Position numbers and translations under genes: made by a program. A stretch of DNA of 64,000 bases from a virus (taxonomy: Duplodnaviria > Heunggongvirae > Uroviricota > Caudoviricetes). The notes beneath the pieces are model-generated. The model had not been told where the DNA came from and did no database searches. It saw nothing but the letters and a program-made list of their open reading frames with translations. Shown here piece after piece: positions 1 through 64,000 of the stretch. Numbering within the stretch: position 1 is the stretch's first letter; each line of letters begins with the position of its first letter. The stretch spans positions 59,632-123,631 of the IMG/VR virus record IMGVR_UViG_3300042991_000725; one strand, written 5' to 3'.

Positions 1-827
1 TCGCTCATTGAAATCATAGATTCCTTTTCGCCGTCGTTTAAGTCTGTCTTGCTAATAGCGTATTCAAATCTTGGTGCCGAACATGAATCAAAACCGCATT
101 GAATTTTATTCTTTAAACAGAATCCAATCAATTTTGCGTATTCATCTGGATCAATCGGATCAAAGCAGTCTTTTGCCCTACCTTTTGGTTTCACGCACAA
201 AAACACTATTGCATTCATATTGGCCAATCTTGTGTCGTTCAATCTGTCATTCAAAACCTCATAAACAAAATCAATTGTTTGCCGTGAAACCATCAAATGG
301 ATATTCGTTTGCTTGACACCCAAATCCAAAAATTTCTTGACTGTGTTGTAGCAAACATTCTTATCGGTTTTGTATGCAGATACGGCTACCGCCCCTACCA
401 ACCCGGCACAGCGTTCTGCAATTTCGTCAGTTAGATCTATTCCAGATAAAGTAAAGTTGGGAACGACCCCGCATTCTCTACAATATTCCATCATACGAAT
501 AAAATCTGGATTAGTTTGTACTCCAGTTATTCCAAACGCAACCTGTGTTAATAGACTCTTTATTTTATCTAATATCACCTTAAAAGTATCGAATGACATA
601 TTAGTTGGTGCTTCGTTGGTATTACTTTTATAACAAAATTCACACTTATTAGGACACCCATTGATAGAAATTTCAATGTCTGCTATTGTTGGACCGAACG
701 GAGAAAATATTGGGTCATCTTTTAATGTTTTACCCCACGTGAGAGTGAGACCACTCTGTTTATTGAAGTAATAATTATAATCGTCAGACCTGAAACTTTT
801 TGAAGTTGCAGTCTCATTGATCCCCAT
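1..827 (-). CDS. radical SAM domain protein (partial; runs off window start)
   Basis: Minus-strand frame from ATG at 827-825 (SD GGAG ~10 nt upstream) is open to position 1 (checked by hand; translation MNSMGINETATSK...). Contains INGCPNKCEFCY = CxxxCxxC radical-SAM cluster motif. Absent from the ORF track because no stop lies in the window. Plus-strand ORFs 71..316 and 370..633 are its antisense. Confidence 0.6.
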   Translation of the reverse strand, partial: MGINETATSKSFRSDDYNYYFNKQSGLTLTWGKTLKDDPIFSPFGPTIADIEISINGCPNKCEFCYKSNTNEAPTNMSFDTFKVILDKIKSLLTQVAFGITGVQTNPDFIRMMEYCRECGVVPNFTLSGIDLTDEIAERCAGLVGAVAVSAYKTDKNVCYNTVKKFLDLGVKQTNIHLMVSRQTIDFVYEVLNDRLNDTRLANMNAIVFLCVKPKGRAKDCFDPIDPDEYAKLIGFCLKNKIQCGFDSCSAPRFEYAISKTDLNDGEKESMISMS

Positions 828-828
828 A

Positions 829-1863
829 CTATTCATTCTCCAATAAATATTCCGGATTAATTACTTTAAAGGACATTCTGCTACCTAACACATAGCTGTA
901 TTTTTCTTCTACTGGCCTAACCACGATTCCTTCTTGCTTGCAATTCGATGGTTGATAAGTGTGTTTCTTGCAAATCTGCAGCAATTCTTCGACATTCGTC
1001 CAACTAAATGTTGCGCACCCCAGCACTGGCACACTCTGAAGTGGCCCGCCCTTCATTGTTTCGCTAAAAAATGCATAATAATTAAGGAACTTCTGCTTCG
1101 TGATATTAAAGATATTGAAGACAAACAACTCTCGTTCAGCCAGCCCCATTCTGTTCTTTTGAATACCGGGGCCTGCGATCTCGCCCTGAATTGCCCACTC
1201 GTCACCATTTTCTTCTTGCCATTGCTTCAAAATGTTTTCAATGCCGTACTTCCTAGCCATGTCAAAGTAAATAGACGGCTTGCCTTCTTTTTCCCTAAGA
1301 TGCATGTTGCGGCTACAGACATAGAATACTCCGTCTTTCAGGGCATAAGATGCCGAAGTGCCATCAATTTTCTGCGTAATATAGACCGATAATCCCTGCA
1401 TTTCTTTGAAAAGTTCTGGAAAACCATTAATTCTCAACTCATCTGTTTTGTGAATAAATGGAGTAAAGTTTCCAGCAATTTCGCCAGAAAAGAAAGCCGG
1501 AGCGGGCGGTTCATATTTCTTGATTCCAAGTCTATCGGTTAAGTCTTCTCCCTCTGTCAATTCGCTGATATTAATTCCAAAGGCAGTCGCCGTTTCAAGC
1601 GGCAAAACGAGACCTTGGGATATGCGCTTCTTGAGCCGGATTGTCTTTATGCGGATTAATACAGTATCCTCTTTGTTGTTAGACAAAAACCACGTTGGAA
1701 CTATGCTGTCAATTTCTATAAAAAGAACTAACTCGTTTTCTTTGAATAAATCTTTTTTTATGACAACGTTCCACATCTGAATATTTGCTTCTTGAATTTT
1801 ATCTGCATCGGCTATATTTCTTATATTGATTATCTTTTCTACCCTAGCCAACTTTCGTTCCAT
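829..1863 (-). CDS. ATP-dependent RNA ligase (Rnl2/Rnl5-like)
   Basis: 344 aa. Nucleotidyltransferase motif I QKIDGTSASY (KxDG lysine) in a T4 Rnl2-like context. ~140-aa N-terminal extension as in Rnl5/DraRnl-type ligases. Confidence 0.6.
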   Translation of the reverse strand: MERKLARVEKIINIRNIADADKIQEANIQMWNVVIKKDLFKENELVLFIEIDSIVPTWFLSNNKEDTVLIRIKTIRLKKRISQGLVLPLETATAFGINISELTEGEDLTDRLGIKKYEPPAPAFFSGEIAGNFTPFIHKTDELRINGFPELFKEMQGLSVYITQKIDGTSASYALKDGVFYVCSRNMHLREKEGKPSIYFDMARKYGIENILKQWQEENGDEWAIQGEIAGPGIQKNRMGLAERELFVFNIFNITKQKFLNYYAFFSETMKGGPLQSVPVLGCATFSWTNVEELLQICKKHTYQPSNCKQEGIVVRPVEEKYSYVLGSRMSFKVINPEYLLENE

Positions 1864-1864
1864 A

Positions 1865-2926
1865 TCAGTTTCCTTTCTTGTAAAATTTATTTTTCATTAA
1901 TTTTGTTTTAATCAACTCGCATATTTGTTTACCAGTTTTATTTTTAATCTCGTGTTCCCATATTTCTATAATTTTATACCCATTTTTACTGGCAAGTTTT
2001 CTCTTATATCTGTCTTTTTTCCACACATCTTTCGCTTTAAGATCGCCGCATATAATATCGTTAGCTTTATACTTTTCTTTGCATGCATGCCAATAGTCAC
2101 CTTGGACTTCTATAACAATCTTCTTTTGTAATAAGAAATCAAAATTAAATCTCCATAAAAACACATTATGGCAGTATTTGACACCTAAAATTTTCAAAGC
2201 TTTCTCAATTTTCCTCTCTGGTTTCGATATCCAGTTTCTAAATTTTTTAAAATGTCCCGCTCTGCGAGGTGCCTCTGTTCGTTTAATTTTTTCTTCATAT
2301 GATCGACTGGCCCATAATTTTTTAATAGTTTTTATCCTTTTCAATATAGCTACATTTCCAGCACCAAAATTTCTATGCCCATATTTTCTTAAGCATGTTT
2401 CCTCCATTCTATCTATGTCTTTTTTATACTTTGAAGTTTTGCGATATTTTTTACTTCCAATCAACATTCTTTTACGACAAACTTCTAAGTATTTATTGTA
2501 CGATCCATATTTTTTTGCTAAAGTTCTTTCCTTTTTCTTCTGAATAATTGGAGATGCTGACAAATTGGTAATATTCTTGCCGTATTTTTTACGAATGCCG
2601 GACAAGTATCTTTTTTTATATCTTGCTGTCTTTCTTTCTTCTTTTGATGTTCGTTTTATTTTCAATAAATTAAGTAGTTTTTTTGGACAAGCATATTTTT
2701 CCCTTATTTCATTAGTACATATTTTCTCGTTTTTATATTTTCTAATAATATTGTGCAATCTTTTTTTCCCAAAACACGTTTCCCATAAACACGACTCTTT
2801 ATCTAGATTAGTTTTAAATCTTTTGTATTCTGTGCGTGAAAAATGAATACTTAATTCTCTGATATGATTGAATTTTCTGTGACAAAAGGGGCAAATCATG
2901 CTATTCACCATAAAAGGCTCTCCCAT
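1865..2926 (-). CDS. zinc-finger + Vsr-like endonuclease domain protein (putative homing/free-standing endonuclease)
   Basis: N-terminal CPFCHRKFNHIRELSIH (C2H2-like), a long Lys-rich linker, and C-terminal IEVQGDYWH...DVWKKD...IIEIWEHE resembling the Vsr/DUF559 nuclease core. Confidence 0.45.
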   Translation of the reverse strand: MGEPFMVNSMICPFCHRKFNHIRELSIHFSRTEYKRFKTNLDKESCLWETCFGKKRLHNIIRKYKNEKICTNEIREKYACPKKLLNLLKIKRTSKEERKTARYKKRYLSGIRKKYGKNITNLSASPIIQKKKERTLAKKYGSYNKYLEVCRKRMLIGSKKYRKTSKYKKDIDRMEETCLRKYGHRNFGAGNVAILKRIKTIKKLWASRSYEEKIKRTEAPRRAGHFKKFRNWISKPERKIEKALKILGVKYCHNVFLWRFNFDFLLQKKIVIEVQGDYWHACKEKYKANDIICGDLKAKDVWKKDRYKRKLASKNGYKIIEIWEHEIKNKTGKQICELIKTKLMKNKFYKKGN

Positions 2927-3008
2927 GTAGCCGGACCGGACTAGGGATGGCCACAGAGGGGAGAGTTGAATTTATAGTGTAAATAGTCCGATCCATATTT
3001 ATATACAC

Positions 3009-3281
3009 CTAATCTGGGAATAATTGAGTGCCAGTCAGTCTGCCATTTTCCTCTAAACGTATTAAAACCGACTCAATATCCGTTGAAAAGCAGCCATACG
3101 GCCCGATTGTTTGTATTCCGAAAAACTTACTAAACATCTCGGTCCACTCTTTGCCCTTCTTTTTGAACAGAAGATCCAAGCTTTCGTTCGTCACACATCC
3201 TTCTTTAATTTCCAGCCCATATTTATGACAATACTTTAACTCATCGTTCTTGATTTCCTTTTTTATTTTCTTGGCCATCAT
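3009..3281 (-). CDS. hypothetical protein
   Basis: 90-aa ORF in the co-oriented minus block; no recognisable motif. Confidence 0.4.
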   Translation of the reverse strand: MMAKKIKKEIKNDELKYCHKYGLEIKEGCVTNESLDLLFKKKGKEWTEMFSKFFGIQTIGPYGCFSTDIESVLIRLEENGRLTGTQLFPD

Positions 3282-3287
3282 GCCCTC

Positions 3288-3914
3288 CTAGTGGTTAGAA
3301 ATATGAATATGTGAGATTTTATCAAATATTTCTCCACTCTCTAAAACGTTCTCTACTCCCCCATTGTGATCTTCGTAATCTACTACAAATAGATGCTTGC
3401 CCTCAAATTCATGCTTTATTGTGTCGTAATATTTTTCTGCTGCCTGTTTGATTAAATCAGCACGATGTTGATGCATTTGTTCTCTCAACTTTGTTATTGC
3501 TTCCCTGTCTCTTTTGGCCTCTTCGTTCTTATCTACCAAGCCGTCAGTTTCATCTGAATATACCTCCTGCACTTTATATTTTGCCATAAACTTTTTTCGC
3601 ATCTCATCGATATTTTGCCTATCTTTGTCCCCCCAATCAAAATCGGGGCGTCCTTGAAAATAGCCAGAACTAATTTCTTTAATCAAATCAGACCGAACGA
3701 TTTTTCTCATTTTACCGCCGCACAAATCTTCCCACAACCGATCAGTGATTTCGTCTATATGAGCAACTTCACCATAATGTACAATATGCTCAATCCCACA
3801 ACGTTTTCCAAAAAACAGATTTTTTAATTCTTCACGAGTCTTTGGAACTTTATCAAACCCTAGTATAAACGAACTACTGCTTGAATTGGCGACAAAACCA
3901 GTCCTAATTTTCAT
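3288..3914 (-). CDS. hypothetical protein (paralog of 43893..44354)
   Basis: 208 aa. N-terminus MKIRTGFVANSSSSSFIL is near-identical to MKIRAGFVANSSSASFIL of the ORF at 43893..44354. Confidence 0.5.
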   Translation of the reverse strand: MKIRTGFVANSSSSSFILGFDKVPKTREELKNLFFGKRCGIEHIVHYGEVAHIDEITDRLWEDLCGGKMRKIVRSDLIKEISSGYFQGRPDFDWGDKDRQNIDEMRKKFMAKYKVQEVYSDETDGLVDKNEEAKRDREAITKLREQMHQHRADLIKQAAEKYYDTIKHEFEGKHLFVVDYEDHNGGVENVLESGEIFDKISHIHISNH

Positions 3915-4021
3915 AGCCGCTCTCTTTCAAAAATAGATATTGAAAAATATTCCGTGTTATAAAAATATTCATTTCCTGCCCGAACAAACAGAACGCGATC
4001 TCAATATCTTACAAACTGTTT

Positions 4022-4150
4022 TTATTCCTCACTCATCGAAAGACTAAACCCCAATTCATCCAATGCGACAAGTGCGGCATCCTCGTCGTTATCCGCTTCA
4101 ATCTCAAAAAAATCATTCATGTCTTCGTGACTGATAACAAGATATTTCAT
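4022..4150 (-). CDS. small acidic protein (42 aa)
   Basis: ATG at 4150 preceded by GAGAGGA SD; MKYLVISHEDMNDFFEIEADNDEDAALVALDELGFSLSMSEE. Below the ORF-track size cutoff. Confidence 0.35.
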   Translation of the reverse strand: MKYLVISHEDMNDFFEIEADNDEDAALVALDELGFSLSMSEE

Positions 4151-4198
4151 TATTTTATCCTCTCTAATGATTGTCCATCGTTTCATCATAAACATCGT

Positions 4199-4459
4199 CT
4201 ATTCTCGTCTTTTCTCTTTCCATAACTGCATGACACGCCATGTGTTGCATCCCCAACATATTTCATTCCAAAGTTTTTCCGGTATGTCTTTAACCTTAAT
4301 CGGAATGCGAAACGTTTCGCTCTTTACTTCTATTTCTACCCAAGCAGAATAAACTCCCGGTTGTGAATCGTCAGCATATTTACCACGATTTTCAAATTCG
4401 AAATTAAGATTTTTGTACTGATAAAGCATTGTTTGCCCTTTCAATAAATATAAAAACAA
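4199..4459 (-). CDS. hypothetical protein
   Basis: 86-aa ORF in the minus block. Confidence 0.4.
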   Translation of the reverse strand: MFLYLLKGQTMLYQYKNLNFEFENRGKYADDSQPGVYSAWVEIEVKSETFRIPIKVKDIPEKLWNEICWGCNTWRVMQLWKEKRRE

Positions 4460-4561
4460 TATAGAAGGAACATCAATCCCTACAACATAACGGCAAGCAG
4501 GATCTTGGAGGGTGGTATTTACCGGGGCTAACCGGTCCGTTGTTTCCCGTCTTCTATGTTG

Positions 4562-5311
4562 TCAATCTTTCCAAAATAAAATGCCATGCCAACTTCGTCT
4601 GTCAAATGCATCGGTCAATTGCTGAGCCTCTACCCAAGTAGTTGCACCCTCTATCGCTTTAACATGCTTGAGTTCGTGCTTTTTAATAAACCACCATAAA
4701 AATGGGCGGATATGCAAATATTCAATCTTGGCATAACATCCATCATTATCGTAATAAAAATTCAAATAACCAAACCAATGATTAGACAATCTGCTAATTC
4801 GATTGATCTTGCCCACTTCCCATATCCAACACTTATCTATAATATTTATTTTAACTTCCATCGGTGTCCTCCTGTTTCCATACTTTTTTAACTGTTCTGC
4901 CAAACTTTCACATTCTCTTTCTATATAATCGTTGTCGTATGGCCCCGTCTTGTCTCCGTAGTGGTAGCAATCAAATCCCAAGACCCACAAGCCTTCAGCC
5001 TCCTTCACCTTGTCAGTATAATCGGAATATGTTATTGAACCATGGACATCAAACAATAAATCAATTCTTGTATTTTCTAAACTATCTGCACATATACAGG
5101 ATATAATCCCACGCTTGCCCACAGACGTATCATCCTCTAATGTAATTCCACTATTGTCTGAATATTTTTTCCCATAAAATGGATGATTTTTAGGAATGGC
5201 CACATAACCACAGCCCCAACCCGCCATATACTCGTAGTCAGAGCATCGGTTAATAAACGCAATGTAGCCAGCCTTTGTAGTCCAAACTTTTTCAGTTTTC
5301 CATTCACTCAT
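4562..5311 (-). CDS. hypothetical protein
   Basis: 249-aa ORF, Trp/Tyr-rich, no recognised motif. Confidence 0.5.
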   Translation of the reverse strand: MSEWKTEKVWTTKAGYIAFINRCSDYEYMAGWGCGYVAIPKNHPFYGKKYSDNSGITLEDDTSVGKRGIISCICADSLENTRIDLLFDVHGSITYSDYTDKVKEAEGLWVLGFDCYHYGDKTGPYDNDYIERECESLAEQLKKYGNRRTPMEVKINIIDKCWIWEVGKINRISRLSNHWFGYLNFYYDNDGCYAKIEYLHIRPFLWWFIKKHELKHVKAIEGATTWVEAQQLTDAFDRRSWHGILFWKD

Positions 5312-5561
5312 GGCTATTTATCCAAAAAGTAAAAAACAATCTTTGCTGTACAGTGTCCTATACAAACAACAAAATAAACATATATCATTCCCCAAAACAA
5401 ATCAAGCATATCTTCACAAAATGTTGCTTTCATAAAACCCTCCATCCGTTGTTTATGGTAGGCGGCCAACGAGTCGAACGTTGTGTACGAAATTATAAGT
5501 TTCGCCCTCAAAACCGTCGAGGACACCGCCTGTATTTAAATATTTATTCCTTGCAGACTTC

Positions 5562-5759
5562 TTAATCTCGTTCACATTTTTCACAATGATTTTCTAATCT
5601 GACTTCCTCTAATTTCTTCGTTAACGATTCAATCTCCTTTTTAAGCCTGAAAACTTCTCGGCCATTTGCATTAGCGCAACACACTTTGCATTCTGTGTCA
5701 CCATTTTTATGGCAACTACAGACGCAAGTAAAATTAGGATTTAAATCTTTGTCACTCAT
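5562..5759 (-). CDS. small Cys-rich protein
   Basis: 65 aa; CVCSCHKNGDTECKVCC cluster followed by a coiled-coil-like tail. Confidence 0.35.
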   Translation of the reverse strand: MSDKDLNPNFTCVCSCHKNGDTECKVCCANANGREVFRLKKEIESLTKKLEEVRLENHCEKCERD

Positions 5760-5904
5760 TTCCCGGCCTCCTCAATTTTTTGTACAATATTTTCTGCTAA
5801 TCTTAACACCGCATTCTCGCCGCCGTACCATTTATAGCCATCAGACAATCTATCTTCGTGGTCGTTGATTATATCTACTATCATTTTAACCATTTTTTCG
5901 TAAC

Positions 5905-6609
5905 TCATTTTTTTATCCTTTCATAACACTGCTTGCAGTTCAAACACGCAAGTTTATGGTCAATTTCCTCCACATCACACTGACAGAATTTTCCACTTTG
6001 CTTATATTTTTCAATTGCATTCTTTCTCTTATCTACATTGAAAATAATGTCGTAAGTTCCTTTGATTAGTGGCGAATCGAATTCTTCGTTCTTGTCCAAC
6101 GTATAAACCAATTTACTGTTTTTGTTATAAATTCTGAATTCTTTGTGCCAAGCATCTGCTTTTATCTCTTTATCAAAAGAAAGATTAATAAATACATTTG
6201 GATTCTTAATCAGCCTTTTAAGGTCATGCCGATATTTTTTGATGGTCAATGCTTTGCTAATTATTCCAAACTTTATAAAATAAAATCGGCTAAAAACCTT
6301 TTGTGCAATATCAAAATAATCATGAATATAGTCACCAAACGCGAAGCACCTTACATTATCCACACATTTTATAGCAATCTGATTTAAATCTTTTACCAAA
6401 CAATCATGATATTCATCTGGATGTTCAAGAAGAAGTTTGAAATTACGATCCAACTTTTTCTTGACCGATTTATGTATAGCCAGAATTTTTTTATTATAGC
6501 AATATTTGCAATCTTTAATACAACTTCCCAAAGTCCCCGGGGTCGCATCAAAAATAGAGACAAATGTTTTGAAATTATTCATCGCAACTTTCAGTTTTAG
6601 GTCGTGCAT
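5905..6609 (-). CDS. hypothetical protein with CxxxCxxC motif (possible radical SAM/4Fe-4S)
   Basis: 234 aa; GSCIKDCKYCY near the N-terminus fits CX3CX2C; additional C-terminal Cys pairs (CQCD, CLNCKQC). Confidence 0.4.
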   Translation of the reverse strand: MHDLKLKVAMNNFKTFVSIFDATPGTLGSCIKDCKYCYNKKILAIHKSVKKKLDRNFKLLLEHPDEYHDCLVKDLNQIAIKCVDNVRCFAFGDYIHDYFDIAQKVFSRFYFIKFGIISKALTIKKYRHDLKRLIKNPNVFINLSFDKEIKADAWHKEFRIYNKNSKLVYTLDKNEEFDSPLIKGTYDIIFNVDKRKNAIEKYKQSGKFCQCDVEEIDHKLACLNCKQCYERIKK

Positions 6610-7208
6610 AATGTCCTCTTAACAATATCATATGCCGATGGTTCTTGCAATACCATGATGATGTTCCTATGTGCTATAAGTATACGATGCAGATAGATAA
6701 AGTCAAGCGATTTTTCGGAAAAACATATTGAGGTAACTAGTTGTGGATACCGGGTTAGCAACCATGTTGTTTGATCGTACCCTATTGTGTTGACCTGTAT
6801 CGCCATCCTAATGGCGTACTTCAAGCACACAGAAATATTTGGGATACGATGAGGGGCAAAAACAGTTTCTACAGAAAAGTTCACATGATTGCGTAAGTAC
6901 CCCGCAATTTTGTCTTCTTGTTTGCAAAATCGCTTTCCATTATCTCCGCCTCTTACAGCCTTGACAATGATAGGAATGCCAAATGTATCAAGAAAATCAT
7001 ACGGAGTCACAAAACAGTTGTTTAAGCAATTGCGCGAACTTAACAAAAGATGCGGAATGCATATGCATGATATTTTTTTCTTCACAATATCTTCACGCTG
7101 TAGTTTTGTGTTTATGCTTGTTATTTCTAAACATGCCTGCCTGTCGGCAACTCTAGATGAATCGAATGTATTATCAAAGTGCTTATAGCACAGGAGAGTT
7201 GAGTCCAT
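6597..7208 (-). CDS. hypothetical protein
   Basis: 203-aa ORF. Confidence 0.45.
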   Translation of the reverse strand: MDSTLLCYKHFDNTFDSSRVADRQACLEITSINTKLQREDIVKKKISCICIPHLLLSSRNCLNNCFVTPYDFLDTFGIPIIVKAVRGGDNGKRFCKQEDKIAGYLRNHVNFSVETVFAPHRIPNISVCLKYAIRMAIQVNTIGYDQTTWLLTRYPQLVTSICFSEKSLDFIYLHRILIAHRNIIMVLQEPSAYDIVKRTLCTT

Positions 7209-7240
7209 TGGATTCTCCTATATAAGTGGAACTTCATTGA

Positions 7241-7459
7241 TTAGTTGAGCCAATATCTCACTTTTCTGTTCTTTATATCCATGTGTATGGTGATTTTGTT
7301 TCCCTTAACCAAGACCGCAGTCCCGTCTTTCAAACATGTCTCGTTTTTCTCAAAATCGAATTCTTCCAAGTGAAAATATTTTCTAACATCATCGAGCACT
7401 ACTTCATCACTGGAAGTCATTATTTTCTCCTTAACTATTTTTGTTAATAACCAGCCCAT
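7241..7459 (-). CDS. hypothetical protein
   Basis: 72-aa ORF. Confidence 0.35.
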   Translation of the reverse strand: MGWLLTKIVKEKIMTSSDEVVLDDVRKYFHLEEFDFEKNETCLKDGTAVLVKGNKITIHMDIKNRKVRYWLN

Positions 7460-7658
7460 TTTCGGTAATCTGATACCCTCTTTTCATTAATTCTCTAAAA
7501 CATCTTTCTAAAATCAGCAAATCACTCACTCCATAGCATTGCGAAACATAAATAGCGCTATGGGTAGACTGTGCTATTTTCTTTATTTTCTGTGTCGTCC
7601 AGTCCTTGAAATGTATAGAATCATTATTATATTTCTTTGTTTCAGGCGTGGTAGTCAT
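7431..7658 (-). CDS. hypothetical protein (intact copy of a duplicated gene; degraded copy near 23.8 kb)
   Basis: 75 aa; the gene and its upstream region (~7540-7700) share extended nucleotide similarity with 23790-23950. Confidence 0.4.
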   Translation of the reverse strand: MTTTPETKKYNNDSIHFKDWTTQKIKKIAQSTHSAIYVSQCYGVSDLLILERCFRELMKRGYQITENGLVINKNS

Positions 7659-7841
7659 TTATTTATCTCAACCTCCAAAAATTATTTTTGATTTCTTCCA
7701 CTTAGCCTGTTTGATAGATTCAATTAACCCGTTATATCAACCAACATGTATTTAAACCAAAAATTTCCAAGTCTGCTTACCCATATATTCACTCCTCCAA
7801 CTAATAGCTCAATTCTCATATTTATACAAATTGTTTTACTC

Positions 7842-8126
7842 CTAATATCCTCCGATTTCCTCAAAATATCTCTGCCAAATCAAAGCCCTTTCTGTCTTGT
7901 CAAAACCTGCGGCCAACAGCGCACGAGATAGGGAAATCTTTCGGCCCCGCTTCTTGCTGAAAATATCCTGCGCATTACACAAAGACATCCCCCCTCCAAT
8001 GTTCAAATCATATCGTCTGGTAGCAACATCGAAATCTGCAATAGAACAGCTGGTACAATTAACCCCACAATTCCTTCGATGCTTCCACCAAATCTTTACA
8101 ACCTTGTGACCACAATCAATAAGCAT
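7842..8126 (-). CDS. hypothetical protein
   Basis: 94-aa ORF. Confidence 0.4.
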   Translation of the reverse strand: MLIDCGHKVVKIWWKHRRNCGVNCTSCSIADFDVATRRYDLNIGGGMSLCNAQDIFSKKRGRKISLSRALLAAGFDKTERALIWQRYFEEIGGY

Positions 8127-8146
8127 GACATTCCTCCCTAAATAAA

Positions 8147-8359
8147 TTAGCCGATTTCTCCATCCGACATTAAATCAAAAATCATAAGTTCATCCATGCC
8201 CGCATTTTCATCCTTTTGTTTTTGAACCATTTGTCTGGCCTTGCCATCTGAAAGATTAGCGATTCCCCCACATGCACCGCATTTATATCGCATTATTCCG
8301 AATTGTTTTTCAATTATGACTACAACATTACAATACGGACATATCATTTTTATACCCAC
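8147..8359 (-). CDS. zinc-ribbon protein
   Basis: 70 aa; CPYC...CGAC. Confidence 0.4.
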   Translation of the reverse strand: MGIKMICPYCNVVVIIEKQFGIMRYKCGACGGIANLSDGKARQMVQKQKDENAGMDELMIFDLMSDGEIG

Positions 8360-8361
8360 GA

Positions 8362-8709
8362 TTATTGTCCTTCGGAAACAAGCGCTTCATTTTCCATCAC
8401 AATATTCCCGCACTTAAACCGAAGAATATTTTCCGGCCTTACCGAAATATAAGGATGGCCGGTTTTTTGCTTGTTTGTATCGACAAAAACTAAATATTCA
8501 GCTCCTACCGTCCGTTCGCCTCCACGGAGGAACTTTTCCATCTTGCCCTTGCATGACCTACATGTGATTTCTCCAGTAATTTTCTTAAACTTGACTGAGA
8601 AGAACCTCCCACTTTTTACCATCGTCATCATCTTATTCTTGTCAATCATAATGTAACTCCTCTCTTGATTTTGTCGGTCGTAAATTCCGTAGCATCCTTT
8701 TCTTTCCAT
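8362..8709 (-). CDS. hypothetical protein
   Basis: 115-aa ORF; CRSC...C. Confidence 0.4.
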   Translation of the reverse strand: MERKGCYGIYDRQNQERSYIMIDKNKMMTMVKSGRFFSVKFKKITGEITCRSCKGKMEKFLRGGERTVGAEYLVFVDTNKQKTGHPYISVRPENILRFKCGNIVMENEALVSEGQ

Positions 8710-8802
8710 CCATATTCATGAATATTCGTGCAAAAACAAATTGAATCGTGGTTAATTCTTTCAAAAAATGCTCTTTGCTCAATACTTTCCCTCGCCATTG
8801 AT

Positions 8803-9042
8803 TCAGATATTGTATTCATTCCTTTCATAATTTGCTATAGTTTCCATTTCCTTGTTGCCATTCGCCAAAATCTGTCTGCATATCGGACATTTATACAGAA
8901 CATTTGGAGTATTGCTTCCCACCAAAATATTTTTGCTATCCGCAATCTGTACAAATTCCGATGACGTTTTTATAACAAAATTAATCTCGTTTTTGCATCC
9001 GAAGCATATCATGCAAACCCCTCCATTAAAAACATCCTCCAC
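8803..9042 (-). CDS. zinc-ribbon protein
   Basis: 79 aa; CMICFGC...CPIC. Confidence 0.4.
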   Translation of the reverse strand: MEDVFNGGVCMICFGCKNEINFVIKTSSEFVQIADSKNILVGSNTPNVLYKCPICRQILANGNKEMETIANYERNEYNI

Positions 9043-9085
9043 AACAACCTGAATCTACATGTTTTAGGTTATTTGTCCGTTCTCC

Positions 9086-10069
9086 TTAGTTCGCAATAGC
9101 CATCGCCAAATCTAACGCCTTTGTCTTCACACCAATGCTTGGACCGTACCAAATGCGTTTAATCCTATTATTTTGCCTGAATTCATTCGTCTTTCCCCTT
9201 GTCGGCTTGAAATGATCTTCGTATTCTGCAACAGCTTGGAATGCGGCATATGTCGTCCCCTGCATTCCAGGCAAACGATTTGTGGAACTATTGAAAATTG
9301 TCTCTACGGAATTGCGGATATTTTCGGTGCGCGTATTTTTCCCCGCTTCCTTATTGTCTGGATAAATAGATTCCAGATAAGTTTTAAGTTCTCCAGAATT
9401 GATCTGCTTGCGGACAAGAACCTTCATTTGTTCCTCAAATAACTTATAATAATTCACGGTAATCCCAAGAATATGTCGAGACTGATCAATCTTCCCCTTG
9501 ATGCTCTTTGTATGTCGCACATTAATAGAATTTCCTATGTGATTCATTGCAATATTCAAGGTATTCTGACAGACAACACGCGTCGGCGTAAAACCAACGC
9601 AAACTGAACAGCTTCCATTATGGCTTGTTGAAAGCAACAGATATTTATTTATTTCATCGTTAGGAACAGCAGTTATTGGACTTCCAGAAAGTTTTGCCAT
9701 GATCCAAACACGACAACCGCGTTCCAATGCGCCTGCCGTTTCATAAATTGCCTGACCTTCTCCGACAACTCCATCAAAAAAATCAAAAGCTTCGAAGTTC
9801 TGCAAAATTGTATAATCATTTCCGACAACACCAAGAGCTTCATTTACGTCCGTGCGCACTGTTGCAAAAACATTTGGAATCGTAGTCCTTTCATCATCCT
9901 TCATAAAGGAAATATCACGTTTTTCCACAAGCCAATTAAGATGAGCTTTTTCAATAGCGTCTTGGGCCGTTAAGCATCCATCTACAACCTGGCCTAATTT
10001 GTGCCAAGGGATTTCCCGCACCGAAAACATAGACGCTACACCATTTCTGACATCAATATTCGCAGACAT
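9086..10069 (-). CDS. DUF932/TIGR03299-like phage/plasmid protein
   Basis: 327 aa; N-terminal MFSVREIPWHKLGQ matches my recollection of the DUF932 family start motif. Confidence 0.45.
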   Translation of the reverse strand: MSANIDVRNGVASMFSVREIPWHKLGQVVDGCLTAQDAIEKAHLNWLVEKRDISFMKDDERTTIPNVFATVRTDVNEALGVVGNDYTILQNFEAFDFFDGVVGEGQAIYETAGALERGCRVWIMAKLSGSPITAVPNDEINKYLLLSTSHNGSCSVCVGFTPTRVVCQNTLNIAMNHIGNSINVRHTKSIKGKIDQSRHILGITVNYYKLFEEQMKVLVRKQINSGELKTYLESIYPDNKEAGKNTRTENIRNSVETIFNSSTNRLPGMQGTTYAAFQAVAEYEDHFKPTRGKTNEFRQNNRIKRIWYGPSIGVKTKALDLAMAIAN

Positions 10070-10279
10070 TTACAATTCCTTTCAAAAGTTCAATTCTCAA
10101 TTTCCACAATTTTTGGACGCTGACAATCAGTCGCTTCCATTTCCGCTTCTAATATAGTATCAAAAACCTTCACATTTCCAGTATCTTCATCCATTACAGG
10201 AAAAGTATCTTCTGCATCTGGCCAAGTTTCTAGAACAATAAAGACCATTAGTTTCCCTCCGAAGATAAAACTACAGACA

Positions 10280-11056
10280 TTACCCGAAGATACTTAGGTT
10301 TTGTGAATTTCCCATATGCGGGGATATAGGCATAGAAAAAGTCTTGTTTTGAGCCACAACCGTTTTTGGCTTTTCCTGTAATATGGCCATACATCTCCTT
10401 TCAAAAAATATCGGTTCTATAAAAGAATAATTGTTTTGAATATTAATCTCGTGTTGCGTACCCAAAACGCTCGCCCACTTATTCTTACCGACACACTTTA
10501 GCAAAGAAATAACCTTTCCGTCCTGAGTTTTTATTGGAAAATACAGCTTAATGCATTTTCCTTTTGTCGGCTTTCTCCAAATCTCTCCTTCCTCTATTTT
10601 TGCATCGCTTTCTACGATCCATTCGTGTATGCCAGCTCCTGTTTGATAAGTATGCCTTTTTACTTGAGATAAAAAATTATTTGCAGACCTGCTATAACTC
10701 AAAACAGGCCATTCGCCAATAGACAAAAGCTTCAAAAATAAATTGTTTTCTGCCCTTCTGTAAGCTTTAGTCTTAAGGCAAAAGAGAACTGGCCGACTTG
10801 CTTCCGACAAGCAGACATGATAGAAAAATGCATCGTTTGTTTTAGTGCAATGCAGATCTCGATCAATTTTATTTAATATGTTGGCTTTACAAATGCTTGG
10901 AAATAAACCTGTATATCCTCCCAACTCTTCTTCTACTATCATGTCCGTACAATATTGCGTAAGTAACTTCTTTAAATCATAGTCTGGACTGCTTCTATTG
11001 ACAGTCAAGAAAAAACCATGTGTTGCGCGTTCTTTTATGGTCATGGCATACCTCAA
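10280..11056 (-). CDS. hypothetical protein
   Basis: 258 aa; last gene of the operon 14130->10280; overlaps upstream gene by 4 nt. Confidence 0.5.
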   Translation of the reverse strand: MRYAMTIKERATHGFFLTVNRSSPDYDLKKLLTQYCTDMIVEEELGGYTGLFPSICKANILNKIDRDLHCTKTNDAFFYHVCLSEASRPVLFCLKTKAYRRAENNLFLKLLSIGEWPVLSYSRSANNFLSQVKRHTYQTGAGIHEWIVESDAKIEEGEIWRKPTKGKCIKLYFPIKTQDGKVISLLKCVGKNKWASVLGTQHEINIQNNYSFIEPIFFERRCMAILQEKPKTVVAQNKTFSMPISPHMGNSQNLSIFG

Positions 11057-11982
11057 ATAACAGGTTTAAATTGAGGAATAGCTCCAGTTTCTTCAGACAA
11101 TTCGGCATTTGCTTCGTCGTGTTCAACTTGACTATAAATTTTTCTCTCGTTTTCAGCAGACTCAATTTCCATAAGCCACTCTTTTTCCTCCTCGGTCAAT
11201 CCGGCATATTCATCATCTTCTGCGTCAATATCGGCCAAATCTTTTGAGAAATTGCGTGTATCTTTTGGATCATTTTTTGGATTGTCCCAATAACCATCAT
11301 ATTCATATGTCCCATTTTTCTTGAAATAACTTGCAGCATAATCGTAATCGCGAAACGGATAGACGCCAGAATAATCACCATAACTCCAAGCCTTTGTTTT
11401 GTACCCATCGTTAGAATAAAAAATTCCCTCATCTTCAATCCAATTACCGACTTTGTAAATAAACTTTGAAGTGAAAATAATTACCTTGCTTCTGCTTTCC
11501 TTTATAAAAAGCTCGATAAACTTTCTGGCTGAAGCGTACTTGGCCTCATCCTTTATCACATTGCTCAAAACATTTTTACAGAAAATCATGGTGTCTGACA
11601 CTTCGTTCTTTCTATCATTGAAAATTCCGAAGATTCCGTTATGCATAAGAAGATAGTCGTATGAACCAGACAATTTTTCCATTGTATCAAAGCGATTTGT
11701 TATTGGAAAAGGATGGGTGTGCTTCTCATTCGTCTTCCCGCTTGTTCCAATCCGTGCATGAAATGCGAACGCCGTACTTTTCATATCAACCTTTTCGCTA
11801 ATTCTTTTAATTGCACCAATTACTCCCTCTTTTGTTCTAAATCCCTTTTCAAAATAAATGCGCCCCTTCAAATAATACATGAAACCCGCACCGTCTCGAT
11901 TCGAACTCATCATATTTTCTACCTGCTTTTCCCAATCTTTGGGCATTTCTTTCTCAGACGGCTTGTACATAATTACGCACAT
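11053..11982 (-). CDS. class-II glutamine amidotransferase-like (Ntn-hydrolase, Cys2 nucleophile) protein
   Basis: Begins MCVIMYK (Cys directly after initiator Met); AFHARIGTSGKTNEKHTHPFPI fits the GATase-II HxRxxTxG...N.HPF motif; LMHNGIFGIF fits HNGxI. Confidence 0.5.
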   Translation of the reverse strand: MCVIMYKPSEKEMPKDWEKQVENMMSSNRDGAGFMYYLKGRIYFEKGFRTKEGVIGAIKRISEKVDMKSTAFAFHARIGTSGKTNEKHTHPFPITNRFDTMEKLSGSYDYLLMHNGIFGIFNDRKNEVSDTMIFCKNVLSNVIKDEAKYASARKFIELFIKESRSKVIIFTSKFIYKVGNWIEDEGIFYSNDGYKTKAWSYGDYSGVYPFRDYDYAASYFKKNGTYEYDGYWDNPKNDPKDTRNFSKDLADIDAEDDEYAGLTEEEKEWLMEIESAENERKIYSQVEHDEANAELSEETGAIPQFKPVI

Positions 11983-12881
11983 TACAGACCCCTTCCAGTA
12001 AAATAACTATTTAGTTCAACAAACTGTTGTTTGAAACAAAAATCCTTAAAAGTCTCCCATTTTGCCTCCGCAATTTTGTAAACATTATTGCTCATTACAA
12101 ATTTTCTCATGCAATGAATCAATTGAAGTGAAGCAATAAAATCGAAATGGTTCATTGTTCCCTTAAAAATTCTGAATTCGACCGTGCCTCTATTGGCAAT
12201 ATTTATGCAAATATACCTATCAATACATCTATTCTTAATGAGCTTCAAATCATAACGAGCAATTGCGCGTTTGCAATAAGAAAGTAAAGTTGGCTTGCGC
12301 CGAGAGAAAACAATCATTTGTTTCCAGAATTTTTGCATCAACCATACAAGTTTCAGAATATTTAATTGCTTGCCAGGTTCCGCACCTCCAAGAGATTCCG
12401 TCCCAAGATGAATATGTAATCCACACGTATTTTCTGCCGAACATCCTGCGTCGATTGTCAAATATTCAAAAATTTCCTTCCAATTAAATTCTTTATGAAA
12501 AGATAATGACGCTGGATTGCTTACCATTTCCATCCCGTTTCTAAGACTTCCATCATTCTTGAAGAAAATGAAATCGTGATATGCACTCAAAGATATAATA
12601 TTCTTCCTTATTTCTTTTTTCATCGAGTCATTTTCACATTCGAACTCTATTTCAACACCAAAAAATTCTTTATTTCTGACGAAACTGCGCTCTAATGGCT
12701 CTTTTCCAGTTTTAAAAAAGTAAAGGTCCAATTTTTTGTAATTATGCGGGAATAACTGAACAAAAAACTCGAAACAACCGCTGCATAAGCAAGTCCCATT
12801 CCTTAGTTTATACAACAGAGGGCTGTTTCCGCAAGAGCATGTTCCACCAAAGTCCTCGTTTTGGTAAAAAATCCTGTTCAT
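11982..12881 (-). CDS. amidoligase-like protein (Pfam Amidoligase_2-like, glutamine-synthetase-like fold)
   Basis: 299 aa; FGVEIEFE, CGLHIHLG, TVEFRIFKGT motifs shared with the paralog 12898..14130; the amidoligase assignment is from motif recall, not verified. Confidence 0.4.
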   Translation of the reverse strand: MNRIFYQNEDFGGTCSCGNSPLLYKLRNGTCLCSGCFEFFVQLFPHNYKKLDLYFFKTGKEPLERSFVRNKEFFGVEIEFECENDSMKKEIRKNIISLSAYHDFIFFKNDGSLRNGMEMVSNPASLSFHKEFNWKEIFEYLTIDAGCSAENTCGLHIHLGTESLGGAEPGKQLNILKLVWLMQKFWKQMIVFSRRKPTLLSYCKRAIARYDLKLIKNRCIDRYICINIANRGTVEFRIFKGTMNHFDFIASLQLIHCMRKFVMSNNVYKIAEAKWETFKDFCFKQQFVELNSYFTGRGL

Positions 12882-12897
12882 ATTCCCTCCAGCGGAT

Positions 12898-14130
12898 TTA
12901 TATTTTCTTTTCGCTAAATGGCGGCAACAGTCTTTTTTCGTCTAAATATTTGAATAGCATTTTAAATTCATATTTTGCCGCAAACTTCAAATAATCCTGC
13001 CATTGCATCTTGCTGATTTTCTTAACCGGAGTGGCTCTGACAAAATGACAAAAGGTGTGAACAAATTCCAATGTGGCTATTAGCGTAGAATATCTCAGTG
13101 TTCCATTAAAGATTCTGAATTCGGATGTTCTGCTCGGTGTTATATTAATACAGAAAAACTTCCCGTATTCACTACACTTATTTTTTACTTTTTGCAGATT
13201 GGTTATTGAATCATAACGGCGACAAAAGGTGTCAATCTGGCCGCTTTTTCGTCTGGAGAATTTTACAATTTCTGGCCAAAATTTTTGTGCCATCAAAATT
13301 AATTTCAAATCAGATATATCTTGGCCGCCACTATTCTTAGCAAAAAAGTCCTTGTTCACATGAACATGGAGGCCACAATTCCCTGCGTCATGGGACGTGC
13401 ATCCATTTTTTTCCAAATATGAAACAATCTCCTCCCAGCAAAAAAACTTGTGAAAATTTAATGTTCCCGGGTGAGACACGGCCTCAATTCCACAGCGAAG
13501 GCTCTCGTCTTCTTTGTAATACAAAAAATCGCTATCTTTTCTTTTCATCCAATCTACAATAGAGTGTCGGTCTCCATCCACTTCAAATTCCAATTCGACG
13601 CCAAGAAACAATTTTCTCGCAACGCCAAAATCTTCTTTGGTCTCTTTAAAGTTTGGGCTTGGCTTGTAATCGTGATTAAAGAGGGAGGAGCATTCTTCGG
13701 ACGCATCTGCACAATTATTGCAAAGGCAAGAGTTAGAACTAGAACAATCATCATTATGATAAGTTTCTCTGCAAGAATCGCAAACAAAATAGTCGTTTTC
13801 ATAACAATAATCACAAAGAAGTTTAGATCCATGAAAGCAAGCGTATTCGCTAATTCTGTCACTATCAAAAGAAATCTGACCACAATTCTCGCAAGTGATG
13901 GCTTTTTCTTTTGCACAAGCCGTGCAGGCTAAATTGCCATCACTATCTTTTTCAAGTTCGCTCATTGGGAATAATTCAGAACACAAAAAACATTGTATCA
14001 AATCATTGTAACACTTTTTGCAGTAAAACTTTCCGTTGGTACTGCCCGTTTCTTCTACGCAAGAAATCTCGTCGCACATAGCACACTGAATACCATGCTC
14101 CTCAATTGTATCGACATTCTGTTCGGCCAT
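12898..14130 (-). CDS. multi-zinc-ribbon + amidoligase-like protein
   Basis: 410 aa; N-terminal ~150 aa holds >10 CxxC pairs; C-terminal half is paralogous to 11982..12881 (LGVELEFE, CGLHVHV, TSEFRIFNGT). Confidence 0.4.
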   Translation of the reverse strand: MAEQNVDTIEEHGIQCAMCDEISCVEETGSTNGKFYCKKCYNDLIQCFLCSELFPMSELEKDSDGNLACTACAKEKAITCENCGQISFDSDRISEYACFHGSKLLCDYCYENDYFVCDSCRETYHNDDCSSSNSCLCNNCADASEECSSLFNHDYKPSPNFKETKEDFGVARKLFLGVELEFEVDGDRHSIVDWMKRKDSDFLYYKEDESLRCGIEAVSHPGTLNFHKFFCWEEIVSYLEKNGCTSHDAGNCGLHVHVNKDFFAKNSGGQDISDLKLILMAQKFWPEIVKFSRRKSGQIDTFCRRYDSITNLQKVKNKCSEYGKFFCINITPSRTSEFRIFNGTLRYSTLIATLEFVHTFCHFVRATPVKKISKMQWQDYLKFAAKYEFKMLFKYLDEKRLLPPFSEKKI

Positions 14131-14302
14131 TTTCTTCTCCTATGAAATATGGGATCTTGTTTATCCAATTAAAATCTTGTAAAGAAGATAATTGGCAGAA
14201 ACTAACAGAACGATTGCATTCAATACAGCAATAAAAAAATCTTTCCATAAAACACAATGATTTGGCTTCAAGGCCGGAGCCCTCCATAAAAAAATGATAA
14301 AA

Positions 14303-14383
14303 TGCCGATGGCGGGAGTCGAACCCGCATGGGAAATCCCGGCGGCTTTTAAGGCCGCTGTGTCTGCCATTCCACCACATCGGC
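14303..14383 (-). tRNA. tRNA-Leu (anticodon UAA)
   Basis: Cloverleaf on minus strand: acceptor GCCGATG/CATCGGC+A, anticodon loop CU-UAA-AA, long variable arm (type II), T-arm GGGTTCGACTCCC. Confidence 0.75.
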
Positions 14384-14811
14384 TAAAACTTTAGTCTTTT
14401 GTCCAAAGCCAAACTATAGAAAAAAAGAAAAGATATATAAATGCTGCCGATTGAACTTGGTAAATATCCTTCAAAACTTCTAAAATTTCTTTATCCACGG
14501 TGGTCCCTCCCTGATCGAGTACTTATACGGTTTTCTCCAATCACGGCTCCTTTATTTCTTCCATTTTAATCAAAACTACACCATAACCCAGCGGAACAGC
14601 GCGCAGTTGCCTGATTATTCCCGCGTATATTACGCGGTCCCTGTCGTTCAGCAAAACTTGCTTCCAATTTTGTGTCGTCATCCTTTGTGTGTACCGCTCT
14701 CCCAACAGACAAAATCCTTGAAGGTCTACGCTCTCGCTCATTTTGCGGTCTCCTTCCCAAGTATAACTGTTTCAATCAGTTCTTCCCATCCGCCGTTTCC
14801 CCGAAATAAAA

Positions 14812-15381
14812 TTAATAGATTAATTCCGTCGCCTTCGTGTGTTGCTCCCAAAGGTCAATGATCATTTTTTTGTGCGTCTTCCACCATGGCAACGTATCTT
14901 TGCACATTGCCGATATTTGCTGGTCCGTAAACGCGAACCACTTCGCGGCATCATGGATTTGGTACCCGATTTGAATATGTTTTTCGGTTATACATATTGG
15001 CCACTTGAGTCCCAAGATTTGAACCGGAGCCTTTTTTATTTCTTCTCCGTACAGGATTGCGCCGTACAGGCTAGCACCGCATAGGTTTGTACAGGAAACG
15101 TCTACACAGGAAAAGTTTGCGCCGTACAAGCTTGCATAAGACAGATTTACGTAAGACAAATTTGCATAGGAAAAATTTGCATAGGAAAGGTTTGCACAGG
15201 AAAAGTTTACACAGGAAAGGTTTCCGCCGTACAGGTTTATGTTGCACAGATTTGTGTAAGACAGATTTGCACCGTACAGGCTTACGCGGGATCTTATCGC
15301 TATTTCGACAGCCTCCTTGACCGATTCCGCATCACACTCGAAAATTACCAAATCAAGGTGATTGAATATCTGGATATTCAT
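14812..15381 (-). CDS. pentapeptide-repeat protein
   Basis: Start at internal ATG 15381 with GGAGG SD; ~20 consecutive A(N/D)LSx pentapeptides (ANLSYTNLCNINLYGGNLSCVNFSCANLSYANFSYANLSYVNLSYASLYGANFSC...). Confidence 0.7.
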   Translation of the reverse strand: MNIQIFNHLDLVIFECDAESVKEAVEIAIRSRVSLYGANLSYTNLCNINLYGGNLSCVNFSCANLSYANFSYANLSYVNLSYASLYGANFSCVDVSCTNLCGASLYGAILYGEEIKKAPVQILGLKWPICITEKHIQIGYQIHDAAKWFAFTDQQISAMCKDTLPWWKTHKKMIIDLWEQHTKATELIY

Positions 15382-15647
15382 TTTCCGGCCTCCTTCCACT
15401 GGCCTATCAGTCTCTGGCCAAATGCCCATAGAATTTCAATTTTTCCATCTTCTTCTAAAAGCTGCATTGCGTCGGCATAGGACGAGAGGCCGTTGGAATC
15501 CAATTTGCCTTTGCAAAAACACGCCTGATTTATTGTCCCGATCAGTGCCTCCTGATACTTTTCCAGTTCCGATTTGAGCCGGGAAATCTCGTTTTCCAAA
15601 TCAGAAACACACCGACAATCATTCACAGATTCACATATTTCGATCAT
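15378..15647 (-). CDS. hypothetical coiled-coil protein
   Basis: 89 aa; overlaps downstream gene by 4 nt. Confidence 0.4.
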   Translation of the reverse strand: MIEICESVNDCRCVSDLENEISRLKSELEKYQEALIGTINQACFCKGKLDSNGLSSYADAMQLLEEDGKIEILWAFGQRLIGQWKEAGK

Positions 15648-15703
15648 TTTGCGGCCTCCTTGTAGTGTTCGCGCCGAACTTCCAAAATTTCTTTATCCAT
15701 TAT

Positions 15704-15949
15704 TCATACCTCTACTATTTTAATCTTTGGATTATTGAGTTTCGACCACTGTTTATTGTCAATCTTATATGCTTTAATTCTGTAAATCATGGTGCACTTT
15801 CTATTTTCTGCATCCGAAATTTTGCCAAAGAACCTTGCATCTCTTGCGGCTCCTACCAAACTAATTCTTCCATAAAACGGGCCAAAGTCTGAGCGAGAAA
15901 CATACTTATTTCTGCCCACTTTGATAGCATATCTTTTCTTATTATCCAC
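15704..15949 (-). CDS. hypothetical protein
   Basis: 81-aa basic ORF. Confidence 0.35.
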   Translation of the reverse strand: MDNKKRYAIKVGRNKYVSRSDFGPFYGRISLVGAARDARFFGKISDAENRKCTMIYRIKAYKIDNKQWSKLNNPKIKIVEV

Positions 15950-16143
15950 GGCTACGGCCCCCTGAAAGAAGCCCGCGACTTTTCAGATAATAAAAAATAT
16001 TCGAAAAATCAACCATTGATCTTTTGGCCCGAACAAACTTTTCATCTTTTGGAATTGGCACAAACTGTTTTTGCTGCGAGCCACGAACGAATAGAGCGTT
16101 TATTTTCAGAGTTTTCATGAAACGACCTTTCAATAAAAACAAA

Positions 16144-16482
16144 TCATTCCTGATCTGAAAAGACGGGCTCTTCGTCTTTTATCCCCAGAGATTCCACAAA
16201 ATCAGCATCTTTTTGCAAAGACTGATTAACAGTAAATGAGGCCAACGCGATATTTGTAAATCCAACTTCATCCAGCGAAATTTCCATAGGATTTCCCATA
16301 GAGTCCTGCCTATAAATCCAGACTAACGAATGGAGGCCGGAGGATTCACGGCATCGGAAACAAAATCTGTCATCATCTTCTGTGATACTCCTTACATCAT
16401 TCTCAAAAAGACGGTAGGCCACGCCATAAATATCCTTGAAACTCTCTTCGGAACGGCCAGCGAAACTGATTCCGTAACGCAT
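16144..16482 (-). CDS. hypothetical protein
   Basis: 112-aa ORF. Confidence 0.4.
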   Translation of the reverse strand: MRYGISFAGRSEESFKDIYGVAYRLFENDVRSITEDDDRFCFRCRESSGLHSLVWIYRQDSMGNPMEISLDEVGFTNIALASFTVNQSLQKDADFVESLGIKDEEPVFSDQE

Positions 16483-16509
16483 AAGAAATCCCCTTCAAAT
16501 GATTGGCTT

Positions 16510-16869
16510 TTACGCTACTTTTTCGGTATTTTCCGCCATGATAGAATCAATTTCTTTTAATGCTTGTTCTGTAGATAACGCCGCATAATTCCGAAATTCA
16601 TCTGGGCTCATTTTGTATTTGATAGTATCCACATACAACTTTCCAATTGCCACACAAAGATTATGCAGAGCATCACTACGAATTGTAGAAATAATTTTTC
16701 CGTGAATATTTGTTGCCATGATATCCAGAACATAAACGCAAAGTTTGGGCAAATCTTCGCTAATTTCGTCAAGAAATATAGATATTGTTTCCCCTTTTTT
16801 TGTAGTAACTTTGCCAAAATGCACGACGAAACTTTCCGCGCCCGCCTTAATTAATTGGTCACGCGTCAT
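16510..16869 (-). CDS. hypothetical protein
   Basis: 119-aa ORF. Confidence 0.4.
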   Translation of the reverse strand: MTRDQLIKAGAESFVVHFGKVTTKKGETISIFLDEISEDLPKLCVYVLDIMATNIHGKIISTIRSDALHNLCVAIGKLYVDTIKYKMSPDEFRNYAALSTEQALKEIDSIMAENTEKVA

Positions 16870-16874
16870 GATTT

Positions 16875-17231
16875 TTATTCTTTCTCATTAAAAGGTTTTA
16901 CTGTTTTTGAAAAATCAGCTCCCAATTCAATATAGTGGTCGCATCTTTTATCGTCTCTGCCAACCAAATAAACATTTCCTGCACTTCCTTTTTCGATTCT
17001 CGTAAAAACTACACAAACATTGCCTTCTAATCTCCCAGATAAATCGTGATCGTTAACAATAAATTTTTGTTTAGAATCAATAAGTTTTTTTGCTTCCTTC
17101 GCAACGAACTTGGTCAAATCACTGTATTTATCTATTAGTTTGCTCTGGATATGCAAACTCTTTATTACTTTTTCGTATGATGTTATCTGTTCAAACTCCA
17201 TTTTCACTTTTTCATCTACAATTTTGGTCAC
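16875..17231 (-). CDS. hypothetical protein
   Basis: 118-aa ORF. Confidence 0.4.
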   Translation of the reverse strand: MTKIVDEKVKMEFEQITSYEKVIKSLHIQSKLIDKYSDLTKFVAKEAKKLIDSKQKFIVNDHDLSGRLEGNVCVVFTRIEKGSAGNVYLVGRDDKRCDHYIELGADFSKTVKPFNEKE

Positions 17232-17261
17232 GGCTATTGCCCCTTAAAAAGATGGGAAAAA

Positions 17262-17531
17262 TTAATAGTCACTACTTTCGTCGAAATCTACAACGCCGTT
17301 ATTAGAATTTGAAAGGGAAACGATTTTCCACTCGCTTTCTGGGTAGATAAAAGATCTATCTTCCTTCTCTAACCATCCTTTTACCTTAGATACCGCATCG
17401 TCCTTAGAGTCTGCAATAATGGTTACACTTTTTAGGTACGGATTAAAATAACTCCCACATTTCGACCAACACAAAATCTTAAACATTTCCATATTATCGC
17501 CCTTCAAAAAATCAACTTTCCAGCATTTCAT
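17262..17531 (-). CDS. hypothetical protein
   Basis: 89-aa ORF. Confidence 0.35.
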   Translation of the reverse strand: MKCWKVDFLKGDNMEMFKILCWSKCGSYFNPYLKSVTIIADSKDDAVSKVKGWLEKEDRSFIYPESEWKIVSLSNSNNGVVDFDESSDY

Positions 17532-17877
17532 AAGGGAACCGATATTTCCCCTCTTCCATCATAATCCTTGCTGTTTCTGCATGTATTTTATAAGAGAAAA
17601 GGATGGAATCAATGAGTTTGTTGGCAAAAGCGACCTCTGACTTGTTTTCAGAATTACAAATTGTTTTTAGTGCATTTTTGTAACAAATTAGAAGGTGAGA
17701 AGCTCTATCTCGATGATACTGCAAAGTTTCGGCGTTCTTAACTTCATCTGAAAGATCGTCAATCCAATAATTCCAAGGGGATGAAAATTCAAAAATATCT
17801 CTGTCAATTCCAGAATCATTTACTGGTTCAGTCTTGAACTTGCCAATCAAATCGGCGGCATTATAAATTCTTGTCAT
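17512..17877 (-). CDS. hypothetical protein
   Basis: 121-aa ORF. Confidence 0.4.
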   Translation of the reverse strand: MTRIYNAADLIGKFKTEPVNDSGIDRDIFEFSSPWNYWIDDLSDEVKNAETLQYHRDRASHLLICYKNALKTICNSENKSEVAFANKLIDSILFSYKIHAETARIMMEEGKYRFPYEMLES

Positions 17878-17985
17878 TTGTAAGTCCTTTTAAGACAAAG
17901 ACATAAGTGGGAAACATTAAATACAAGAAATTACGGTGTATATTATAGTAGTTAACGGGCAATTGTGGTGTTTCATAAAATCATA

Positions 17986-18027
17986 AAAAGCCAGACGAAT
18001 CAACGCCCGTTGACGCTGGCTTTTTTA
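17986..18027. terminator. bidirectional rho-independent terminator
   Basis: AAAAAGCCAGACGAATCAACGCCCGTTGACGCTGGCTTTTTT: GC-rich hairpin flanked by an A-run upstream and a T-run downstream. Confidence 0.5.
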
Positions 18028-18338
18028 TTTTCTGAGTGAAGTAAAAGTTTTCAAATATGTCCAACTATAAGACAGGAGAGGTTTTCCATTTATGGCCTTT
18101 TGCCACGGCTAAGATTCATAGTCAAAAAAATGGCCATTGAGATACAAGACGAAACAGAATTTTCCAGACTAAACATCTGGTTTTTCCGGGCATCTGAGTG
18201 GGTAGTGGAGGGCGACATTTCGCTCCCGGTTGATAAGATCGGCCCACAAAACCAGCGCATCCCGGTCCGCAAGTGATAAAGAAAAAAATTCTGGAAATTA
18301 AATTTTGTAATTCTCTCTAATTCCTGTTATATATATTA

Positions 18339-18674
18339 TCACGAAGGGGGCTGGTCTAAAGTAGATGTGTGTAAAAAAGAAACACTTTTTAATTTTTCTA
18401 ATCTTTCTCTTTTCCTCTTGTTCCTTCTGGTCTTAAAATCGCAATCAGTATCATTCAAAATAACTCTGTGAATCTCTGCGAAATCACGATGATCAATACC
18501 GTCACCTTTATCATTTCTGTTCGGATTATTCCATCCACGAAAATTGGCAAGAACTTCAAAATTGTTTTGGATAAAATTGTGAGCACGTCTGGCATTGGCA
18601 AAGGCAAGATAGGTTTCTTTACGTCCACATTCTGTTTCATAAGAAATCTTTACAATCCAAACTTTCATTTTCAA
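18339..18674 (-). CDS. hypothetical protein
   Basis: 111-aa ORF. Confidence 0.4.
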   Translation of the reverse strand: MKMKVWIVKISYETECGRKETYLAFANARRAHNFIQNNFEVLANFRGWNNPNRNDKGDGIDHRDFAEIHRVILNDTDCDFKTRRNKRKRERLEKLKSVSFLHTSTLDQPPS

Positions 18675-18883
18675 TCTCCTTAATTTTTTCTTTCTTCTAA
18701 TCTCTTTCGTTCAAAAAATCAAGAGAAAGAATAGATGCTTTTTGTTTTTTAAGCGGAAGCATCTAAAACCGCGCTAAAGTTGAGGCATCACGCCTTTCAA
18801 ACTCTCATTATTTTGGTGGCGAGAGATACCACGCAACAAATTAAATCTTAGGGCGGGTCCATGGCTGATCCCTTTCAAAAAAA

Positions 18884-19099
18884 TTACGCTCCCAAATTTT
18901 CATTCATCTTTTTAACCTGTTCTGAAACATTAATCCCTTCACAAATTAAATCTCCGTTTGGCCGGACAACAATATCATAAATCTGATTGCCCACCCAAAT
19001 ATCCGCATAAACAATCGCGGATTCGCTGTTTCCGTCTTGGATATCAATTGTATAACCCTTGCGAATTACTGTGATTACATTATCATTTGGGTCAGTCAT
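18884..19099 (-). CDS. hypothetical protein
   Basis: 71-aa ORF. Confidence 0.35.
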   Translation of the reverse strand: MTDPNDNVITVIRKGYTIDIQDGNSESAIVYADIWVGNQIYDIVVRPNGDLICEGINVSEQVKKMNENLGA

Positions 19100-19246
19100 T
19101 TTTCTTTTCCCTTCAATTTTCGGTCACAATCGGCCAGAATTTCCAAAATGAATTTCGAAATCCGCGCAAGCTGTTTTTGCTCCGCCTAATCCGCACAATA
19201 AAAACGGCTGGAACAAAATTGTTGTCAGCCGTCTGAATTGCGTAGA

Positions 19247-19477
19247 TTATGCAAAAACAGGGTCTCTAATAATCCGCGAAACCTTGAGAGATACCGCCTT
19301 TTTCTTCAGTTCTCTTTCTTCCTCTTGGGTAATCACACAAGCCAGATCGTATTTCCCGCCACAGATTTCACATGGAACTTCAGGATCATTTATGCAATAT
19401 CCTGTCAGCATCGTGAATTTCTTCCACGGCTTTCTCTCTGTTTCGTTCTGGATGATGCAGTTCCTACAGACTAACAT
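19247..19477 (-). CDS. zinc-ribbon protein
   Basis: 76 aa; CRNC...CEIC. Confidence 0.35.
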   Translation of the reverse strand: MLVCRNCIIQNETERKPWKKFTMLTGYCINDPEVPCEICGGKYDLACVITQEEERELKKKAVSLKVSRIIRDPVFA

Positions 19478-19519
19478 GACATGGTCCTTCCAAAATTAGA
19501 TAATTGGCATTTTCAAAAA

Positions 19520-19702
19520 CTACACTTTGAAAATAAAATTGCATTTGCGACAAACATACGTCTGTTTTGTGAGAAAAAGCAGAAGTCCGACAGGGAAAAG
19601 CAGAAAAGCGAAAATAATAAGAGCACAACCAAATCCGCCATCTGCAATTCCATTACATTTTGGACAAGATAATTGACTGCAAGCCATAAAAAATCCTTTC
19701 AA
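19520..19702 (-). CDS. small membrane zinc-ribbon protein
   Basis: 60 aa; CPKC...CRKC flanking a hydrophobic helix. Confidence 0.35.
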   Translation of the reverse strand: MKGFFMACSQLSCPKCNGIADGGFGCALIIFAFLLFPVGLLLFLTKQTYVCRKCNFIFKV

Positions 19703-19715
19703 TAAAGGTAAAAAA

Positions 19716-19788
19716 TGACGGCGGAGGGAATTGAACCCTCGACCCCCGGATTAAAAATCCGATGTTCTGCCAACTGAACTACGCCGTC
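19716..19788 (-). tRNA. tRNA-Lys (anticodon UUU)
   Basis: Minus-strand cloverleaf: acceptor GACGGCG/CGCCGTC+A, anticodon loop UU-UUU-AA, T-arm GGGTTCAATTCCC. Confidence 0.75.
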
Positions 19789-19814
19789 TTTTCGTCAAAA
19801 AACGTTTTCCATTT

Positions 19815-20048
19815 TTATTCATAAATACTTTTTATTTCCCATCCGACAATAACACCTTTTCCGTCGTAAATCTGGACGGCTCCTAACGTCCCCGAAAGAC
19901 GAGGTTCTACATTTAAGGTGTAATCGTCGTGCTCCGTTCTCTCGTAATTCCTGTTTATGTACATCTTATTTCTCCTGTAAAAAATCCGGGCAACCCCCTT
20001 TATAAGAGAAGAACCATTAGGTTTTGGTGTTTCCCATAATTTAATCAA
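19815..20048 (-). CDS. hypothetical protein
   Basis: 77-aa ORF. Confidence 0.35.
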   Translation of the reverse strand: MIKLWETPKPNGSSLIKGVARIFYRRNKMYINRNYERTEHDDYTLNVEPRLSGTLGAVQIYDGKGVIVGWEIKSIYE

Positions 20049-20050
20049 TG

Positions 20051-20443
20051 TTATTTTTGGTTTTTAAGGAGGGTAAACAATGCAGTATCGCGAACTTTTT
20101 CATACACATCTTGAGCAGAACCGCAAACTTTGGCATACTCTGTCCAAGCGGCATACCCCGCCCAAGTAGAATCACAAACCTTGCAATACTCTACCCAAGC
20201 AGCATTATAAACTTTTTCATGTACCTCCCAAGCAGAATCGCGAATTTTGGTATACTTTGCCAAATTTCTCGGACTCAAAAATTTCGCGCAAAACAATACA
20301 TCCAACTCCACGCCCTTCGCCTTTTCCCAATTGCCCCTTGTTATTTTTGCACCATCTGGGAACATCTTCCTGAACAAAGAGGTTTGTTTTCTACAGGCTT
20401 TTCCCGCCTTCAGCATTTCGGCGGTGATCTTCGTTATTTTCAC
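20051..20443 (-). CDS. tandem-family paralog 7 (AWAEY 11-residue-repeat protein)
   Basis: GTG start (VKITKITAEML) set by the invariant 25-nt spacer and AAGGG SD; same architecture as the other six copies. Confidence 0.55.
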   Translation of the reverse strand: MKITKITAEMLKAGKACRKQTSLFRKMFPDGAKITRGNWEKAKGVELDVLFCAKFLSPRNLAKYTKIRDSAWEVHEKVYNAAWVEYCKVCDSTWAGYAAWTEYAKVCGSAQDVYEKVRDTALFTLLKNQK

Positions 20444-20468
20444 CGGAATTCCCTTTCGATGTAAAAGA

Positions 20469-20843
20469 TTATTCTTGGTTTTCGAGAAGGATAAACAATG
20501 CGGAATCGCAAACTTTTTCATACTCTGTCCAAGTAGAACCGAGAGCTTTGGTATAATCTGCCCAAGCAGAACCGCAAATTCCGGCATACTCTACCCAAAC
20601 AGAATCGCGAATTTTGTTATACTCTTCCCAAGCAGAATTGCGAATTTTAATATACTCTGCCAACTTTCCCGGACTCAAAAATTTCACGCAAAATGAAATA
20701 TTCAAGCCCGCGCCCTTTGCCTTCTCCCAATTGGCCCTTGTGATTTTTGCGCCATTCGGGAAAATCTTTTTGAACAAAGCGGCTTGCTGTCCAGAGATTT
20801 TTCCCGCTTCCAGCATTTCGGCGGTGATCTTCGTTATTTCCAC
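20469..20843 (-). CDS. tandem-family paralog 6
   Basis: MEITKITAEMLEAGK...ALFILLENQE; 124 aa. Confidence 0.6.
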   Translation of the reverse strand: MEITKITAEMLEAGKISGQQAALFKKIFPNGAKITRANWEKAKGAGLNISFCVKFLSPGKLAEYIKIRNSAWEEYNKIRDSVWVEYAGICGSAWADYTKALGSTWTEYEKVCDSALFILLENQE

Positions 20844-20868
20844 TGAAGTCCCCTTTCAATGTAAAAGA

Positions 20869-21177
20869 TTATTCTTGGCTTTCAAGAAGAGTAAATAAGG
20901 CAGAAACGCAAACTTTTTCATATTCTGTCCAAGTAGAACCGAGAGCTTTGGTATAATCCGCCCAAGCAGAATCGCGAATTTTGTTATACTCTGCCAACTT
21001 TTCCGGGCTCAAAAATTTCACACAAAAAAAGACACTCAAGCCCGCGCCCTTTGCCTTCTCCCAATTGGCCCTTGTGATTTTTGCGCCATCTGGGAAAATC
21101 TCTTTGAATAAAGTAGCTTGCTGTCCACAGACTTTTTCAGCTTCCAGCATTTCGGCGGTGATCTTCGTTATTTTCAT
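20869..21177 (-). CDS. tandem-family paralog 5
   Basis: Internal ATG start (MKITKITAEMLEAEK) 25 nt after the upstream stop; 102 aa, shortest copy with two repeats. Confidence 0.55.
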   Translation of the reverse strand: MKITKITAEMLEAEKVCGQQATLFKEIFPDGAKITRANWEKAKGAGLSVFFCVKFLSPEKLAEYNKIRDSAWADYTKALGSTWTEYEKVCVSALFTLLESQE

Positions 21178-21202
21178 GAGAGTTCCCTTTCGATGTAAAA
21201 GA

Positions 21203-21676
21203 TTATTCTTGGCTTTCGAGGAGGGCAAATAAGGCAGAAACGCAAACTTTTTCATACTCTGTCCAAGTAGAATTCCAAACTTTGTCGTACTTTGCCCTGG
21301 CAGGACCGCAAATATTGTTGTACTCTACCCAAGCAGGGTTGTTACCTTTGTTATACTCTGGCAAATTAAAACCGCAAACTTTGGCATACTCTGCCCAAGC
21401 AAGACAGAGGATTTTATCATACTTTATCCGGGCAAGTTCGCAAACTTCGTCATACTCTGCCCAAGCAGAATCGCGAATTTTGGAAAACTCTGCCAACTTT
21501 TTCGGGCTCAAAAATTTCACACAAAACCAGACATCCAACTCCACGCCCTTTGCCTCTTCCCAATTGCCCCTTGTAAGTTTTGCGCCATCTGGGAAAATCT
21601 TTTTGAATAAAGCAACTTGCTGTCCACAGGCATTTTCCGCTTCCAGCATTTCGGCGGTGATCTTCGTTATTTTCAC
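21203..21676 (-). CDS. tandem-family paralog 4
   Basis: GTG start VKITKITAEML; 157 aa with ~7 repeats. The ORF-track extension to 21928 is an out-of-frame read through the upstream paralog. Confidence 0.55.
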   Translation of the reverse strand: MKITKITAEMLEAENACGQQVALFKKIFPDGAKLTRGNWEEAKGVELDVWFCVKFLSPKKLAEFSKIRDSAWAEYDEVCELARIKYDKILCLAWAEYAKVCGFNLPEYNKGNNPAWVEYNNICGPARAKYDKVWNSTWTEYEKVCVSALFALLESQE

Positions 21677-21701
21677 GGGAGTCACCTTCCAATGTAAAAG
21701 A

Positions 21702-22109
21702 TCATTCTTGGTTTTTGAGAAGATCAAACAAGGCAGAAACGCAAACTTTTTCATAATCTGCCCAAGTAGAATCGAGGACTTTGATATAATCTTCCAAAGT
21801 AGGATAGCGAATTTTTCCATACTCCGCCCAAGCAGTTCTGTCAACTTTGTTGTACTCTGCCATAGCAGAATCGCAAATTTTGGAATACTTTGCCCAAGCA
21901 GGACCGAGGACTTTGTTATATTCTGCAAAATTCTCCGGACTCAAAAATTTCACGCAAAACAAGACATCCAAGTCCGCCTTCTTTGCCTTCTCCCAATTGG
22001 CCCTTGTGAATTTTATGCCATTCGGGAAAATCTCTTTGAACAAAGCGGTTTGCTGTCCACAGGCTTTTTCCGCTTCCAGCATTTCAACGGTGATCTTTGT
22101 TACTTTCAT
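21702..22109 (-). CDS. tandem-family paralog 3
   Basis: MKVTKITVEMLEAEK...ALFDLLKNQE; 135 aa. Confidence 0.6.
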   Translation of the reverse strand: MKVTKITVEMLEAEKACGQQTALFKEIFPNGIKFTRANWEKAKKADLDVLFCVKFLSPENFAEYNKVLGPAWAKYSKICDSAMAEYNKVDRTAWAEYGKIRYPTLEDYIKVLDSTWADYEKVCVSALFDLLKNQE

Positions 22110-22134
22110 GAGAGTCCCCTTTTAATGTAAAAGA

Positions 22135-22509
22135 TCATTCTTGGTTTTTGAGAAGATCAAACAATGCAATATCGCGGACTTTCCCATACACATCTCGAGC
22201 AGAACCGAGAGTTTTGATATATTCTGTCCAAGCAGGGCCGCAAGCTTTGGAATACTTTGCCCAAGCAAGTTCGCGGATTTTGTTATGTTCTGTCCGAGCA
22301 GAATCGCGAACTTTGATATAATCTGCCAAATTCTCCGGGCTCAAAAATTCCACGCAAAACAAGATATCCAACTCCGCATTCTTTGCCTTCTTCCAATTGG
22401 CCTTTGTGAATTTTGCGCCATCTGGGAAAAGTTCTTTGAACAAAGCGACTTGCTCCTTACAGGCTTTTCCCGTCTTCAGCATTTTGGCGGTGATCTTTGT
22501 TACTTTCAT
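22135..22509 (-). CDS. tandem-family paralog 2
   Basis: MKVTKITAKMLKTGK...ALFDLLKNQE; 124 aa. Confidence 0.6.
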   Translation of the reverse strand: MKVTKITAKMLKTGKACKEQVALFKELFPDGAKFTKANWKKAKNAELDILFCVEFLSPENLADYIKVRDSARTEHNKIRELAWAKYSKACGPAWTEYIKTLGSARDVYGKVRDIALFDLLKNQE

Positions 22510-22534
22510 TTAAATTCCCTTTCAGTGTAAAAGA

Positions 22535-23014
22535 TTATTTTTGGTTTTCGAGGAGGGCAAACAAGGCAGAATCGCGAACTTTTTCATACTCTGTCTGAGC
22601 AGAATCGCGAACTTTGATCTGCTCTGCCCAAGTAGCTCTGCAAATTTTGTCGTACTTTCTGAAACGACTCTCTGACGAATAAGGGATTGAAACGTACTCC
22701 GCCCAAGTAGCTCTGGAAATTTTGTTGCGCTTTATCCGAGCAAGTTCACAGATTTTGGCAACCTCCCAAGCAGAATCACAAATTTTAGTACATTCCGCCC
22801 AAGCAGAGCCGTCGATTTTGTTATATTTTGCCAAATTCTCCGGGCTCAAAAATTTCATGCAAAATAAGACATCTAAGCCTGCCCTTTTCGCTTTCTCCCA
22901 ATTATCCCTTGTGAATTTTGCACCATCTGGAAACATCTTCCTGAACAAAGCGGTTTGTTTTTTACAGGCTTTTCCCGCCTTTAACATTTTAATAGTGATC
23001 TTTGTCATTTTCAT
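22535..23014 (-). CDS. tandem-family paralog 1
   Basis: MKMTKITIKMLKAGK...ALFALLENQK; 159 aa. Confidence 0.6.
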   Translation of the reverse strand: MKMTKITIKMLKAGKACKKQTALFRKMFPDGAKFTRDNWEKAKRAGLDVLFCMKFLSPENLAKYNKIDGSAWAECTKICDSAWEVAKICELARIKRNKISRATWAEYVSIPYSSESRFRKYDKICRATWAEQIKVRDSAQTEYEKVRDSALFALLENQK

Positions 23015-23026
23015 TTAAATTCCCTT

Positions 23027-23347
23027 TTAATAAGGATAAGATTTTGATTTAATCCGACCTGTATAACCAAGGCGGATTGGATAATATTTCTTTGGAGAGG
23101 TTTCGGCGTGTCTTGTAAATGGCGAATAAGACCACCCGTTAATCCAGGCGGATCGGTTCCAGAAAACAAGGATAGAGCGAAAACTTCTCTCGTTCCGTGC
23201 CCATAACCCATCTTTATAAAAGAACTTGCCTTCTTTGTAAACTGAATATTCAAATTTCTTGGTATTCGGCATCTTGGACCTAAAAAACTCTGTGCTTATT
23301 TTGTTGTCCATAATGATGAAACCTCGTCGAAAATTGATAGTTGGCAT
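23027..23347 (-). CDS. hypothetical protein
   Basis: 106-aa ORF ending 12 nt upstream of paralog 1. Confidence 0.35.
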   Translation of the reverse strand: MPTINFRRGFIIMDNKISTEFFRSKMPNTKKFEYSVYKEGKFFYKDGLWARNERSFRSILVFWNRSAWINGWSYSPFTRHAETSPKKYYPIRLGYTGRIKSKSYPY

Positions 23348-23699
23348 TCTGGGAGTATCTTGCTACCACCCACTTTTTTCATTCATTTTTTGGGCCGAAT
23401 CCGCCATTATTTACCATCAACAGGGGGGAGGCAAACAATGGTCCATTGAGACGGAAGAATCTCGGATTATATCGTAACCCGTTTGGTGTCAACAGGCTAT
23501 GTTTGTTCGGTGGACGTTACTTGCAGACATTTTTGATAGGTATTTCCCTTTTCTAATACCTTAAAAGATGAGATAAGATAATGAGGACGATGTTGAAGCC
23601 TCGATGAGACGGGAAAAAGGGGGGGAAAAATCGTTTTCATCGTAGTTAATATACAATAATGTATACTAACTGCAACGGTTTTGATTCCCCCAATGAAAA

Positions 23700-23945
23700 A
23701 TTTGTGAATGAACACTCACTAATCCCCTCTTTTTGCCATTAAAAAGCCGTCTGTATGCCTGGACGTGCTCCCATTCTCTCTTTTGTAGCGCGCTGTCATA
23801 CAACCAATATCGCAAGCAGATTCCGCCAATTTCTTTATTTTCTGTGCCGTCCAGCCCCCAAAATGATAGAATCATCCTTGTATTCCTTTGTTTTAGGCAT
23901 GGTAGCCATTTGTTTGTCTCAACCCCTAAAAATGATTTTTGACTT
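23700..23945 (-). pseudogene. degraded (frameshifted/truncated) paralog of gene 7431..7658
   Basis: Reverse complement reads MATMPKTKEYKDDSII... (cf. MTTTPETKKYNNDSIH...) then stops after 25 codons; similarity resumes in another frame (DGTENKEIGGICLRYWLY vs DWTTQKIKKIAQSTHSAIY). The upstream ~50 nt is also conserved with 7650-7700. Confidence 0.4.
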
Positions 23946-24332
23946 CTTCTTTTTGGCCAATTCAACGAATTCGATGAGGCCGTTATACCAATTGACGTAA
24001 AATTCATGATTCTTCTTCCCCAGCTTTTCCCCTCTTGGCCCAAAAGACCTGTCTATCCCATCTACTTTTCCCTTTGCCTTCAAAACATATGACATAAATG
24101 TATCAAGACCAGAAACTTTCAAGTTGCCCTCAGTATTAAAACAATCTTTATTTGTTTCCCGAAACCCCCACCACGAATATTCGTAGCCAGTATTGCGAGT
24201 CAGCCAAGCGAACAAACCTCCCTCGTTATAACAATCGCGGAAATACCCAAGATTACGCGCCTTGTCTGGAACTCCGAATCCAGTATACTGTGCGTCTTCA
24301 TCCATTTTCTCGATATACAAATCAGCGCCCAT
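23919..24332 (-). CDS. hypothetical protein
   Basis: 137-aa ORF. Confidence 0.4.
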   Translation of the reverse strand: MGADLYIEKMDEDAQYTGFGVPDKARNLGYFRDCYNEGGLFAWLTRNTGYEYSWWGFRETNKDCFNTEGNLKVSGLDTFMSYVLKAKGKVDGIDRSFGPRGEKLGKKNHEFYVNWYNGLIEFVELAKKKKSKIIFRG

Positions 24333-24441
24333 GGCTCCGCCCTCTCAAAAAATAATTGAATTAAAAGCTTTTCGCGTGATTGGCCGAACAAACAGAATGA
24401 ATTTCCAGATTCTCACAGACCTTAATTCCTCTTTTATGCTA

Positions 24442-24702
24442 TCAAAAAGCCATTTGTGTCGGGGGGCGTGCCTGCATAATCGCCACGAAATTCTCATGTC
24501 TGCAATCATCGCAGGAAAGGAACTCACTTTCTTCCATTTCTCTCCCACAAGTTTCGCATACTTGCACGGGAAGAGAACTCATTATTCTTTCTGTCAAATT
24601 GATCCCTGCTTCCTTGAACATGATAAGGGAAGAAATTATCCCCTCGTTATCCGTGATCCCGGCCATATCATCAATCAATTCATCGTTTTGGATGGTCTTC
24701 AT
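24442..24702 (-). CDS. zinc-ribbon protein
   Basis: 86 aa; CETCG...CDDC. Confidence 0.35.
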   Translation of the reverse strand: MKTIQNDELIDDMAGITDNEGIISSLIMFKEAGINLTERIMSSLPVQVCETCGREMEESEFLSCDDCRHENFVAIMQARPPTQMAF

Positions 24703-25010
24703 CGGTTTTTCTCCAAAAAAACATCAAAAGGTTTTAGCGTTCTTTCTTTCCCAATAATAAACGTTCATTCGGCGTATCTTAAACATCCTATGCCGTTGCT
24801 TATTTTACATTTATTTAATATATTAAACAATACCCCGCGCTTTTTGGCATATTTGTTTAATATAGTAAACAAAAACGGCATGACATTAACGGTCGGCCCT
24901 TGAAAGGGGATAAGGGAAGGGATTGCCTTCGGCTTGTGGACCGCTAGGACAATCCGTTCCGTTATGCTCTCTCTGAAATGCCTCCCTGACGGCTAGGGGA
25001 TTGAAACGTG

Positions 25011-25442
25011 TTATTCGCCCTGTTCTGCACACGATGAGCCAACGCCTTTGAAATATCTCTCTGGCGGATAAGGGACTTCGTATCCGGTACAGTCCCAGCC
25101 TAACTTTCTCCAAGCATTGTTTTCCACAATTGTCTCCGCCTGGACGACCGCTTTTTTGATGCGATCCACATCCCCCGGTTGAGCGGAGCAACAGACCGCG
25201 ATTTCCCCGCTCGGATGGATATGAAACGACACCTTTTTTCCATCAACTCCGGACGAAGACATCCAAAGGTAGAACTCGGTCGCGACCTCCGCGATCTTTC
25301 GCAACTCCGCCAGCTTCTTCAAATCACCTTCTGTATCCACTTCTGAAAATCTGTCAACATAAATCTCTACAGAAGGACTTTCCCCACACCATTGTGCTAA
25401 AGTGCAAATCTCCCCTGCCTTATTCTTCAAATTTACTATCAT
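25011..25442 (-). CDS. hypothetical protein (tandem paralog A)
   Basis: 143 aa; GGAGG SD; paralogous to 25542..25922 (NKAG.ICTLAQWCGE.PS.EI...GIAVCCSAQPG..DRIKKAV.QAE.IV.NN.WR). Confidence 0.45.
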   Translation of the reverse strand: MIVNLKNKAGEICTLAQWCGESPSVEIYVDRFSEVDTEGDLKKLAELRKIAEVATEFYLWMSSSGVDGKKVSFHIHPSGEIAVCCSAQPGDVDRIKKAVVQAETIVENNAWRKLGWDCTGYEVPYPPERYFKGVGSSCAEQGE

Positions 25443-25541
25443 TGTAATCCTCCTTAAAAAGATGAATAAAGAATTGAAACATCCGGGAAAAGCTCTTTAA
25501 ACAAAGCGGCTTGCTCCTTCTCTGAAACACCTCCCTGACGG

Positions 25542-25922
25542 CTAAAGGGTCGGAACTTCGTATTCGGTAGAATCCCAACACCAAGCCCTCCAAACATTGT
25601 TTTTCACAATTGCCTCCGCCTGAATGACCGCTTTTTTGATGCGATCCTTCTCTCCCGGTTGAGCGGAGCAACAGACCGCGATTCCCCCACTTGAATGGAT
25701 GCTCAATTTCACCTTTTTTTCGTCGACTCCGCACGAAGTTTCCCACAATTCGAAACCGATGGCTATTTGTGCGATCTTTTGCAACTCTGCCAACTTTATC
25801 ATGTCTTCTATCGGATTTGTTTCCGAAAATCTGGCTGCGTTAATCTCGATAGAAGGTCTTTCTCCACACCATTGTGCTAAAGTGCAAATCCTTCCTGCCT
25901 TATTCCTCAAAGTCACCATCAT
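25542..25922 (-). CDS. hypothetical protein (tandem paralog B)
   Basis: Start at internal ATGATG (25922) with GGAGG SD; ~126 aa; tandem ~530-bp duplication including downstream sequence. Confidence 0.45.
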   Translation of the reverse strand: MMVTLRNKAGRICTLAQWCGERPSIEINAARFSETNPIEDMIKLAELQKIAQIAIGFELWETSCGVDEKKVKLSIHSSGGIAVCCSAQPGEKDRIKKAVIQAEAIVKNNVWRAWCWDSTEYEVPTL

Positions 25923-26244
25923 CGCGTTCCTCCTTAAAGTCCGGTTTGTCCATGCCGACTTCTTCCCATGTCTGGGGGGAGCTTGATTCACAAAGGAAAG
26001 CGTAATCCTCTCCCTCCTTGTCGTAGCCATTATATCGGCAACAGACTTCTACATAGTTCCCGAAGTCATGGGGAAAAGTCTTCATGCAAAGTTTCGCCGT
26101 TCCGACTTCCGGCCCTAACTTCTTCCGGATTGCTTTAATAAATGCCCTACATTCAATTCTCGACTTCCGCACATAGTCTTCTTCTCCTACTTGCACACAA
26201 TCTTCCCCGTATGGGGCTGAACCAATATTTACAAAATCCATCAT
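25900..26244 (-). CDS. hypothetical acidic protein
   Basis: 114-aa ORF. Confidence 0.35.
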   Translation of the reverse strand: MMDFVNIGSAPYGEDCVQVGEEDYVRKSRIECRAFIKAIRKKLGPEVGTAKLCMKTFPHDFGNYVEVCCRYNGYDKEGEDYAFLCESSSPQTWEEVGMDKPDFKEERDDGDFEE

Positions 26245-27344
26245 TGCGATTCTCCTTGAAAAATTGAAAATTCTTCACATTGTCTTGATAACTGAATCCT
26301 TGGGGATGTAAACAACTTCATTCCCCAGAATCCAGATTTCCAGCATTTCCGGGAACACGTTCGCGACCGTCCCGAAAATCTTTTGGCCATTCAACCAAAA
26401 CCAAATACTGTTACCCCGCGCCATAATGTGCCCTCTCTTAAAAAGTTGAAACACGGCTTTTTCTGTTTATACAACCGTCTATCCTTCAATGCTTTGCAAC
26501 TATTCTTTTTTTCTTTCAACAAAACGCATTCTCGCGAAGTACTTATATAAGATAAGTGAAAAAGGTTTTTTGTGGCTTCGCACATAGACTTTTGCATCGC
26601 AAAAGACGAAGACTATAAGAGAAGCAGTATTATTTTCTCAGAATAACCCGAATTCTCCAGCAAAGCTCATCCGTTGGATTCGCAGTCTTCTGGAGTGAAT
26701 TAAAGCAAAATAGACGGGTTATTGTTTCAAAAATGGGAAAACTGGCGGGATTTAGCCAATTCCCCCTATGAAAAATAATACTCCAGTTTATTATCTGCAT
26801 TTGTCGAATATCTTGATAACAACCGACAAAAGCAAAGTGCTTCGTGCCAGATTGAATATCCGTCTTTATTCTACCGTCTGTCATTTTCAGGCAGTAGGAG
26901 AAAGAAGATTGATTTTTAATTATCGGGGAATCAATCAAAAACCCCGCTTTAATGGCTATCCAGATCAAGCAAGCATAGGCAGATTTTTTCCCAAATTAGC
27001 CACGGATTCGGTTTTAACGGACATTCTTGCCCGGTCTTTTATGGCAGGCAAGCGGAATCCCATTAATAATCTGTCTACTTCATTATATAAGACAAGTTGT
27101 CCTCATATACATGGGAGTTGGCTTGCGCCCTTGCTCTCCCATATTTTGCCATTCTGGAAGCCCCCCTCGGATATGGCGGACCGGATAATAGATTGTTTTA
27201 CATATTTCTTCCTTTCCAAAAAACGTTTATGAAAAAACCCTTTTGCTTTCAGATGACCAGGGCGACCCCCCGATTCATCCGAAAACACAATTAAATCTGT
27301 CCGAATCCTTTTTTCCCTTTTTGGAGCGGATATTCGGGCTTAAC

Positions 27345-27668
27345 TCAAACAACAAGCCCATCGCATGCAACCGGATTCCCCTTGTCGTCACGGATCAAAT
27401 CCCCTGGGGAAACCAAATCGGTTCTATCCGGGCAAAAGTCTCTCACCATTCTTGGGACGATATAAATATTATTATGATATTTGTCTCGCTTTGGGAGATC
27501 CTCAACATCTCCGTATGTGTTATTGTTTATCGCGATTCCGTTAAAAACATCAATCGTTTGTGTCCTGACTTTTACCCTGGCAACCTTCCCGCTTTTCGGG
27601 AAAGTCACAAACTCCCCGTCTTGCCGCTTCACCACGATGTCGTGCGGGGTCAGATTAATGAAATTCAT
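27345..27668 (-). CDS. hypothetical protein
   Basis: 107-aa ORF. Confidence 0.4.
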   Translation of the reverse strand: MNFINLTPHDIVVKRQDGEFVTFPKSGKVARVKVRTQTIDVFNGIAINNNTYGDVEDLPKRDKYHNNIYIVPRMVRDFCPDRTDLVSPGDLIRDDKGNPVACDGLVV

Positions 27669-27818
27669 AGTGTTCCCCTTCCTATAAGATTTCTACTTGA
27701 AAGCGGATACCCGGAATGGGCGCCGCTATAATTAAAAACGGTCCGTCCGCATTTAAGCAGAACGGACCTTATCGAAATGCGGCCACACTAACCGATGGCC
27801 GCCTTCTACCTTCTCCTT

Positions 27819-27965
27819 TTAAATCTCCCCGTCAAACGTCAACGGGAAAAACTCGTCACAATCCGAACAATGGAACTCTTCCGGAAGCTCATCCTCCCCG
27901 GAAAAGTCCCAGGTCGTTGTCAATTGCTTTCCACAAAACGGGCAATCCGGGTTATCGTATTCCAT
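27819..27965 (-). CDS. small zinc-ribbon protein (48 aa)
   Basis: MEYDNPDCPFCGKQL...HCSDCDEFF; AAGGAAG SD; below the ORF-track cutoff. Confidence 0.35.
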   Translation of the reverse strand: MEYDNPDCPFCGKQLTTTWDFSGEDELPEEFHCSDCDEFFPLTFDGEI

Positions 27966-28127
27966 TGTTCTTCCTTTGACAAAGGTCGTTTTTATCCAAA
28001 ATACCCTGAAAAGACCCGGGATTCGGCGATTTTTTCCGAATCTTTCCAGGATACTTTGAATCTCTCTGGAATCCCCTATCTTCCCTCTTATAACCGGGAT
28101 AGGGCAAAACTTCTTTAATGGCCGGGA

Positions 28128-28502
28128 TCATTCCTTCATTCCGTCCATGATTTCTACATACTCGAAAGCCGTCATGCCTTTAACGGCTTTCGCATAATCC
28201 CCGCAAATATCCGGGGAGAAATTAATCTTGTCTCCCATAACGGAAGAATGTCCCGCTTTACAATAAAGACAAGACCTTGTAGCCCCGGAGGCTGTTCTAT
28301 GCTCTTGAAAGAATGAATGGACACACTTTTTACAGCTTTTCATGGATTTCGCTTCGACTTCTTGTGTCGATTCGCGGAGGAGTTTGATCTCTGCTTCCTG
28401 CTCCGTCCCCTTCTCCGCTTCCCTTATTTTGGTTAATTCGGCAAGGCGTTTGATCAGTTCCAGGGGAATCAAATCCATGTCATTCCCTTTCGAAAATTGC
28501 AT
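28128..28502 (-). CDS. hypothetical protein
   Basis: 124 aa; lies in the GC-elevated island 27.7-29.7 kb. Confidence 0.4.
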   Translation of the reverse strand: MQFSKGNDMDLIPLELIKRLAELTKIREAEKGTEQEAEIKLLRESTQEVEAKSMKSCKKCVHSFFQEHRTASGATRSCLYCKAGHSSVMGDKINFSPDICGDYAKAVKGMTAFEYVEIMDGMKE

Positions 28503-28720
28503 CTTGCATTGTTATATTCTTCCGCTTCTTTCATATCCTTTTGATACTTAATCCAAACAACACAATCCGAACAATACTTTTCGCCCGCTTCGGGGCAATT
28601 CATGCAACGCCTTTCAAAAACTTTCAAGGCAATTGCATATCTTCTCATTTCCGTTTTCAATTCTCTGGTGAAATTCTTTTGGATATCCATTCTATTGCCT
28701 TTCCTGGAAAATAATGGCAT
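28469..28720 (-). CDS. zinc-ribbon protein
   Basis: 83 aa; CMNCPEAGEKYCSDC. Confidence 0.35.
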   Translation of the reverse strand: MPLFSRKGNRMDIQKNFTRELKTEMRRYAIALKVFERRCMNCPEAGEKYCSDCVVWIKYQKDMKEAEEYNNARCNFRKGMTWI

Positions 28721-28740
28721 TGTTGCAAAGACCTTGCCGA

Positions 28741-29049
28741 TTACAAAATAAATGCAAGGCGCTTCTTGTAAACTTCAAGCCGCCGTTCCAAATTCGCTTC
28801 TTCTTTGCGGATTTTCTCCGCGTAGAAGTCAATTCGTGCCGCCTTCCCCTCCGAAGATAGTTGCGCTTCGAGGGCGCTAATCTCCGCCTGGCATTGCTCC
28901 ATCTCTCTCCGGGAGTAGGCGGACACGGCCAAATCCGCCAAAAACTCCTTATGTCCTTTTTCTTCTCTTGCCAATTTCTTCGCACCTACTTCCCGCTCTA
29001 TGCCGACAATATCTATCGGCACGATCGCGCCAAAGCTTAAAATACCCAT
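28741..29049 (-). CDS. hypothetical protein (MGILSF-family paralog)
   Basis: Start at internal Met (MGILSFGAIVPIDIV...) matching the N-terminus of 29134..29436. Confidence 0.4.
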   Translation of the reverse strand: MGILSFGAIVPIDIVGIEREVGAKKLAREEKGHKEFLADLAVSAYSRREMEQCQAEISALEAQLSSEGKAARIDFYAEKIRKEEANLERRLEVYKKRLAFIL

Positions 29050-29133
29050 GAGACCCCCTTTCCGGTTAAGGTCATTAAACGACAACAAAAAAAGCCCCCT
29101 CCTGTATTAGCGAGGGGGGAAATTTTGGTGCTG

Positions 29134-29436
29134 TTAACTTTTCTTTTCGGCCGGGATCATGGCCGCAAGATACGCGGCGTATTCCTCGTCTAGCGAAGCG
29201 GCGGCAACCCCCGCGTTGGCGGCCGCCAATGTCGCGACAAGTGATATGGCCAAATTTTGGCAGGTGGGAAAATCGCCCTTCCCGTATGCCTCTCTGATGC
29301 GCTTCTCGACGCCAATCACGGCGTCACGATAGCTTTTCGCGGAGGCCAAGGCCCTTCCCGCCGTCCGCCGTGCAACCTCTTTATCCGACACGATGCCCGA
29401 TTCCACATTCACGCTGGCAAAACTCAGAATTCCCAT
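29134..29436 (-). CDS. hypothetical Ala-rich protein (MGILSF-family paralog)
   Basis: 100 aa; MGILSFASVNVESGIV... Confidence 0.4.
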   Translation of the reverse strand: MGILSFASVNVESGIVSDKEVARRTAGRALASAKSYRDAVIGVEKRIREAYGKGDFPTCQNLAISLVATLAAANAGVAAASLDEEYAAYLAAMIPAEKKS

Positions 29437-29439
29437 GAC

Positions 29440-29720
29440 AGCCTACCTTTCCGGGGATCTCTCCCCTGACTCTCCCCTATTCCCGCGGTATTGCGGGATT
29501 ACAGGGCACTACAGACAATAGTCTCTTCGTCTCACAGCGCCGACACTCCCACATCGGCCCCTCTCCCCTCATCCCCTTGCAACGTACAACTTCCCGCACA
29601 TTTCTATCACATACCGGGCACCTCGCATTGGAGATGACATCTCCGTTCTTCATTTTACCTTCCCGGGGATCTCTCCCCTTCATTCTCCTGTTCCCCGCGG
29701 CATGCGGGGTTGTATTCTTT
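29440..29720. repeat. two copies of a ~60-bp GC-rich element with a hairpin
   Basis: CCGGGGATCTCTCCCCT...TTCCCGCGGTATTGCGGG at ~29445 and CCGGGGATCTCTCCCCT...TCCCCGCGGCATGCGGGG at ~29658; each ends in a CCCGCGG-loop-CCGCGGG hairpin. Confidence 0.6.
29477..29683 (-). CDS. zinc-ribbon protein
   Basis: 68 aa; CPVCDR...CRRCE; flanked on both sides by copies of a GC-rich hairpin element. Confidence 0.35.
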   Translation of the reverse strand: MKGRDPREGKMKNGDVISNARCPVCDRNVREVVRCKGMRGEGPMWECRRCETKRLLSVVPCNPAIPRE

Positions 29721-30001
29721 CTTTCGCTGTCAATGATTATACCGGCTCCTCCCCCGGATTACAAGGCCTTTTTTTATTTTCATGTCGCTGTAACGTGCTT
29801 GTTGATAGTAGGTTATGACAATTCCGAAAATAGTCCATAAATTATTTCGATCTCATTGTAACCCGTTGATTGACACAAGGTTATGAGCATTTTGAATGTT
29901 GGAAGGGGGCGAAAGACAGCTTGCCATTTTCTATTTTCCGTTTTTTCGCACGTGCATATGTTGTTATACAGCAAGAGTTTACGATTTGATATGGCGTTCC
30001 T

Positions 30002-30036
30002 GGGACTATCGCCCTGGAGGGGACTATCGCCCTGGA
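30002..30036. repeat. direct repeat 2 x 17 bp (GGGACTATCGCCCTGGA), period 18
   Basis: Seen directly; followed by long G-runs (GGGGGGCGGGAGGGGCGC at 30050-30070 and GGGGGG/GGGGGGGGG at 30090-30140). Confidence 0.7.
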
Positions 30037-30497
30037 TTGTCACCACGGGGGGCGGGAGGGGCGCAATGCAATTGATAATGATTCTTGATAAGGTCTTGGG
30101 GGGTATTTCGATTTTGAGGGGGGAATGTGGGGAGAGAGGGGGGGGGTGGTCCTCCCTCAACATTTTCGATTTGCTCATTGCAACGCCGAATCTATCTGAT
30201 TATTGAGGGAAAGTGATGGGACATCTAATACATGTAGTGATAGAGTAATTGATCATATCACTTAAAATATTAAGAATCTATTTGTTTGGTCTTCTCTCAA
30301 CTCCAAGCCCTCAAGCATCGTAACATTGAAATTGTTAGTGTGCAACAAGCCTGTTAGTTTCTGGGAAAATACCGGACCCCCATCCCACCTTGTGCAACGC
30401 CTAATCCTTGGATAAATAGTCTGCGAAGCCGCCGGATCCTAACAATTATAGGCACTCATATATACTATGCCAACATTTTATAGACGAAGCGGCCACC

Positions 30498-30540
30498 CTG
30501 TCCAAAGACATACTGTCCAAAGACACACTGTCTAAGATGG
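30498..30540 (+). promoter_or_regulatory. three 15-bp-period iteron/operator-like direct repeats overlapping a start codon
   Basis: CTGTCCAAAGACA (30498), CTGTCCAAAGACA (30513), CTGTCTAAGATGG (30528). Confidence 0.45.
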
Positions 30541-30734
30541 GGGAATGTACTATTGGCTCTTTTTGCCATTTTTGCCAATGGGCAGCACCATTATTATATA
30601 GCGTGTTATATCATCTTTTGCAACGAAAACTATTTTATTTTCCCAACAGCAAATGGCGGCCTTTTCTATCTATATATATGTTGACAAATGGGCGAAAGAA
30701 GCGGAATAAGCGGAAGAAACGTTATGAGGACTTT

Positions 30735-30968
30735 ATGACTACCCTATCTACGTCTGTTATAGTAGTAGCGACTAGGCAGAATCAGGTAACTGGCAGACTT
30801 TATGGTAAATCGCATATAATGGTGGGCGACCGTACTGCTTGCAAAATTGATTTGCGCAGGGGCTATTGGAATATAAAATATGAAAAAGACATGGCGTGTA
30901 ATTGTAAAATATGCAACGACACTATTAAAGAAGTGAAAGGAGAATCAAATGCCCAAGATTCTTGGTAA
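30735..30968 (+). CDS. hypothetical protein
   Basis: Shorter version of ORF 30537..30968 starting at ATG 30735 with GAGGA SD; C-terminal CNCKIC. Confidence 0.3.
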   Translation: MTTLSTSVIVVATRQNQVTGRLYGKSHIMVGDRTACKIDLRRGYWNIKYEKDMACNCKICNDTIKEVKGESNAQDSW

Positions 30969-31059
30969 ATGCGGCAAGGCTATTGGCAAGCGGATTTGTA
31001 AGAAGTTCAAGCGGCTTTCGCGTTGTCCGAATAAGAATTGTAAGGGAAAGATGGCTTAA
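30949..31059 (+). CDS. small basic Cys-containing peptide (36 aa)
   Basis: MPKILGKCGKAIGKRICKKFKRLSRCPNKNCKGKMA; AAAGGAG SD; its 3' part shares a ~22-bp motif with 34528-34549. Confidence 0.3.
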   Translation: MPKILGKCGKAIGKRICKKFKRLSRCPNKNCKGKMA

Positions 31060-31083
31060 TAAAAATATTTTGAGGATTTATAT

Positions 31084-31401
31084 ATGATTAAGAAATTTGT
31101 TACGCTGATCGAAATTTTATTTATTGTTTCTATTTTTTTAATTATCACAAGTATGATTCTTAGAGGAATTGCAAAAAGTCTAGACAAACCTCCTTTGGGA
31201 ACCATAACGCTGTGTACAAACGAAGGATCTATTTCGCAAGAATATAAAGTAGACGCCCCATTGATAATCAGCCCTGACGGAACAGTCAATTTCAAGTCTC
31301 GCGGGAAAACAATCATTTTTAAGGGTAGTTATATTTATACAGAATACAAGGAAAATAACACTAACAAAGAAAGGGACAAAGGCCATGATCAGAGTCATTG
31401 A
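31084..31401 (+). CDS. membrane protein with prepilin-like N-terminal segment
   Basis: N-terminus MIKKFVTLIEILFIVSIFLIITSM resembles a class-III (type IV pilin) signal/hydrophobic stem (xTLIE), but lacks the canonical Gly at -1. Confidence 0.4.
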   Translation: MIKKFVTLIEILFIVSIFLIITSMILRGIAKSLDKPPLGTITLCTNEGSISQEYKVDAPLIISPDGTVNFKSRGKTIIFKGSYIYTEYKENNTNKERDKGHDQSH

Positions 31402-31510
31402 AATGATCGTATTGATGTCATGTATTGGAGTTTCAACAGCTTTTATTTATTATGCAGCGAAGTCAACCAATAACTCCAAGGAGGACAAAGGCCATGATCA
31501 GAGTCATTGA
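31385..31510 (+). CDS. small single-TM peptide (41 aa), tandem copy 1
   Basis: MIRVIEMIVLMSCIGVSTAFIYYAAKSTNNSKEDKGHDQSH; AAGGAGG SD lies inside the 3' end of the previous gene. Confidence 0.45.
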   Translation: MIRVIEMIVLMSCIGVSTAFIYYAAKSTNNSKEDKGHDQSH

Positions 31511-31604
31511 AATGGTTATATTGATGTCATGTATCGGGGTCGCGTCAGCTTTTATTTATTGTGCTATAAAGTCAAACAATAGCTCTAAGGAGAACAAAGA
31601 ATGA
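31494..31604 (+). CDS. small single-TM peptide (36 aa), tandem copy 2
   Basis: MIRVIEMVILMSCIGVASAFIYCAIKSNNSSKENKE; its stop overlaps the SPFH gene start (ATGA). Confidence 0.45.
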   Translation: MIRVIEMVILMSCIGVASAFIYCAIKSNNSSKENKE

Positions 31605-32416
31605 ATGATACTCGAAAGATCATTGGAATCAGTTGTGCATTTGTTGGTATCGTTGCCCTTCTTGTCGTTATTTTCTGCTCATGGGGTACGATTGACGCCG
31701 GACATAGGGGCGTTGTCCTAAGTATGGGCAAAGTCACGGGAGAGATAAAAGGCGAAGGATTTTATACAAAGATCCCGTGGATAGTTTCTGTTGTTGAAGC
31801 GGATATCAGGATGCAAAAAGAGCAGGTCGAAACAGAAGGTGCGAGTAAAGACTTGCAAACAGTCAAGGCTGATATTGCTTTGAATCTATCAATTGAACCT
31901 TCTAAATGCGCAGATCTTTATCAGTCAATTGGGAGGGACTATTTGGATAAATTTGTGGCCCCGTCAATGCAAGAGTCCATAAAGGCCGTTCTCGCTCAAT
32001 TTACTGCAGAAGAGCTTATTTCAAAAAGGGAGTGTGTGCGCGAATCAATGGGGAATCTTTTATCTTCCAAGCTGGCCCCTGTTGGTATCAAAACCTCTGC
32101 ACTAAATATTGTGGATCTTGATTTTAGTCCATCGTTCAATAGCGCGATTGAGGCCAAAGTCACAGCGGAACAAAACGCGCTTGCCGCAAAAAACTTATTG
32201 GCACAGAAGGAATTTGAGGCACAGCAGCTTATTGCTACGGCTAAGGGCAAGGCCGAAGCCATGCAAATTGAAAGTGCGGCGTTGGCAAAAAATCCACAGG
32301 TACTTCAACTCCGTGCTCTTGAAAAGTGGAACGGCGTTCTACCGCATGTTATGAGCGGCGATGTGGTTCCATTTATTGACATCACAGAAAAACAAGATAA
32401 TGTTATTAAGCGGTAA
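31601..32416 (+). CDS. SPFH/band-7 (prohibitin/HflC-like) membrane protein
   Basis: N-terminal TM helix, then GHRGVVLSMGKV...EGFYTKIPWI...DIRMQ SPFH signature, and a C-terminal Ala/Gln-rich coiled coil. Confidence 0.8.
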   Translation: MNDTRKIIGISCAFVGIVALLVVIFCSWGTIDAGHRGVVLSMGKVTGEIKGEGFYTKIPWIVSVVEADIRMQKEQVETEGASKDLQTVKADIALNLSIEPSKCADLYQSIGRDYLDKFVAPSMQESIKAVLAQFTAEELISKRECVRESMGNLLSSKLAPVGIKTSALNIVDLDFSPSFNSAIEAKVTAEQNALAAKNLLAQKEFEAQQLIATAKGKAEAMQIESAALAKNPQVLQLRALEKWNGVLPHVMSGDVVPFIDITEKQDNVIKR

Positions 32417-32553
32417 TTCGCAAGAGGGAATTTTGATTAAAAATCGTGGAGTGCCGCCAAACAATGGAGATTTCGCCTGTATTCTTGTTCTTATAGGGGC
32501 GCATCTCCTAATTATAGCCATAGCTTCCGTATTATATTGGGGGTTTATGTAAA

Positions 32554-32997
32554 ATGGACAAATGTTCGAATCCAAAATGCAAAAATGGATTTGTAAAGAC
32601 GTGTGTACTTGTGCATTCAGGCGGCAATTATTATGTTAAATGCGCTATTTGTAATTCTCAAAAAGAAGATGCTGATAGGAAGTTGTGTGAAAAATGTTCC
32701 CATTTCAACAAATGTGCTATGTGTATAAATCAAAGCAATCATAATGAAATTTTGTCTCGCAGCTCGTCTAAAAGCGAATATATAACAGAGGCTTGGCCAC
32801 GCTGTAGAATTGATGAATATGAAACTCTTGATCATTTGGCCTTTAAGTCCCCCCATGGAAATATTTATCAAATTAATTTTACACACCCGTTTGGTCGTTA
32901 TGGAGATTATTTGTTTGTGAAATTTAATAAAACAGGAAATTTTGCAAATGGGGCTGTAGAAAGTGTTGATATGCTAAAGATAAAGCAAATTATTTGA
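32554..32997 (+). CDS. Cys-rich hypothetical protein
   Basis: 147 aa; N-terminal CxxC x4 (CSNPKC, CAIC, CEKC, CAMC). Confidence 0.45.
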   Translation: MDKCSNPKCKNGFVKTCVLVHSGGNYYVKCAICNSQKEDADRKLCEKCSHFNKCAMCINQSNHNEILSRSSSKSEYITEAWPRCRIDEYETLDHLAFKSPHGNIYQINFTHPFGRYGDYLFVKFNKTGNFANGAVESVDMLKIKQII

Positions 32998-33021
32998 ATT
33001 TATTCTAAGGGCTGTTAAAGA

Positions 33022-34230
33022 ATGAAGTATTATAATGGAAATGACGCACTTGTAATAAAAAGTTGGTGCAATAATCCAGAAGATTCGGCCCTTGATCAAG
33101 CCAAGAATTTAGCCAAATTGCCGTTTGCTTATGGCAGTATTTGTTTGATGCCAGATACACATGCTGGTTACGGAATGCCCATAGGTGGAGTTCTCGCCAC
33201 CAAAGATGTTGTAATTCCTAATGCTGTTGGGGTAGATGTGGGATGTGGAATGTGTGTAGCAAAAACAAATTTACATGATTTATCAACGGATACTATCAAA
33301 CGTATTGTGGGAGAAATTAGAAAGGTTGTTCCGCTTGGATTTAACCATCACAAAGAGCCTCAACCAAAATCGCTGATGCCAGAAGGAGACTTGTATTATC
33401 AAGAATACTACAATAATTATTTTGATAAAATGTTTATTTGTGAAAGAAATCATGACAAGGCAAGAGAGTCTCTTGGAACGCTGGGCGGAGGCAATCATTT
33501 TATTGAGATACAAAAAGACAGCAGAGGGATTGTATGGATTATGATTCATTCTGGATCTCGTAATTTAGGCAAACAGGTTGCCGATCATTACAATAGGTTG
33601 GCGATAGAATTAAATGAATCATATTATAGCAATGTTCCAAAAGAATGGCAATTGGCTTTTTTGCCTATAAATTTTGAAGAAGGCGAAAAATATATACAGG
33701 AAATGGATTATTGCGTCAAGTACGCCAAGGCTAATAGAAAGTTGATGATGACAAGAATAATGCAGTGTTTTGTTGATATTATTCCTGATTGCTTATTTTC
33801 TTCTATTGACGGGAACACTGTTCTTGATGTTGTTCATAATTATGCTAGAATGGAAAATCATTTCGGACACAATTTAATGGTTCATCGAAAAGGTGCTACT
33901 TCTGCAAGAAAAGACGAATATGGGATTATACCGGGATCACAAGGGACTGCGAGCTATATAGTCAAGGGGCTTGGCAATCCAGATAGTTTCATGTCTTGTT
34001 CCCATGGCGCTGGCCGTAAAATGGGCAGGAAAGAAGCCAAGCGAACCCTTAATTTGGATTCAGAAAAGAAGAAGCTTGACGATTTGGGAATTGTCCACGG
34101 CATACGCAGCGTTGACGATTTAGAAGAGGCTTGTAGTGCATATAAAGATATTGATGTGGTTATGGAAGAGCAAAAAGATCTTGTGGAAATCGTTGAGCGT
34201 CTTAAACCTCTTGGCCTTATTAAGGGATAA
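33022..34230 (+). CDS. rtcB: RNA-splicing ligase RtcB (3'-phosphate/5'-OH RNA ligase)
   Basis: 402 aa; CLMPDTHAGYGMPIGGV, GGGNHFIEIQ, IHSGSRNLGKQ and CSHGAGRKM match the RtcB metal/GTP-binding motifs. Confidence 0.85.
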   Translation: MKYYNGNDALVIKSWCNNPEDSALDQAKNLAKLPFAYGSICLMPDTHAGYGMPIGGVLATKDVVIPNAVGVDVGCGMCVAKTNLHDLSTDTIKRIVGEIRKVVPLGFNHHKEPQPKSLMPEGDLYYQEYYNNYFDKMFICERNHDKARESLGTLGGGNHFIEIQKDSRGIVWIMIHSGSRNLGKQVADHYNRLAIELNESYYSNVPKEWQLAFLPINFEEGEKYIQEMDYCVKYAKANRKLMMTRIMQCFVDIIPDCLFSSIDGNTVLDVVHNYARMENHFGHNLMVHRKGATSARKDEYGIIPGSQGTASYIVKGLGNPDSFMSCSHGAGRKMGRKEAKRTLNLDSEKKKLDDLGIVHGIRSVDDLEEACSAYKDIDVVMEEQKDLVEIVERLKPLGLIKG

Positions 34231-34233
34231 ATA

Positions 34234-34473
34234 ATGAAAGCCTACGTTTCGCTTATTATTCTTTTAGACGACGACTACAGTGAGGCCACAAAAAAAATGA
34301 CAGTAGAGCAGAACAGTAGGATTTATGAATCAGAAGCTTGTGTTTTTGAAGATGACGAAATTGAAACTATGATAAAGACTATGCAAAAAATGGCGTCTGA
34401 TGCCTTGAATGTAGCAAAAGAAGAGGCTGGATTTAGGGAGCAAGAAAGATTAAATCATCTTGGGTTGATATAA
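34234..34473 (+). CDS. hypothetical acidic protein
   Basis: 79-aa ORF starting 4 nt after the rtcB stop. Confidence 0.4.
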   Translation: MKAYVSLIILLDDDYSEATKKMTVEQNSRIYESEACVFEDDEIETMIKTMQKMASDALNVAKEEAGFREQERLNHLGLI

Positions 34474-34600
34474 AATATTATCGGTATGCGGATTTATAAG
34501 AAGTCCAAGCGTAATATGCGGCGCTCGGATAAGAATTGCAAGGAAAAGAGCAAATGGAGCTTCTGTCTATGTCAATGATATGTGTTAAGGATAAGTCCCT

Positions 34601-35422
34601 TTGATGGTTATGGAGAATCCAAATAGCTTATCCACCAAATGTGTTTTCCGAGACGATGAATCTGGCATTTGGCTTTATCAGACCAATTGCATTGAATTTA
34701 TGGATATACTTGCTGCTAAATTCCCTGAAGGCAAGTTCGATATGATTTTTGCCGATCCGCCATATTTTTTATCTAACGGAGGGTTTACCTGCCACACGGG
34801 GAAGATGGTGGCGGTCAATAAGGGGGAATGGGATAAATCCAATGGACCGGAGATGAATCATAAATTTAATATGGAGTGGCTTTCAAGGTGCCAGAATGTT
34901 CTAAAACCAAATGGAACCTTATGGGTGTCTGGGACACACCATGTGATCCATTCTGTAGGTCATGCCATGCAACAACTGGGGATGAAAATCCTTAATAACA
35001 TTACTTGGTTGAAACCAAATCCGCCTCCGAACCTTTCTTGCCGCTATTTTACTCATTCTACGGAAACAATAATCTGGGCTGCGAAAACAGAAAAATCAAA
35101 GCATTGTTTCAATTATGGAGAAATGCGTGAAAGCAATAATGGCAAACAGATGAAATCCGTATGGTCTTTCTCTGTGCCTAACAAAAAGGAAAAGGAATTT
35201 GGGAAACATCCTACTCAAAAGCCGATTGCTCTCTTAGAAAGAATTATCCTATCATCAACGAGTGAAGGCAATTTAATCTTTGATCCTTTTGCAGGCAGTT
35301 CTACTACTGGTGTATCAGCAATACAAACACATCGTAAATTTGTAGGGACGGAACTTAAAACAGAATTTATCAATCTGTCTATTGCTCGATTAAAACATGC
35401 GATAGGTATCCGCGAAAGATAA
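34601..35422 (+). CDS. DNA N6-adenine/N4-cytosine methyltransferase (beta-class amino-MTase)
   Basis: DMIFADPPY (motif IV) precedes the C-terminal FDPFAGSSTTG (motif I), the beta-class order. Confidence 0.8.
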   Translation: MMVMENPNSLSTKCVFRDDESGIWLYQTNCIEFMDILAAKFPEGKFDMIFADPPYFLSNGGFTCHTGKMVAVNKGEWDKSNGPEMNHKFNMEWLSRCQNVLKPNGTLWVSGTHHVIHSVGHAMQQLGMKILNNITWLKPNPPPNLSCRYFTHSTETIIWAAKTEKSKHCFNYGEMRESNNGKQMKSVWSFSVPNKKEKEFGKHPTQKPIALLERIILSSTSEGNLIFDPFAGSSTTGVSAIQTHRKFVGTELKTEFINLSIARLKHAIGIRER

Positions 35423-35514
35423 CGCAATACCCAGGGATCAAGCATGATAATGCAGAACCACGACCCGTAGCTAATCAATGGATGTTACGACGATAGTAAA
35501 AGGAATGATTCATC

Positions 35515-36189
35515 ATGAACACTGGAAAAGGCAAGTCTATAATAACGAATTTTGGATGTGATAAGTCGTGTCATTATTGTATTTGGAAATATTCACAACT
35601 GAGGAATTACAAAACTACAATAGACAATACAGACTGGGAAAAGCTATCGAAGTTCATAAAGGGCTCGGATAGCATAAGTATTTCTGGTGGCGGCGACCCT
35701 CTTTATAATATTGACGGAAATTGGGCATGGTTCAAGGAGTTCTTTACCAGGGCTAAATCCTATCATGTCAAACTTCACACCGCAGTTATTTTGCCACAAG
35801 ACAAAAGTTTTTATTATGGTAGCTTTAATAAGATTGCACTGCATCTGAATTATAAAGAATTCAAACACAATCTTGACAGGGTTTTTTCTCTACATGAGAA
35901 TATTAGGCTAGTTTTCGTATTGTCGGAGAACGATTTGTCCAAGAACAGGGTAAGTGAGATATGCGAAATATGTGCTGATAAGTCTGTTCAGTTAAGTTTT
36001 AGAGAATTGTTTATCCCTGATAAGACAAAGTCTAGATTGCAGAGTGTGCTTGAAATTAATACGAAGGAAATAGTTAAGAGCAAATACAGTTCTTTCGCCA
36101 AATTTGTCGAACAGGCCGACTATAATATTTATTATATGCCAGACAATTCTATAAGAACAAAATTTTTGGAGAATGCCCATGCAATTTAA
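35515..36189 (+). CDS. QueE-like radical SAM protein (7-carboxy-7-deazaguanine synthase family, B. subtilis type)
   Basis: 224 aa; FGCDKSCHYC (cf. QueE GCDYSCSWC) and ISISGGGDPL (cf. VTISGGNP SAM-binding loop). Confidence 0.5.
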   Translation: MNTGKGKSIITNFGCDKSCHYCIWKYSQLRNYKTTIDNTDWEKLSKFIKGSDSISISGGGDPLYNIDGNWAWFKEFFTRAKSYHVKLHTAVILPQDKSFYYGSFNKIALHLNYKEFKHNLDRVFSLHENIRLVFVLSENDLSKNRVSEICEICADKSVQLSFRELFIPDKTKSRLQSVLEINTKEIVKSKYSSFAKFVEQADYNIYYMPDNSIRTKFLENAHAI

Positions 36190-37165
36190 GAATGCTTTTT
36201 ATCTCCCAAGCGGTAGGGTATTTTTGCTTGATTGTGACGGATTTCCTGTTGAATGTACAGAAATGAGAGATGTTACTGTCGGTGGGAAGGACCATGAAGA
36301 AGTACGAACATCTAACGACCCGCATGTGATTTGGAATCACTTAAAGCCATATAATGAAAAATGGCTGCTTACAGTATCTACGCAGAAGGGCTGCCCACAT
36401 AAATGCAAGTTTTGTGATGTCGCAGGGCTTGGCTTTAGCGGCAATTTAACTGTTGAACAAATCTTGGAGCAAGTTTCTTTCATCCTGGATGCTTCTCCGT
36501 ATGTGCAAAATTGCTCTAAAGTCAAAATAGGATTTGCTAGAATGGGAGAGCCGTCACATAATTTGACAAATGTTCTTAATGCCATGAAGATGCTACCATC
36601 AATCTCTTCTAGCAAAAGTAGAGTTTTCACATGGCTGCCATGCTTTAATAGTATTCTGCCCAAGAAAACAATAGATGGACGGTCAGCATACGATGTGATA
36701 GAAAGAGTTTTAGCTATGAAGGATTGGTATAATGGATTCCTCCACTTCCAAATCTCGGCAAATTCTACAGACGAGAATATTAGGAAGCAGCTTTTCGGTG
36801 GTGCCGATGTCTTGGGCTTGGAAGAAATTGTCAAATATATCAATGGAAAGTCGATTACTAATAGGACAATTACGCTGAATTTTATAGTAATAGATGGAGT
36901 CCCTATTGATGTAAAATATCTAAAGAGTATTGGCGTTAATGGCAGCAAATTTAACATTAAGCTGATCCCATTAAACAATACGGAGCGCGGGATCATCAAT
37001 AACTTGAAGACATATGCCAATTATACCAATTATGATAAACTGATTGATTTGGGAGATGAAATACGGAAGGAAGGCATTCCTGTTGTCGTAGATGCTATAG
37101 CAAAATGTGAAGAGGCCGGGTTATGTTGCGGACAGTTGGCTCATATATATGCGAAAAATAATTAA
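36173..37165 (+). CDS. RlmN/Cfr-family radical SAM RNA methyltransferase
   Basis: STQKGCPHKCKFCDVAGLGFSGNLTVEQILEQV parallels RlmN [33 protein letters not shown]; C-terminal CCGQLA parallels the RlmN ACGQLAG (second catalytic Cys). Confidence 0.7.
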   Translation: MPMQFKNAFYLPSGRVFLLDCDGFPVECTEMRDVTVGGKDHEEVRTSNDPHVIWNHLKPYNEKWLLTVSTQKGCPHKCKFCDVAGLGFSGNLTVEQILEQVSFILDASPYVQNCSKVKIGFARMGEPSHNLTNVLNAMKMLPSISSSKSRVFTWLPCFNSILPKKTIDGRSAYDVIERVLAMKDWYNGFLHFQISANSTDENIRKQLFGGADVLGLEEIVKYINGKSITNRTITLNFIVIDGVPIDVKYLKSIGVNGSKFNIKLIPLNNTERGIINNLKTYANYTNYDKLIDLGDEIRKEGIPVVVDAIAKCEEAGLCCGQLAHIYAKNN

Positions 37166-37174
37166 TTTTTTCTA

Positions 37175-37202
37175 TTGACAAAATCTGGTTTAGGTGTATA
37201 CT
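37175..37202 (+). promoter_or_regulatory. sigma70-type promoter (TTGACA-16-TATACT)
   Basis: TTGACA at 37175-37180 and TATACT at 37197-37202. Confidence 0.55.
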
Positions 37203-37208
37203 AATAAT

Positions 37209-37409
37209 AGCTTCTTACTCTTTTATAGGGGTGCGCTTTCCGTGAGATTGAAGCAATCCATATTTACCTATCTCGATATGGCCATTACGTCCCCCGGACT
37301 AGGGGAACGAACATGGTCAGTCCATCGAAATTTGGGTAGGAGAGTGATGGTGGGCTGAGGAAAACGGGAAAACCGAATTCCTCAACTCACCCACGAAAGT
37401 GGGTTTTTT
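37209..37409 (+). ncRNA. candidate ~200-nt structured small RNA / tRNA-operon leader
   Basis: No ORF; bounded by the promoter above and an intrinsic terminator. Internal hairpin CCCCGGACTAGGGG and long-range pairing CCTATCTCGATATGG / CCATCGA...GGTAGG. Confidence 0.4.
37386..37409 (+). terminator. rho-independent terminator
   Basis: CACCCACGAAAGTGGG + TTTTTTG. Confidence 0.6.
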
Positions 37410-37428
37410 GTTTGTAGTAAAAAATCGT

Positions 37429-37504
37429 TCTGGGGTAGCTCAGCTGGTAGAGCGACGGACTGTTAATCCGTTTGTCGCAGGTTCAAATCCTGCTCCCAGA
37501 GCCA
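37429..37504 (+). tRNA. tRNA-Asn (GUU)
   Basis: Acceptor TCTGGGG/TCCCAGA, anticodon loop CU-GUU-AA, T-arm GGTTCAAATCC, CCA encoded. Confidence 0.8.
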
Positions 37505-37511
37505 AAATTAT

Positions 37512-37583
37512 CAGGGTGTGGGCCAATGGCTGGCCACCAGTCTTGGGCACTGGGTCATGCAGGTTCGACTCCTGTCACCCTGA
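37512..37583 (+). tRNA. tRNA-Pro (UGG)
   Basis: Acceptor CAGGGTG/CACCCTG, anticodon stem CCAGT/ACTGG, loop CU-UGG-GC. Confidence 0.75.
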
Positions 37584-37595
37584 TTTAATATGTGC

Positions 37596-37666
37596 GTCCC
37601 TGTGATCTAATGGCAGGATACCAGATTTTCAGTCTGGGTGCAAGGGTTCGATCCCCTTCAGGGATA
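37596..37666 (+). tRNA. tRNA-Glu (UUC)
   Basis: Acceptor GTCCCTG/CAGGGAT, anticodon loop UU-UUC-AG; D-arm TCTAATGGCAGGA homologous to bacterial tRNA-Glu. Confidence 0.75.
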
Positions 37667-37684
37667 TTTGTTCTTTGAAAATGT

Positions 37685-37758
37685 AGCCCATTAACTCAAC
37701 TGGCTAGAGTGCCACTTTTACACGGTGGAAGTTGAAGGCTCGAATCCTTCATGGGCTA
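37685..37758 (+). tRNA. tRNA-Val (UAC)
   Basis: Acceptor AGCCCAT/ATGGGCT, anticodon loop UU-UAC-AC, T-arm GAAGGCTCGAATCCTTC. Confidence 0.7.
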
Positions 37759-37764
37759 TTTAAT

Positions 37765-37838
37765 GCTCGGTTAGTGTAGTGACAACACGCGACACTGTCG
37801 ATGTCGAGTCAGGAGTTTAATTCTCCTACCGAGTGCCA
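37765..37838 (+). tRNA. tRNA-Asp (GUC)
   Basis: Anticodon stem CGACA/TGTCG, loop CU-GUC-GA; CCA encoded. Confidence 0.8.
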
Positions 37839-37865
37839 TTTTTTTCGGGCTATGTGCCCACCAAT

Positions 37866-37936
37866 GGGGACATAACATAATGGGAATGTGTTACCCTTGC
37901 AAGGTAAAAATGTGGTTTCGACTACCACTGTCTCCA
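37866..37936 (+). tRNA. tRNA-Ala (UGC)
   Basis: Acceptor GGGGACA/TGTCTCC with G3:U70 identity pair; anticodon loop CU-UGC-AA. Confidence 0.8.
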
Positions 37937-37985
37937 TTATCTTTTATTTTTTGCTCTTTGACAATATTGCTGTAAAACGTAACAC

Positions 37986-38073
37986 AGAAGCGTAGCCTAA
38001 CGGTAAGGCAGCACTTTGCTAAAGTGCCATGCGTCCACAAGGCGTATTGAGAGTTCAATTCTCTCCGCTTCTG
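37986..38073 (+). tRNA. tRNA-Ser (GCU)
   Basis: Type II; acceptor AGAAGCG/CGCTTCT+G, anticodon loop UU-GCU-AA, long variable arm. Confidence 0.8.
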
Positions 38074-38095
38074 CTTTATAAAACTAGGAGCCCAT

Positions 38096-38815
38096 ATGCA
38101 AACTAATACAATGAAGTGCGAATATGGATGTGGGAATAACGCTTTATACAAGTTGCCTAAAGGCAGATGGTGTTGTTCGACGAGCTTTAATTCGTGTCCT
38201 GCTTCCAGAGAAAAAAACAGAATAGCCGTTCTCGATAGCTATAAAAATGGAAGATCTGGTTATTGGAAAGGCAAAAGTTATCCAAGTTTTGGCAAAAAAT
38301 ATGAAGAAATGTACGGCAAGGACAGGTCTGAAATAATCAAAGATAAAATATCAAAGTCTTTGATTGGCGTTTCTCCGGGCAGAGCAAGTACGGACGAGAA
38401 AGAACAAATAAGAAGATCTCGCATTTCTGCAAAAATGATTCTTAATAAATGTGGCGGGTATAGGTACGGTAGCGGCAGAGGTAAAAAGGGAACATATAAG
38501 GGGTATTGGTGTGATAGTAGTTGGGAGCTAGCCTATGTTATTTATTGTTTAGATCATAGTATCAAAATAAGTAGAAATTGGACAAGGTTTCCTTATGTTT
38601 ATAAAGGCAAGCAGCGTTTTTGGATTCCAGACTTTGTTAAAGAAGATACCTATATCGAGATTAAAGGATATGAGACAAAAAAGGATGAAGCAAAATTCAA
38701 TTATTTTAAAAAGAGCTTGATTATTCTTAAAGAAAAAGAAATGCGTTTTATACTAAGTTATGTTACTGATAAATACGGAAAGGACTATATTTCAATGTAC
38801 GAAAGGAAGAGTTGA
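38096..38815 (+). CDS. zinc-finger + PD-(D/E)xK nuclease domain protein (putative homing endonuclease inside the tRNA array)
   Basis: 239 aa; AGGAG SD; N-terminal CEYGCG...CCSTSFNSC zinc cluster; C-terminal WCDSSWE...PDFVKEDTYIEIKG (D...E-x-K); stop overlaps the 5' end of tRNA-Ser(UGA) by 11 nt. Confidence 0.5.
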   Translation: MQTNTMKCEYGCGNNALYKLPKGRWCCSTSFNSCPASREKNRIAVLDSYKNGRSGYWKGKSYPSFGKKYEEMYGKDRSEIIKDKISKSLIGVSPGRASTDEKEQIRRSRISAKMILNKCGGYRYGSGRGKKGTYKGYWCDSSWELAYVIYCLDHSIKISRNWTRFPYVYKGKQRFWIPDFVKEDTYIEIKGYETKKDEAKFNYFKKSLIILKEKEMRFILSYVTDKYGKDYISMYERKS

Positions 38816-38896
38816 CCACAGTGGGTGCGTGGCCTTGTCTTGAAAACAAGTGCCCATGAAAGTGGGCTGAGAGTTCAAATCTCTCCTCTTCCTCCA
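38805..38896 (+). tRNA. tRNA-Ser (UGA)
   Basis: Type II; acceptor GGAAGAG/CTCTTCC, anticodon stem CTTGT/ACAAG, loop CU-UGA-AA, T-arm GAGAGTTCAAATCTCTC; end taken with encoded CCA. Confidence 0.7.
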
Positions 38897-38898
38897 CT

Positions 38899-38968
38899 GC
38901 CCCGTGGTGTAATTGGAAACGCGCTGGCCTTTGGAGCCGGAGTCTCCCGTTCAAATCGGGACGGGGCA
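38899..38968 (+). tRNA. tRNA-Gln (UUG)
   Basis: Acceptor GCCCCGT/ACGGGGC+A, anticodon loop CU-UUG-GA. Confidence 0.7.
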
Positions 38969-38977
38969 ATTTTATAC

Positions 38978-39049
38978 TGCCCAGTGGTGTAATAGAAACA
39001 TATCGGACTCTGACTCCGAAGACTTCAGGTGCAAGTCCTGACTGGGCAA
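38978..39049 (+). tRNA. tRNA-Gln (CUG)
   Basis: Acceptor TGCCCAG/CTGGGCA+A, anticodon stem TCGGA/TCCGA, loop CU-CUG-AC. Confidence 0.7.
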
Positions 39050-39058
39050 TTTTTATTC

Positions 39059-39142
39059 GCAAGTGTAGCCCGTTATGGAGGCGGATGAGCCTGTAGAGCT
39101 CATATCTTCGGATCATAGAAGGTTCGATTCCTTCCACTTGCA
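39059..39142 (+). tRNA. tRNA-Tyr (GUA)
   Basis: Type II; acceptor GCAAGTG/CACTTGC+A, anticodon stem TGAGC/GCTCA, loop CU-GUA-GA. Confidence 0.8.
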
Positions 39143-39153
39143 TTTTATATTGT

Positions 39154-39226
39154 CGCAGGGTCGCCAAATGGTAAGGCTCCAGACTCATAATCTGGCAATT
39201 TGCTGGTTCGATTCCGGCCCCTGCTA
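39154..39226 (+). tRNA. tRNA-Met or Ile2 (CAU)
   Basis: Anticodon stem CCAGA/TCTGG, loop CU-CAU-AA. Elongator-type (no 3 G-C pairs in anticodon stem); a C1:U72 mismatch is read at the acceptor end, so termini are approximate. Confidence 0.65.
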
Positions 39227-39237
39227 TTTATTTTTAT

Positions 39238-39310
39238 GGTGGCTATAGTGTAGAGGACTGCACGTCTGACTGTGGCTCAGGAAGTCTGGGATCGTTACCC
39301 AGTAGTCACC
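39238..39310 (+). tRNA. tRNA-His (GUG)
   Basis: Encoded extra G(-1) opposite discriminator C73 (His hallmark); acceptor GTGGCTA/TAGTCAC, anticodon loop CU-GUG-GC. Confidence 0.8.
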
Positions 39311-39321
39311 CCATTTTTCTT

Positions 39322-39394
39322 GCGAGTGTAGCTGAATAAGACTAGCACCGGATTTTTAATCCGGGATATGTGGGTGCGAATCCCATCACTCGCA
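39322..39394 (+). tRNA. tRNA-Lys (UUU)
   Basis: Acceptor GCGAGTG/CACTCGC+A, anticodon stem CCGGA/TCCGG, loop UU-UUU-AA. Confidence 0.8.
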
Positions 39395-39399
39395 CTTTT

Positions 39400-39472
39400 G
39401 CGTCTGTAGCTCAATTGGCAGAGCATTTGGTTCTTACCCAAGGGGTTGGAGGTTCAAGTCCTCCCAGACGCA
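39400..39472 (+). tRNA. tRNA-Lys (CUU)
   Basis: Acceptor GCGTCTG/CAGACGC+A, anticodon loop UU-CUU-AC. Confidence 0.7.
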
Positions 39473-39480
39473 TTTTATTT

Positions 39481-39553
39481 GCTGGTGTAGCTTAATGGTT
39501 AAAGCGTCAGCCTTATAAGCTGAAAATCGGTGGTCCAATTCCACCCACCAGTA
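39481..39553 (+). tRNA. tRNA-Ile (UAU)
   Basis: Acceptor GCTGGTG/CACCAGT+A, anticodon stem TCAGC/GCTGA, loop CU-UAU-AA (AUA decoder). Confidence 0.65.
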
Positions 39554-39560
39554 CCATTCT

Positions 39561-39636
39561 GCGCTCATGGTGTAATGGATAACATTTCTGACTACGAATC
39601 AGAAGAGTGCAGGTTCGAGTCCTGCTGGGCGTACCA
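39561..39636 (+). tRNA. tRNA-Arg (ACG)
   Basis: Anticodon stem TCTGA/TCAGA, loop CU-ACG-AA; CCA encoded. Confidence 0.75.
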
Positions 39637-39637
39637 T

Positions 39638-39709
39638 GTGCCTGTGGTGTAATGGATAACATGTCACGGTCCTAACGTGTCGATTTGGGTTCAATTCCCA
39701 ACGGGCATA
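39638..39709 (+). tRNA. tRNA-Arg (CCU)
   Basis: Anticodon stem CACG/CGTG, loop GU-CCU-AA; T-arm TTGGGTTCAATTCCCAA. Confidence 0.65.
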
Positions 39710-39735
39710 TTTACTTTGAAAGGCGGTGATAACCA

Positions 39736-40326
39736 ATGGTTCTAAATGACGCAACTCTTGTTTTGAATAAAGGATGGGTCCCAATCGGCTTCGCTTCAGT
39801 GCGCAGGGCTATGGAACTGTTGGTTACTGATAGGGCACAGGCGATTCTCCCAGACGACTATTCTGTCCATAATTTTGATTCTTGGGCAGATTTAAGGCTG
39901 TTAGACGATGAGATACGAATCCGTACTGTAAGTTTGGAAATAAAAGTTCCTGAGATCATCAGGCTAAATACATATACCGGAGTTCCGCAACACAAACTCA
40001 AGCTTTCTAGGCGCAATCTTTTCCGCAGGGATAATTGTACGTGTCAGTATTGCGGCAAACAACTCAAGAGCGAGGATGCAACTATTGACCATGTCATTCC
40101 GAGAGCATTGGGTGGTAAAACGACTTGGCTCAATTGTGTTATCGCCTGTCTCAAGTGCAATAGCAAAAAAGACGACAAGACGCTGGCTCAGTGTGGGATG
40201 AGATTGATAAAAATTCCTGTTGCACCTAATGGAATGGCAAGTATACGGATTCCTGTATTTAAGAAGAGGATCAGTTGGGATAAGTTTATTTCAGAAGCGT
40301 ATTGGAATATTGAACTTCTTGAATAG
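39736..40326 (+). CDS. HNH endonuclease (putative homing endonuclease inside the tRNA array)
   Basis: 196 aa; CQYCGK...DHVIPRALGG...N...CLKCN HNH motif with flanking zinc-ligand Cys pairs. Confidence 0.75.
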   Translation: MVLNDATLVLNKGWVPIGFASVRRAMELLVTDRAQAILPDDYSVHNFDSWADLRLLDDEIRIRTVSLEIKVPEIIRLNTYTGVPQHKLKLSRRNLFRRDNCTCQYCGKQLKSEDATIDHVIPRALGGKTTWLNCVIACLKCNSKKDDKTLAQCGMRLIKIPVAPNGMASIRIPVFKKRISWDKFISEAYWNIELLE

Positions 40327-40358
40327 GAGTTAAGCAGACAAACGTTTCGAATAAGCAC

Positions 40359-40431
40359 ATGCCCATAGTCTAATTGGATAGGCGCCAGACTTCTAATCTG
40401 GTTTATGAGGGTCCGAGTCCCTCTGGGCATA
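40359..40431 (+). tRNA. tRNA-Arg (UCU)
   Basis: Acceptor ATGCCCA/TGGGCAT+A, anticodon stem CCAGA/TCTGG, loop CU-UCU-AA. Confidence 0.75.
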
Positions 40432-40433
40432 TT

Positions 40434-40507
40434 GCGGGTGTGGCTCAGTGGTAGAGCGCGACGTTGCCATCGTCGATGCGAGGGTCCGATTCCCTTCACT
40501 CGCTCCA
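40434..40507 (+). tRNA. tRNA-Gly (GCC)
   Basis: Acceptor GCGGGTG/CACTCGC, anticodon stem CGACG/CGTCG, loop UU-GCC-AU; CCA encoded. Confidence 0.8.
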
Positions 40508-40508
40508 A

Positions 40509-40582
40509 GCGCCTGTGGTGAAATGGCATCACGAGAGTCTTCCAAACTCTAGTCCCGGGTTCAATCCCCGGTAGGCGCTCCA
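40509..40582 (+). tRNA. tRNA-Gly (UCC)
   Basis: Anticodon stem AGAGT/ACTCT, loop CU-UCC-AA; CCA encoded. Confidence 0.8.
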
Positions 40583-40594
40583 TTTTTTTTATAC

Positions 40595-40665
40595 GCTTGG
40601 ATAGCTCAACGGTAAGGCATCTGGTTGAAGCCCAGAAAATGCAAGTTCAATTCTTGCTCCAAGCA
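40595..40665 (+). tRNA. tRNA-Phe (GAA)
   Basis: Acceptor GCTTGGA/TCCAAGC+A, anticodon stem TCTGG/CCAGA, loop UU-GAA-GC. Confidence 0.8.
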
Positions 40666-40670
40666 TTTAT

Positions 40671-40744
40671 ACGGGTGTAGTGTAGTGAAAACATTTCAGA
40701 CTCCAAATCTGAAGACAGGGGTTCGATTCCTCTCGCCCGTGCCA
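40671..40744 (+). tRNA. tRNA-Trp (CCA)
   Basis: Anticodon stem TCAGA/TCTGA, loop CU-CCA-AA; CCA end encoded. Confidence 0.75.
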
Positions 40745-40847
40745 TGCTATAAATCGTATGTGGGGAGAATAAAAATGATCGTTAGAGCTGGAATGAATTA
40801 TGCCGATGCTGGAAGAATTGGATATTTGAAAGGGAAAAGTTATTAAT

Positions 40848-40919
40848 GCCCGATAAGCGTAGATGCCGACGCAGGACCCTTGTAAGGTTCAGAGGCTGGT
40901 TGAAGTCCAGCATCGGGCT
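40848..40919 (+). tRNA. tRNA-Thr (UGU)
   Basis: Acceptor GCCCGAT/ATCGGGC, anticodon stem GGACC/GGTTC, loop CU-UGU-AA, T-arm GCTGGTTGAAGTCCAGC. Confidence 0.7.
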
Positions 40920-40930
40920 TTTATTTATAC

Positions 40931-41001
40931 GCTGTTATAGCTTAGTGGCAAAGCAGGGCTTTCGTAAAGCTCAGACGTTGGTTCGATTCCAACTAGCAGC
41001 T
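40931..41001 (+). tRNA. tRNA-Thr (CGU)
   Basis: Acceptor GCTGTTA/TAGCAGC, anticodon loop UU-CGU-AA. Confidence 0.7.
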
Positions 41002-41006
41002 TTTGT

Positions 41007-41079
41007 GCCGCCATAGCTCAGTTAGAAGAGCGCATTCTTGGTAAGAATGAGGTCGTGAGTGCAAATCTCGCTGGTGGCT
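41007..41079 (+). tRNA. tRNA-Thr (GGU)
   Basis: Acceptor GCCGCCA/TGGTGGC, anticodon stem CATTC/GAATG, loop UU-GGU-AA. Confidence 0.75.
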
Positions 41080-41084
41080 TTTAT

Positions 41085-41156
41085 GCACGAGTAGCCAAGT
41101 GGCTAAGGCGGCAAGCTGCAACCTTGCTAATATGGGTTCGATTCCCATCTCGTGCT
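41085..41156 (+). tRNA. tRNA-Cys (GCA)
   Basis: Acceptor GCACGAG/CTCGTGC, anticodon stem GCAAG/CTTGC, loop CU-GCA-AC. Confidence 0.8.
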
Positions 41157-41163
41157 TATTTGT

Positions 41164-41249
41164 GGCCAAGTGGCGGAATGGCAGACGCGAGAGTTTCAAA
41201 AGCTCTTGTCCATACACGGACACTGTGGGTTCAAGTCCCACCTTGGCTA
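41164..41249 (+). tRNA. tRNA-Leu (CAA)
   Basis: Type II with long variable arm; anticodon stem AGAGT/GCTCT, loop UU-CAA-AA; T-arm GTGGGTTCAAGTCCCAC. Confidence 0.7.
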
Positions 41250-41255
41250 TTTTAT

Positions 41256-41329
41256 GGCGCCATAGCCCAACGGCAGGAGGCATCTCGCTTAGAACGAGAG
41301 CAGTGCTGGTTCGAGTCCGGCTGGCGTTA
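41256..41329 (+). tRNA. tRNA with anticodon UAG (Leu-type anticodon, atypical short variable arm)
   Basis: Anticodon stem TCTCG/CGAGA, loop CU-UAG-AA; variable region only 5 nt (GCAGT); T-arm GCTGGTTCGAGTCCGGC; acceptor has two G:U pairs. Confidence 0.55.
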
Positions 41330-41342
41330 TTTTTTCAAATCT

Positions 41343-41414
41343 GCGGATATAGCTCAGCAGTAGAGTTCTTGTCTGATAAGCAAGAGGTCGAAGGTGCGAT
41401 TCCTTCTATCCGCA
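41343..41414 (+). tRNA. tRNA-Ile (GAU)
   Basis: Acceptor GCGGATA/TATCCGC+A, anticodon stem CTTGT/GCAAG, loop CU-GAU-AA. Confidence 0.8.
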
Positions 41415-41495
41415 TTTTATATTTTGTAATAGTGGCAGCGATTGCCTTTAACTATATCAATGCTACTTGTGGCACCAGTGAATTGCCAACTGCCA

Positions 41496-41765
41496 TCAGT
41501 TGATCTTTAACCATTCGTCCGGGAAGCCCATTAACCACAGGCTTAATCTCGGATTGATGATATCAGACCTGGGAGGAGATTTCTCTCTGTAGTAGATTGC
41601 ACGTAGCAACGCGTCCGTCCGTTTGCGTTTCCCGCTTTGTTTCGCCATTCCGGGAGTGTTTTCCCAGTCTCGAGCTTTGTCATTGACGCCGTCGTTCTTC
41701 TGGATCAATTGGAGAAGGGCATTGAGGGATTCACACATTGAAAAGCTCCATCGTTTGTTCACCAT
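41496..41765 (-). CDS. hypothetical protein with C-terminal GFPD motif (possible C5-MTase C-terminal remnant)
   Basis: ORF 41496..41867 overlaps the upstream MTase; likely starts at an internal Met; ends ...NPRLSLWLMGFPDEWLKIN resembling the (E)CxRLMGFPDxF segment of C5-MTases; GC-rich (~50%). Confidence 0.3.
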   Translation of the reverse strand: MVNKRWSFSMCESLNALLQLIQKNDGVNDKARDWENTPGMAKQSGKRKRTDALLRAIYYREKSPPRSDIINPRLSLWLMGFPDEWLKIN

Positions 41766-42717
41766 TCGCCTTTGCATGCGATATCTTTTGTTCGCTGAGA
41801 CTATTTCTTTCCCAAAACACACCGTCAGAATACCCTTGAATGCTCGAATCTGCTTTAGCTGCTTCAAGTCGCTTATGCGTCCAGCAGCAATACTCCCGGT
41901 TCAGTTCTATGCCGCAATACCGGCGTCCGAGTTTCTTTGCAGCGACAGCCGTTGTGCCGCTTCCGAGGAAGGGATCGAAAACAAAATCGCGGGGGAGTGA
42001 ACTGGCGAGAATTAGTTTCGCGATCAATTTCTCAGGCTTCTGTGTGGGATGGTCCGTGTTTTCCGGCATGGACCAGAAGGGTATCGTTATGTCAGACCAC
42101 AAGTTCGATGGATGGGTGAGTCTGTAGTTCCCATTGTCCGATTCTTCCCAATCCTTTGGTTGCCCGTCCTCGTGCCGATACGGTGCGATAACTTTCCGTT
42201 TTAGCTTAACGGCGTCCACGTTAAAGGTGTAATCGTCGTCCCGTGTGCAGAACCAGATGTCCTCTGTGTTGTTCTTCCAGTTTGCTTTTGCGCCACGACC
42301 CTTTTCGCGTTCCCACGTAATCCTGTTGCGGACATGTAGATGTCTGTCCAGAACAGGGAAAACCAGCGTGGAGGTGCGCCAATCACTGCATACGTACACG
42401 GACGACCTTGCTCGGAGTAAGGGCGTCATGGCTGACAACATACTCTCGAACCATGACGCATACTCCTCCGACTCCTGTGCGTGGAACACATGCCCGTTGA
42501 AATCCTTTGTCAGATTGTACGGGGGGTCAAGGATGAGGAGATCTACAAAGGCACGGGGAAGCAACGGGCACGCATCCCGGAAATCCTGATTGATCACGCG
42601 GTCCGTCACGTCTTCTACGGTAGCGGGGTGCGACAAGTGCAGTAGCGTGGAGGACAAATCAGACAACTCCTCCGCAGTGCATGTCAGCGTTCTATTCCGT
42701 GGTGAGCGTGTCTTCAT
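41731..42717 (-). CDS. DNA N6-adenine/N4-cytosine methyltransferase (beta-class), GC-rich foreign-looking gene
   Basis: LILDPPYNL (motif IV) then FDPFLGSGTTAVAA (motif I); ~50% GC against a ~37% background; overlaps the upstream dcm-like gene by 4 nt. Confidence 0.75.
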   Translation of the reverse strand: MKTRSPRNRTLTCTAEELSDLSSTLLHLSHPATVEDVTDRVINQDFRDACPLLPRAFVDLLILDPPYNLTKDFNGHVFHAQESEEYASWFESMLSAMTPLLRARSSVYVCSDWRTSTLVFPVLDRHLHVRNRITWEREKGRGAKANWKNNTEDIWFCTRDDDYTFNVDAVKLKRKVIAPYRHEDGQPKDWEESDNGNYRLTHPSNLWSDITIPFWSMPENTDHPTQKPEKLIAKLILASSLPRDFVFDPFLGSGTTAVAAKKLGRRYCGIELNREYCCWTHKRLEAAKADSSIQGYSDGVFWERNSLSEQKISHAKANGEQTMELFNV

Positions 42718-43676
42718 AATTTTCTGGGCTTTGGTTGTACAATCTGGGCTTTTACAGGTTGCTTTTTTCCCAGAGCATTGATCATTTCATGAGCTATAGA
42801 TTTTATTACAGGGACTGCGACTGAATTTCCTGCAACCTTTCTCACCTGTGAATAAGGAATGTTTATAATAAAATCATCAGGGAATCCTTGTAATCTAAGC
42901 ATTTCTCTTCCTGTTAGCCTTCTCGTTCCATTAACAACAAGATAGTTGTAGCTCCCACCAGCTCTTAATGCACACGAGTACGGGAGTGCTGAGATGTTCC
43001 CGCCAATATTTTCGTGCCATATAGAAGGATATGGAGGGGTTCCTTTTACGGCTTGAAGTCTTTTCTCCTTCAACCTTTCAGAAATAAAATAATTTGATGG
43101 GACATCTATTTCTTTTTCAAGAAATTCTGTAAGGGGCCTATAAAATCCTATTGGTTTTGGAAAATCCAAATGGATTTTATCTTTAAATCCTACAATGTAA
43201 ATTCGTTCCCTTTTTTGAGGTACACCGAAGTCAAGCGCGTTCAAAACCTTGTGGTAAACGGTATACCCTATCTCATTGAGTTTTTCTAAAATTATTTTAA
43301 ATGTTCTCCCTGAATCATGTGTTGTTAAACGTTTTACATTTTCAAGTAAAAAGGCTGTTGGTTTTTTGACTTTCAAAATCGACTCAATATTAAAGAACAA
43401 TGTTCCTCTTGTATCAGAAAAACCTAATCCTTTACCTGCTATGCTAAATGGTTGGCATGGGAAACCAGCAAGTAGAATGTCATGGTCAGGAATGTCTTCA
43501 GGTTTAATCAAATTTATATCACCGAAGGGTTTTTCTTTAAAATTTGCTTCGTACATAGCCTGTGCGTATTTATCCCATTCAGATGAAAAAACATTCTCGC
43601 AATCATAACATTGAAATCCTAAGCGAATTCCGCCAATACCGGCAAAAAGGTCTATAGTTCTATATTTATTCGTCAT
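42714..43676 (-). CDS. DNA (cytosine-5)-methyltransferase
   Basis: DLFAGIGG (I), GFPCQPFS (IV), ENV (VI), QKRERIYIVG (VIII), RLQGFPDDF, GNSVAVPV (X). Confidence 0.85.
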   Translation of the reverse strand: MTNKYRTIDLFAGIGGIRLGFQCYDCENVFSSEWDKYAQAMYEANFKEKPFGDINLIKPEDIPDHDILLAGFPCQPFSIAGKGLGFSDTRGTLFFNIESILKVKKPTAFLLENVKRLTTHDSGRTFKIILEKLNEIGYTVYHKVLNALDFGVPQKRERIYIVGFKDKIHLDFPKPIGFYRPLTEFLEKEIDVPSNYFISERLKEKRLQAVKGTPPYPSIWHENIGGNISALPYSCALRAGGSYNYLVVNGTRRLTGREMLRLQGFPDDFIINIPYSQVRKVAGNSVAVPVIKSIAHEMINALGKKQPVKAQIVQPKPRKL

Positions 43677-43833
43677 GTTTCGTTCGTTTTTCTTTTCTTT
43701 TTCTGCCTAACATCCCATTGCACATCATGCCCGATATTGGCAAAACTTCTGAGGATTGAGTAGCAAGTGCAAACCCGCCAATTCCCGAAAAGAGGTCAAG
43801 AACCGAGAATGTGGTCGTGGATGATAAGCCCAT
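43666..43833 (-). pseudogene. remnant N-terminus of a second C5-MTase (55-aa ORF with motif I)
   Basis: MGLSSTTTFSVLDLFSGIGGFALATQ... carries FxGxGG motif I, then ends; overlaps the start of the intact C5-MTase in another frame. Confidence 0.4.
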
Positions 43834-43892
43834 ATTTTATTTGTGATTCATAATAATGGTGAAGTTACAGTATGGCACAAACAAGACTTTTG

Positions 43893-44354
43893 TCAATCGT
43901 TGTTTATAATTTCGAGACTGGTTTGTATCCCAGACGCCGTACATATTGAATTTATAATTGCTATTATCTCGTGAATACTACTGGCATCGTTATACATTAT
44001 GGTCCATGCTGATAGTGTCATTTGCTTTGGATTGAAGACAACCCCCTCATAATCTAATATAGCACAAACTAAATCTTTTTTATTTTTGGCCTTTGATATT
44101 TTAGATCTATGTGTTTTTAATGTTTTTAATCTAGTTTTATAAAATTCTTTGAAAAAAGTCTTGTGGTCTTCTTTGCTTGCACTCTCTTCTCTTTTTATTT
44201 CTTTGTCTAAAGTCTCTATTGTTCTAGATTTGTCTAGCGTTAAAGAGAATTGTTCTATTAAAAATTGCACAAACGATTCTGGACTTTGACCAATAATCTT
44301 GAGTATAAAGCTTGCGCTGCTAGAATTAGCAACAAATCCAGCTCTTATTTTCAT
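43893..44354 (-). CDS. hypothetical protein (paralog of 3288..3914)
   Basis: MKIRAGFVANSSSASFIL N-terminus shared with 3288..3914. Confidence 0.5.
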   Translation of the reverse strand: MKIRAGFVANSSSASFILKIIGQSPESFVQFLIEQFSLTLDKSRTIETLDKEIKREESASKEDHKTFFKEFYKTRLKTLKTHRSKISKAKNKKDLVCAILDYEGVVFNPKQMTLSAWTIMYNDASSIHEIIAIINSICTASGIQTSLEIINND

Positions 44355-45052
44355 TGCGATTTCCCTTTAGATTTAGCCGACTTTATAAGATCTTCCAAGC
44401 TACTAAGTTTAGCAAGCTTTATTTTCCCGCTTTTAATATCCCTAACCCTCTTTTGCATTTCGTTTCTTGTCTTTATAACTTTTTCTGGTGTTCCAAAAAA
44501 TGATAATTCGTAAAATATGGCCGATATTACTTCTTTTAAAGTAAAGTTACAATGAACGTCTTTGGCTATTATGTTGCTACTAATAATTTTATATTTATTA
44601 TCATATTGTACGTGAGTGAAGTTGTATTTGTTCTGTATCACTATCGGCAAATGATCTATTTCATTAACAATTGTAAAGTCAAGCCCGAATCTATTTTCGT
44701 CATCCCCAATGCCATCAAAAATATTATAAAATTGCAGATCGTCTTCATTCCCCAGTTGTGTTTCTAAACAAGCTATCTTCTCAATATTAAGACTTTTTAT
44801 ATTTTTTGATTTTTCAAATTTTCCGACATTAGTTTTCCAAAAATGCAATGTGGGCACCAGGCACCCGTCTCCAAGGATATCTATAAACAACATATCTTTA
44901 TATATGGCCTCAAGAAAATTTCTGAACACTGCGCCCTTTTCTATGATCAGCATTTTGAATGAAAGGCTGAGAATCTGTCCTGTTCCACAGATGTTCTTGT
45001 TTTTATACAACAGCTTCGACGATTTAGTCAGTGTTACAGCTTCATTATACAT
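44351..45052 (-). CDS. hypothetical protein
   Basis: ORF 44351..45106 trimmed to an internal Met to limit overlap with the upstream gene. Confidence 0.4.
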   Translation of the reverse strand: MYNEAVTLTKSSKLLYKNKNICGTGQILSLSFKMLIIEKGAVFRNFLEAIYKDMLFIDILGDGCLVPTLHFWKTNVGKFEKSKNIKSLNIEKIACLETQLGNEDDLQFYNIFDGIGDDENRFGLDFTIVNEIDHLPIVIQNKYNFTHVQYDNKYKIISSNIIAKDVHCNFTLKEVISAIFYELSFFGTPEKVIKTRNEMQKRVRDIKSGKIKLAKLSSLEDLIKSAKSKGKSQ

Positions 45053-45365
45053 TTGTCTTCCTCCCAAGTTTAACAGCCATATCAACAATAAGCGTCTGTT
45101 CGTCAATGTTCATTTCAAATATTTTAGACAGTTTTTTAGCTATTTTGTTTTTTTCGACATCGTTAATACATATTTCAAAAAAATCACCAACACTAGAAAG
45201 GTCCGTGATTAAAGAACATTCCGCGTGTTCTATACCACACATTTTACCTATTGTTTTTAGCACACGTTCTATAGCCTTGGCATGCTTCTTGACTATTCCT
45301 CTATTTGCTACAGTAATTTTTTTCCTCATTGGCTCTCCATTAAATATCAAAGGTTTCTGCATCAT
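45045..45365 (-). CDS. hypothetical protein
   Basis: 106-aa ORF. Confidence 0.4.
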   Translation of the reverse strand: MMQKPLIFNGEPMRKKITVANRGIVKKHAKAIERVLKTIGKMCGIEHAECSLITDLSSVGDFFEICINDVEKNKIAKKLSKIFEMNIDEQTLIVDMAVKLGRKTNV

Positions 45366-45529
45366 CTATATATTCATCTAACTCCTCTTTATATATAGAT
45401 CGTTGATATTCAACAATCCTGTTGGTTTTTTTCTTAAATTTTTCGGTTTTATCAAAAAAAACAATCTCTTTTAGCCTCTTCTCTTTCTTCGTGCTTTGTT
45501 TAACGTGCTCTCTGTCGTCACATTCCATC

Positions 45530-45802
45530 TTAACCGCTCCTACGAATAATATTAATGTAATTACGCTTAGTCTTTAAGCACTCGTCGCACACAAGAATCT
45601 CTATCCGTTCAATTCCCCCATCACTTCCGCGCCTATTTCCCATGTGATCCATTAATGTGTCATACAGCGCAGAGCCATAATTCCCGGCATCTTGGAAAAT
45701 AACTGTACTTGCTGGCGCTTCCCAAGTATCAATCCCTTTACCAGCAGGTTTTATTTTTTTAGAACAAACAATACACTTTGGATTACTTTTTAGTGTCTTC
45801 AT
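45530..45802 (-). CDS. zinc-ribbon protein
   Basis: 90 aa; CIVC...CDEC. Confidence 0.4.
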   Translation of the reverse strand: MKTLKSNPKCIVCSKKIKPAGKGIDTWEAPASTVIFQDAGNYGSALYDTLMDHMGNRRGSDGGIERIEILVCDECLKTKRNYINIIRRSG

Positions 45803-46100
45803 TTTCCGTCCTCTTTTTTCTTATCCATAATTTGCATATTCCAAACTGATTAATTCGTCTTCCGTTTGTCCAATGTTCCCACATGGCCCTTTGTTCTTTA
45901 AGCATCTGTTGCTCTGCCCTATTAAACGGTTCATTCATTTCTACTGATCCGCATAATGGACGCTCTCCGTTGTTTGCTGAACAAAAACACTTGCTATTTA
46001 TATCTAGGTCTTTGTATTCAAAAAACCACTTACAATTCCAACAGCCATCTTGTTTTTTATACGACCTATCTAATTTATAGAGCTTTGTTTGTTTTGCCAT
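45783..46100 (-). CDS. Cys-rich hypothetical protein
   Basis: 105-aa ORF. Confidence 0.4.
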   Translation of the reverse strand: MAKQTKLYKLDRSYKKQDGCWNCKWFFEYKDLDINSKCFCSANNGERPLCGSVEMNEPFNRAEQQMLKEQRAMWEHWTNGRRINQFGICKLWIRKKRTENEDTKK

Positions 46101-47319
46101 AATTTAAAAACCTTTCAGCTATTTGTGGTTTAACATATGATTTAAGTCCTCTTCGTATGCCATTGATTAATACATCGGTTAGTTCTGGACCTCCACGTTT
46201 AAGTGCCATAAGAAGCCTATATGTAGTTTCTGTTTGCCCACAACGCCCAAAGCAATTGTATTCGATAAAACGCTTAGCGTCTTTAATAAACCCATTATCT
46301 TGCAGTACTGTCGCCCATCGAATAACAAATTCTTTTTTGGCGTCAAAGTCGACCAGCGGCGCGTTTTCAAGCGGCGTTCTTGAAGATGGTTGAAAGTTGG
46401 TAATGCTGAAATCAATACGTATGTTGTGGGAGCAACCTTTTCTCATTTGTCCGATGATATTTACCCAATTATACCATTCTTGATAATTGTCGTTTGGCAG
46501 TCCGTATATGAGATAAAAATGCAGAGTTGTCATATATGACATCATTTTTTGTATAGAATCTAACATAAAATCATTAGTAAAACCTTTCCCGATGCGCTTA
46601 CGCGTTTGTTCATCGAAGCTTTCTATTCCAGTGCGAACATTCTTTTGTAAATAATTTTGATATTTTATAATATTATTAATATAGAACATACATGTGTCTG
46701 AGTTAGCGACGAATATTTTTTTTGACATGGCATACTGGATAAGTTCATCAAACTTCGAGTAACCGGCAAAATTGGCAGACATAAAATTTACCGTCCTTGC
46801 CCCGTTTTTTACAAGCCAATCTATTTGTTTTTTGGCAAGATTCAGTTGTTTTTCTCTGTACTTGCACGTATTCCAAGAATATTCACAAAATGCACACTTA
46901 AGCCTGCAGCCTCTGGTTAATTCTATAATGCCGTTTTTATTGTTATTAATGAACGGATTCGTTACTATTTCATCTTTATTTTCTTTGTAATCATATTCGC
47001 CGCAAAACGTGCTATCAACAATGTCTTTTAATATCCAGTTATTGCCTATGCCTTGACCTCCAGCGATAATAACCGGCAGTCCATTGCGCCTATTTTTGAG
47101 AGGCTCAATCTTATTAATTCGTAAAAACGCCATTGCATTTATTATTTGTAATGGATAAAATATGTTAAATCCAATTGCGCTATATTGTTCCCAGTTTACT
47201 TTTTTGCTCCATTTTATTACATCGGCATTCCAAGAATCTTTTACTATTTGTAGGCCGAAATTTACTGTGTTTACTTGTTCAAGGTCGTATGGAGTTGTGT
47301 CTACTATTAGTGTTTTCAT
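46075..47319 (-). CDS. radical SAM protein with N-terminal B12-binding-like domain
   Basis: 414 aa; N-terminal ~150 aa Rossmann-like (VIIAGGQGIGN); core ELTRGCRLKCAFCEY = CxxxCxxC. Confidence 0.55.
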   Translation of the reverse strand: MKTLIVDTTPYDLEQVNTVNFGLQIVKDSWNADVIKWSKKVNWEQYSAIGFNIFYPLQIINAMAFLRINKIEPLKNRRNGLPVIIAGGQGIGNNWILKDIVDSTFCGEYDYKENKDEIVTNPFINNNKNGIIELTRGCRLKCAFCEYSWNTCKYREKQLNLAKKQIDWLVKNGARTVNFMSANFAGYSKFDELIQYAMSKKIFVANSDTCMFYINNIIKYQNYLQKNVRTGIESFDEQTRKRIGKGFTNDFMLDSIQKMMSYMTTLHFYLIYGLPNDNYQEWYNWVNIIGQMRKGCSHNIRIDFSITNFQPSSRTPLENAPLVDFDAKKEFVIRWATVLQDNGFIKDAKRFIEYNCFGRCGQTETTYRLLMALKRGGPELTDVLINGIRRGLKSYVKPQIAERFLNYGKTNKAL

Positions 47320-47489
47320 AAGAAAGGCTGGTGATCAGGTCGCTATGTCGTATGATGGTGTCCCGACGGTATTGAGCGGGCTTCCGCCTGTCGGTGAGTC
47401 TTGACTTATAGCCAAGAGCGCCTCATACAAACGTCTTAGTGACGAACACCCCTCATTGCGCCAGCCGCTATTATATACACTCAAATTCA

Positions 47490-48053
47490 TTATTTGTTTT
47501 TTGACCATAAACCAATGCCCTTGTCTTTGGCTACACATTCTTCTTTAATATATTCCGACCTATGCTTGAAATTAAATTTTGTATAAGCAAGAGCATAGCC
47601 GTATCTTATAAGATTAAGATTCAAACAATCTCCATTTTCGTCATAAACATACGCAAGGGTTCTTCCAAACATGTCTGTTTTTTTGTCTCCAAATTCTAAA
47701 TAAAGATTTTTATTGTATGTAAATGTTTCAGTATATATTTTTGCCTCTTCTGCCATATATTCTGGGCGGTGACTATTGCTTTTCATTTCTGGCGTATCCA
47801 CACCTATTAGTCGTACCTTTATAACTTCTCTGTTGTTCGTTATTCTAACCTCTATCGTGTCTCCGTCTATACTTCTAGTCATTTTTGCTTTTGTAAGACT
47901 TTCTTGAAAGGGGGTTGTAGCAATCTTAGCAGACTTTGTTTTATATTCTTTTGTTGTGTCATTGTTCTCTACACAAATATTAATTATTATGCTTGAAAAA
48001 AGTCCAGCTACAAAGCAAAAAAAATACATAAACGTTGTGATTGTTTTATTCAT
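47490..48053 (-). CDS. secreted thermonuclease (staphylococcal-nuclease/SNc family)
   Basis: N-terminal hydrophobic signal/TM; DGDTIEVR...RLIGVDTPE...GDKKTDMFGRTLAYV...NLNLIRYGYALAY...GLW matches the SNase catalytic core. Confidence 0.8.
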   Translation of the reverse strand: MNKTITTFMYFFCFVAGLFSSIIINICVENNDTTKEYKTKSAKIATTPFQESLTKAKMTRSIDGDTIEVRITNNREVIKVRLIGVDTPEMKSNSHRPEYMAEEAKIYTETFTYNKNLYLEFGDKKTDMFGRTLAYVYDENGDCLNLNLIRYGYALAYTKFNFKHRSEYIKEECVAKDKGIGLWSKNK

Positions 48054-48288
48054 TTTTTCCCATATCTACTGTTGTATTATATACACATCCGTTTATTACT
48101 AAGCAAAGTTTTACAAGATCGTCTAACTTTCCGTTAAAAATAACTTTTGCATTTTCAATACAATCCGGTGTGGGCTCGGCCACAAACCCTATTATACACA
48201 TATTTGTTCTTTTAACAAGTTCAGCAGAAAGCTCTTCATTTGTATATATCTCTATACCAACAGAACGTTTGCAATTGTTTTTTTTCAC
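48046..48288 (-). CDS. hypothetical protein
   Basis: 80-aa ORF. Confidence 0.35.
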   Translation of the reverse strand: MKKNNCKRSVGIEIYTNEELSAELVKRTNMCIIGFVAEPTPDCIENAKVIFNGKLDDLVKLCLVINGCVYNTTVDMGKNE

Positions 48289-48491
48289 TTTTTGCCCCCG
48301 TCTGTATGCTTTAATACAAGTGCATTATAAATAGAGTCGTTATTAATGTCTGAACTATAGTTCAAATATTCCTTCTTCGTCCGCTTATAGAATAGCTTTA
48401 TATTATCCCCATATATTTTTCTAATATCGCTGGAAACGCTCCATAACTTTTTAACAGCTTTTCTAATTATCTTTGCTTTTTTTTCGTTCAT
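48285..48491 (-). CDS. hypothetical protein
   Basis: 68-aa basic ORF. Confidence 0.35.
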   Translation of the reverse strand: MNEKKAKIIRKAVKKLWSVSSDIRKIYGDNIKLFYKRTKKEYLNYSSDINNDSIYNALVLKHTDGGKK

Positions 48492-48993
48492 TTAGTTCTC
48501 CAAAGTAGGCATTGCTAAGATTTAAGACTTTGTTGTTGTGTTTTTTGTTCTTTGGATATAACACAACACGGCACCCTTCTTTGTTGCTGGGATCAATGAA
48601 ATAAGTAGCCATATCCTCTATTACTTCCTCTGGCACCTTCTCGGAAATGTCGCACCTTTTGTTATTTTCAAAGCATTTTTTTATAGTTGTTGTGACCCAC
48701 ACTATGGTTGTTTTCGCCCCATAATCCTGTCCTATATTTATCCATTTGGCCCTTATTCTTCTGCTTATGTTTGTTTCGTCTATGATGACAGAAGATCCCT
48801 GCATCAACAAGAGTCTAGCTAACGACTCAGCTACTGCCCATACAAACATTTCGGCATTCTCGTGATATTGATGGCCAAAGATTGTTCTGCGAATTACATC
48901 TTTAGAAACAACAATTTCGTTCTTTTTTTTATTTTTTTTAATCCATGTAGATTTGCCAGACCTTGGGAGCCCACACATTATTATTAAGTTCAT
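48463..48993 (-). CDS. polynucleotide 5'-kinase (T4 Pnk kinase-domain-like)
   Basis: GLPRSGKSTW P-loop, VSKDVIRRTI, VIIDETNISRRIRAKW, NNKRCDISEKVPEEVIEDM closely parallel the T4 Pnk kinase domain (GCPGSGKSTW...INRDDYRQSI...VIISDTNLNPERRLAW...RNSKRGTKAVPIDVLRSM). Confidence 0.7.
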   Translation of the reverse strand: MNLIIMCGLPRSGKSTWIKKNKKKNEIVVSKDVIRRTIFGHQYHENAEMFVWAVAESLARLLLMQGSSVIIDETNISRRIRAKWINIGQDYGAKTTIVWVTTTIKKCFENNKRCDISEKVPEEVIEDMATYFIDPSNKEGCRVVLYPKNKKHNNKVLNLSNAYFGELNERKKSKDN

Positions 48994-49394
48994 TGGATGC
49001 TACCCACACAGTCTTTGCATAGGGTTGTGTACCATCCATTTTGACAAATAAGCTCTCCGTCTTTGCCACAAAATTCACATATTCTTGCACTATCTTTTTC
49101 AGCCTCTCTTATAAGATTTTCCATTTCATCTGTGCTTGTGGACATATAGAAGCGCAATGTACCAAATTTACTTTTAACTTGAGAAGCTATTGGATAAAAA
49201 TCTTCGTTGCAATCTTCTGCTTTGTATCCAATAATAAGTTTTTCTAATTTTGACGACAAATTATAAATAAGATCATACCATCCAGATCCGCATTCGAATC
49301 TTAAACAATTTAGATTTTGCTCGATTGTCATATTTTTTCCCATATACAGATTTGGGAAATTATTGATTAATTTTTTTTCTAATTTTGAATACAT
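48990..49394 (-). CDS. hypothetical protein
   Basis: 134-aa ORF; C-terminal CEFCGK...CKDC. Confidence 0.4.
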   Translation of the reverse strand: MYSKLEKKLINNFPNLYMGKNMTIEQNLNCLRFECGSGWYDLIYNLSSKLEKLIIGYKAEDCNEDFYPIASQVKSKFGTLRFYMSTSTDEMENLIREAEKDSARICEFCGKDGELICQNGWYTTLCKDCVGSIQ

Positions 49395-49450
49395 TGTGCG
49401 TCTTGCAACAAATGTGTTTTATTTTATTGATAAATTGGCCATATTGGAAG

Positions 49451-49708
49451 TCAGACTTTATCGTTTGTCTCTAAAAAATTTATCATTTCTTCTTGAGTAT
49501 TATTATTCAATATTATTTCTTGGAAACAGCCATAGGTGCATTTGTAGCCAAACACATATCTTATTGCAATCCATAATCTTTGCAAGAGCCGAAGATGCGT
49601 TAAATGAATCTCTACATAAACTTCTGGCTCACCATCTATTTTGCGCAGGATTAACTGATGTTCTGGAGAAGAGCAGGCGCAAAAGAAAATAATGTCTTTG
49701 TTTTTCAT
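49451..49708 (-). CDS. hypothetical protein
   Basis: 85-aa ORF. Confidence 0.35.
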   Translation of the reverse strand: MKNKDIIFFCACSSPEHQLILRKIDGEPEVYVEIHLTHLRLLQRLWIAIRYVFGYKCTYGCFQEIILNNNTQEEMINFLETNDKV

Positions 49709-49986
49709 TGTTTGGCTATCTTATATCCGATTTTATTTTTTATCAATTCTTCGTGTCTTTTTGCTATGCTTTCAATTTTTCTATGTAAAATACGTGCGAG
49801 CCTATCTTTTGCCGTTATTATATAATAATTTAAAATAATGGCGTCTTCTTCCTCGGTAAACAACTTACCACAACCACAGTTTTTCTTTTTGGCGGTTTCC
49901 AATAACTCTAACGTCTGCCTGTCTATTTTTACAACTTTATAATTTTTGCTTCCTGCGCCTGAACCCTTGCAAGTTTCGGCTTCCAT
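49705..49986 (-). CDS. hypothetical protein
   Basis: 93-aa ORF. Confidence 0.35.
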   Translation of the reverse strand: MEAETCKGSGAGSKNYKVVKIDRQTLELLETAKKKNCGCGKLFTEEEDAIILNYYIITAKDRLARILHRKIESIAKRHEELIKNKIGYKIAKQ

Positions 49987-50753
49987 GTGTACTCTCCCTT
50001 ATCAGAAATGGTAAAAATAACAAAACCGATATCTATTGTTGTCGAACAGCGTCTAGCACCATACTTGGACCCCATTGCTTGCATCCCGGGGAGTGTCATT
50101 GCCAACCAGTCAGAGTCTCCACAATATGCATACTTGTGTACGTGTGCGCGTACAATAATATCTGCTTTAGGTTGTTCTCCGTGTATATTCCAAAGCACGT
50201 TTTGCAGACGTTCTTTTGCAACAGGAGTCATTCTGCCATAGGGGACAGAAGATCCACCAATATGATGCTTTAGATCAAATAATACTCCATTTATTTCTAC
50301 AAACTCCTGACTACCTATTGATTTTGCTCCAACCTTAGCCGCTATTGTGTCCTCTAAATCTTCATAAGTCCCTGAGTGGTAAGGAGTCCCATACACAATG
50401 CTTATGCTTTTCGCATTGATTGTTTTGATAACCTCTATAGCCATATCGCATTGTTCATCACGATCAACGGTAATTAATTCCGTACTTCCAGACTTCTCTC
50501 CTCTGCCGTCTATGCAATCTCCGCCAATAAGGGCAAAGTCTAGTCCTCCGTAATGCCGCTTAATGTCTTTAATTTCGTTTTTGAACCAATTCCAGATTTC
50601 TTTTTGTATCTTGGCAAACTTGTCACGCTTATGTTCAGAAATCGTTCCTGTGCCGCTTTCTATCACTCGATAATGATAATTTGAAGGCGTAAGTCCACTA
50701 CGGTGTCCGCAATGAAAATCTGCTATAGCTATTCCAACTTTTTGTTTTCCCAA
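49929..50753 (-). CDS. calcineurin-like metallophosphoesterase
   Basis: IADFHCG (DxH), GGDCIDGRG (GDxxDRG), RAHVHKY (GHxH). Confidence 0.7.
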   Translation of the reverse strand: MGKQKVGIAIADFHCGHRSGLTPSNYHYRVIESGTGTISEHKRDKFAKIQKEIWNWFKNEIKDIKRHYGGLDFALIGGDCIDGRGEKSGSTELITVDRDEQCDMAIEVIKTINAKSISIVYGTPYHSGTYEDLEDTIAAKVGAKSIGSQEFVEINGVLFDLKHHIGGSSVPYGRMTPVAKERLQNVLWNIHGEQPKADIIVRAHVHKYAYCGDSDWLAMTLPGMQAMGSKYGARRCSTTIDIGFVIFTISDKGEYTWKPKLARVQAQEAKIIKL

Positions 50754-50926
50754 TTCAAGGCTCCTTTAAAACGTTGGTTTAATATGCTACTTGACATGAT
50801 AATAGATATAAAACATCTGAATATACTGTCAACTTTTTTATTTTTCCTGTAGATTGACCGTATATAATATACAAGACAGGGGGGTATTTGGCGTTTCATA
50901 TGCGGCGCACCCGTGCTCAAACTTTA

Positions 50927-51010
50927 GAAAAAGAAAGAAGAAAAAAGAGAAAGAAAGAAAAGAAAGAAGCAAAGAAAAGAAAGAAAGAGAAAAAAGAATA
51001 AAGAAAAAGA
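50927..51010. repeat. polypurine (AAGAAAGA)n low-complexity tract
   Basis: ~85 bp of A/G only on the plus strand in the divergent intergenic region. Confidence 0.7.
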
Positions 51011-51325
51011 TTGCAATTACTTATTATATAAAGATTTAAAGGAGTAGTAATTGCTCGAACTTCAAAATCTGCATTTTGACGGCAATTCTTGAATTCAAAC
51101 GAACGTTTGTATGCCCTCCCAGATGGCCGTTTTTACACACATACGCACACCGCCTTTATAAATAAGACAATATTATATCTGGGCGACCCGATAATTCTAT
51201 ATCCGCTTGTGATTGATAATAAAAAAATTTTGTTGACAGTATTTTCGGGTCTTGACAATCTATATTGGTATGCATGCATCTTTGCCAATCAATAACTTTA
51301 AGCGTTTCATACCACGGAGGGGACA

Positions 51326-51550
51326 ATGGGCGATTCTAAAAAAACTAGGATTAAGGCTTCTATCAACGTTAAACCGACCAAAAGAATGCTTGATGAGATT
51401 GCTGCAAACGAGGAGGCTATGGCGGCGCTTAAACACAAAGATGGTCACGAAGACAAGTCTGATTGTTTTATTTGTATTGACAAGTGCAAATGTGATGATA
51501 TAATTTCAAAGAACATTAAAAACAAAAAGCGTATAAAAAAGGATAACTAG
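51326..51550 (+). CDS. hypothetical protein
   Basis: 74 aa; CFICIDKCKCDD. Confidence 0.4.
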   Translation: MGDSKKTRIKASINVKPTKRMLDEIAANEEAMAALKHKDGHEDKSDCFICIDKCKCDDIISKNIKNKKRIKKDN

Positions 51551-52227
51551 TGCGCATTGTTGCCGTATCAATAAACAATAAAAAGTATTATTTTTTTGAT
51601 AAAAACCAAGACAAGAGCATCAGCCTTGCTAACGCCTGTTACGGCAAGTTTGAAGAAATTATCGAGTTTATTATCAACAAAAAGGCAATGCTTTATTTGG
51701 ACATGTTGCCCACATATGAAAAAGGAGATATAGCCCAGGAGATGCGGATAATCGCTTTAAATTCATTCAAAGATTTTGATGTCAGTGTTGTTTTTGGTAA
51801 AAAGAAAAATATACCAGCTAAAGATTGTGAAAATCTTATTTATATGTTTGTTCTTAAAGCAATAACGTGGCGGATGTTTAACATCAGGAGAGATAAATTA
51901 GTTAGAACCTCGGACCCGTGTTATTACTGCAAAAAGAAAACAAAAAACAAAAATGGGACATGTTCTATAAAATGTAAAAATATCCATAACAAGGTTGTTG
52001 ACGACAAGATCAAGATGAATCTATTGCTCCCATATTCTATTTTTGACGACAACTACAAACAAAAAAGAGTAGTTAAAAACAACGATGTTCAATTGCTTAA
52101 TATCATGGTGAAAGAGGCGTTTGATTACAATATAGATGATTTAAATAATTTTATTTATAAAGGTGAAATGCCATATGATAAGCGAGCCAGGCTCAAAAAA
52201 AAGCTCAGAAAATATTTTTTCAAGTAA
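51550..52227 (+). CDS. hypothetical protein
   Basis: 225 aa, GTG start; CYYCKKK...CSIKCKN. Confidence 0.4.
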   Translation: MRIVAVSINNKKYYFFDKNQDKSISLANACYGKFEEIIEFIINKKAMLYLDMLPTYEKGDIAQEMRIIALNSFKDFDVSVVFGKKKNIPAKDCENLIYMFVLKAITWRMFNIRRDKLVRTSDPCYYCKKKTKNKNGTCSIKCKNIHNKVVDDKIKMNLLLPYSIFDDNYKQKRVVKNNDVQLLNIMVKEAFDYNIDDLNNFIYKGEMPYDKRARLKKKLRKYFFK

Positions 52228-53047
52228 TTTTGGTGGAGAGTTTTTGTCCGACGAAACTAAAGGGGAAGGGAAAGAAGATAGCGATAAGTCGGTTAAGATA
52301 AGCAGGCCAAAGATTTCGAGGAAAATAACGGACTTTGACAAAGACTACATCAAGCGAAACTATCTTGTTATGTCTGATGAAGAAATAGCAGATGCGCTTG
52401 GCAAGACTGCCGCATCGGTATATAAGGCAAGGAAGGCTCTTGGATTTCTAAAAGATTCTGCATCTATTGAAAAAAACAAAGACGTTTTTGATAAAGACAA
52501 ACAAGACTCAATTTCTGCATTAAGTGACCACGACAGGGCGACTTTAGCCATTGCAGAACTTAAAAGGTCTGGCCATTACAAGTGGATAGAAACAGAACTT
52601 ATAGAAAACGAAAAAGATATTTATTTGCGAGAATTTGCGGATCAAATAGCACAACTTGAGGGTATAACCCCAGCAGAAGTCCATTCACTTCATATCATGT
52701 TAATGGAAAGAATTAAGCAACACAGAATAAACGAGCTTAAGGCGGACAAACTCCGTGAGGCCAGAGCGCAGGGTGGCTCTATAGACACAGATGCTCTTCT
52801 TACGCTTGAGAAAGAGTATAGTGAGAGTGTCAAAAACTATAGGGAGATACAAAAAACACTTATGTTAGAAAGGAGAGAAAGAAAAGATATTGCTAAAAAC
52901 AAGTATGATCTTATCAGTCTTATAAAGAAGTTGTCTGAAAGAAAGTCTAGAGACGAGATTGGTAAAGAAATAGTAGAAACAAATTTGGCGACGATAGAGT
53001 ACAGGAGTACAATAGCAGCTAATGCTGTTTTTGGCGACCAACAATAA
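52163..53047 (+). CDS. HTH protein (sigma-70 region-4-like) with C-terminal coiled coil
   Basis: MSDEEIADALGKTAASVYKARKALG resembles sigma region 4 / small-terminase-type HTH; true start probably downstream of 52163. Confidence 0.4.
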   Translation: MKCHMISEPGSKKSSENIFSSNFGGEFLSDETKGEGKEDSDKSVKISRPKISRKITDFDKDYIKRNYLVMSDEEIADALGKTAASVYKARKALGFLKDSASIEKNKDVFDKDKQDSISALSDHDRATLAIAELKRSGHYKWIETELIENEKDIYLREFADQIAQLEGITPAEVHSLHIMLMERIKQHRINELKADKLREARAQGGSIDTDALLTLEKEYSESVKNYREIQKTLMLERRERKDIAKNKYDLISLIKKLSERKSRDEIGKEIVETNLATIEYRSTIAANAVFGDQQ

Positions 53048-53069
53048 ATCAAGAACGGAGGATTTTTAT

Positions 53070-53537
53070 ATGATGTATAATAAGATAGCACTGGCCGGAA
53101 ATCTTACGAGAGACGTAGAGATTAAGCAGACAAAAGACGGGGAGACATTTGGTGTTTGCTCTATGGCTGTTCGTAATGGCTATGGAGATAATGCGGAGGT
53201 TTTTTTTGTTGATTTTATAATGTTTAATAAAACAGCCGAGGTTATAGCTTCTACGTGTGGGAAAGGGTCTACGATTTTAATTGATGGCCGCTTGGATCAA
53301 GATGTTTGGGAAACAGGAAACGGGGAAAAGCGAACAAAGTTTAAGGTGGTTGTTAATAATGCGCAGATTGTGAGAAGCAAGAGAGATATTGCCAACGGAC
53401 AACCTGTTGCTGGTGTAGTAAATAGTGTTAAAGTAAAAGACGAGCCCAAAAGAGGAAGACCTCCGAAGCAGCAACCGGCACCAGTTGAAGACGCGGTCGA
53501 GAACAATCCAACAACAGAAAATGAGCTCCCATTTTAA
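53070..53537 (+). CDS. ssb: single-stranded DNA-binding protein
   Basis: Start MMYNKIALAGNL with GGAGG SD; OB-fold SSB pattern; acidic C-terminal tail ending ENELPF. Confidence 0.8.
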   Translation: MMYNKIALAGNLTRDVEIKQTKDGETFGVCSMAVRNGYGDNAEVFFVDFIMFNKTAEVIASTCGKGSTILIDGRLDQDVWETGNGEKRTKFKVVVNNAQIVRSKRDIANGQPVAGVVNSVKVKDEPKRGRPPKQQPAPVEDAVENNPTTENELPF

Positions 53538-53546
53538 TGGTGGACA

Positions 53547-55985
53547 ATGTCAAATATGAAACATATCGACTATCCAGAGGTTTTAACAAATTTTTCTCCA
53601 AATGCACTAAAGATAATGGAGCAGCATTATTATCTCAAGGACCATAGCGGAAAATTAACAGAAAGGTGTCCGTCAGAGGTTTTTAAGAGAATTTGTGGTT
53701 TTTATCATAGAAACGGAATGGAGGTAGAGAAGTGCAAGTTTTTATATAAGCTGTTAATGAAACAAATTGTGGCATTAAATAGTCCAATTTATTACAATGT
53801 AAGAAACGATAAAAACTCAGCCCAGTGTTTGGCGTGTTTTATGGGGCAGTTTGAGGATTCTATAGACAGCATTAATTCAGAAATATCTAAGGCCGTCAAG
53901 ATATTTAAGCGCGGAGCTGGATTTGGCCATAACTATGGTGACTTGAGGCCGTCCAGCGCATCAATTGGAGATGGCGGCAAGAACATAGACAAATTCGGCG
54001 GAAGTTCTGGCCCACTGTCGTTCTTGAAGGTCGTGAACGTTTGGGCGAGAGAGATGAAGTCTGGAGGGCATCGTAGAGCAGCATACTTGGCCACATTGGA
54101 TTGTACACATCCAGACATAGAGAAATTTATAAAATGCAAGAGCATTGGAGACGAGAGAGAGTCTTATGTGTACGCGAACCTGTCGGTGTTTTTAACAAAT
54201 GACTTTATGTTGAAGGTTGTCAACAACGAGCAGGTTGATTTAGAGTGGGGCGGTGTTGTATACAAGACGGTGAACGCAGCAGATTTGTTTTATCAAATAT
54301 GCGAAGGTGCCAAGACTTCTGGAGATCCGGGCGTTTTGTTTGGTGACACAGCTCAAGAATACAATACGCTTGAAGAGTTTAATGGGAAGCCGACAAAGGT
54401 TAGAACAACCAATGCTTGTAGCGAACTTGTTGCATATGCTCCGCATTTTTGTTGTAACCTAGGCCATATTAATTTATATAAGCTGTATTTGTTTTGTCAA
54501 GAAGAGAATCTTAATTTGGTCACAGAGGTTGGTAAAATCTCCTCATTTCTTTCAGATTTCTTAGACAAAAACATAGATATTACAGAATATCCAGACGAAG
54601 TATTTGAGGTAACGGCGAAAAGAACTAGGCCGATAAGTATTGGCGTTATGGGCTTTGGTGAGATGTTGATGGCTGCAAAAATTAGATACGGTTCTATCAA
54701 ATCTATTGATTTGGCAGAAGAAATTTCAGAAGAGTTAACGCTTAGCGCTCTTGAAAGGGCCACAGAAACACAATCGTCCTATGAGGAATTGAGCAATAGT
54801 AAGAATAGGTTGCGGCTTGTGGGCGTATTACGGAAATATGAAGAACGGTCGTCTATTAAGAAAGACAGATGGACACACATTATAAGCCATATCCTATCGG
54901 GTGGACATTTTAGAAACTGTGCTGTATCCTCTGTTGCGCCAACTGGGAATAGTGGTCTTATTTCCGATTCTGGCACAACCGGTATTGAACCGGCATTTGC
55001 CTTGTATCACACAAGGAACGTGGCTGGCCAGTCCGAGCCGTTGAGGGTTGTTGACTTTGAATTAGAAAAGTTTATGAAAGAAAATAAATACGAAAACGTT
55101 TTTGATATACAGGGCATGCCAGATCACTTTATTTCCGCACATGACATAGATCCTATAGGTAGAATCAAGGTTCAGGCTGCTTTTCAAAAATTTATTATGT
55201 TTGGTATTTCGTCAACTATTAATTTGGCCAAAGACACTCCGGCAGATAAAATTAGAGATATTTATTTGACTGCTTGGAAGTCTGGCCTAAAAGGTATAAC
55301 CGTTTTTGTGGACGGGTGCTTGAAAAGTTTTGGTGGCAGTCAGGTTCTTGAGAGAGAAGAAAGCAAGATGTTAGACTCTGATATAGAAATATGCTTAGAC
55401 GGAAAGGAAATAAAAGAACAGAATAGGATATTGAAGATCACATTAACAAAAACAAGGCAGAAGGTGCAGGGATTGGAAGATAAATTAAAGATTGTCGATG
55501 GAGGATTTAAGCGTCCAATCAATGTAAAATCAGAAACTTTTTGCTTTAAGCTTCAACATAACAGGGGCGTTCATGAATTTTTGGTTACTGTTGGCGAAAT
55601 AAATGGGAAGCCGATAGAGGTTATTATTACGCTCGGCAAAAGCGGGACCGATGAGCATGCGTGGGCAGAGGCTGTTGGTCGTCTTATTTCAATGGCTCTA
55701 CAAACAGAAATACCTCTAGATCGTATTTGTAAAAAGATCAGAGACATTAAAGGCGATCTTTCTAATTTTGTAAAGTTCGAAGATAAACAGGAGCGGTCTG
55801 TGATGATTTATAGCATACCGGACTTAACGGCGAGGTTATTAGAATATAAGTATTTATTAAAAGACAAAATTGAAATAGAGGGCGCTCAAGAATGTTCTGA
55901 GTGTAACAACTTAACGCTTGTTTTTGAGGCTGGGTGTCAGATATGTAAAAATCCAGAGTGTGATTACAAGAAGGCTTGTGGATGA
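53547..55985 (+). CDS. ribonucleotide reductase catalytic subunit, class I/II type (probably class II, B12-dependent)
   Basis: 812 aa; NSPIYYN, AQCLACF, RRAAYLATLDCTHPDIEKFI, TNACSELV and CCNLGHINL match the RNR active-site/thiyl motifs. No ATP cone, no NrdB in the window, and a C-terminal CxxC...CxxC zinc ribbon favour class II. Confidence 0.7.
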   Translation: MSNMKHIDYPEVLTNFSPNALKIMEQHYYLKDHSGKLTERCPSEVFKRICGFYHRNGMEVEKCKFLYKLLMKQIVALNSPIYYNVRNDKNSAQCLACFMGQFEDSIDSINSEISKAVKIFKRGAGFGHNYGDLRPSSASIGDGGKNIDKFGGSSGPLSFLKVVNVWAREMKSGGHRRAAYLATLDCTHPDIEKFIKCKSIGDERESYVYANLSVFLTNDFMLKVVNNEQVDLEWGGVVYKTVNAADLFYQICEGAKTSGDPGVLFGDTAQEYNTLEEFNGKPTKVRTTNACSELVAYAPHFCCNLGHINLYKLYLFCQEENLNLVTEVGKISSFLSDFLDKNIDITEYPDEVFEVTAKRTRPISIGVMGFGEMLMAAKIRYGSIKSIDLAEEISEELTLSALERATETQSSYEELSNSKNRLRLVGVLRKYEERSSIKKDRWTHIISHILSGGHFRNCAVSSVAPTGNSGLISDSGTTGIEPAFALYHTRNVAGQSEPLRVVDFELEKFMKENKYENVFDIQGMPDHFISAHDIDPIGRIKVQAAFQKFIMFGISSTINLAKDTPADKIRDIYLTAWKSGLKGITVFVDGCLKSFGGSQVLEREESKMLDSDIEICLDGKEIKEQNRILKITLTKTRQKVQGLEDKLKIVDGGFKRPINVKSETFCFKLQHNRGVHEFLVTVGEINGKPIEVIITLGKSGTDEHAWAEAVGRLISMALQTEIPLDRICKKIRDIKGDLSNFVKFEDKQERSVMIYSIPDLTARLLEYKYLLKDKIEIEGAQECSECNNLTLVFEAGCQICKNPECDYKKACG

Positions 55986-56956
55986 GACCAGAATTAAGCA
56001 CTCATATTCCAGTAAATATTGCGCAAAAAAGGGCCATAATAATACCCACATGCAATAGGCACATATATTTAACAGAGTGTCTTAATAGTTTGTCTAAATG
56101 CAGGGGGGCGATACTGTTTGATGTTTTTGTTTTTGTTGATGCTCCTGCGAAGCTTGATTTGTGTAAAAAGACAATAGATGTTTTAGATAAATTCGACAAG
56201 AATGCTTTTGCGTCCTTTAATATTATAAAAAGAGAGTGTAATTATGGCATAACAAAGAATATTTTATTTGCTATGAAGTACATTTTTGACAACAACTATG
56301 ATTATTTGGTGACAATAGAAGACGATCTTATTCTGTCGAAAGACGCTCTAGAGTTTATGATAACGCTTAACCAGAGAGAAACGTGGCTTGACGACAAGAA
56401 GGTTTTTAGTCTATGTGGGTGCGGAATATCGGACCATGTTAATGACAAATATTTAGACATGACATTTATGTTAAATTGGAACAAATCAATTTTTGTTAGC
56501 TATAGAAAGAGTGTGTGGAATCTTATAGAGCCGTATTTGTGCAGAGAGTATCTTGGAGACATTAATACTCGGACACACGAAGAGAAGATGAAAGAGTATA
56601 TCTATAAGAACTTTAGCGGAAAAATAGCATCAACCAAATACGCACAATATCATGCCGACAGATTTTGGGTAGGAGGTAAGGCCAGATACCCGCTACAGGC
56701 AGGGCTTCTTAACTGCATCAGAGCCGCTAATGAAATGTATCAGGTGTGTGCCTATCACAGCAGAGCCAAGCACATTGGCGTTGTTGGCTGGAACCAAACA
56801 TTTAAGACTCTTGACAGGGCACCGAAGGCCGTTCTTGATAATATGCTAAAAAATCCAGATTCATTTGTTCATATTGTCGGGAATGGTACATGGAAAGATG
56901 ACTTTAAGTGGAACTATATTATTAATGGCAACAATGTAGAAGGGGTGGTTAGATGA
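55982..56956 (+). CDS. glycosyltransferase (GT-A/GT2-like)
   Basis: ATG overlaps the RNR stop; AIIIPTCNR resembles the GT2 N-terminal motif. Confidence 0.45.
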   Translation: MRPELSTHIPVNIAQKRAIIIPTCNRHIYLTECLNSLSKCRGAILFDVFVFVDAPAKLDLCKKTIDVLDKFDKNAFASFNIIKRECNYGITKNILFAMKYIFDNNYDYLVTIEDDLILSKDALEFMITLNQRETWLDDKKVFSLCGCGISDHVNDKYLDMTFMLNWNKSIFVSYRKSVWNLIEPYLCREYLGDINTRTHEEKMKEYIYKNFSGKIASTKYAQYHADRFWVGGKARYPLQAGLLNCIRAANEMYQVCAYHSRAKHIGVVGWNQTFKTLDRAPKAVLDNMLKNPDSFVHIVGNGTWKDDFKWNYIINGNNVEGVVR

Positions 56957-58071
56957 ACAAATACGCCTTTGTTGTTGGCGCTAGACCAAACTTTATGAAA
57001 ATCGCCCCCATATTAAGGTGTATTGACGAAACAAAGGCAGACATTCAGTATATCCTTGTTCATACGGGTCAGCACAAAAGTGTGGTGATGTCTGATGTTT
57101 TTTTTAATGATCTTGGAATAAAACATCCAGACTATATTTTTGATACAGATAGCGACAGGTTTGTTAGGGCTGGTCCAATTATGTCTGCGTTTAGTGATGT
57201 TATTGATAAAGAAAGGATAACACACACGTTTGTTGTCGGTGATGTTGACTCTACGTTTCTGTGTGCTTTCGTAGCCAAAAACAAAGGCTGTTTTGTTATG
57301 CATGCAGAGGCTGGACTTAGAAGTTTCGATACGGGAATGCCAGAAGAGCTTAATAGGGTTCTGACAGACTCTATTTCTGACAAATTTTTTGTTACAGAGA
57401 GTTCTGGTGTAAATAATTTAGTTAAAGAGGGACGGAGGTTGGCAGAGATTCATCTCGTTGGGAACCTAATGATCGATAGCCTTATTTATCAGTTAAACAA
57501 GCTCAATGGGGCAGATCTGTCTGCCAGTACAAAAATAAAAAGTATTATCGGTGATAAATATGTTGTTTTAACAATGCATAGACCGAGCAATGTTGATTCA
57601 AAGCCACAACTTGAAAGAATTATAAGCAAGCTTTTGTGTGTTGCTATAGATATTCCAATTGTGTTTTGTTGCCATCCAAGAACCGCCAACAAGATAGACG
57701 AGTTCGGTTTTAGTAATCTATTTGCCCGTATCCCCCAGCCAAACAGCGACAAGATACTTATTACAGACCCGCTGGGATACAACGACTTCATAAATATCTT
57801 AAAGGACGCAACTGCTGTAATAACTGATAGCGGTGGGATACAAGAAGAGCTTGTATATCTTAATGTTCCATGCATTACAATTAGGAATAGCACCGAGCGG
57901 CCATCTACGATTCAATCTGGAGGCAATATACTTATTGGTAAAAACTACGACCTAATAAGACAATATGTTTCGTTGGCTATACATAAAAAGTGGCCAGAGA
58001 TAAAGACTCCCGAATTATGGGATGGTAATTCGTCATCTAGAATACTTAATATATTGACGGGGCTCGCATGA
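56953..58071 (+). CDS. wecB: UDP-N-acetylglucosamine 2-epimerase (non-hydrolysing)
   Basis: LVHTGQHKSVVMSDVFFNDLGI, HAEAGLRSFD and DSGGIQEE match the 2-epimerase family. Confidence 0.8.
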   Translation: MNKYAFVVGARPNFMKIAPILRCIDETKADIQYILVHTGQHKSVVMSDVFFNDLGIKHPDYIFDTDSDRFVRAGPIMSAFSDVIDKERITHTFVVGDVDSTFLCAFVAKNKGCFVMHAEAGLRSFDTGMPEELNRVLTDSISDKFFVTESSGVNNLVKEGRRLAEIHLVGNLMIDSLIYQLNKLNGADLSASTKIKSIIGDKYVVLTMHRPSNVDSKPQLERIISKLLCVAIDIPIVFCCHPRTANKIDEFGFSNLFARIPQPNSDKILITDPLGYNDFINILKDATAVITDSGGIQEELVYLNVPCITIRNSTERPSTIQSGGNILIGKNYDLIRQYVSLAIHKKWPEIKTPELWDGNSSSRILNILTGLA

Positions 58072-58901
58072 GAAATATTACAATATGTACTACATTTAAA
58101 AACAGGGCGAATTATTTGCGTAATCATTTTAATTTTGTTCTTATGCAGGACTATGACCACAAAAAAATATCATATATTATTGCAGATGGCGGAAGTTCCG
58201 ATCACGTTCTAGATATTGTAAAAGAGTACTACGGTAGATTCAAGCAAGTGTGTTTTTTTGTTAGCGATAGAAATAAGTTGCCTTTGAAGTTGAAATATGG
58301 CAATCCGGCGATAGATTATAATGTTAGCGTTTCTCAATCAGAAGACGATCTTGTATTGAGATGCGACCCTGAAGTCGTATTCAGGAATAAGGATATGTTG
58401 AGGTTTGTTTCTAGTGTTTATGATAATAATTGTGACTATTTGCTTCATTTTAACACAATAAAAGTAAATAAAGAATTCAATCCAAGTAGCGATGTACACA
58501 TGGAGTTTGTAGACAGGTTCGCCTTAAAGGGCAAGCCATATCAAACAGATGCTAGTTTTTGTGTGTCTTATAGTAAGCGGTTTTTTATGGAAAAAATGAG
58601 GGGTTATGATGAGCGTTTTGCTTACAATTATTACTGTGGAGAGGACACATACGCTAGTCACTGGGTCAGGATAAATTACAAGTTTATAACTGCGCCATTC
58701 GAATATTCTCCGATTCATTTATGGCACGAGGAACAGATGTGCCGTGAGGATCGCGAAAGAGTCGTTACAACAGAAACTGTTCCATTTATAAGGATGTTGC
58801 AGTCGAAGAACGAAAATGCGAACTGCGGTATTGACAATTGGTGGCATCCAGAAATTATTACAAACAAGATAATTTTTAATGCTGGGGGTGGTAATGAATG
58901 A
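58068..58901 (+). CDS. glycosyltransferase (GT-A-like)
   Basis: ITICTTFKNRANYL N-terminal motif; translationally coupled to wecB. Confidence 0.4.
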   Translation: MRNITICTTFKNRANYLRNHFNFVLMQDYDHKKISYIIADGGSSDHVLDIVKEYYGRFKQVCFFVSDRNKLPLKLKYGNPAIDYNVSVSQSEDDLVLRCDPEVVFRNKDMLRFVSSVYDNNCDYLLHFNTIKVNKEFNPSSDVHMEFVDRFALKGKPYQTDASFCVSYSKRFFMEKMRGYDERFAYNYYCGEDTYASHWVRINYKFITAPFEYSPIHLWHEEQMCREDRERVVTTETVPFIRMLQSKNENANCGIDNWWHPEIITNKIIFNAGGGNE

Positions 58902-59709
58902 ACTGTGTGTGCATATACTTGCGCGTTATGAACCGTTTATTGTCTATGCTGTCGAGAGTGTTGTTAAATATGCCAATAAGATATTGTTATATGATACTGG
59001 GTCTAGGGATGCAGAATTTCCTGACTATACTATTAGCGATTGCGAAATGTTGGCTAACAAGTATCCAGACAAAGTTGTTTTTAAGGAATTTAAGACAGAG
59101 GATGAGACTCCATGGAATTTGGATACTCTAGGAGATTTTAAGGCTCGTATGGCAGGGAAGTCAGGCAAGGGGGCCGTTAGAAAAAAACATATAGAAGACA
59201 CAGACCCAAATGAATTTTCTCATTTTCTAGTTGTCGATGCAGACGAAATTTATTATGAAGAAACAATAGCTAAGATAAAAAACACAATAATCAACGAGAA
59301 TTGGGGAAAAATTTTGAATTATCGTGTTCCGCTTATATGGTATTATGACAAGGATACCTATTTTGACATTGGCCATACTGGACGAATTTTTATCACAAAA
59401 AAGACAGATATGCATATTGGTTCTCCGGGCGAAATGCATTGTGAAAAAGGAACCGGCAGTGTATTCAACTATTCAGATGGAACGTTGAAGGTAAGAGAAG
59501 ACTTGAAGTATGTTACGCACTGGGAGACTTATTTGAAAAGATGGAGAAGGCCGGTTGACAAATCTCTAATGCGTAGTCGTAAAGAAGAATTGCCAGAGGT
59601 TATGATTGATGATATGTCTTATTTTGAGAGATTTGAAAAAGAGCTCAAGGGGCCGCGTGAGGAGTATTATAAAGAGAAGCAGAAAAAATTATTCGGGAGC
59701 TTTCGATGA
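58894..59709 (+). CDS. hypothetical protein, possible GT-A glycosyltransferase
   Basis: Start MNELC overlapping the upstream stop; LVVDADE (DxD-like). Confidence 0.35.
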   Translation: MNELCVHILARYEPFIVYAVESVVKYANKILLYDTGSRDAEFPDYTISDCEMLANKYPDKVVFKEFKTEDETPWNLDTLGDFKARMAGKSGKGAVRKKHIEDTDPNEFSHFLVVDADEIYYEETIAKIKNTIINENWGKILNYRVPLIWYYDKDTYFDIGHTGRIFITKKTDMHIGSPGEMHCEKGTGSVFNYSDGTLKVREDLKYVTHWETYLKRWRRPVDKSLMRSRKEELPEVMIDDMSYFERFEKELKGPREEYYKEKQKKLFGSFR

Positions 59710-60536
59710 AAATCAAAAGAGTCGGCATGATTACCGGCTATACCATTAGTCAAGTGCGGATGGTAGAGGCCGTTAAGAAGCTGTGCAAAATTATTGGAGC
59801 GGAATTTGTTACTAGGTGTTTGTTTAATGAATTAAGTCCAGAACTTGACACTTGTGACTTGGTTATTGATGGGAACCGTGCTTATAAGAGGGCATTTAAG
59901 GATCAGAAAATCGTTTTTTTCTTTACCGGATGTGGCGATTTAACATCTAACGCTAGAAATGAAAGGCAGTTTTGTGAAAATATAGATTTTATTATTCTAC
60001 CTAAAAACAGAAGCTTAAAAAATCCAAAGGTATACTATAAATATAAAGAGATTGGGAATATAACGCAGTTATATTTTGAGGATTTTTATGTAGATGTTAC
60101 AAGTTATCCTAAAAAAGATATTGTTTTAGTGCCAGACGAAAACTGTTTTCAGATGGATAATATACTGGGCGTCGCTAGAAAGTTTGCCGAAGAGGAAGGT
60201 TTGGATGTCAGTTATAAGAGCAGGCAGAATGACGAGCCAATTGACAAGGTTATGTTGTTTTTGCGTGAGGCTAAATATATATTCACCGGATTTTCTACAA
60301 TGGCATTTGAGGGTTTATACTTTAATATTCCGTGCTGCATGTTAGACGGACTTACTGCCAAAAACATTACAAACAATAACGACCTATTTTATAAAGAAAT
60401 GAAAGAAATGTATCCTGAGATTGTAATTAAAAGCCATAAAGACGTAAAAAATATAAAGCCAGAAGTTTATAAGCAAATACGTTCCGAATTTTACAATCCC
60501 AACTTTGTCGATGACTTTGTAAATCTTTTTGAATAA
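59706..60536 (+). CDS. hypothetical protein
   Basis: 276 aa, coupled within the sugar operon. Confidence 0.4.
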   Translation: MKIKRVGMITGYTISQVRMVEAVKKLCKIIGAEFVTRCLFNELSPELDTCDLVIDGNRAYKRAFKDQKIVFFFTGCGDLTSNARNERQFCENIDFIILPKNRSLKNPKVYYKYKEIGNITQLYFEDFYVDVTSYPKKDIVLVPDENCFQMDNILGVARKFAEEEGLDVSYKSRQNDEPIDKVMLFLREAKYIFTGFSTMAFEGLYFNIPCCMLDGLTAKNITNNNDLFYKEMKEMYPEIVIKSHKDVKNIKPEVYKQIRSEFYNPNFVDDFVNLFE

Positions 60537-60546
60537 GGAGTTCGGC

Positions 60547-61311
60547 ATGTCGGGAAAAATGGGCATTATTGTTGTTTCTAGACTTTCATCAACCAGATTG
60601 CCAAGGAAGGCCATTCTTAATATAGGTAAAAAAAGAGCTATAGAGTATGTTTTTGAAAGAGCTGTCAATACTATCGGCGTCTCTGGTGTTTGTTTGGCTA
60701 CGTCTTATTTTAATGAAAATAGCATTTTGTGCGACATTGCTAAGGAATATGGGATTACATCTTATAAGGGTAGCGATTCAGATAAGGCTTTGCGTATATG
60801 TGAAGCAGCAGAACTTTGTGGGTTTGATTTCTTTGTCACATATGACGGAGATGATCTTTTCGTTTCAGAAGAGCTGGCAGAAATTGCCTTCGATAGATAC
60901 AAGAAGGAGCATTTCGATTTTATAGAATCTGATTATGATTTGGCTGTTGGTGCGTTTAGTTATGGATTCAAGACCAGCGCCTTAAGGACAATTTGTAATC
61001 TAAAGGACTCAGAAGATACAGAAATGGTTTTTAATTTTTTTGAAGCCAAGCGAGACATTTTTAATCTGGCGAAACTTACCGATGTCGATAGAGTTTATTA
61101 TAATGGCAAGGTTAGAGCTACACTGGACTATTATGAAGATCTTTTATTTTTCAAAAATATAGTTGAAAATATAGGTGTGGAAAGGTTTACCATGCGAGAT
61201 GTTTTGAATTATATAAGTTGCCATCCTGAAGTCATCAATATAAATTTCCAACGCAATTTAGATTGGATTAGGAATAGAGAAAATCACAAAAAAGTAGAAT
61301 TTAAGGTGTAA
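60547..61311 (+). CDS. CMP-sugar cytidylyltransferase (NeuA/KdsB/PseF family)
   Basis: AAGGAG SD; GIIVVSRLSSTRLPRKAILNIGKKRAIEYVFERA matches the CTP_transf_3 N-terminal motif. Confidence 0.65.
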   Translation: MSGKMGIIVVSRLSSTRLPRKAILNIGKKRAIEYVFERAVNTIGVSGVCLATSYFNENSILCDIAKEYGITSYKGSDSDKALRICEAAELCGFDFFVTYDGDDLFVSEELAEIAFDRYKKEHFDFIESDYDLAVGAFSYGFKTSALRTICNLKDSEDTEMVFNFFEAKRDIFNLAKLTDVDRVYYNGKVRATLDYYEDLLFFKNIVENIGVERFTMRDVLNYISCHPEVININFQRNLDWIRNRENHKKVEFKV

Positions 61312-61312
61312 G

Positions 61313-62188
61313 ATGAATATACTCATCACTGGATGTAGTGGTTTTGTTGGGTCTTATTTGACAAAGGCTTTGCACAAACTTGGTCATACAATCATAGGTA
61401 TTGACATAAACGACCTTGGCCCAACATGTGACAGTAAAAGTGTGGATATTTTTTTTAAGCACGACCTAACAAAGCCATTTTATAACTATATTGGCAACAT
61501 AGACTTATGCATACATTTGGCAAGTTCTGTTGGTGGCATTTTATTTAATGTTGACAAGCCTAACATTGTGGTGTATAATAAGATAGTGAATGAGAATGTT
61601 TTGAATCTGTGTGTGAGGGCAAGATGTGACAGGTTATTGTTTTTTTCAAGCATAAATGTGTTCGAAGACCGTTGTCAATTTTCTCACGAACCTCTTTATA
61701 AGCTTACGCCATATGCGGAGTCGAAGGTTGAAGGTGAGCGATTGTTCGAAAGTGCCTGTGAGAATTTAATGGTTATTAGACCAACCAATATTTTTGGGAA
61801 GAATCAGAATAGGCACGGCGGGTTTGGAGAATCTCATGTGATCCCAGACCTTTTGAAAAAAATAGACGAAAGCGACATATTGGAAGTCTGGGGAGACGGG
61901 AAACAGATGCGAAACTTTGTTCATGTTGTTGATTTATGTAATTTTATTCTGGAGGGTCTTAATTTTAATGGCAAGCTGTATTTCAACATCAGGTCGGATT
62001 TGACAATTTCAATAACCTCGTTGGCTAATTCGCTTATGGAGTTCAAGGGGAAGGCGCTGCCAATCGTTTATAAAAAAGAATATTTACAGCATGAGCGGAT
62101 GAAACTTGTTGATTTTGATATGTCGTTGCCTATTGCTTTTGGATGGAAACAGTCTATTCGTAGTATTGGCGAAGGGCTTTTGATATGA
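61313..62188 (+). CDS. NAD-dependent epimerase/dehydratase (extended SDR)
   Basis: ILITGCSGFVGSYL Rossmann motif; YAESK catalytic YxxxK. Confidence 0.7.
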   Translation: MNILITGCSGFVGSYLTKALHKLGHTIIGIDINDLGPTCDSKSVDIFFKHDLTKPFYNYIGNIDLCIHLASSVGGILFNVDKPNIVVYNKIVNENVLNLCVRARCDRLLFFSSINVFEDRCQFSHEPLYKLTPYAESKVEGERLFESACENLMVIRPTNIFGKNQNRHGGFGESHVIPDLLKKIDESDILEVWGDGKQMRNFVHVVDLCNFILEGLNFNGKLYFNIRSDLTISITSLANSLMEFKGKALPIVYKKEYLQHERMKLVDFDMSLPIAFGWKQSIRSIGEGLLI

Positions 62189-62370
62189 ATCACGACGACA
62201 CCATTGTTGTATTTGGTTCTTCTGGTATGGCCGGATCTGCTATTTCGGAACAGCTTCGTGGAAATGGACATCTTTTCGTTGTTAAGCCCAATAGGACTCA
62301 TGCTGATTTGATGAATTATGATTCAACTATTGATTTTTTGAGAATGTCTGAGCCTAGGAAGGGAAAATAA
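62185..62370 (+). pseudogene. truncated GDP-L-fucose synthase (Fcl/GMER)-like N-terminal fragment
   Basis: 61 aa TIVVFGSSGMAGSAISEQLRGNGHLFVVKPNRTHADLMNYDSTIDFL aligns with the Fcl N-terminus, then stops. Confidence 0.45.
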
Positions 62371-62372
62371 TT

Positions 62373-63569
62373 ATGGACAGGTTCTTCGGTAACGAATCTA
62401 ACTATTTAACGAAGGCCCTTTATTTGGGCGAGCAGTATGTACGGAAGTTTGAAGAAGAGTTAATTAAATACACTGGTTGTAAATATGCCGTGTTATTTAA
62501 TAGCGGAACGGCTACATTGCACACCGCACTATTGGCCGCTGGTGTAGAAAAGAATGATGCCGTTATTACACCAGCCCTTGCCCCATTTATGTGTACAAGT
62601 TCTATTTTTCATGCTGGAGCAGTCCCTTATTATTGTGATATAGACGAAAAGACGTTTACGATGTCATATGATCATTTTATTAAGCTCGTTGAGAGCGATA
62701 AAAAGAAATACGATAGCAAACATCATATTTCTGCGGCAATTTTAGTTTCGCTTTATGGCAATCCTGTTGATTTACGAATTATTAATTATGCGAAAGAAAA
62801 TGATATTGCTGTCATTCTTGATGATGCGCAGGGCTTTGGTGGGAGAATCTGTGGGAAGCATAGCTGCATATATGGAGACATTACGTCATATAGTTTTGAG
62901 AATTCGAAATTGGTAAATGTGTCGGAAGGTGGGGCTATAGTCACAGATAATGAAGAGCTTGCTACTAAGTGTAGACTTATAGGCAATCATGGATTTAAAA
63001 ACTCAACGGCGATTATGGGTAAAACGAAATTAAACAAGAGCGTTTTCCAAGACCCAGACTACATCAGACATTCTCATATTGGTTATAATTTCAGAATGAG
63101 CAACTATCTTGCTGCTATTGGCTTGGCCCAGATGGAAAACGTAGAGAAGCTTCTTGAATATAGGCGTTTGTCGGCTGAAAAACTTGACGATGTTGCTATA
63201 AGCAGCAATTGCCTGACGCCGCAAGTTATCAGTCTTACCAACACTCATGCCAATTATATTTATGCTTGTTTGTACAATCCAGAAGTCACTGGAATTCCAT
63301 GGAAGGAGTTTAGAGAGCTTTATATTCAAAATGGTGGAGAATCTCTTTATTCTGCCTGGATGAATCCATATTTTGAAGCAGCCATGGTTAATGAAGAATA
63401 TATTCGTTTTAATAGCGAGTATATTACCCCGGGCAGAGGCAGTTGTCCAACGGCTGAGCGTCTTCAAAAAAATATCATGCAATTCCAAACTAATGCAACC
63501 ACACAAGAAGAGGCTGACGTGAAAGCTAGAGCTCTTTACAAAACACTTTGTCAGGTGGGCGCAATATGA
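62373..63569 (+). CDS. DegT/DnrJ/EryC1/StrS-family PLP-dependent sugar aminotransferase
   Basis: 398 aa; LIKYTGCKYAVLFNSGTATLHTALLAAGVEKNDAVITPALAPF typical of DegT aminotransferases. Confidence 0.7.
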   Translation: MDRFFGNESNYLTKALYLGEQYVRKFEEELIKYTGCKYAVLFNSGTATLHTALLAAGVEKNDAVITPALAPFMCTSSIFHAGAVPYYCDIDEKTFTMSYDHFIKLVESDKKKYDSKHHISAAILVSLYGNPVDLRIINYAKENDIAVILDDAQGFGGRICGKHSCIYGDITSYSFENSKLVNVSEGGAIVTDNEELATKCRLIGNHGFKNSTAIMGKTKLNKSVFQDPDYIRHSHIGYNFRMSNYLAAIGLAQMENVEKLLEYRRLSAEKLDDVAISSNCLTPQVISLTNTHANYIYACLYNPEVTGIPWKEFRELYIQNGGESLYSAWMNPYFEAAMVNEEYIRFNSEYITPGRGSCPTAERLQKNIMQFQTNATTQEEADVKARALYKTLCQVGAI

Positions 63570-64000
63570 AAGAGACTGTTATAGTAACTGGTTCTAAGGG
63601 GTTGGTAGGGAGGGCCGTAACGAATAGGCTTAAGAATGTTGGGTGTCGTGTTATTGAGGCCGACATCGTTGACGGTGATGATTTTAATGACGAAGATTAT
63701 GTTAAGTCTTTTTTCAAGAAGAACATTGGCACAGCCCTTGTCAATCTCTTTGCTATGAATGACCATGTTGATGGTGGCGCAAGAGGAAATAGACTGATGG
63801 ATATTTCTCTTGATAGTTTTGACAACTATCTTAAGGTCAATGTAACTTCGCTTTTTTCTGTTTGTAGGGAGTTTGCACGCAATAGTATGAACGGCTCTAT
63901 TGTCAACTTTACATCAACGTATGGTGTTGTTTCTCCTGATCCTCTACTCTATGACAACGGAGAGAAGCATATAGCCTATGGAGTTTCTAAGGCCGCAGTA
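63566..64000 (+). CDS. short-chain dehydrogenase/reductase (partial, runs off window end)
   Basis: ATG overlaps the upstream stop; VIVTGSKGLVGRAV glycine motif and YGVSKAAV (YxxxK). Confidence 0.6.
   Translation, partial: MKETVIVTGSKGLVGRAVTNRLKNVGCRVIEADIVDGDDFNDEDYVKSFFKKNIGTALVNLFAMNDHVDGGARGNRLMDISLDSFDNYLKVNVTSLFSVCREFARNSMNGSIVNFTSTYGVVSPDPLLYDNGEKHIAYGVSKAAV

What the first reader, a model, noticed from the sequence alone, without database searches (positions are those of the whole stretch)
37429..41414. 32-gene tRNA array covering all 20 amino acids, interrupted by two nuclease genes, with atypical members
Hand-folded cloverleaves give 32 plus-strand tRNAs (plus Leu-UAA and Lys-UUU elsewhere). 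Two nuclease-domain proteins sit inside the array, a zinc-finger/PD-(D/E)xK protein (38096..38815, stop overlapping tRNA-Ser) and an HNH protein (39736..40326); such genes are typical tRNA-cluster invaders. Notable members are tRNA-His with genomically encoded G(-1), tRNA-Ile(UAU), a CAU tRNA that could be Met or lysidine-Ile, and a tRNA with anticodon UAG but a 5-nt (type I) variable arm (41256..41329), unlike canonical bacterial tRNA-Leu. The last could be a degenerate Leu tRNA or be charged differently. Some tRNAs encode CCA and others do not.
Basis: seen in the sequence. Interest (0 to 1): 0.55.

Follow-up and report, generated by a model that had tools for sequence, protein, structure and literature searches.

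The report
Thirty-gene phage tRNA array with nucleases
This 4-kb stretch is a real, near-complete set of 30 transfer-RNA genes of a large phage-like element, invaded by two mobile nuclease genes; its oddest member, a leucine tRNA lacking the usual long arm, belongs to a widespread but little-noticed family rather than being a one-off.

Summary
Window 37429..41414 holds 30 plus-strand tRNA genes, not 32: 29 by ARAGORN plus Thr(UGU) at 40848..40919, found only by Rfam. They carry 30 different anticodons and cover all 20 amino acids if the CAU tRNA is Met. Two nuclease genes interrupt the array.

- **HNH gene:** 39736..40326 is confirmed by Pfam.
- **Second nuclease:** 38096..38815 is a zinc-finger plus T7-endonuclease-I-like PD-(D/E)xK protein. 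Its last 11 nt overlap tRNA-Ser(UGA). Relatives in unrelated phages also sit directly 5' of a tRNA-Ser gene (33 of 48 downstream tRNAs, P about 1e-17).
- **Other details:** the His G-1, Ile(UAU), the CAU tRNA and mixed CCA encoding (9 of 30) are confirmed.
- **tRNA(UAG):** 41256..41329 really has a 5-nt variable loop. It keeps every known bacterial leucine identity element. It also belongs to a family of short tRNA-Leu genes found in at least 119 viral and 120 bacterial contigs. All family members have Leu anticodons and A73, and their stems covary.

It is therefore almost certainly a leucine tRNA, not a recoding device. Elbow nucleotides are non-canonical in 13 of 30 tRNAs, most with matching changes on both sides. 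Overall this is a new member of a known kind, with some instructive details.

The parts
37175..37202 (+). Promoter-like site, TTGACA-16-TATACT, 11 of 12 matches. It is a candidate start of the array transcript.
   Evidence: This is a consensus match only; the region's total promoter count is not above the shuffles.
37205..37412 (+). Structured 208-nt leader ending in a hairpin plus T-run (37389..37404), directly before the first tRNA. Its function is unknown.
   Evidence: MFE -75.6 kcal/mol, z -4.2, 0 of 200 shuffles fold as well. Terminator-like site. No Rfam family.
37429..37504 (+). tRNA-Asn(GUU), CCA encoded.
   Evidence: (71 bits).
37512..37583 (+). tRNA-Pro(UGG), no CCA. It is the only Pro tRNA in the array.
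   Evidence: (53.9 bits).
37596..37666 (+). tRNA-Glu(UUC), G1.U72, no CCA.
   Evidence: (59.6 bits).
37685..37758 (+). tRNA-Val(UAC), T loop CUCGAAU (C54), no CCA.
   Evidence: (61.1 bits).
37765..37838 (+). tRNA-Asp(GUC), CCA encoded. Elbow variant A19 with U56 (D loop AGUGACA, T loop UUUAAUU).
   Evidence: (57.2 bits).
37866..37936 (+). tRNA-Ala(UGC) with G3.U70, no CCA.
   Evidence: (64.7 bits).
37986..38073 (+). tRNA-Ser(GCU), long variable arm, no CCA.
   Evidence: (58 bits).
38096..38815 (+). 239-aa free-standing endonuclease: N-terminal Cys4 zinc finger plus a C-terminal T7-endonuclease-I-like PD-(D/E)xK domain (E144, D179, E188, K190). Its last 11 nt overlap tRNA-Ser(UGA).
   Evidence: PHROG 'endonuclease' families. 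More than 1187 homologues. Invariant residues. Profile match to PDB T7 endonuclease I at E 7.5e-6. PF05367 in 19 of 30 relatives and NUMOD3 in 6 of 30. Relatives sit immediately 5' of tRNA-Ser.
38805..38896 (+). tRNA-Ser(UGA), CCA encoded, U73. The D region is unusual, with 2 extra nt, and the tRNA-Sec model scores better than the general tRNA model.
   Evidence: RF01852 42.2 bits, below its 47-bit gathering score..
38898..38969 (+). tRNA-Gln(UUG), U1:A72, no CCA.
   Evidence: 55.7 bits.
38978..39049 (+). tRNA-Gln(CUG). Elbow variant A18 with G55.
   Evidence: (60.5 bits).
39059..39142 (+). tRNA-Tyr(GUA), bacterial type II with a long variable arm.
   Evidence: (39.8 bits).
39154..39226 (+). 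CAU-anticodon tRNA: Met, possibly initiator-like. C1xU72 mismatch, G2:C71, C3:G70, A73. Its anticodon stem lacks the three G:C pairs of an initiator.
   Evidence: (53.3 bits).
39238..39313 (+). tRNA-His(GUG) with encoded G-1 (39238) opposite C73, CCA encoded. T loop AUCGUUA, an A54/U58 swap.
   Evidence: (46 bits).
39322..39394 (+). tRNA-Lys(UUU). Elbow variant A18 with G55.
   Evidence: (61.2 bits).
39400..39472 (+). tRNA-Lys(CUU).
   Evidence: 69.9 bits.
39481..39556 (+). tRNA-Ile(UAU), CCA encoded, T loop UCCAAUU (C55).
   Evidence: (74 bits).
39561..39636 (+). tRNA-Arg(ACG), CCA encoded.
   Evidence: 63.5 bits.
39638..39709 (+). tRNA-Arg(CCU).
   Evidence: 52.1 bits.
39736..40326 (+). 196-aa HNH endonuclease, free-standing.
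   Evidence: PF14279 at 62.2 bits and PF01844 at 56.1 bits. phrog_16726. Relatives occur in many large phages in varied contexts.
40359..40431 (+). tRNA-Arg(UCU), T loop UCCGAGU (C55).
   Evidence: (58 bits).
40434..40507 (+). tRNA-Gly(GCC), CCA encoded, C55.
   Evidence: (62.7 bits).
40509..40582 (+). tRNA-Gly(UCC), CCA encoded.
   Evidence: 61.1 bits.
40595..40665 (+). tRNA-Phe(GAA).
   Evidence: 64.3 bits.
40671..40744 (+). tRNA-Trp(CCA), CCA encoded. A19 is not compensated at position 56.
   Evidence: (60.6 bits).
40810..40843 (+). 34-nt relic matching the endonuclease gene at 38248..38281 (29 of 34 nt, in frame), inside the only long spacer (103 nt).
   Evidence: Local alignment score 21.5 against shuffles of 9.5+-1.1, reached by 0 of 500. 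The protein profile does not detect it.
40848..40919 (+). tRNA-Thr(UGU), missed by ARAGORN. The elbow pair is swapped: C19 with G56 (D loop AGAUGCCG, T loop UUGAAGU).
   Evidence: RF00005 45.5 bits in the lax scan. Hand fold on the sequence..
40931..41001 (+). tRNA-Thr(CGU).
   Evidence: 65.8 bits.
41007..41079 (+). tRNA-Thr(GGU). Elbow variant A18 with G55.
   Evidence: (58.6 bits).
41085..41156 (+). tRNA-Cys(GCA), U73.
   Evidence: (65.9 bits).
41164..41249 (+). tRNA-Leu(CAA), canonical type II with a long variable arm.
   Evidence: (53.2 bits).
41256..41329 (+). Short (type I) tRNA-Leu(UAG): 3-bp D stem, D loop CAACGGCAGGA, variable loop GCAGU, A73, G1.U72.
   Evidence: (49.8 bits).
41343..41414 (+). 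tRNA-Ile(GAU). Elbow variant A18 with G55.
   Evidence: (69 bits).
14303..14383 (-). Solitary tRNA-Leu(UAA), type II. It completes UUR decoding.
   Evidence: 60.4 bits.
19716..19788 (-). Solitary second tRNA-Lys(UUU) with a canonical elbow. Its anticodon stem-loop is identical to the array copy.
   Evidence: (73.9 bits).
33022..34230 (+). Context: RtcB RNA ligase, in the same rightward gene block as the array.
   Evidence: PF01139 at 373.8 bits. phrog_1075.
36173..37165 (+). Context: radical-SAM protein distantly related to the RlmN/Cfr RNA methyltransferases, immediately upstream of the array.
   Evidence: TIGR00048 at E 5.7e-17, below its cutoff. PF04055.

Best explanation
**What it is.** This is a genuine 30-gene tRNA operon of a large phage or phage-like element.

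**Decoding capacity.**
- It carries 30 different anticodons.
- There is one U34 tRNA for each of the Ala, Pro, Val, Ser-UCN and Leu-CUN boxes, three Thr, two Gly, three Arg, and Ile(GAU) plus Ile(UAU).
- Together with Leu(UAA) elsewhere in the window, the set could decode 60 of 61 sense codons if U34 reads all four bases. CGG has no reader.

**Expression (inferred).** I infer that the genes are transcribed rightward as one or a few precursors. Host RNase P and 3' processing enzymes would then cut them, and a CCA-adding enzyme would complete the 21 genes that lack CCA.

**Purpose (inferred).** The most likely role is to keep viral translation running when host tRNAs are depleted or cleaved. This fits the RNA-repair genes in the same window: RtcB, an ATP-dependent RNA ligase and a polynucleotide-kinase-like protein.

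**The nuclease genes.** Both are selfish free-standing homing-type endonucleases.
- The HNH gene is a generalist.
- The zinc-finger/T7-endonuclease-I-like gene belongs to a family that sits exactly at the 5' edge of tRNA-Ser genes. It probably cuts nuclease-free tRNA-Ser loci and is copied in by repair, carrying neighbouring tRNA genes with it.

**The UAG tRNA.** It is a leucine tRNA of a widespread short-variable-arm family, charged by host LeuRS, which does not need the long arm. It serves as the array's only CUN decoder.
For: **Shown**
- There are 30 tRNAs with full cloverleaves.
- The anticodons are 30 different ones.
- Spacers are 1-27 nt, except at the two ORFs, one 49-nt spacer and one 103-nt spacer.
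- All genes lie on one strand, at the end of a rightward block. GC skew is positive over 30-42 kb and leftward genes begin at 41496.
- RNA-repair genes are present: RtcB, an RNA ligase passing the TIGR02306 cutoff and a PNK-like kinase.

**Nucleases**
- HNH is supported.
- The endonuclease-I-like assignment is supported.
- Of 80 viral loci with a relative, 48 have a tRNA starting within 150 nt downstream, 47 of them on the same strand. 33 of the 48 are tRNA-Ser, against 14% Ser overall (P 1e-17).
- The ORF stop lies -9 to +54 nt from the tRNA-Ser start in 29 of 32 loci.
- The same placement occurs in huge-phage genomes and on a 670-kb contig.
- A relic of a second copy lies at 40810..40843.

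**Leu(UAG)**
- The best database matches are annotated 76-78-nt tRNA-Leu genes.
- The D-arm motif occurs in at least 119 viral contigs. 123 of 127 matches lie in tRNAs, all with Leu anticodons and all 74-79 nt long.
- Across 115 unique family sequences, A73 is 100%, the variable loop is NCAGU, 99% of stem cells are paired, and there are 3-6 pair types per acceptor, anticodon and T-stem position; the three D-stem pairs were fixed by the search motif.
- In a sample not selected on Leu, 12 of 36 phage Leu genes are short, against 1 of 54 Ser and 0 of 7 Tyr.
- E. coli LeuRS needs A73, A14, A15-U48, G18G19 and A20a, but not the long arm (PMC9976931). All of these are present in 41256..41329.

**Literature**
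- Phage tRNAs counter tRNA-cleaving defences (PMC10264068, PMC11555353, PMC13096335).
- SegB in the T4 tRNA cluster is a precedent (PMC2330249).
Against: - No expression, processing or charging data exist for this sequence.
- The promoter is only a consensus match, and the region's promoter count equals the shuffles. A terminator-like hairpin lies between it and the first tRNA.
- No structural phage gene was found among about 40 ORFs scanned, so 'phage' is inferred from gene content and relatives.
- No close relative of the array was found: megablast against phages found none, and exact-pattern scans of viral and metagenome contigs found none. Conservation of this particular array is therefore untested.
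- The window protein 38096..38815 has no Pfam hit on its own, and the fold search gave no significant hit.
- Homing activity and the target site are inferred only from gene position.
- CUA is one of the two rarest Leu codons here (RSCU 0.48). The Leu(UAG) tRNA only makes sense as a four-codon reader, and that depends on an unknown U34 modification state.
Confidence: 0.78

Rival explanations
1. The UAG-anticodon tRNA is charged with an amino acid other than leucine, or acts as a recoding device for CUN codons, as in the yeast mitochondrial CUN-to-Thr reassignment.
For: - It lacks the long variable arm that reviews describe as universal for Leu tRNAs outside animal mitochondria (PMC9976931).
- Its nearest in-array relative is Arg(ACG), at 72% identity.
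Against: - It has the complete E. coli Leu identity set: A73, A14, A15-U48, G18G19 and A20a.
- Its D arm is nearly the same as that of the two type II Leu tRNAs in the window.
- Family members carry six different anticodons, all of them Leu, and none carries any other. This fits an anticodon-blind LeuRS and does not fit a reassignment.
- Nothing in the window's codon usage suggests avoidance or special use of CUN.
Confidence: 0.04
2. The atypical members are decaying pseudogenes in an array under relaxed selection. These include the short Leu, Thr(UGU) with C19/G56, His with A54/U58, Ser(UGA) with its odd D region, the A18/G55 set and the C55 set.
For: - 11 of 30 T loops depart from UUC at positions 54-56, against 9-12% in background phage tRNAs (binomial P 5e-5 to 5e-4).
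- Trp has an uncompensated A19.
- Ser(UGA) is missed by the general tRNA model at gathering.
- ARAGORN misses Thr(UGU).
Against: - All stems are intact and every member scores at least 39.8 bits.
- The departures are mostly paired changes: A18 with G55 in 4 of 4 cases, A19 with U56, C19 with G56, and A54 with U58.
- The A18/G55 combination recurs in unrelated phages: 24 of 26 UGC T loops go with an AG D loop.
- No anticodon is duplicated, so losing any member would open a decoding gap.
Confidence: 0.08
3. The array is not viral. It would instead be a horizontally transferred 'L-array' tRNA unit on a plasmid, integrative element or chromosome, like those of cyanobacteria and mycobacteria.
For: - No virion gene was found in the window.
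- L-arrays of up to 43 genes with an associated HNH gene are known in bacteria (PMC8421152).
- tRNA array units occur on M. avium linear plasmids (PMC12803027).
- The short Leu family also occurs in bacterial assemblies.
Against: - Many ORFs hit phage protein families, including RNR, SSB, PNK, RNA ligase, RtcB, DNA methyltransferases and amidoligases.
- The nearest relatives of both nucleases in the annotated collection are 485-595-kb uncultured phages.
- The window shows dense small ORFs, low G+C and strand-block organisation.
Confidence: 0.12
4. The 38096..38815 protein is not a mobile homing endonuclease. It would be a functional partner of tRNA-Ser, for example a DNA junction-resolving or repair nuclease co-expressed with it, or a gene whose mRNA level is set by RNase P processing of the overlapping tRNA.
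For: - T7 endonuclease I itself is a junction resolvase, not a homing enzyme (molecule names).
- The gene-to-tRNA-Ser junction is very tight (mode -1/0 nt), so tRNA 5' processing would cut the mRNA near its stop codon.
Against: - The distribution is patchy across unrelated genomes, while the insertion point stays conserved.
- NUMOD3 modules, typical of homing enzymes, occur in 6 of 30 relatives.
- A relic of a second copy lies within the same array.
- 32 of 80 relatives have no tRNA within 150 nt downstream, so the protein does not depend on tRNA-Ser.
Confidence: 0.12

Closest known systems
T4/T6 tRNA gene cluster with the GIY-YIG homing endonuclease SegB (PMC2330249; PMC13096335)
   Same: - A free-standing endonuclease gene is embedded in a phage tRNA cluster.
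- It is expected to cut within tRNA-gene DNA and to drag flanking tRNA genes along.
- The tRNA region acts in counter-defence.
   Different: - The nuclease folds here are HNH and T7-endonuclease-I-like PD-(D/E)xK, not GIY-YIG.
- The array has 30 genes rather than 8-10.
- SegB neighbours show a wide range of isotypes, whereas the family here is strongly tied to the 5' edge of tRNA-Ser.
T5-type and huge-phage tRNA arrays (PMC10264068; PMC7162821)
   Same: - Large lytic-phage arrays cover most or all amino acids.
- They are proposed to replace host tRNAs cut by defence nucleases.
- The nearest relatives of both nucleases are in 485-595-kb uncultured phages.
   Different: - No sequence-level relative of this array was found.
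- The atypical features here are mainly in the elbow and the variable region, not in the anticodon loops stressed for T5.
Bacterial long tRNA arrays (L-arrays) with a linked HNH gene (PMC8421152)
   Same: - Dozens of tRNA genes lie in one operon.
- An HNH endonuclease is associated.
- The arrays spread horizontally.
   Different: - L-arrays sit in cellular genomes or plasmids and are induced by translational stress.
- The gene context here is phage-like.
Animal mitochondrial tRNA-Leu, and engineered E. coli tRNA-Leu variants without the long arm (PMC9976931)
   Same: Leucine tRNAs that work without a long variable arm. Identity rests on A73, A14 and D/T-loop tertiary contacts.
   Different: - The family here is natural and found in phage and bacterial assemblies.
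- It keeps a full-size Leu-type D arm and a conserved NCAGU variable loop.
T7 endonuclease I (PDB 1m0d, 1fzr, 2pfj; Pfam PF05367)
   Same: It shares the catalytic core pattern E...PD...(E)xK. The profile match is E 7.5e-6 over the PDF...ExKG segment.
   Different: - The window protein has an added N-terminal Cys4 zinc finger and helical linker.
- It has no Pfam hit by itself.
- The fold search was not significant.
- Its genomic behaviour is that of a mobile gene, not a replication or packaging resolvase.

Membership tests
tRNA (Rfam RF00005), all 30 array members | Covariance-model score above the gathering score (29 bits), with a full-length match. | tested here: met
   - 27 members pass at gathering.
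- Thr(UGU) scores 45.5 bits in the lax scan.
- Ser(UGA) is reported only under the clan sibling RF01852, at 42.2 bits against a 47-bit gathering score, and rests mainly on ARAGORN.
- Strictly, 29 of 30 are met and 1 is inconclusive.
Canonical bacterial type II tRNA-Leu | Long variable arm (stem-loop of more than 10 nt). | tested here: not met
   The variable region of 41256..41329 is 5 nt, GCAGU. The two other Leu genes have 13-17 nt.
Canonical bacterial type II tRNA-Leu | LeuRS identity set: A73, A14, A15-U48, G18G19, A20a (E. coli; PMC9976931). | tested here: met
   D loop CAACGGCAGGA after a 3-bp stem, variable loop ending in U48, and discriminator A.
Short-arm (type I) tRNA-Leu family, as delimited here | D arm UAGCCCAA(N1-2)GGCAGGAGGC, 5-nt variable loop NCAGU, A73, a Leu anticodon and a length of 74-79 nt. 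| tested here: met
   The window sequence has all of these features. The family comprises 115 unique sequences. The D arm was the search key, so its conservation is by construction; the other features are independent.
Bacterial initiator tRNA-fMet (for the CAU tRNA) | Mismatch at 1:72, with G2:C71 and C3:G70. | tested here: met
   The acceptor stem is CGCAGGG/CCCUGCU, giving C1xU72, G2:C71 and C3:G70. That these are formylation determinants is from my own knowledge of the E. coli system.
Bacterial initiator tRNA-fMet (for the CAU tRNA) | Three consecutive G:C pairs at 29-31:39-41, and A11:U24. | tested here: not met
   The anticodon stem is CCAGA/UCUGG, with only G30:C40, and the D stem has C11:G24.
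tRNA-Ile2 (CAU modified to lysidine) | Recognition by TilS; lysidine at position 34. | not testable with these tools
   No isotype-specific models were available. The array already has Ile(UAU) for AUA, which makes an Ile2 role unnecessary but does not exclude it.
HNH endonuclease (Pfam PF01844 / PF14279) | Domain score above the curated cutoff. | tested here: met
   62.2 bits against a 27.5-bit cutoff, and 56.1 bits against a 21.4-bit cutoff.
PD-(D/E)xK nuclease, T7 endonuclease I-like (PF05367) | Sequence match to the family. | tested here: inconclusive
   - The window protein alone has no Pfam hit.
- 19 of 30 close relatives hit PF05367 at E<=0.1, best 4.2e-6.
- The profile matches four T7 endonuclease I PDB sequences at E 7.5e-6 to 1.8e-4.
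PD-(D/E)xK nuclease, T7 endonuclease I-like (PF05367) | Catalytic residues: an acidic residue in the first helix, then PD...(D/E)xK. | tested here: met
   E144, P178-D179 and E188-I189-K190 are invariant in 30 sequences and align to the PDF...ExKG segment of T7 endonuclease I.
PD-(D/E)xK nuclease, T7 endonuclease I-like (PF05367) | Restriction-endonuclease-like fold. | tested here: inconclusive
   - The AF2 model has pLDDT 85.5.
- The best Foldseek PDB hits are nucleases of that fold class (Bax1, PvuRts1I, AF1548, BstYI), but E is at least 0.04.
Free-standing homing endonuclease | Site-specific cleavage of the nuclease-free allele, and preferential inheritance. | not testable with these tools
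   Support is only circumstantial: a conserved insertion point 5' of tRNA-Ser in unrelated genomes, NUMOD3 in some relatives, and a relic copy.
Bacterial-type tRNA-His | Genomically encoded G-1 opposite C73. | tested here: met
   G at 39238, C73 at 39310, CCA at 39311..39313.

The most novel reading that the evidence does not exclude
**The reading.** Short-arm tRNA-Leu genes make up about a third of phage tRNA-Leu genes in an unselected sample. Reviews say Leu tRNAs always have a long arm outside animal mitochondria. On this reading, the short genes are kept by phages and mobile elements as leucine tRNAs immune to defence nucleases that recognise or cut the long variable arm of type II tRNAs.

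**Extension.** The compensated elbow changes in this array (A18/G55, C19/G56, A19/U56, A54/U58) would similarly remove handles used by host nucleases or modification enzymes.

**Link to the nuclease.** The tRNA-Ser-linked endonuclease-I-like nuclease would spread or amplify such counter-defence tRNA genes.

**Why only Leu.** Ser and Tyr cannot lose the arm because their synthetases need it. Leu would therefore be the only type II tRNA able to escape this way.
Probability: 0.15. Interest if true: 0.7.

Novelty: new member of a known kind. Interest (0 to 1): 0.42.

Why it matters
Phage tRNA arrays are now seen as tools in an arms race over the host's tRNA pool. This array is an almost self-sufficient decoding set lying beside RNA-repair genes, so it is a good natural example. 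Three by-products reach beyond this window.

1. **Short-arm tRNA-Leu genes are common.** They occur in phages and in mobile or actinobacterial DNA, contrary to the usual statement that Leu tRNAs always have a long arm. This matters for tRNA annotation and for orthogonal tRNA design.
2. **A new tRNA-Ser-linked nuclease family.** A T7-endonuclease-I-like nuclease family is tied to the 5' edge of tRNA-Ser genes. It is a candidate new homing-endonuclease family with a defined target.
3. **Paired elbow changes.** Paired changes at the tRNA elbow (18:55, 19:56, 54:58) recur in phage tRNAs. They give natural tests of which elbow contacts translation really needs.

Tried and rejected
**Close relatives of the array.** None were found.
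- megablast of the array against phages gave no match.
- An exact 31-nt scan with the Leu(UAG) sequence in viral contigs gave 0 hits.
- An exact 25-nt scan with the Thr(UGU) sequence in metagenome contigs gave 0 hits.
- The single-sequence endonuclease query in viral contigs gave 0 hits.
- The one relative of the upstream radical-SAM gene (63% identity, L003) has no tRNAs nearby.

**Extra tRNAs to reach 32.**
- The lax Rfam scan added only Thr(UGU).
- ARAGORN at 80% threshold gave only overlapping or in-ORF artefacts.

**ARAGORN Ile(tat) at 5456..5531(-).** Rejected.

**Identity of the CAU tRNA.**
- BLAST to annotated phage tRNAs gave no annotated neighbours.
- Identity to in-array tRNAs, and to E. 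coli fMet/Met/Ile2 sequences recalled from memory, was uninformative at 0.60-0.71.

**Type II tRNA targeting.** The idea that bacterial Schlafen nucleases target type II tRNAs is not supported. [quoted passage not shown]

**Relic of a second endonuclease.** The protein profile does not see it. Only the DNA match supports it.

**Fold search for the endonuclease.** No significant hit.

**G1.U72 excess.** The window has 22% against 11-17% background, which is ordinary.

**Prior descriptions.** Literature searches for the short phage tRNA-Leu family or the endonuclease/tRNA-Ser link found none in the held library. This is not proof that none exists.

Full report
**1. Checking the observation**

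ARAGORN finds 29 plus-strand tRNA genes between 37429 and 41415. It also finds three elsewhere: Leu-UAA at 14303..14383(-), Lys-UUU at 19716..19788(-), and an Ile-UAU call at 5456..5531(-).

Rfam at gathering thresholds confirms 27 of the array genes and the two solitary Leu and Lys genes, at 40-74 bits. A lax-filter Rfam scan of 37300..41560 adds one tRNA that ARAGORN misses, at 40848..40919 (45.5 bits). It also shows that Ser(UGA) at 38805..38892 scores better with the tRNA-Sec model (42.2 bits, below its 47-bit threshold). Nothing else tRNA-like appears at E<=5.

Folded by hand on the sequence, 40848..40919 is Thr(UGU). The array therefore has 30 genes, not 32. The minus-strand Ile call at 5456 has no RF00005 match even at E<=10 in a 201-nt search, and only a 2-bp D stem. 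I do not count it.

The 30 genes carry 30 different anticodons and represent all 20 amino acids if CAU is Met.

Using 7-bp acceptor stems on the ARAGORN folds, CCA is encoded in nine genes: Asn, Asp, Ser-UGA, His, Ile-UAU, Arg-ACG, Gly-GCC, Gly-UCC and Trp. The other 21 end at the discriminator, usually followed by TTT(T)A.

- His has G at 39238 opposite C73, plus CCA.
- ORF 38096..38815 overlaps tRNA-Ser(UGA) by 11 nt, with its stop codon formed by tRNA positions 9-11.
- The UAG tRNA at 41256..41329 has a 5-nt variable loop.

**2. Context**

G+C is 34-48%. The array closes a rightward gene block, and leftward genes begin at 41496.
- **Upstream on the same strand:** an SPFH protein, RtcB (PF01139, 374 bits), an N6/N4 DNA methyltransferase and two radical-SAM proteins. 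The one abutting the array is a distant RlmN/Cfr relative (TIGR00048, E 5.7e-17, below cutoff).
- **Downstream, convergent:** two DNA methyltransferases.
- **Elsewhere in the window:** an ATP-dependent RNA ligase that passes the TIGR02306 cutoff, a polynucleotide-kinase-like protein, RNR, SSB and amidoligases.

No virion gene lies in the window, so 'phage' is an inference from gene content and from relatives in 485-595-kb uncultured phages. The same sequence occurs on an 11-kb Logan contig from SRR35210686. No close relative of the array was found.

**3. The UAG tRNA**

Its D arm is of the Leu type: a 3-bp stem GCC/GGC and an 11-nt loop CAACGGCAGGA. It nearly matches the D arms of the window's two long-arm Leu tRNAs. 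It has A73, A14, A15, G18G19, A20a and U48.

According to Giegé and Eriani (PMC9976931), these are the E. coli leucine identity elements, and the long arm and the anticodon are not required. [quoted passage not shown]

BLAST against annotated phages gave annotated short tRNA-Leu genes as the best hits.
- Streptomyces phage SparkleGoddess has Leu(tag), 76 nt.
- Streptomyces phage Genie2 has Leu(caa), 76 nt.
- Microcystis phage Mwe-JY26 has Leu genes of 78 and 77 nt.

These genes share the D arm UAGCCCAA(N1-2)GGCAGGAGGC and a variable loop (A/G)CAGU.

Of 127 matches, 123 lie in ARAGORN tRNAs. All of these have Leu anticodons (CAA 45, UAG 45, GAG 16, UAA 10, CAG 6, AAG 1), and all are 74-79 nt long.

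In 115-117 unique sequences:
- the discriminator is always A;
- the variable loop is 5 nt in all but one, with ..AGU invariant;
- 99% of stem cells are paired;
- there are 3-6 pair types per position in the acceptor, anticodon and T stems; the three D-stem pairs do not vary because the search motif fixed them.

The D arm was the search key, so its conservation is by construction. The other features are independent evidence.

The same motif occurs in at least 120 bacterial contigs, mostly Actinomycetota. Again it lies only in short tRNAs with Leu anticodons (UAG in 77), often as the only tRNA in 8 kb.

In a sample of phage loci chosen for a different reason (the endonuclease), 12 of 36 unique tRNA-Leu genes are short, against 1 of 54 Ser and 0 of 7 Tyr.

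The UAG tRNA is therefore a member of a common, structurally constrained family. The spread of anticodons fits an anticodon-blind LeuRS. The 'charged differently' and 'degenerate' readings are both unlikely.

I found no paper in the held library that describes this family. The genes are nevertheless already annotated as tRNA-Leu in GenBank.

**4. The two nucleases**

ORF 39736..40326 is an HNH endonuclease. Its relatives occur in many large phages in varied contexts, sometimes next to tRNAs, as in Arthrobacter phage Mimi, but often not.

ORF 38096..38815 has no Pfam hit itself but has more than 1187 homologues.
- In an alignment of 30, E144, P178, D179, F180, E188 and K190 are invariant. C8, C12, C27 and C34 are near-invariant.
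- The profile matches T7 endonuclease I structures over the PDF...ExKG segment (E 7.5e-6).
- 19 of 30 relatives hit PF05367, and 6 hit NUMOD3.
- An AlphaFold model is confident (pLDDT 85.5), but Foldseek gives no significant PDB match. The top hits are restriction-endonuclease-like nucleases at E>=0.04.

The striking point is position. In uncultured huge phage LR745208 the homologue lies between Ser(GCU), Ser(CGA) and Ser(GGA), Ser(UGA). In three other homologue loci it directly precedes Ser(UGA).

Of 80 viral loci with a relative, 48 have a tRNA starting within 150 nt downstream, 47 of them on the same strand. Of the 48, 33 are tRNA-Ser, against 14% Ser among all tRNAs in those loci (P about 1e-17). 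Upstream neighbours show no bias.

The ORF stop lies -9 to +54 nt from the tRNA-Ser start in 29 of 32 cases. Most often the stop abuts the first tRNA base after a conserved ...YGKDFIxLYE end.

This is the signature of a free-standing homing-type gene with a fixed insertion point at the 5' edge of tRNA-Ser. It is analogous to SegB in the T4 tRNA cluster (PMC2330249), but with a different fold and a marked isotype preference. SegB neighbours show a wide range of isotypes (PMC13096335).

Because the tRNA 5' end lies inside the ORF, RNase P processing would cut the mRNA before its stop codon. That this limits nuclease expression is my inference only.

The one long spacer in the array (103 nt, between Trp and Thr-UGU) contains a 34-nt in-frame match to the nuclease gene: 29 of 34 nt, with 0 of 500 shuffles scoring as well. 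It is probably a relic of a second copy, although the protein profile does not detect it.

**5. Other atypical members**

Thirteen of the 30 tRNAs have non-canonical elbow nucleotides.
- **A18 with G55:** Gln-CUG, Lys-UUU, Thr-GGU and Ile-GAU.
- **A19 with U56:** Asp.
- **C19 with G56:** Thr-UGU.
- **C55 with G18:** Ile-UAU, Arg-UCU and Gly-GCC.
- **A54 with U58:** His.
- **C54:** Val.
- **Uncompensated A19:** Trp.

Eleven of 30 T loops are not UUC at positions 54-56, against 9.4% and 12% in 1209 and 391 background phage tRNAs (P 5e-5 to 5e-4). In the background, UGC T loops go with AG D loops in 24 of 26 cases, so the 18:55 covariation is general.

The paired nature of the changes argues for function. 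Why this array has so many of them is unexplained.

The CAU tRNA has an initiator-like acceptor stem (C1xU72, G2:C71, C3:G70, A73) but an elongator-like anticodon stem and D stem. With Ile(UAU) present, an Ile2 role is unnecessary. Met, perhaps initiator-like, is the working call, and it remains unresolved.

Ser(UGA) has two extra nucleotides between the acceptor and D stems, and U73.

G1.U72 pairs (22%) are ordinary for phage tRNAs.

**6. How it most likely works**

The set has one U34 tRNA for each of five four-codon boxes. Together with Leu(UAA) elsewhere, it could read 60 of 61 sense codons if U34 reads all four bases. CGG has no reader. With restricted wobble, five NNC codons would also be missing.

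Codon usage of 67 window ORFs favours AGA, AGG, ACA, CCA, GGA and AUA, all of which have cognate tRNAs. CUA is rare (RSCU 0.48) and CUU is common (1.61). Leu(UAG) therefore only makes sense as the general CUN reader.

A near-complete set lying beside RtcB, an RNA ligase and a PNK-like kinase fits the current view. On that view, phage tRNAs and RNA repair keep translation going against tRNA-cleaving defences or host shut-off (PMC10264068, PMC11555353, PMC13096335). Transcription, processing and charging are all inferred.

A near-consensus promoter at 37175..37202 is followed by a strongly structured 208-nt leader (z -4.2) that ends in a terminator-like hairpin just before the first tRNA. Its role is unknown.

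**7. Verdict**

The array is real and the description is mostly accurate. The count is 30, and the 'notable' members are either ordinary (His G-1, Ile-UAU) or belong to recurrent families (the short Leu).

It is a new member of a known kind: large-phage tRNA arrays with embedded homing-type nucleases. The instructive by-products are the breadth of the short-arm Leu family, the nuclease family linked to tRNA-Ser, and the compensated elbow variants.

Noticed in passing
window 37175..37412: A near-consensus promoter (TTGACA-16-TATACT) is followed by a 208-nt stretch that folds far better than shuffles (z -4.2). It ends in a terminator-like hairpin 17 nt before the first tRNA. It has no Rfam family and could be an sRNA or a regulatory leader of the array.
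   Followed up: partly
L127..L246 (bacterial genome contigs; e.g. L141 Dactylosporangium NZ_CP139171.1, L138 Micromonospora orduensis): The short-arm tRNA-Leu family also occurs in at least 120 bacterial assemblies, mostly Actinomycetota, with anticodon UAG in 77. In 72 loci it is the only tRNA within 8 kb. Whether these are prophage or island genes, or the cell's own tRNA-Leu(UAG), was not determined.
   Followed up: partly
window 37429..41414; background loci L008..L126 and L253..L332: D-loop 18/19 and T-loop 55/56 covary in phage tRNAs: A18 with G55, A19 with U56, C19 with G56. The window has 37% non-UUC T loops against 9-12% background. U55, U54 and G18 are targets of near-universal modification enzymes, so these tRNAs would escape those modifications.
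   Followed up: partly
window 829..1863(-), 33022..34230(+), 48463..48993(-): The window holds three RNA-repair-type genes: an ATP-dependent RNA ligase of the DRB0094 family, RtcB, and a polynucleotide-kinase-like protein. Together they resemble a full tRNA-repair kit alongside the tRNA array.
   Followed up: partly
window 35515..36189, 36173..37165, 46075..47319(-): There are three radical-SAM proteins. The one directly upstream of the array is a distant RlmN/Cfr-type RNA methyltransferase relative. Another is of the B12-binding / MiaB-like type. They may be RNA-modifying enzymes, but no substrate is known.
   Followed up: no
window 19716..19788(-) versus 39322..39394(+): There are two Lys(UUU) genes with identical anticodon stem-loops but different bodies. 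The solitary copy has a canonical elbow and the array copy has A18/G55. tRNA-Lys(UUU) is a known target of PrrC and PARIS.
   Followed up: partly
window 5456..5531(-): ARAGORN calls a tRNA-Ile(UAU) with an encoded ACCA end and good acceptor, anticodon and T stems, but only a 2-bp D stem. The Rfam tRNA model does not match it. It may be a tRNA-like relic in an intergenic gap.
   Followed up: yes
window 34601..35422(+), 41731..42717(-), 42714..43676(-): Three DNA methyltransferase genes, two N6/N4 and one C5, flank the array region. This suggests heavy self-methylation against restriction.
   Followed up: no
window 1865..2926(-), 47490..48053(-): There are further nuclease-like ORFs. One has a C-terminal Vsr-like endonuclease domain (E 1.4e-5), and the other hits phrog_20876/452 nuclease families. 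They may be additional mobile endonucleases.
   Followed up: no

What the first reader, a model, noticed from the sequence alone, without database searches (positions are those of the whole stretch)
41496..43833. Methyltransferase cassette: GC-rich foreign amino-MTase beside a C5-MTase, flanked by MTase remnants
The beta-class N6A/N4C MTase (41731..42717) and the ORF 3' of it are ~50% GC against a ~37% background, indicating recent horizontal acquisition. It overlaps by 4 nt a complete C5-cytosine MTase with all ten motifs. Immediately 5' of that gene is a 55-aa ORF carrying a C5-MTase motif I (DLFSGIGGF), and 3' of the cassette an ORF ends with a C5-MTase-like LMGFPDEW segment. This suggests repeated MTase replacement or insertion at this locus. 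With the third amino-MTase at 34601..35422, the genome invests heavily in anti-restriction DNA methylation.
Basis: partly seen in the sequence, partly recalled or inferred. Interest (0 to 1): 0.5.

Follow-up and report, generated by a model that had tools for sequence, protein, structure and literature searches.

The report
Stacked captured methylase genes in phage
A large tRNA-rich phage carries two intact DNA methylase genes, each cut out of a bacterial restriction-modification operon with the restriction gene lost, and both sit inside the wreck of an older, unusual two-subunit cytosine methylase gene; this is an ordinary anti-restriction strategy, preserved here with base-pair detail.

Summary
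All features are on the minus strand.

- **Intact genes.** A C5-cytosine methylase lies at 43676..42714. It overlaps by 4 nt a beta-class amino-methylase at 42717..41731. That gene has the highest GC (0.52) and GC3 (0.60) of the 43 long ORFs.
- **One wrecked gene, not two.** The two flanking "remnants" are the two ends of a single dead gene. It was a C5-methylase of the rare M.EcoHK31I type, in which a beta subunit is encoded in another frame inside the alpha gene. It has an internal deletion of about 440 nt and two Trp-to-stop mutations. About 71 nt were replaced by a 2.03-kb insert.
- **Block A (AT-rich).** A methylase 74-77% identical to genes that sit beside HaeII-family restriction enzymes.
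- **Block B (GC-rich, about 42745..41671).** It is 80-84% identical in DNA to bacterial methylase-restriction operons. It still carries the first 23 codons of the restriction gene, fused to the old beta remnant.

The locus is a new member of a known kind, namely phage orphan methylases. As a side result, nested alpha/beta methylase genes are widespread and go unannotated, for example in Mycobacterium phage Hades.

The parts
43869..43896 (-). Promoter-like site (TTGACA, 16-nt spacer, TG-CATACT) upstream of the old alpha start codon. It is a candidate driver of the whole minus-strand string of genes.
   Evidence: Consensus scan, 10 of 12 matches. The number of such sites in the region is not above the shuffled expectation, so this is only a candidate.
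43756..43833 (-). Remnant 1a: the start codon and first 26 codons of the ancestral alpha subunit, including C5 motif I (FSVLDLFSGIGGFALAT). This forms the 5' part of the 55-aa ORF.
   Evidence: tblastn with L001 and L002 alpha gives 85% identity at E=5e-6 and 1e-5. The DNA alignment runs to 43755. The start position matches that of L002 alpha.
43709..43757 (-). Remnant 1b: a 49-nt piece from the middle of the alpha/beta gene. In the alpha frame it reads ILRSFANIGHDVQWDV (motif VII/VIII region). In the beta frame it reads SSEVLPISGMMCNGML. A deletion of about 440 nt joins it to remnant 1a and switches the ORF from the alpha frame to the beta frame.
   Evidence: tblastn hits in both frames (E=0.011 and 0.002). 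blastn shows 84% identity over 49 nt to L001 2210..2258. The alignment is and the codon view.
43677..43708 (-). A 32-nt A-rich leader that arrived with the C5-methylase. It is the start of inserted block A.
   Evidence: Homology to alpha/beta ends at 43709. There is no similarity to the regions upstream of the relatives L028 and L029.
42714..43676 (-). Intact C5-cytosine methylase (320 aa, GC 0.36). It is block A, derived from a HaeII-type restriction-modification system. Its last ~9 codons (42743..42714) are read from the former leader of block B.
   Evidence: PF00145 E=1.8e-92 and TIGR00675 E=8e-103. It is 74-77% identical to L028 and L029, with an almost invariant target-recognition region. 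Both relatives are followed by RE_HaeII, PF09554, E=1e-147 and 3e-159. Homology to L028 ends at 42750.
41731..42717 (-). Intact beta-class amino-methylase (328 aa, GC 0.52, GC3 0.60), probably N6-adenine. It is the core of block B.
   Evidence: PF01555 E=9.7e-42 and PADLOC MTase_II E=9e-59. It is 86-88% identical to bacterial proteins. DNA identity is 80.4% to L044 and 84.3% to L048.
41671..42745 (-). Block B as a whole: about 26 nt of leader, the amino-methylase, and 69 nt of the restriction gene. It is a fragment of a bacterial Type II methylase-restriction operon.
   Evidence: blastn places window 42730..41671 on L044 4184..5243 (80.4% over 1060 nt). It places 42743..41674 on L048 2472..3544 (84.3% over 1073 nt).
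41670..41738 (-). Fossil of the restriction endonuclease gene: its first 23 codons (MCESLNALLQLIQKNDGVNDKAR). The start codon lies 8 nt before the methylase stop, as in intact operons.
   Evidence: tblastn of seven family members maps exactly residues 1-23 to 41738..41670, E=2e-4 to 1e-2 against the whole window. The 385-aa family matches PADLOC REase_II PDLC03461 at E=1.3e-154. The same 8-nt overlap is seen in L042 and L044; in L005 the same gene follows the methylase with overlapping frames.
41496..41675 (-). Remnant 2a: the last 59 codons and stop of the ancestral beta subunit (ARDWENTPGMAKQ...NPRLSLWLMGFPDEWLKIN*, motif IX). It is fused in frame to the restriction-gene fossil, giving an 80-aa chimeric ORF (41738..41496).
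   Evidence: tblastn with L001 beta residues 147-205 gives 73% identity, E=4e-25. The junction is at GCTCGA, 41675..41670, whose Ala-Arg codons are present in both parent types. The 80-aa ORF is called as a gene on Logan contig L035.
41425..41670 (-). Remnant 2b: the C-terminal part of the ancestral alpha subunit, in another frame over the same DNA, including motif X (MAVGNSLVPQVA). It is broken by TGA at 41565..41563 and TAG at 41454..41452, both at Trp positions conserved in the three metagenomic relatives. It ends next to tRNA-Ile (41342..41415).
   Evidence: tblastn with L001 and L002 alpha gives E=2e-19 and 1e-18. Codons are shown. L036 confirms the third relative.
34601..35422 (+). A third intact methylase of the window (amino-methylase, 273 aa).
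   Evidence: PF01555 E=4.6e-56. It is related to the 41731..42717 gene only over the C-terminal ~96 residues, at 38% identity.

Best explanation
The locus is a layered record of methylase capture by a large, tRNA-rich phage.

**Layer 1.** A C5-cytosine methylase gene of the nested two-polypeptide type ran from about 43833 to about 41425, ending against the tRNA array. In this type, alpha carries motifs I-VIII and X. Beta carries the target-recognition-like region and motif IX, and is encoded in another frame inside alpha.

**Layer 2.** DNA from two different bacterial Type II restriction-modification operons now sits inside that gene, replacing about 71 nt of it.
- Block A is a HaeII-type C5-methylase. 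It was cut off just before its restriction gene.
- Block B is an amino-methylase with its short leader and only the first 23 codons of its restriction gene.

The joins have no transposon ends. At the two joints examined at base level, only short (3-6 nt) shared sequence is present. This pattern points to illegitimate recombination.

**Decay of the old gene.** It lost about 440 nt, including the catalytic motifs IV and VI, and acquired two Trp-to-stop changes.

**Present state.** The string reads: remnant ORF (55 aa), C5-methylase, amino-methylase, chimeric 80-aa ORF. The reading frames overlap by 11, 4 and 8 nt.

**Inferred function.** The two intact enzymes methylate phage DNA and protect it from host enzymes of the same specificities. 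These are predicted to be RGCGCY for the C5 enzyme and an unknown, probably adenine, site for the other. The remnant ORFs are not expected to have methylase activity.

**Shown versus inferred.** Shown: the homologies, frames, junction positions and composition. Inferred: the order of events, expression, specificities and the protective role.
For: **The remnants are one nested alpha/beta gene.**
- Intact relatives L001, L002 and L036 each have an open alpha frame (motifs I, IV, VI, VIII, X; PF00145 E=4.7e-40) with a 170-205-aa beta ORF wholly inside it in another frame.
- The window pieces map collinearly onto them in the same orientation and the same two frames. The alpha pieces correspond to L001 ORF residues 79-99, 247-262 and 288-365. 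The beta pieces correspond to residues 105-123 and 147-205.
- The beta stop codon falls at the same place (WL[EK][IT][ND]*) in the window and all three intact relatives.
- The alpha remnant has stops where the three metagenomic relatives have Trp.
- This architecture is the one published for M.EcoHK31I (PMC2836561, PMC3404938).

**Block B comes from a methylase-restriction operon.**
- DNA identity of 80-84% to L044 and L048 ends at 41671-41674 and at 42730-42743.
- In L005, L042, L044, L045 and L047 the homologous methylase is followed by a 385-aa gene. The two genes overlap by 8 nt in L042 and L044-L047.
- That gene family matches PADLOC REase_II at E=1.3e-154.
- Residues 1-23 of that family map to 41738..41670.
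- 18 of the 80 best genome loci carry the restriction gene directly downstream.

**Block A comes from a HaeII-type system**.

**Composition**. Relatives of the amino-methylase keep 47-55% GC whether their contig is 30% or 62% GC.

**No mobile-element signature.** No intron RNA was found and there are no terminal repeats around the insert.

**Independent assembly support.** Two Logan contigs from run SRR35210686 are 100% identical to window 31485..42704 and 43626..54354. The second covers the junction between the 55-aa ORF and the C5 gene.
Against: - No relative of the phage backbone was found, so no intact or empty version of this site exists for comparison, and the order of events cannot be fixed.
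- The two Logan contigs stop at 42704 and 43626. The body of the C5 gene and the junction between blocks A and B (42750..42743) are therefore supported only by the window's own assembly.
- The microhomologies are inferred from present-day relatives, not from the true parents.
- The specificities are predicted only from neighbours of homologues. RGCGCY sites in the window are neither clearly avoided nor enriched (z=-1.75).
- The promoter is only a consensus match.
- Nothing shows that either enzyme is expressed or active.
Confidence: 0.8

Rival explanations
1. Same parts, different history. The GC-rich pieces (the alpha/beta gene already interrupted by the methylase-restriction fragment) entered the phage as one block from a GC-richer genome. 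The AT-rich C5-methylase was inserted last, between the alpha/beta middle fragment and the amino-methylase.
For: Both alpha/beta remnants are GC-rich for this phage: 0.45 for 43677..43833 and 0.49 for 41496..41730, against a gene mean of 0.378. Intact relatives of the gene are 50-58% GC. The C5 gene body is exactly the part missing between the two Logan contigs (42705..43625). That fits a segment which is polymorphic or shared with other genomes in that sample.
Against: There is no direct evidence for the order of events. Contig breaks in a unitig-style assembly can have other causes; another break, at 31485, coincides with a local repeat. The alpha/beta family may be GC-rich simply because of its Ser/Pro/Ala/Gly-rich sequence.
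Confidence: 0.3
2. The two flanking fragments are relics of two different C5-methylase genes that were successively replaced. This is the literal reading of the first-stage note.
For: Each fragment on its own only shows a generic C5 motif. The Pfam hit of the 55-aa ORF is weak (E=0.057).
Against: Both fragments match the same small family far better than they match generic C5-methylases. The fragments are non-overlapping, collinear and in the same orientation. They reproduce the family's peculiar two-frame layout, including the middle piece that matches in both frames.
Confidence: 0.04
3. The remnants still function. For example, the 80-aa chimera (restriction-gene N-terminus plus beta motif IX), or the 55-aa ORF, could act as a subunit, regulator or translational leader for the intact methylases.
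For: Both small ORFs are open and their ends overlap the neighbouring genes by 11 nt and 8 nt, which would allow translational coupling. A gene caller called the 80-aa ORF. Beta-type subunits do act in trans in M.EcoHK31I (PMC2836561).
Against: The partner alpha subunit is destroyed: motifs II-VI are deleted and there are two stops. The intact C5-methylase has its own motif IX. The chimera lacks the N-terminal ~145 residues of beta. A role as a leader ORF cannot be excluded, but it would be incidental.
Confidence: 0.06
4. The arrangement is an assembly chimera: the C5-methylase segment was joined in wrongly.
For: Independent contigs from SRR35210686 end at 42704 and 43626, at the two edges of the C5 gene. 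The exact C5 and amino-methylase proteins are not on record elsewhere.
Against: Contig L034 reads 50 nt into the C5 gene across the junction with the 55-aa ORF. At the other end the join yields a complete C5 ORF that terminates in an ATGA overlap with the next start codon, which is unlikely for a random misjoin.
Confidence: 0.05

Closest known systems
M.EcoHK31I, a two-polypeptide C5-cytosine methylase of E. coli with beta encoded inside alpha in another frame
   Same: The ancestral gene, judged from intact relatives L001, L002, L036 and phage Hades gp69, has alpha with motifs I-VIII and X. A beta ORF carrying motif IX lies wholly inside alpha in a different frame (PMC2836561 and PMC3404938).
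   Different: In this family the long conserved region that looks like a target-recognition domain (SWKT..SGMMxNG..WLPTPxARD) is in beta. In M.EcoHK31I it is reported to be in alpha. Sequence similarity to M.EcoHK31I itself could not be tested. In the window the gene is dead.
M.AquI, a split C5-methylase with separate alpha and beta subunits
   Same: It is a two-subunit C5 enzyme divided within the variable region, and part of the recognition region is on the small subunit (PMC3404938).
   Different: In M.AquI beta carries motifs IX and X, and the genes are not nested. Here motif X stays on alpha.
Orphan (solitary) methylases of phages, derived from restriction-modification systems and used against host restriction
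   Same: Two intact methylases lack a partner endonuclease. Their closest relatives are methylases of Type II systems.
   Different: The derivation is directly visible here. A 23-codon stub of the restriction gene and the operon's leader remain attached, so this is a documented capture rather than an inferred one.
HaeII restriction-modification system (RGCGCY)
   Same: Block A is 74-77% identical to methylases that directly precede RE_HaeII-family genes. The variable region is nearly invariant.
   Different: No HaeII-like endonuclease is in the window. The methylase has lost its own last ~20 codons. The specificity is predicted, not measured.

Membership tests
C5-cytosine DNA methylase (PF00145 / Dcm superfamily): gene 42714..43676 | Full-length match to the family profile, including the catalytic PC (motif IV) and ENV (motif VI) | tested here: met
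   PF00145 E=1.8e-92 over profile positions 1-323 of 324. TIGR00675 scores 344 bits against a cut-off of 100.65. GFPCQPFS and LLENVK are visible in the translation.
C5-cytosine DNA methylase (PF00145 / Dcm superfamily): gene 42714..43676 | Methylation of cytosine C5 at a defined site | not testable with these tools
   Only a prediction (RGCGCY) is available, from the neighbours of homologues.
Beta-class N6A/N4C amino-methylase (PF01555): gene 41731..42717 | Profile match above the curated cut-off, with motif IV (DPPY) N-terminal to motif I (FxGxG) | tested here: met
   PF01555 scores 143.8 bits against a cut-off of 26.7. LILDPPYNL is near residue 60 and FDPFLGSGTT is near residue 247.
Beta-class N6A/N4C amino-methylase (PF01555): gene 41731..42717 | Target base (N6-adenine versus N4-cytosine) | tested here: inconclusive
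   The DPPY motif and the best named matches are adenine enzymes: M.MboIIA E=3e-24 and PRK11524 at 133 bits, which is below its cut-off of 292. There is no direct test.
Type II restriction-modification system | Methylase plus a cognate, intact restriction endonuclease in the same locus | tested here: not met
   Only 23 codons of the endonuclease remain. There is no other match to that family or to RE_HaeII in the window. The locus therefore holds orphan methylases, not a restriction-modification system.
Nested alpha/beta C5-methylase (M.EcoHK31I type): the ancestral gene | Beta ORF lies entirely within alpha in another reading frame | tested here: met
   Met in intact relatives: L001 alpha 1473..2627 with beta 1891..2508; L002 alpha 1793..2578 with beta 1986..2498; L036; and Hades L037 alpha 1278..1991 with beta 1420..1971. 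The window remnants show the same two frames over 41670..41496 and over 43757..43709.
Nested alpha/beta C5-methylase (M.EcoHK31I type): the ancestral gene | Alpha carries motifs I-VIII and X; beta carries motif IX | tested here: met
   Read from the translations of the relatives. In the window, motif I (43818..43756), motif IX (LMGFPDEW, beta frame) and motif X (GNSLVPQ, alpha frame) are present.
Nested alpha/beta C5-methylase (M.EcoHK31I type): the ancestral gene | Both polypeptides are made and both are needed for activity | not testable with these tools
   This is known for M.EcoHK31I only (PMC2836561). For this family it is inferred from both frames staying open across relatives that are 36-60% identical.
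Nested alpha/beta C5-methylase (M.EcoHK31I type): the ancestral gene | An intact, functional gene in this window | tested here: not met
   Alpha residues ~100-246 are deleted, 71 nt are replaced by the insert, and TGA and TAG occur at conserved Trp codons.
Transposon / insertion sequence / intron as the vehicle of the insert | Terminal inverted repeats, target-site duplication, a transposase, or a self-splicing RNA | tested here: not met
   No bounding repeats, no Rfam intron family, and no transposase-like ORF in 41400..43900.

The most novel reading that the evidence does not exclude
The nested alpha/beta layout of C5-methylases is so far treated as an oddity of M.EcoHK31I. It may instead be the normal design of a large, mostly phage-borne family. 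In that family the overlapping-frame beta subunit would carry the target-recognition region as well as motif IX.

The beta gene is systematically missed by annotation, for example inside gp69 of Mycobacterium phage Hades. The window shows that such genes can serve as landing sites for newer methylases.
Probability: 0.55. Interest if true: 0.55.

Novelty: new member of a known kind. Interest (0 to 1): 0.4.

Why it matters
Phages are known to carry orphan methylases, and these are assumed to come from restriction-modification systems. Here the origin is written in the sequence. The operon leader, the methylase and a 23-codon stub of the restriction gene are still attached, and the break points can be mapped to within a few bases.

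The locus is therefore a clean example of how a phage strips the harmless half out of a host defence system. It also shows that such captures pile up at one site, overwriting an older methylase.

It gives two testable predictions about the phage methylome. One is m5C at RGCGCY. The other is a second, probably m6A, motif shared with a very widespread bacterial system of unknown specificity.

The by-product may have wider use. The overwritten gene belongs to a large family of C5-methylases with an unannotated second subunit hidden in an overlapping frame, present even in well-studied mycobacteriophages.

Tried and rejected
- **Stop-codon reassignment.** This was considered for the long stretch without large ORFs (14.5-30.5 kb) and for the stops in the remnants. 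No single reassignment gives clean long ORFs. The two stops in the alpha remnant are different codons (TGA and TAG).
- **Apparent beta homology upstream of 41675.** tblastn weakly aligned SLNALLQLIQKNDGVNDK with the beta region TLYPLPRLVQATKGNDSG. This was rejected: the stretch is the N-terminus of the restriction gene.
- **Intron, intein or transposon as the vehicle.** There is no Rfam hit other than tRNA and there are no bounding repeats.
- **Syntenic relatives of the phage.** Three neighbouring proteins searched in IMG/VR gave nothing usable. Two exact-pattern scans of JGI metagenome contigs gave nothing. Exact look-ups of both methylases and of P0275 were not on record. P0275 is a 288-aa, 100% identical gene call on a 154-kb JGI contig.
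- **The 385-aa gene.** The PDB sequence search, Pfam and NCBIfam gave nothing. Only PADLOC names it.
- **The original M.EcoHK31I paper** (PMC306636) is not held.
- **Site-avoidance counts** did not help to assign specificities.
Full report
**Setting.** The window is 39% GC and looks like part of a large phage genome.
- It has 32 tRNA genes, most of them in a plus-strand array at 37429..41415.
- It also encodes RtcB, two radical-SAM proteins, a ribonucleotide reductase and a staphylococcal-type nuclease.
- The finding lies on the minus strand, immediately after the array, so the two are convergent.
- Two contigs from the Logan assembly of run SRR35210686 are 100% identical to window 31485..42704 and 43626..54354.
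- A 288-aa gene call that is 100% identical to the amino-methylase sits on a 154-kb JGI contig that I could not retrieve.

**Check of the observation.** Every stated element is there.
- ORF 41731..42717 is a beta-class amino-methylase (PF01555, E=9.7e-42). DPPY comes before FxGxG.
- Its GC (0.520) and GC3 (0.602) are the highest of the 43 long ORFs, at z=3.7 and z=4.1. In 100-nt windows, GC falls from 0.57 (42600-42699) to 0.41 and then 0.35 in the next two windows.
- It overlaps by 4 nt a full-length C5-methylase at 42714..43676 (PF00145, E=1.8e-92; TIGR00675, E=8e-103), whose GC is 0.36.
- The 55-aa ORF 43666..43833 and the 123-aa ORF 41496..41867 carry the quoted motifs.
- The third amino-methylase at 34601..35422 is real.

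**What the flanking fragments are.** I searched with the two fragments joined together.
- The search found three 200-205-aa proteins without any Pfam domain. They contain PLPxSGMMCNG...WLPTPIARDWKDTPGMAKQ and end ...LSLWLMG[FY]PxxWLE[IT][ND].
- It also found one 261-aa PF00145 protein. Its N-terminus matches the 55-aa ORF. Its C-terminus (YHQSNIQPVVNGLP..QLIAIGNTLVPQIA) matches a different frame of the 123-aa ORF region.
- On their contigs the two kinds of protein come from the same DNA. In L001, L002 and L036 an alpha ORF with motifs I, IV, VI, VIII and X contains, wholly inside it and in another frame, a 170-205-aa beta ORF with the recognition-like region and motif IX.
- This is the architecture published for M.EcoHK31I. 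That enzyme and M.AquI are cited as the only characterised two-polypeptide C5-methylases (PMC2836561, PMC3404938).

**How the window pieces map onto the family.**
- 43833..43756 is the alpha start codon and first 26 codons.
- 43757..43709 is a 49-nt middle piece that matches in both frames.
- 41675..41496 is the last 59 codons of beta, with its stop at the family's usual position.
- 41670..41425 is the alpha C-terminus with motif X, in the other frame. It is interrupted by TGA and TAG exactly where the three metagenomic relatives have Trp.
- The pieces are collinear, share one orientation and do not overlap in the parent gene. They are the ends of one dead gene.
- A deletion of about 440 nt (L001 scale) removed motifs II-VI. 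It changed the frame, so the 55-aa ORF starts as alpha and continues as beta.
- The dead gene ends a few bases from tRNA-Ile, so its 3' end is complete.

**What was inserted.** Between 43708 and 41671 lie 2038 nt that replace about 71 nt of the old gene (L001 2258..2328). The insert has two parts.

*Block A (43708..about 42750, GC about 0.36).*
- It consists of a 32-nt A-rich leader and the C5-methylase.
- The nearest relatives in IMG/VR, L028 and L029, are 74-77% identical, and the variable region is almost unchanged.
- Both relatives are directly followed by a HaeII-family endonuclease (PF09554, E=3e-159 and 1e-147). L029 also has a Vsr gene.
- Homology to them stops near residue 308.

*Block B (about 42745..41671, GC 0.52).*
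- It is 84.3% identical over 1073 nt to a Planctomycetaceae genome bin (L048).
- It is 80.4% identical over 1060 nt to three Gram-negative contigs of 57-59% GC (L044, L045, L047). There the gene lies beside leucyl-tRNA synthetase and an integrase fragment.
- The match begins 13-26 nt upstream of the start codon. It runs through the whole methylase and ends at 41671-41674.

**The restriction-gene stub.**
- In those bacteria, and in L005 and L042, a 385-aa gene follows the methylase. It starts 8 nt before the methylase stop in L042 and L044-L047.
- That family has more than 3300 members and is 75-90% identical across phyla.
- It matches the PADLOC model for a Type II restriction enzyme over its whole length (E=1.3e-154).
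- The window keeps the same 8-nt overlap and residues 1-23 of this protein: MCESLNALLQLIQKNDGVNDKAR. L044 has MCEPLAALIELIRDNDGINDKAR.
- The sequence then continues in frame into beta. The join is at GCTCGA (41675..41670), whose Ala-Arg codons occur in both parent types.
- The last ~9 codons of the C5 ORF (QIVQPKPRKL*) are translated from what used to be the leader of the amino-methylase. This is why the two genes end and start in an ATGA overlap.

**How it got there.**
- There are no inverted or direct repeats around the insert, no transposase and no intron-like RNA.
- The two joins examined at base level show only short shared sequences: AAT at the deletion and GCNCGN at the restriction-gene/beta join.
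- This is the signature of illegitimate recombination rather than of a mobile element.
- At least four events are needed: the deletion, the two outer joins and the A|B join.
- Their order is open. The alpha/beta remnants are themselves GC-rich (0.45-0.49). The body of the C5 gene is exactly what is missing between the two Logan contigs. It is therefore possible that the GC-rich material came first, or even together, and that the AT-rich C5 gene came last (rival 1).

**How it most likely works.**
- The minus-strand string is: 55-aa remnant ORF, C5-methylase, amino-methylase, 80-aa chimeric ORF. The overlaps are 11, 4 and 8 nt.
- A promoter-like site lies upstream of the old alpha start, but it is only a consensus match.
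- Both intact enzymes are complete by profile. Both descend from Type II systems whose endonuclease is gone, so they are orphan methylases.
- By established knowledge of such enzymes, they would modify phage DNA and blunt host systems of the same specificity.
- I predict RGCGCY for the C5 enzyme. For the other I predict an unknown motif, probably N6-adenine, because it has DPPY and its best named relatives are M.MboIIA and adenine enzymes.
- With the gene at 34601..35422, the window has three intact methylases.
- None of this is measured.

**Comparison with known systems and novelty.**
- The locus does not qualify as a restriction-modification system, because it has no endonuclease.
- It is not a live M.EcoHK31I-type enzyme either, because the catalytic motifs are deleted.
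- It is a new, unusually legible example of a known kind: phage orphan methylases taken from host restriction-modification operons and accumulated at one site.

**The overwritten gene family.** This is the less expected part.
- A search with one beta protein finds 3434 cluster representatives at E<=1e-3 and 254 at E<=1e-10. Many are stand-alone 160-300-aa proteins that end where beta ends.
- In GenBank phages the beta frame matches lie under genes annotated only as "DNA methyltransferase" (or hypothetical protein) in 14 mycobacteriophage records.
- In phage Hades the annotated gp69 is the alpha frame. A 183-aa beta ORF with SWKT...SGSMRNG...WRTPVARD...WLMGFPVEW lies unannotated inside it.
- In this family the long recognition-like region sits on beta. 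That differs from the published description of M.EcoHK31I.

**Verdict.**
- The novelty is modest for the locus itself. The widespread nested two-subunit methylase genes are a side lead worth following.

Noticed in passing
L037 1278..1991 (NC_026595.1 43298..44011, Mycobacterium phage Hades gp69); also 13 other mycobacteriophage records: The annotated 'DNA methyltransferase' is only the alpha frame (motifs I-VIII and X). A 183-aa ORF in another frame inside it (L037 1420..1971) carries the recognition-like region and motif IX, and it is not annotated. The same nested layout occurs in metagenomic contigs L001, L002 and L036.
   Followed up: partly
window 42705..43625: Two independent Logan contigs of the same phage (run SRR35210686) end at 42704 and 43626, leaving out exactly the body of the AT-rich C5-methylase. 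This may mean the segment is polymorphic, or shared with other genomes in that sample.
   Followed up: partly
window 28600..29500: A second GC-rich patch (up to 0.54 in 987-nt windows, equal to the amino-methylase) lies in a region of small minus-strand ORFs with no family assignment. It may be another foreign insert.
   Followed up: no
window 14500..30500: This is about 16 kb with hardly any ORF over 200 aa: only short minus-strand ORFs and three isolated tRNAs elsewhere on that strand. Reassigning any single stop codon does not produce clean long ORFs.
   Followed up: partly
whole window: GATC (z=-5.6), CCWGG (z=-5.2) and TCGA (z=-4.9) are strongly under-represented against a first-order Markov simulation built from the window's dinucleotide transitions. 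YGGCCR is over-represented (z=+3.9). This suggests site avoidance against other host restriction systems alongside methylation.
   Followed up: no
window 33022..41415: An RtcB RNA ligase (33022..34230) sits just upstream of a 29-gene tRNA array. The array is interrupted by an HNH endonuclease gene (39736..40326) and a 239-aa ORF (38096..38815). The layout is suggestive of a tRNA repair and replacement module against host anticodon nucleases.
   Followed up: no
window 31376..31490: A 115-nt direct repeat at 84% identity (31376..31490 against 31485..31599) coincides with the end of Logan contig L035.
   Followed up: no
L004 4166..5128 and L003 131..1075: Relatives of the amino-methylase (80-84% identical) occur as solitary genes in other viral contigs, beside a DnaB-like helicase or a terminase. 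In L004 the gene is 47% GC in a 30% GC contig. The same methylase has therefore been captured repeatedly by unrelated phages.
   Followed up: partly
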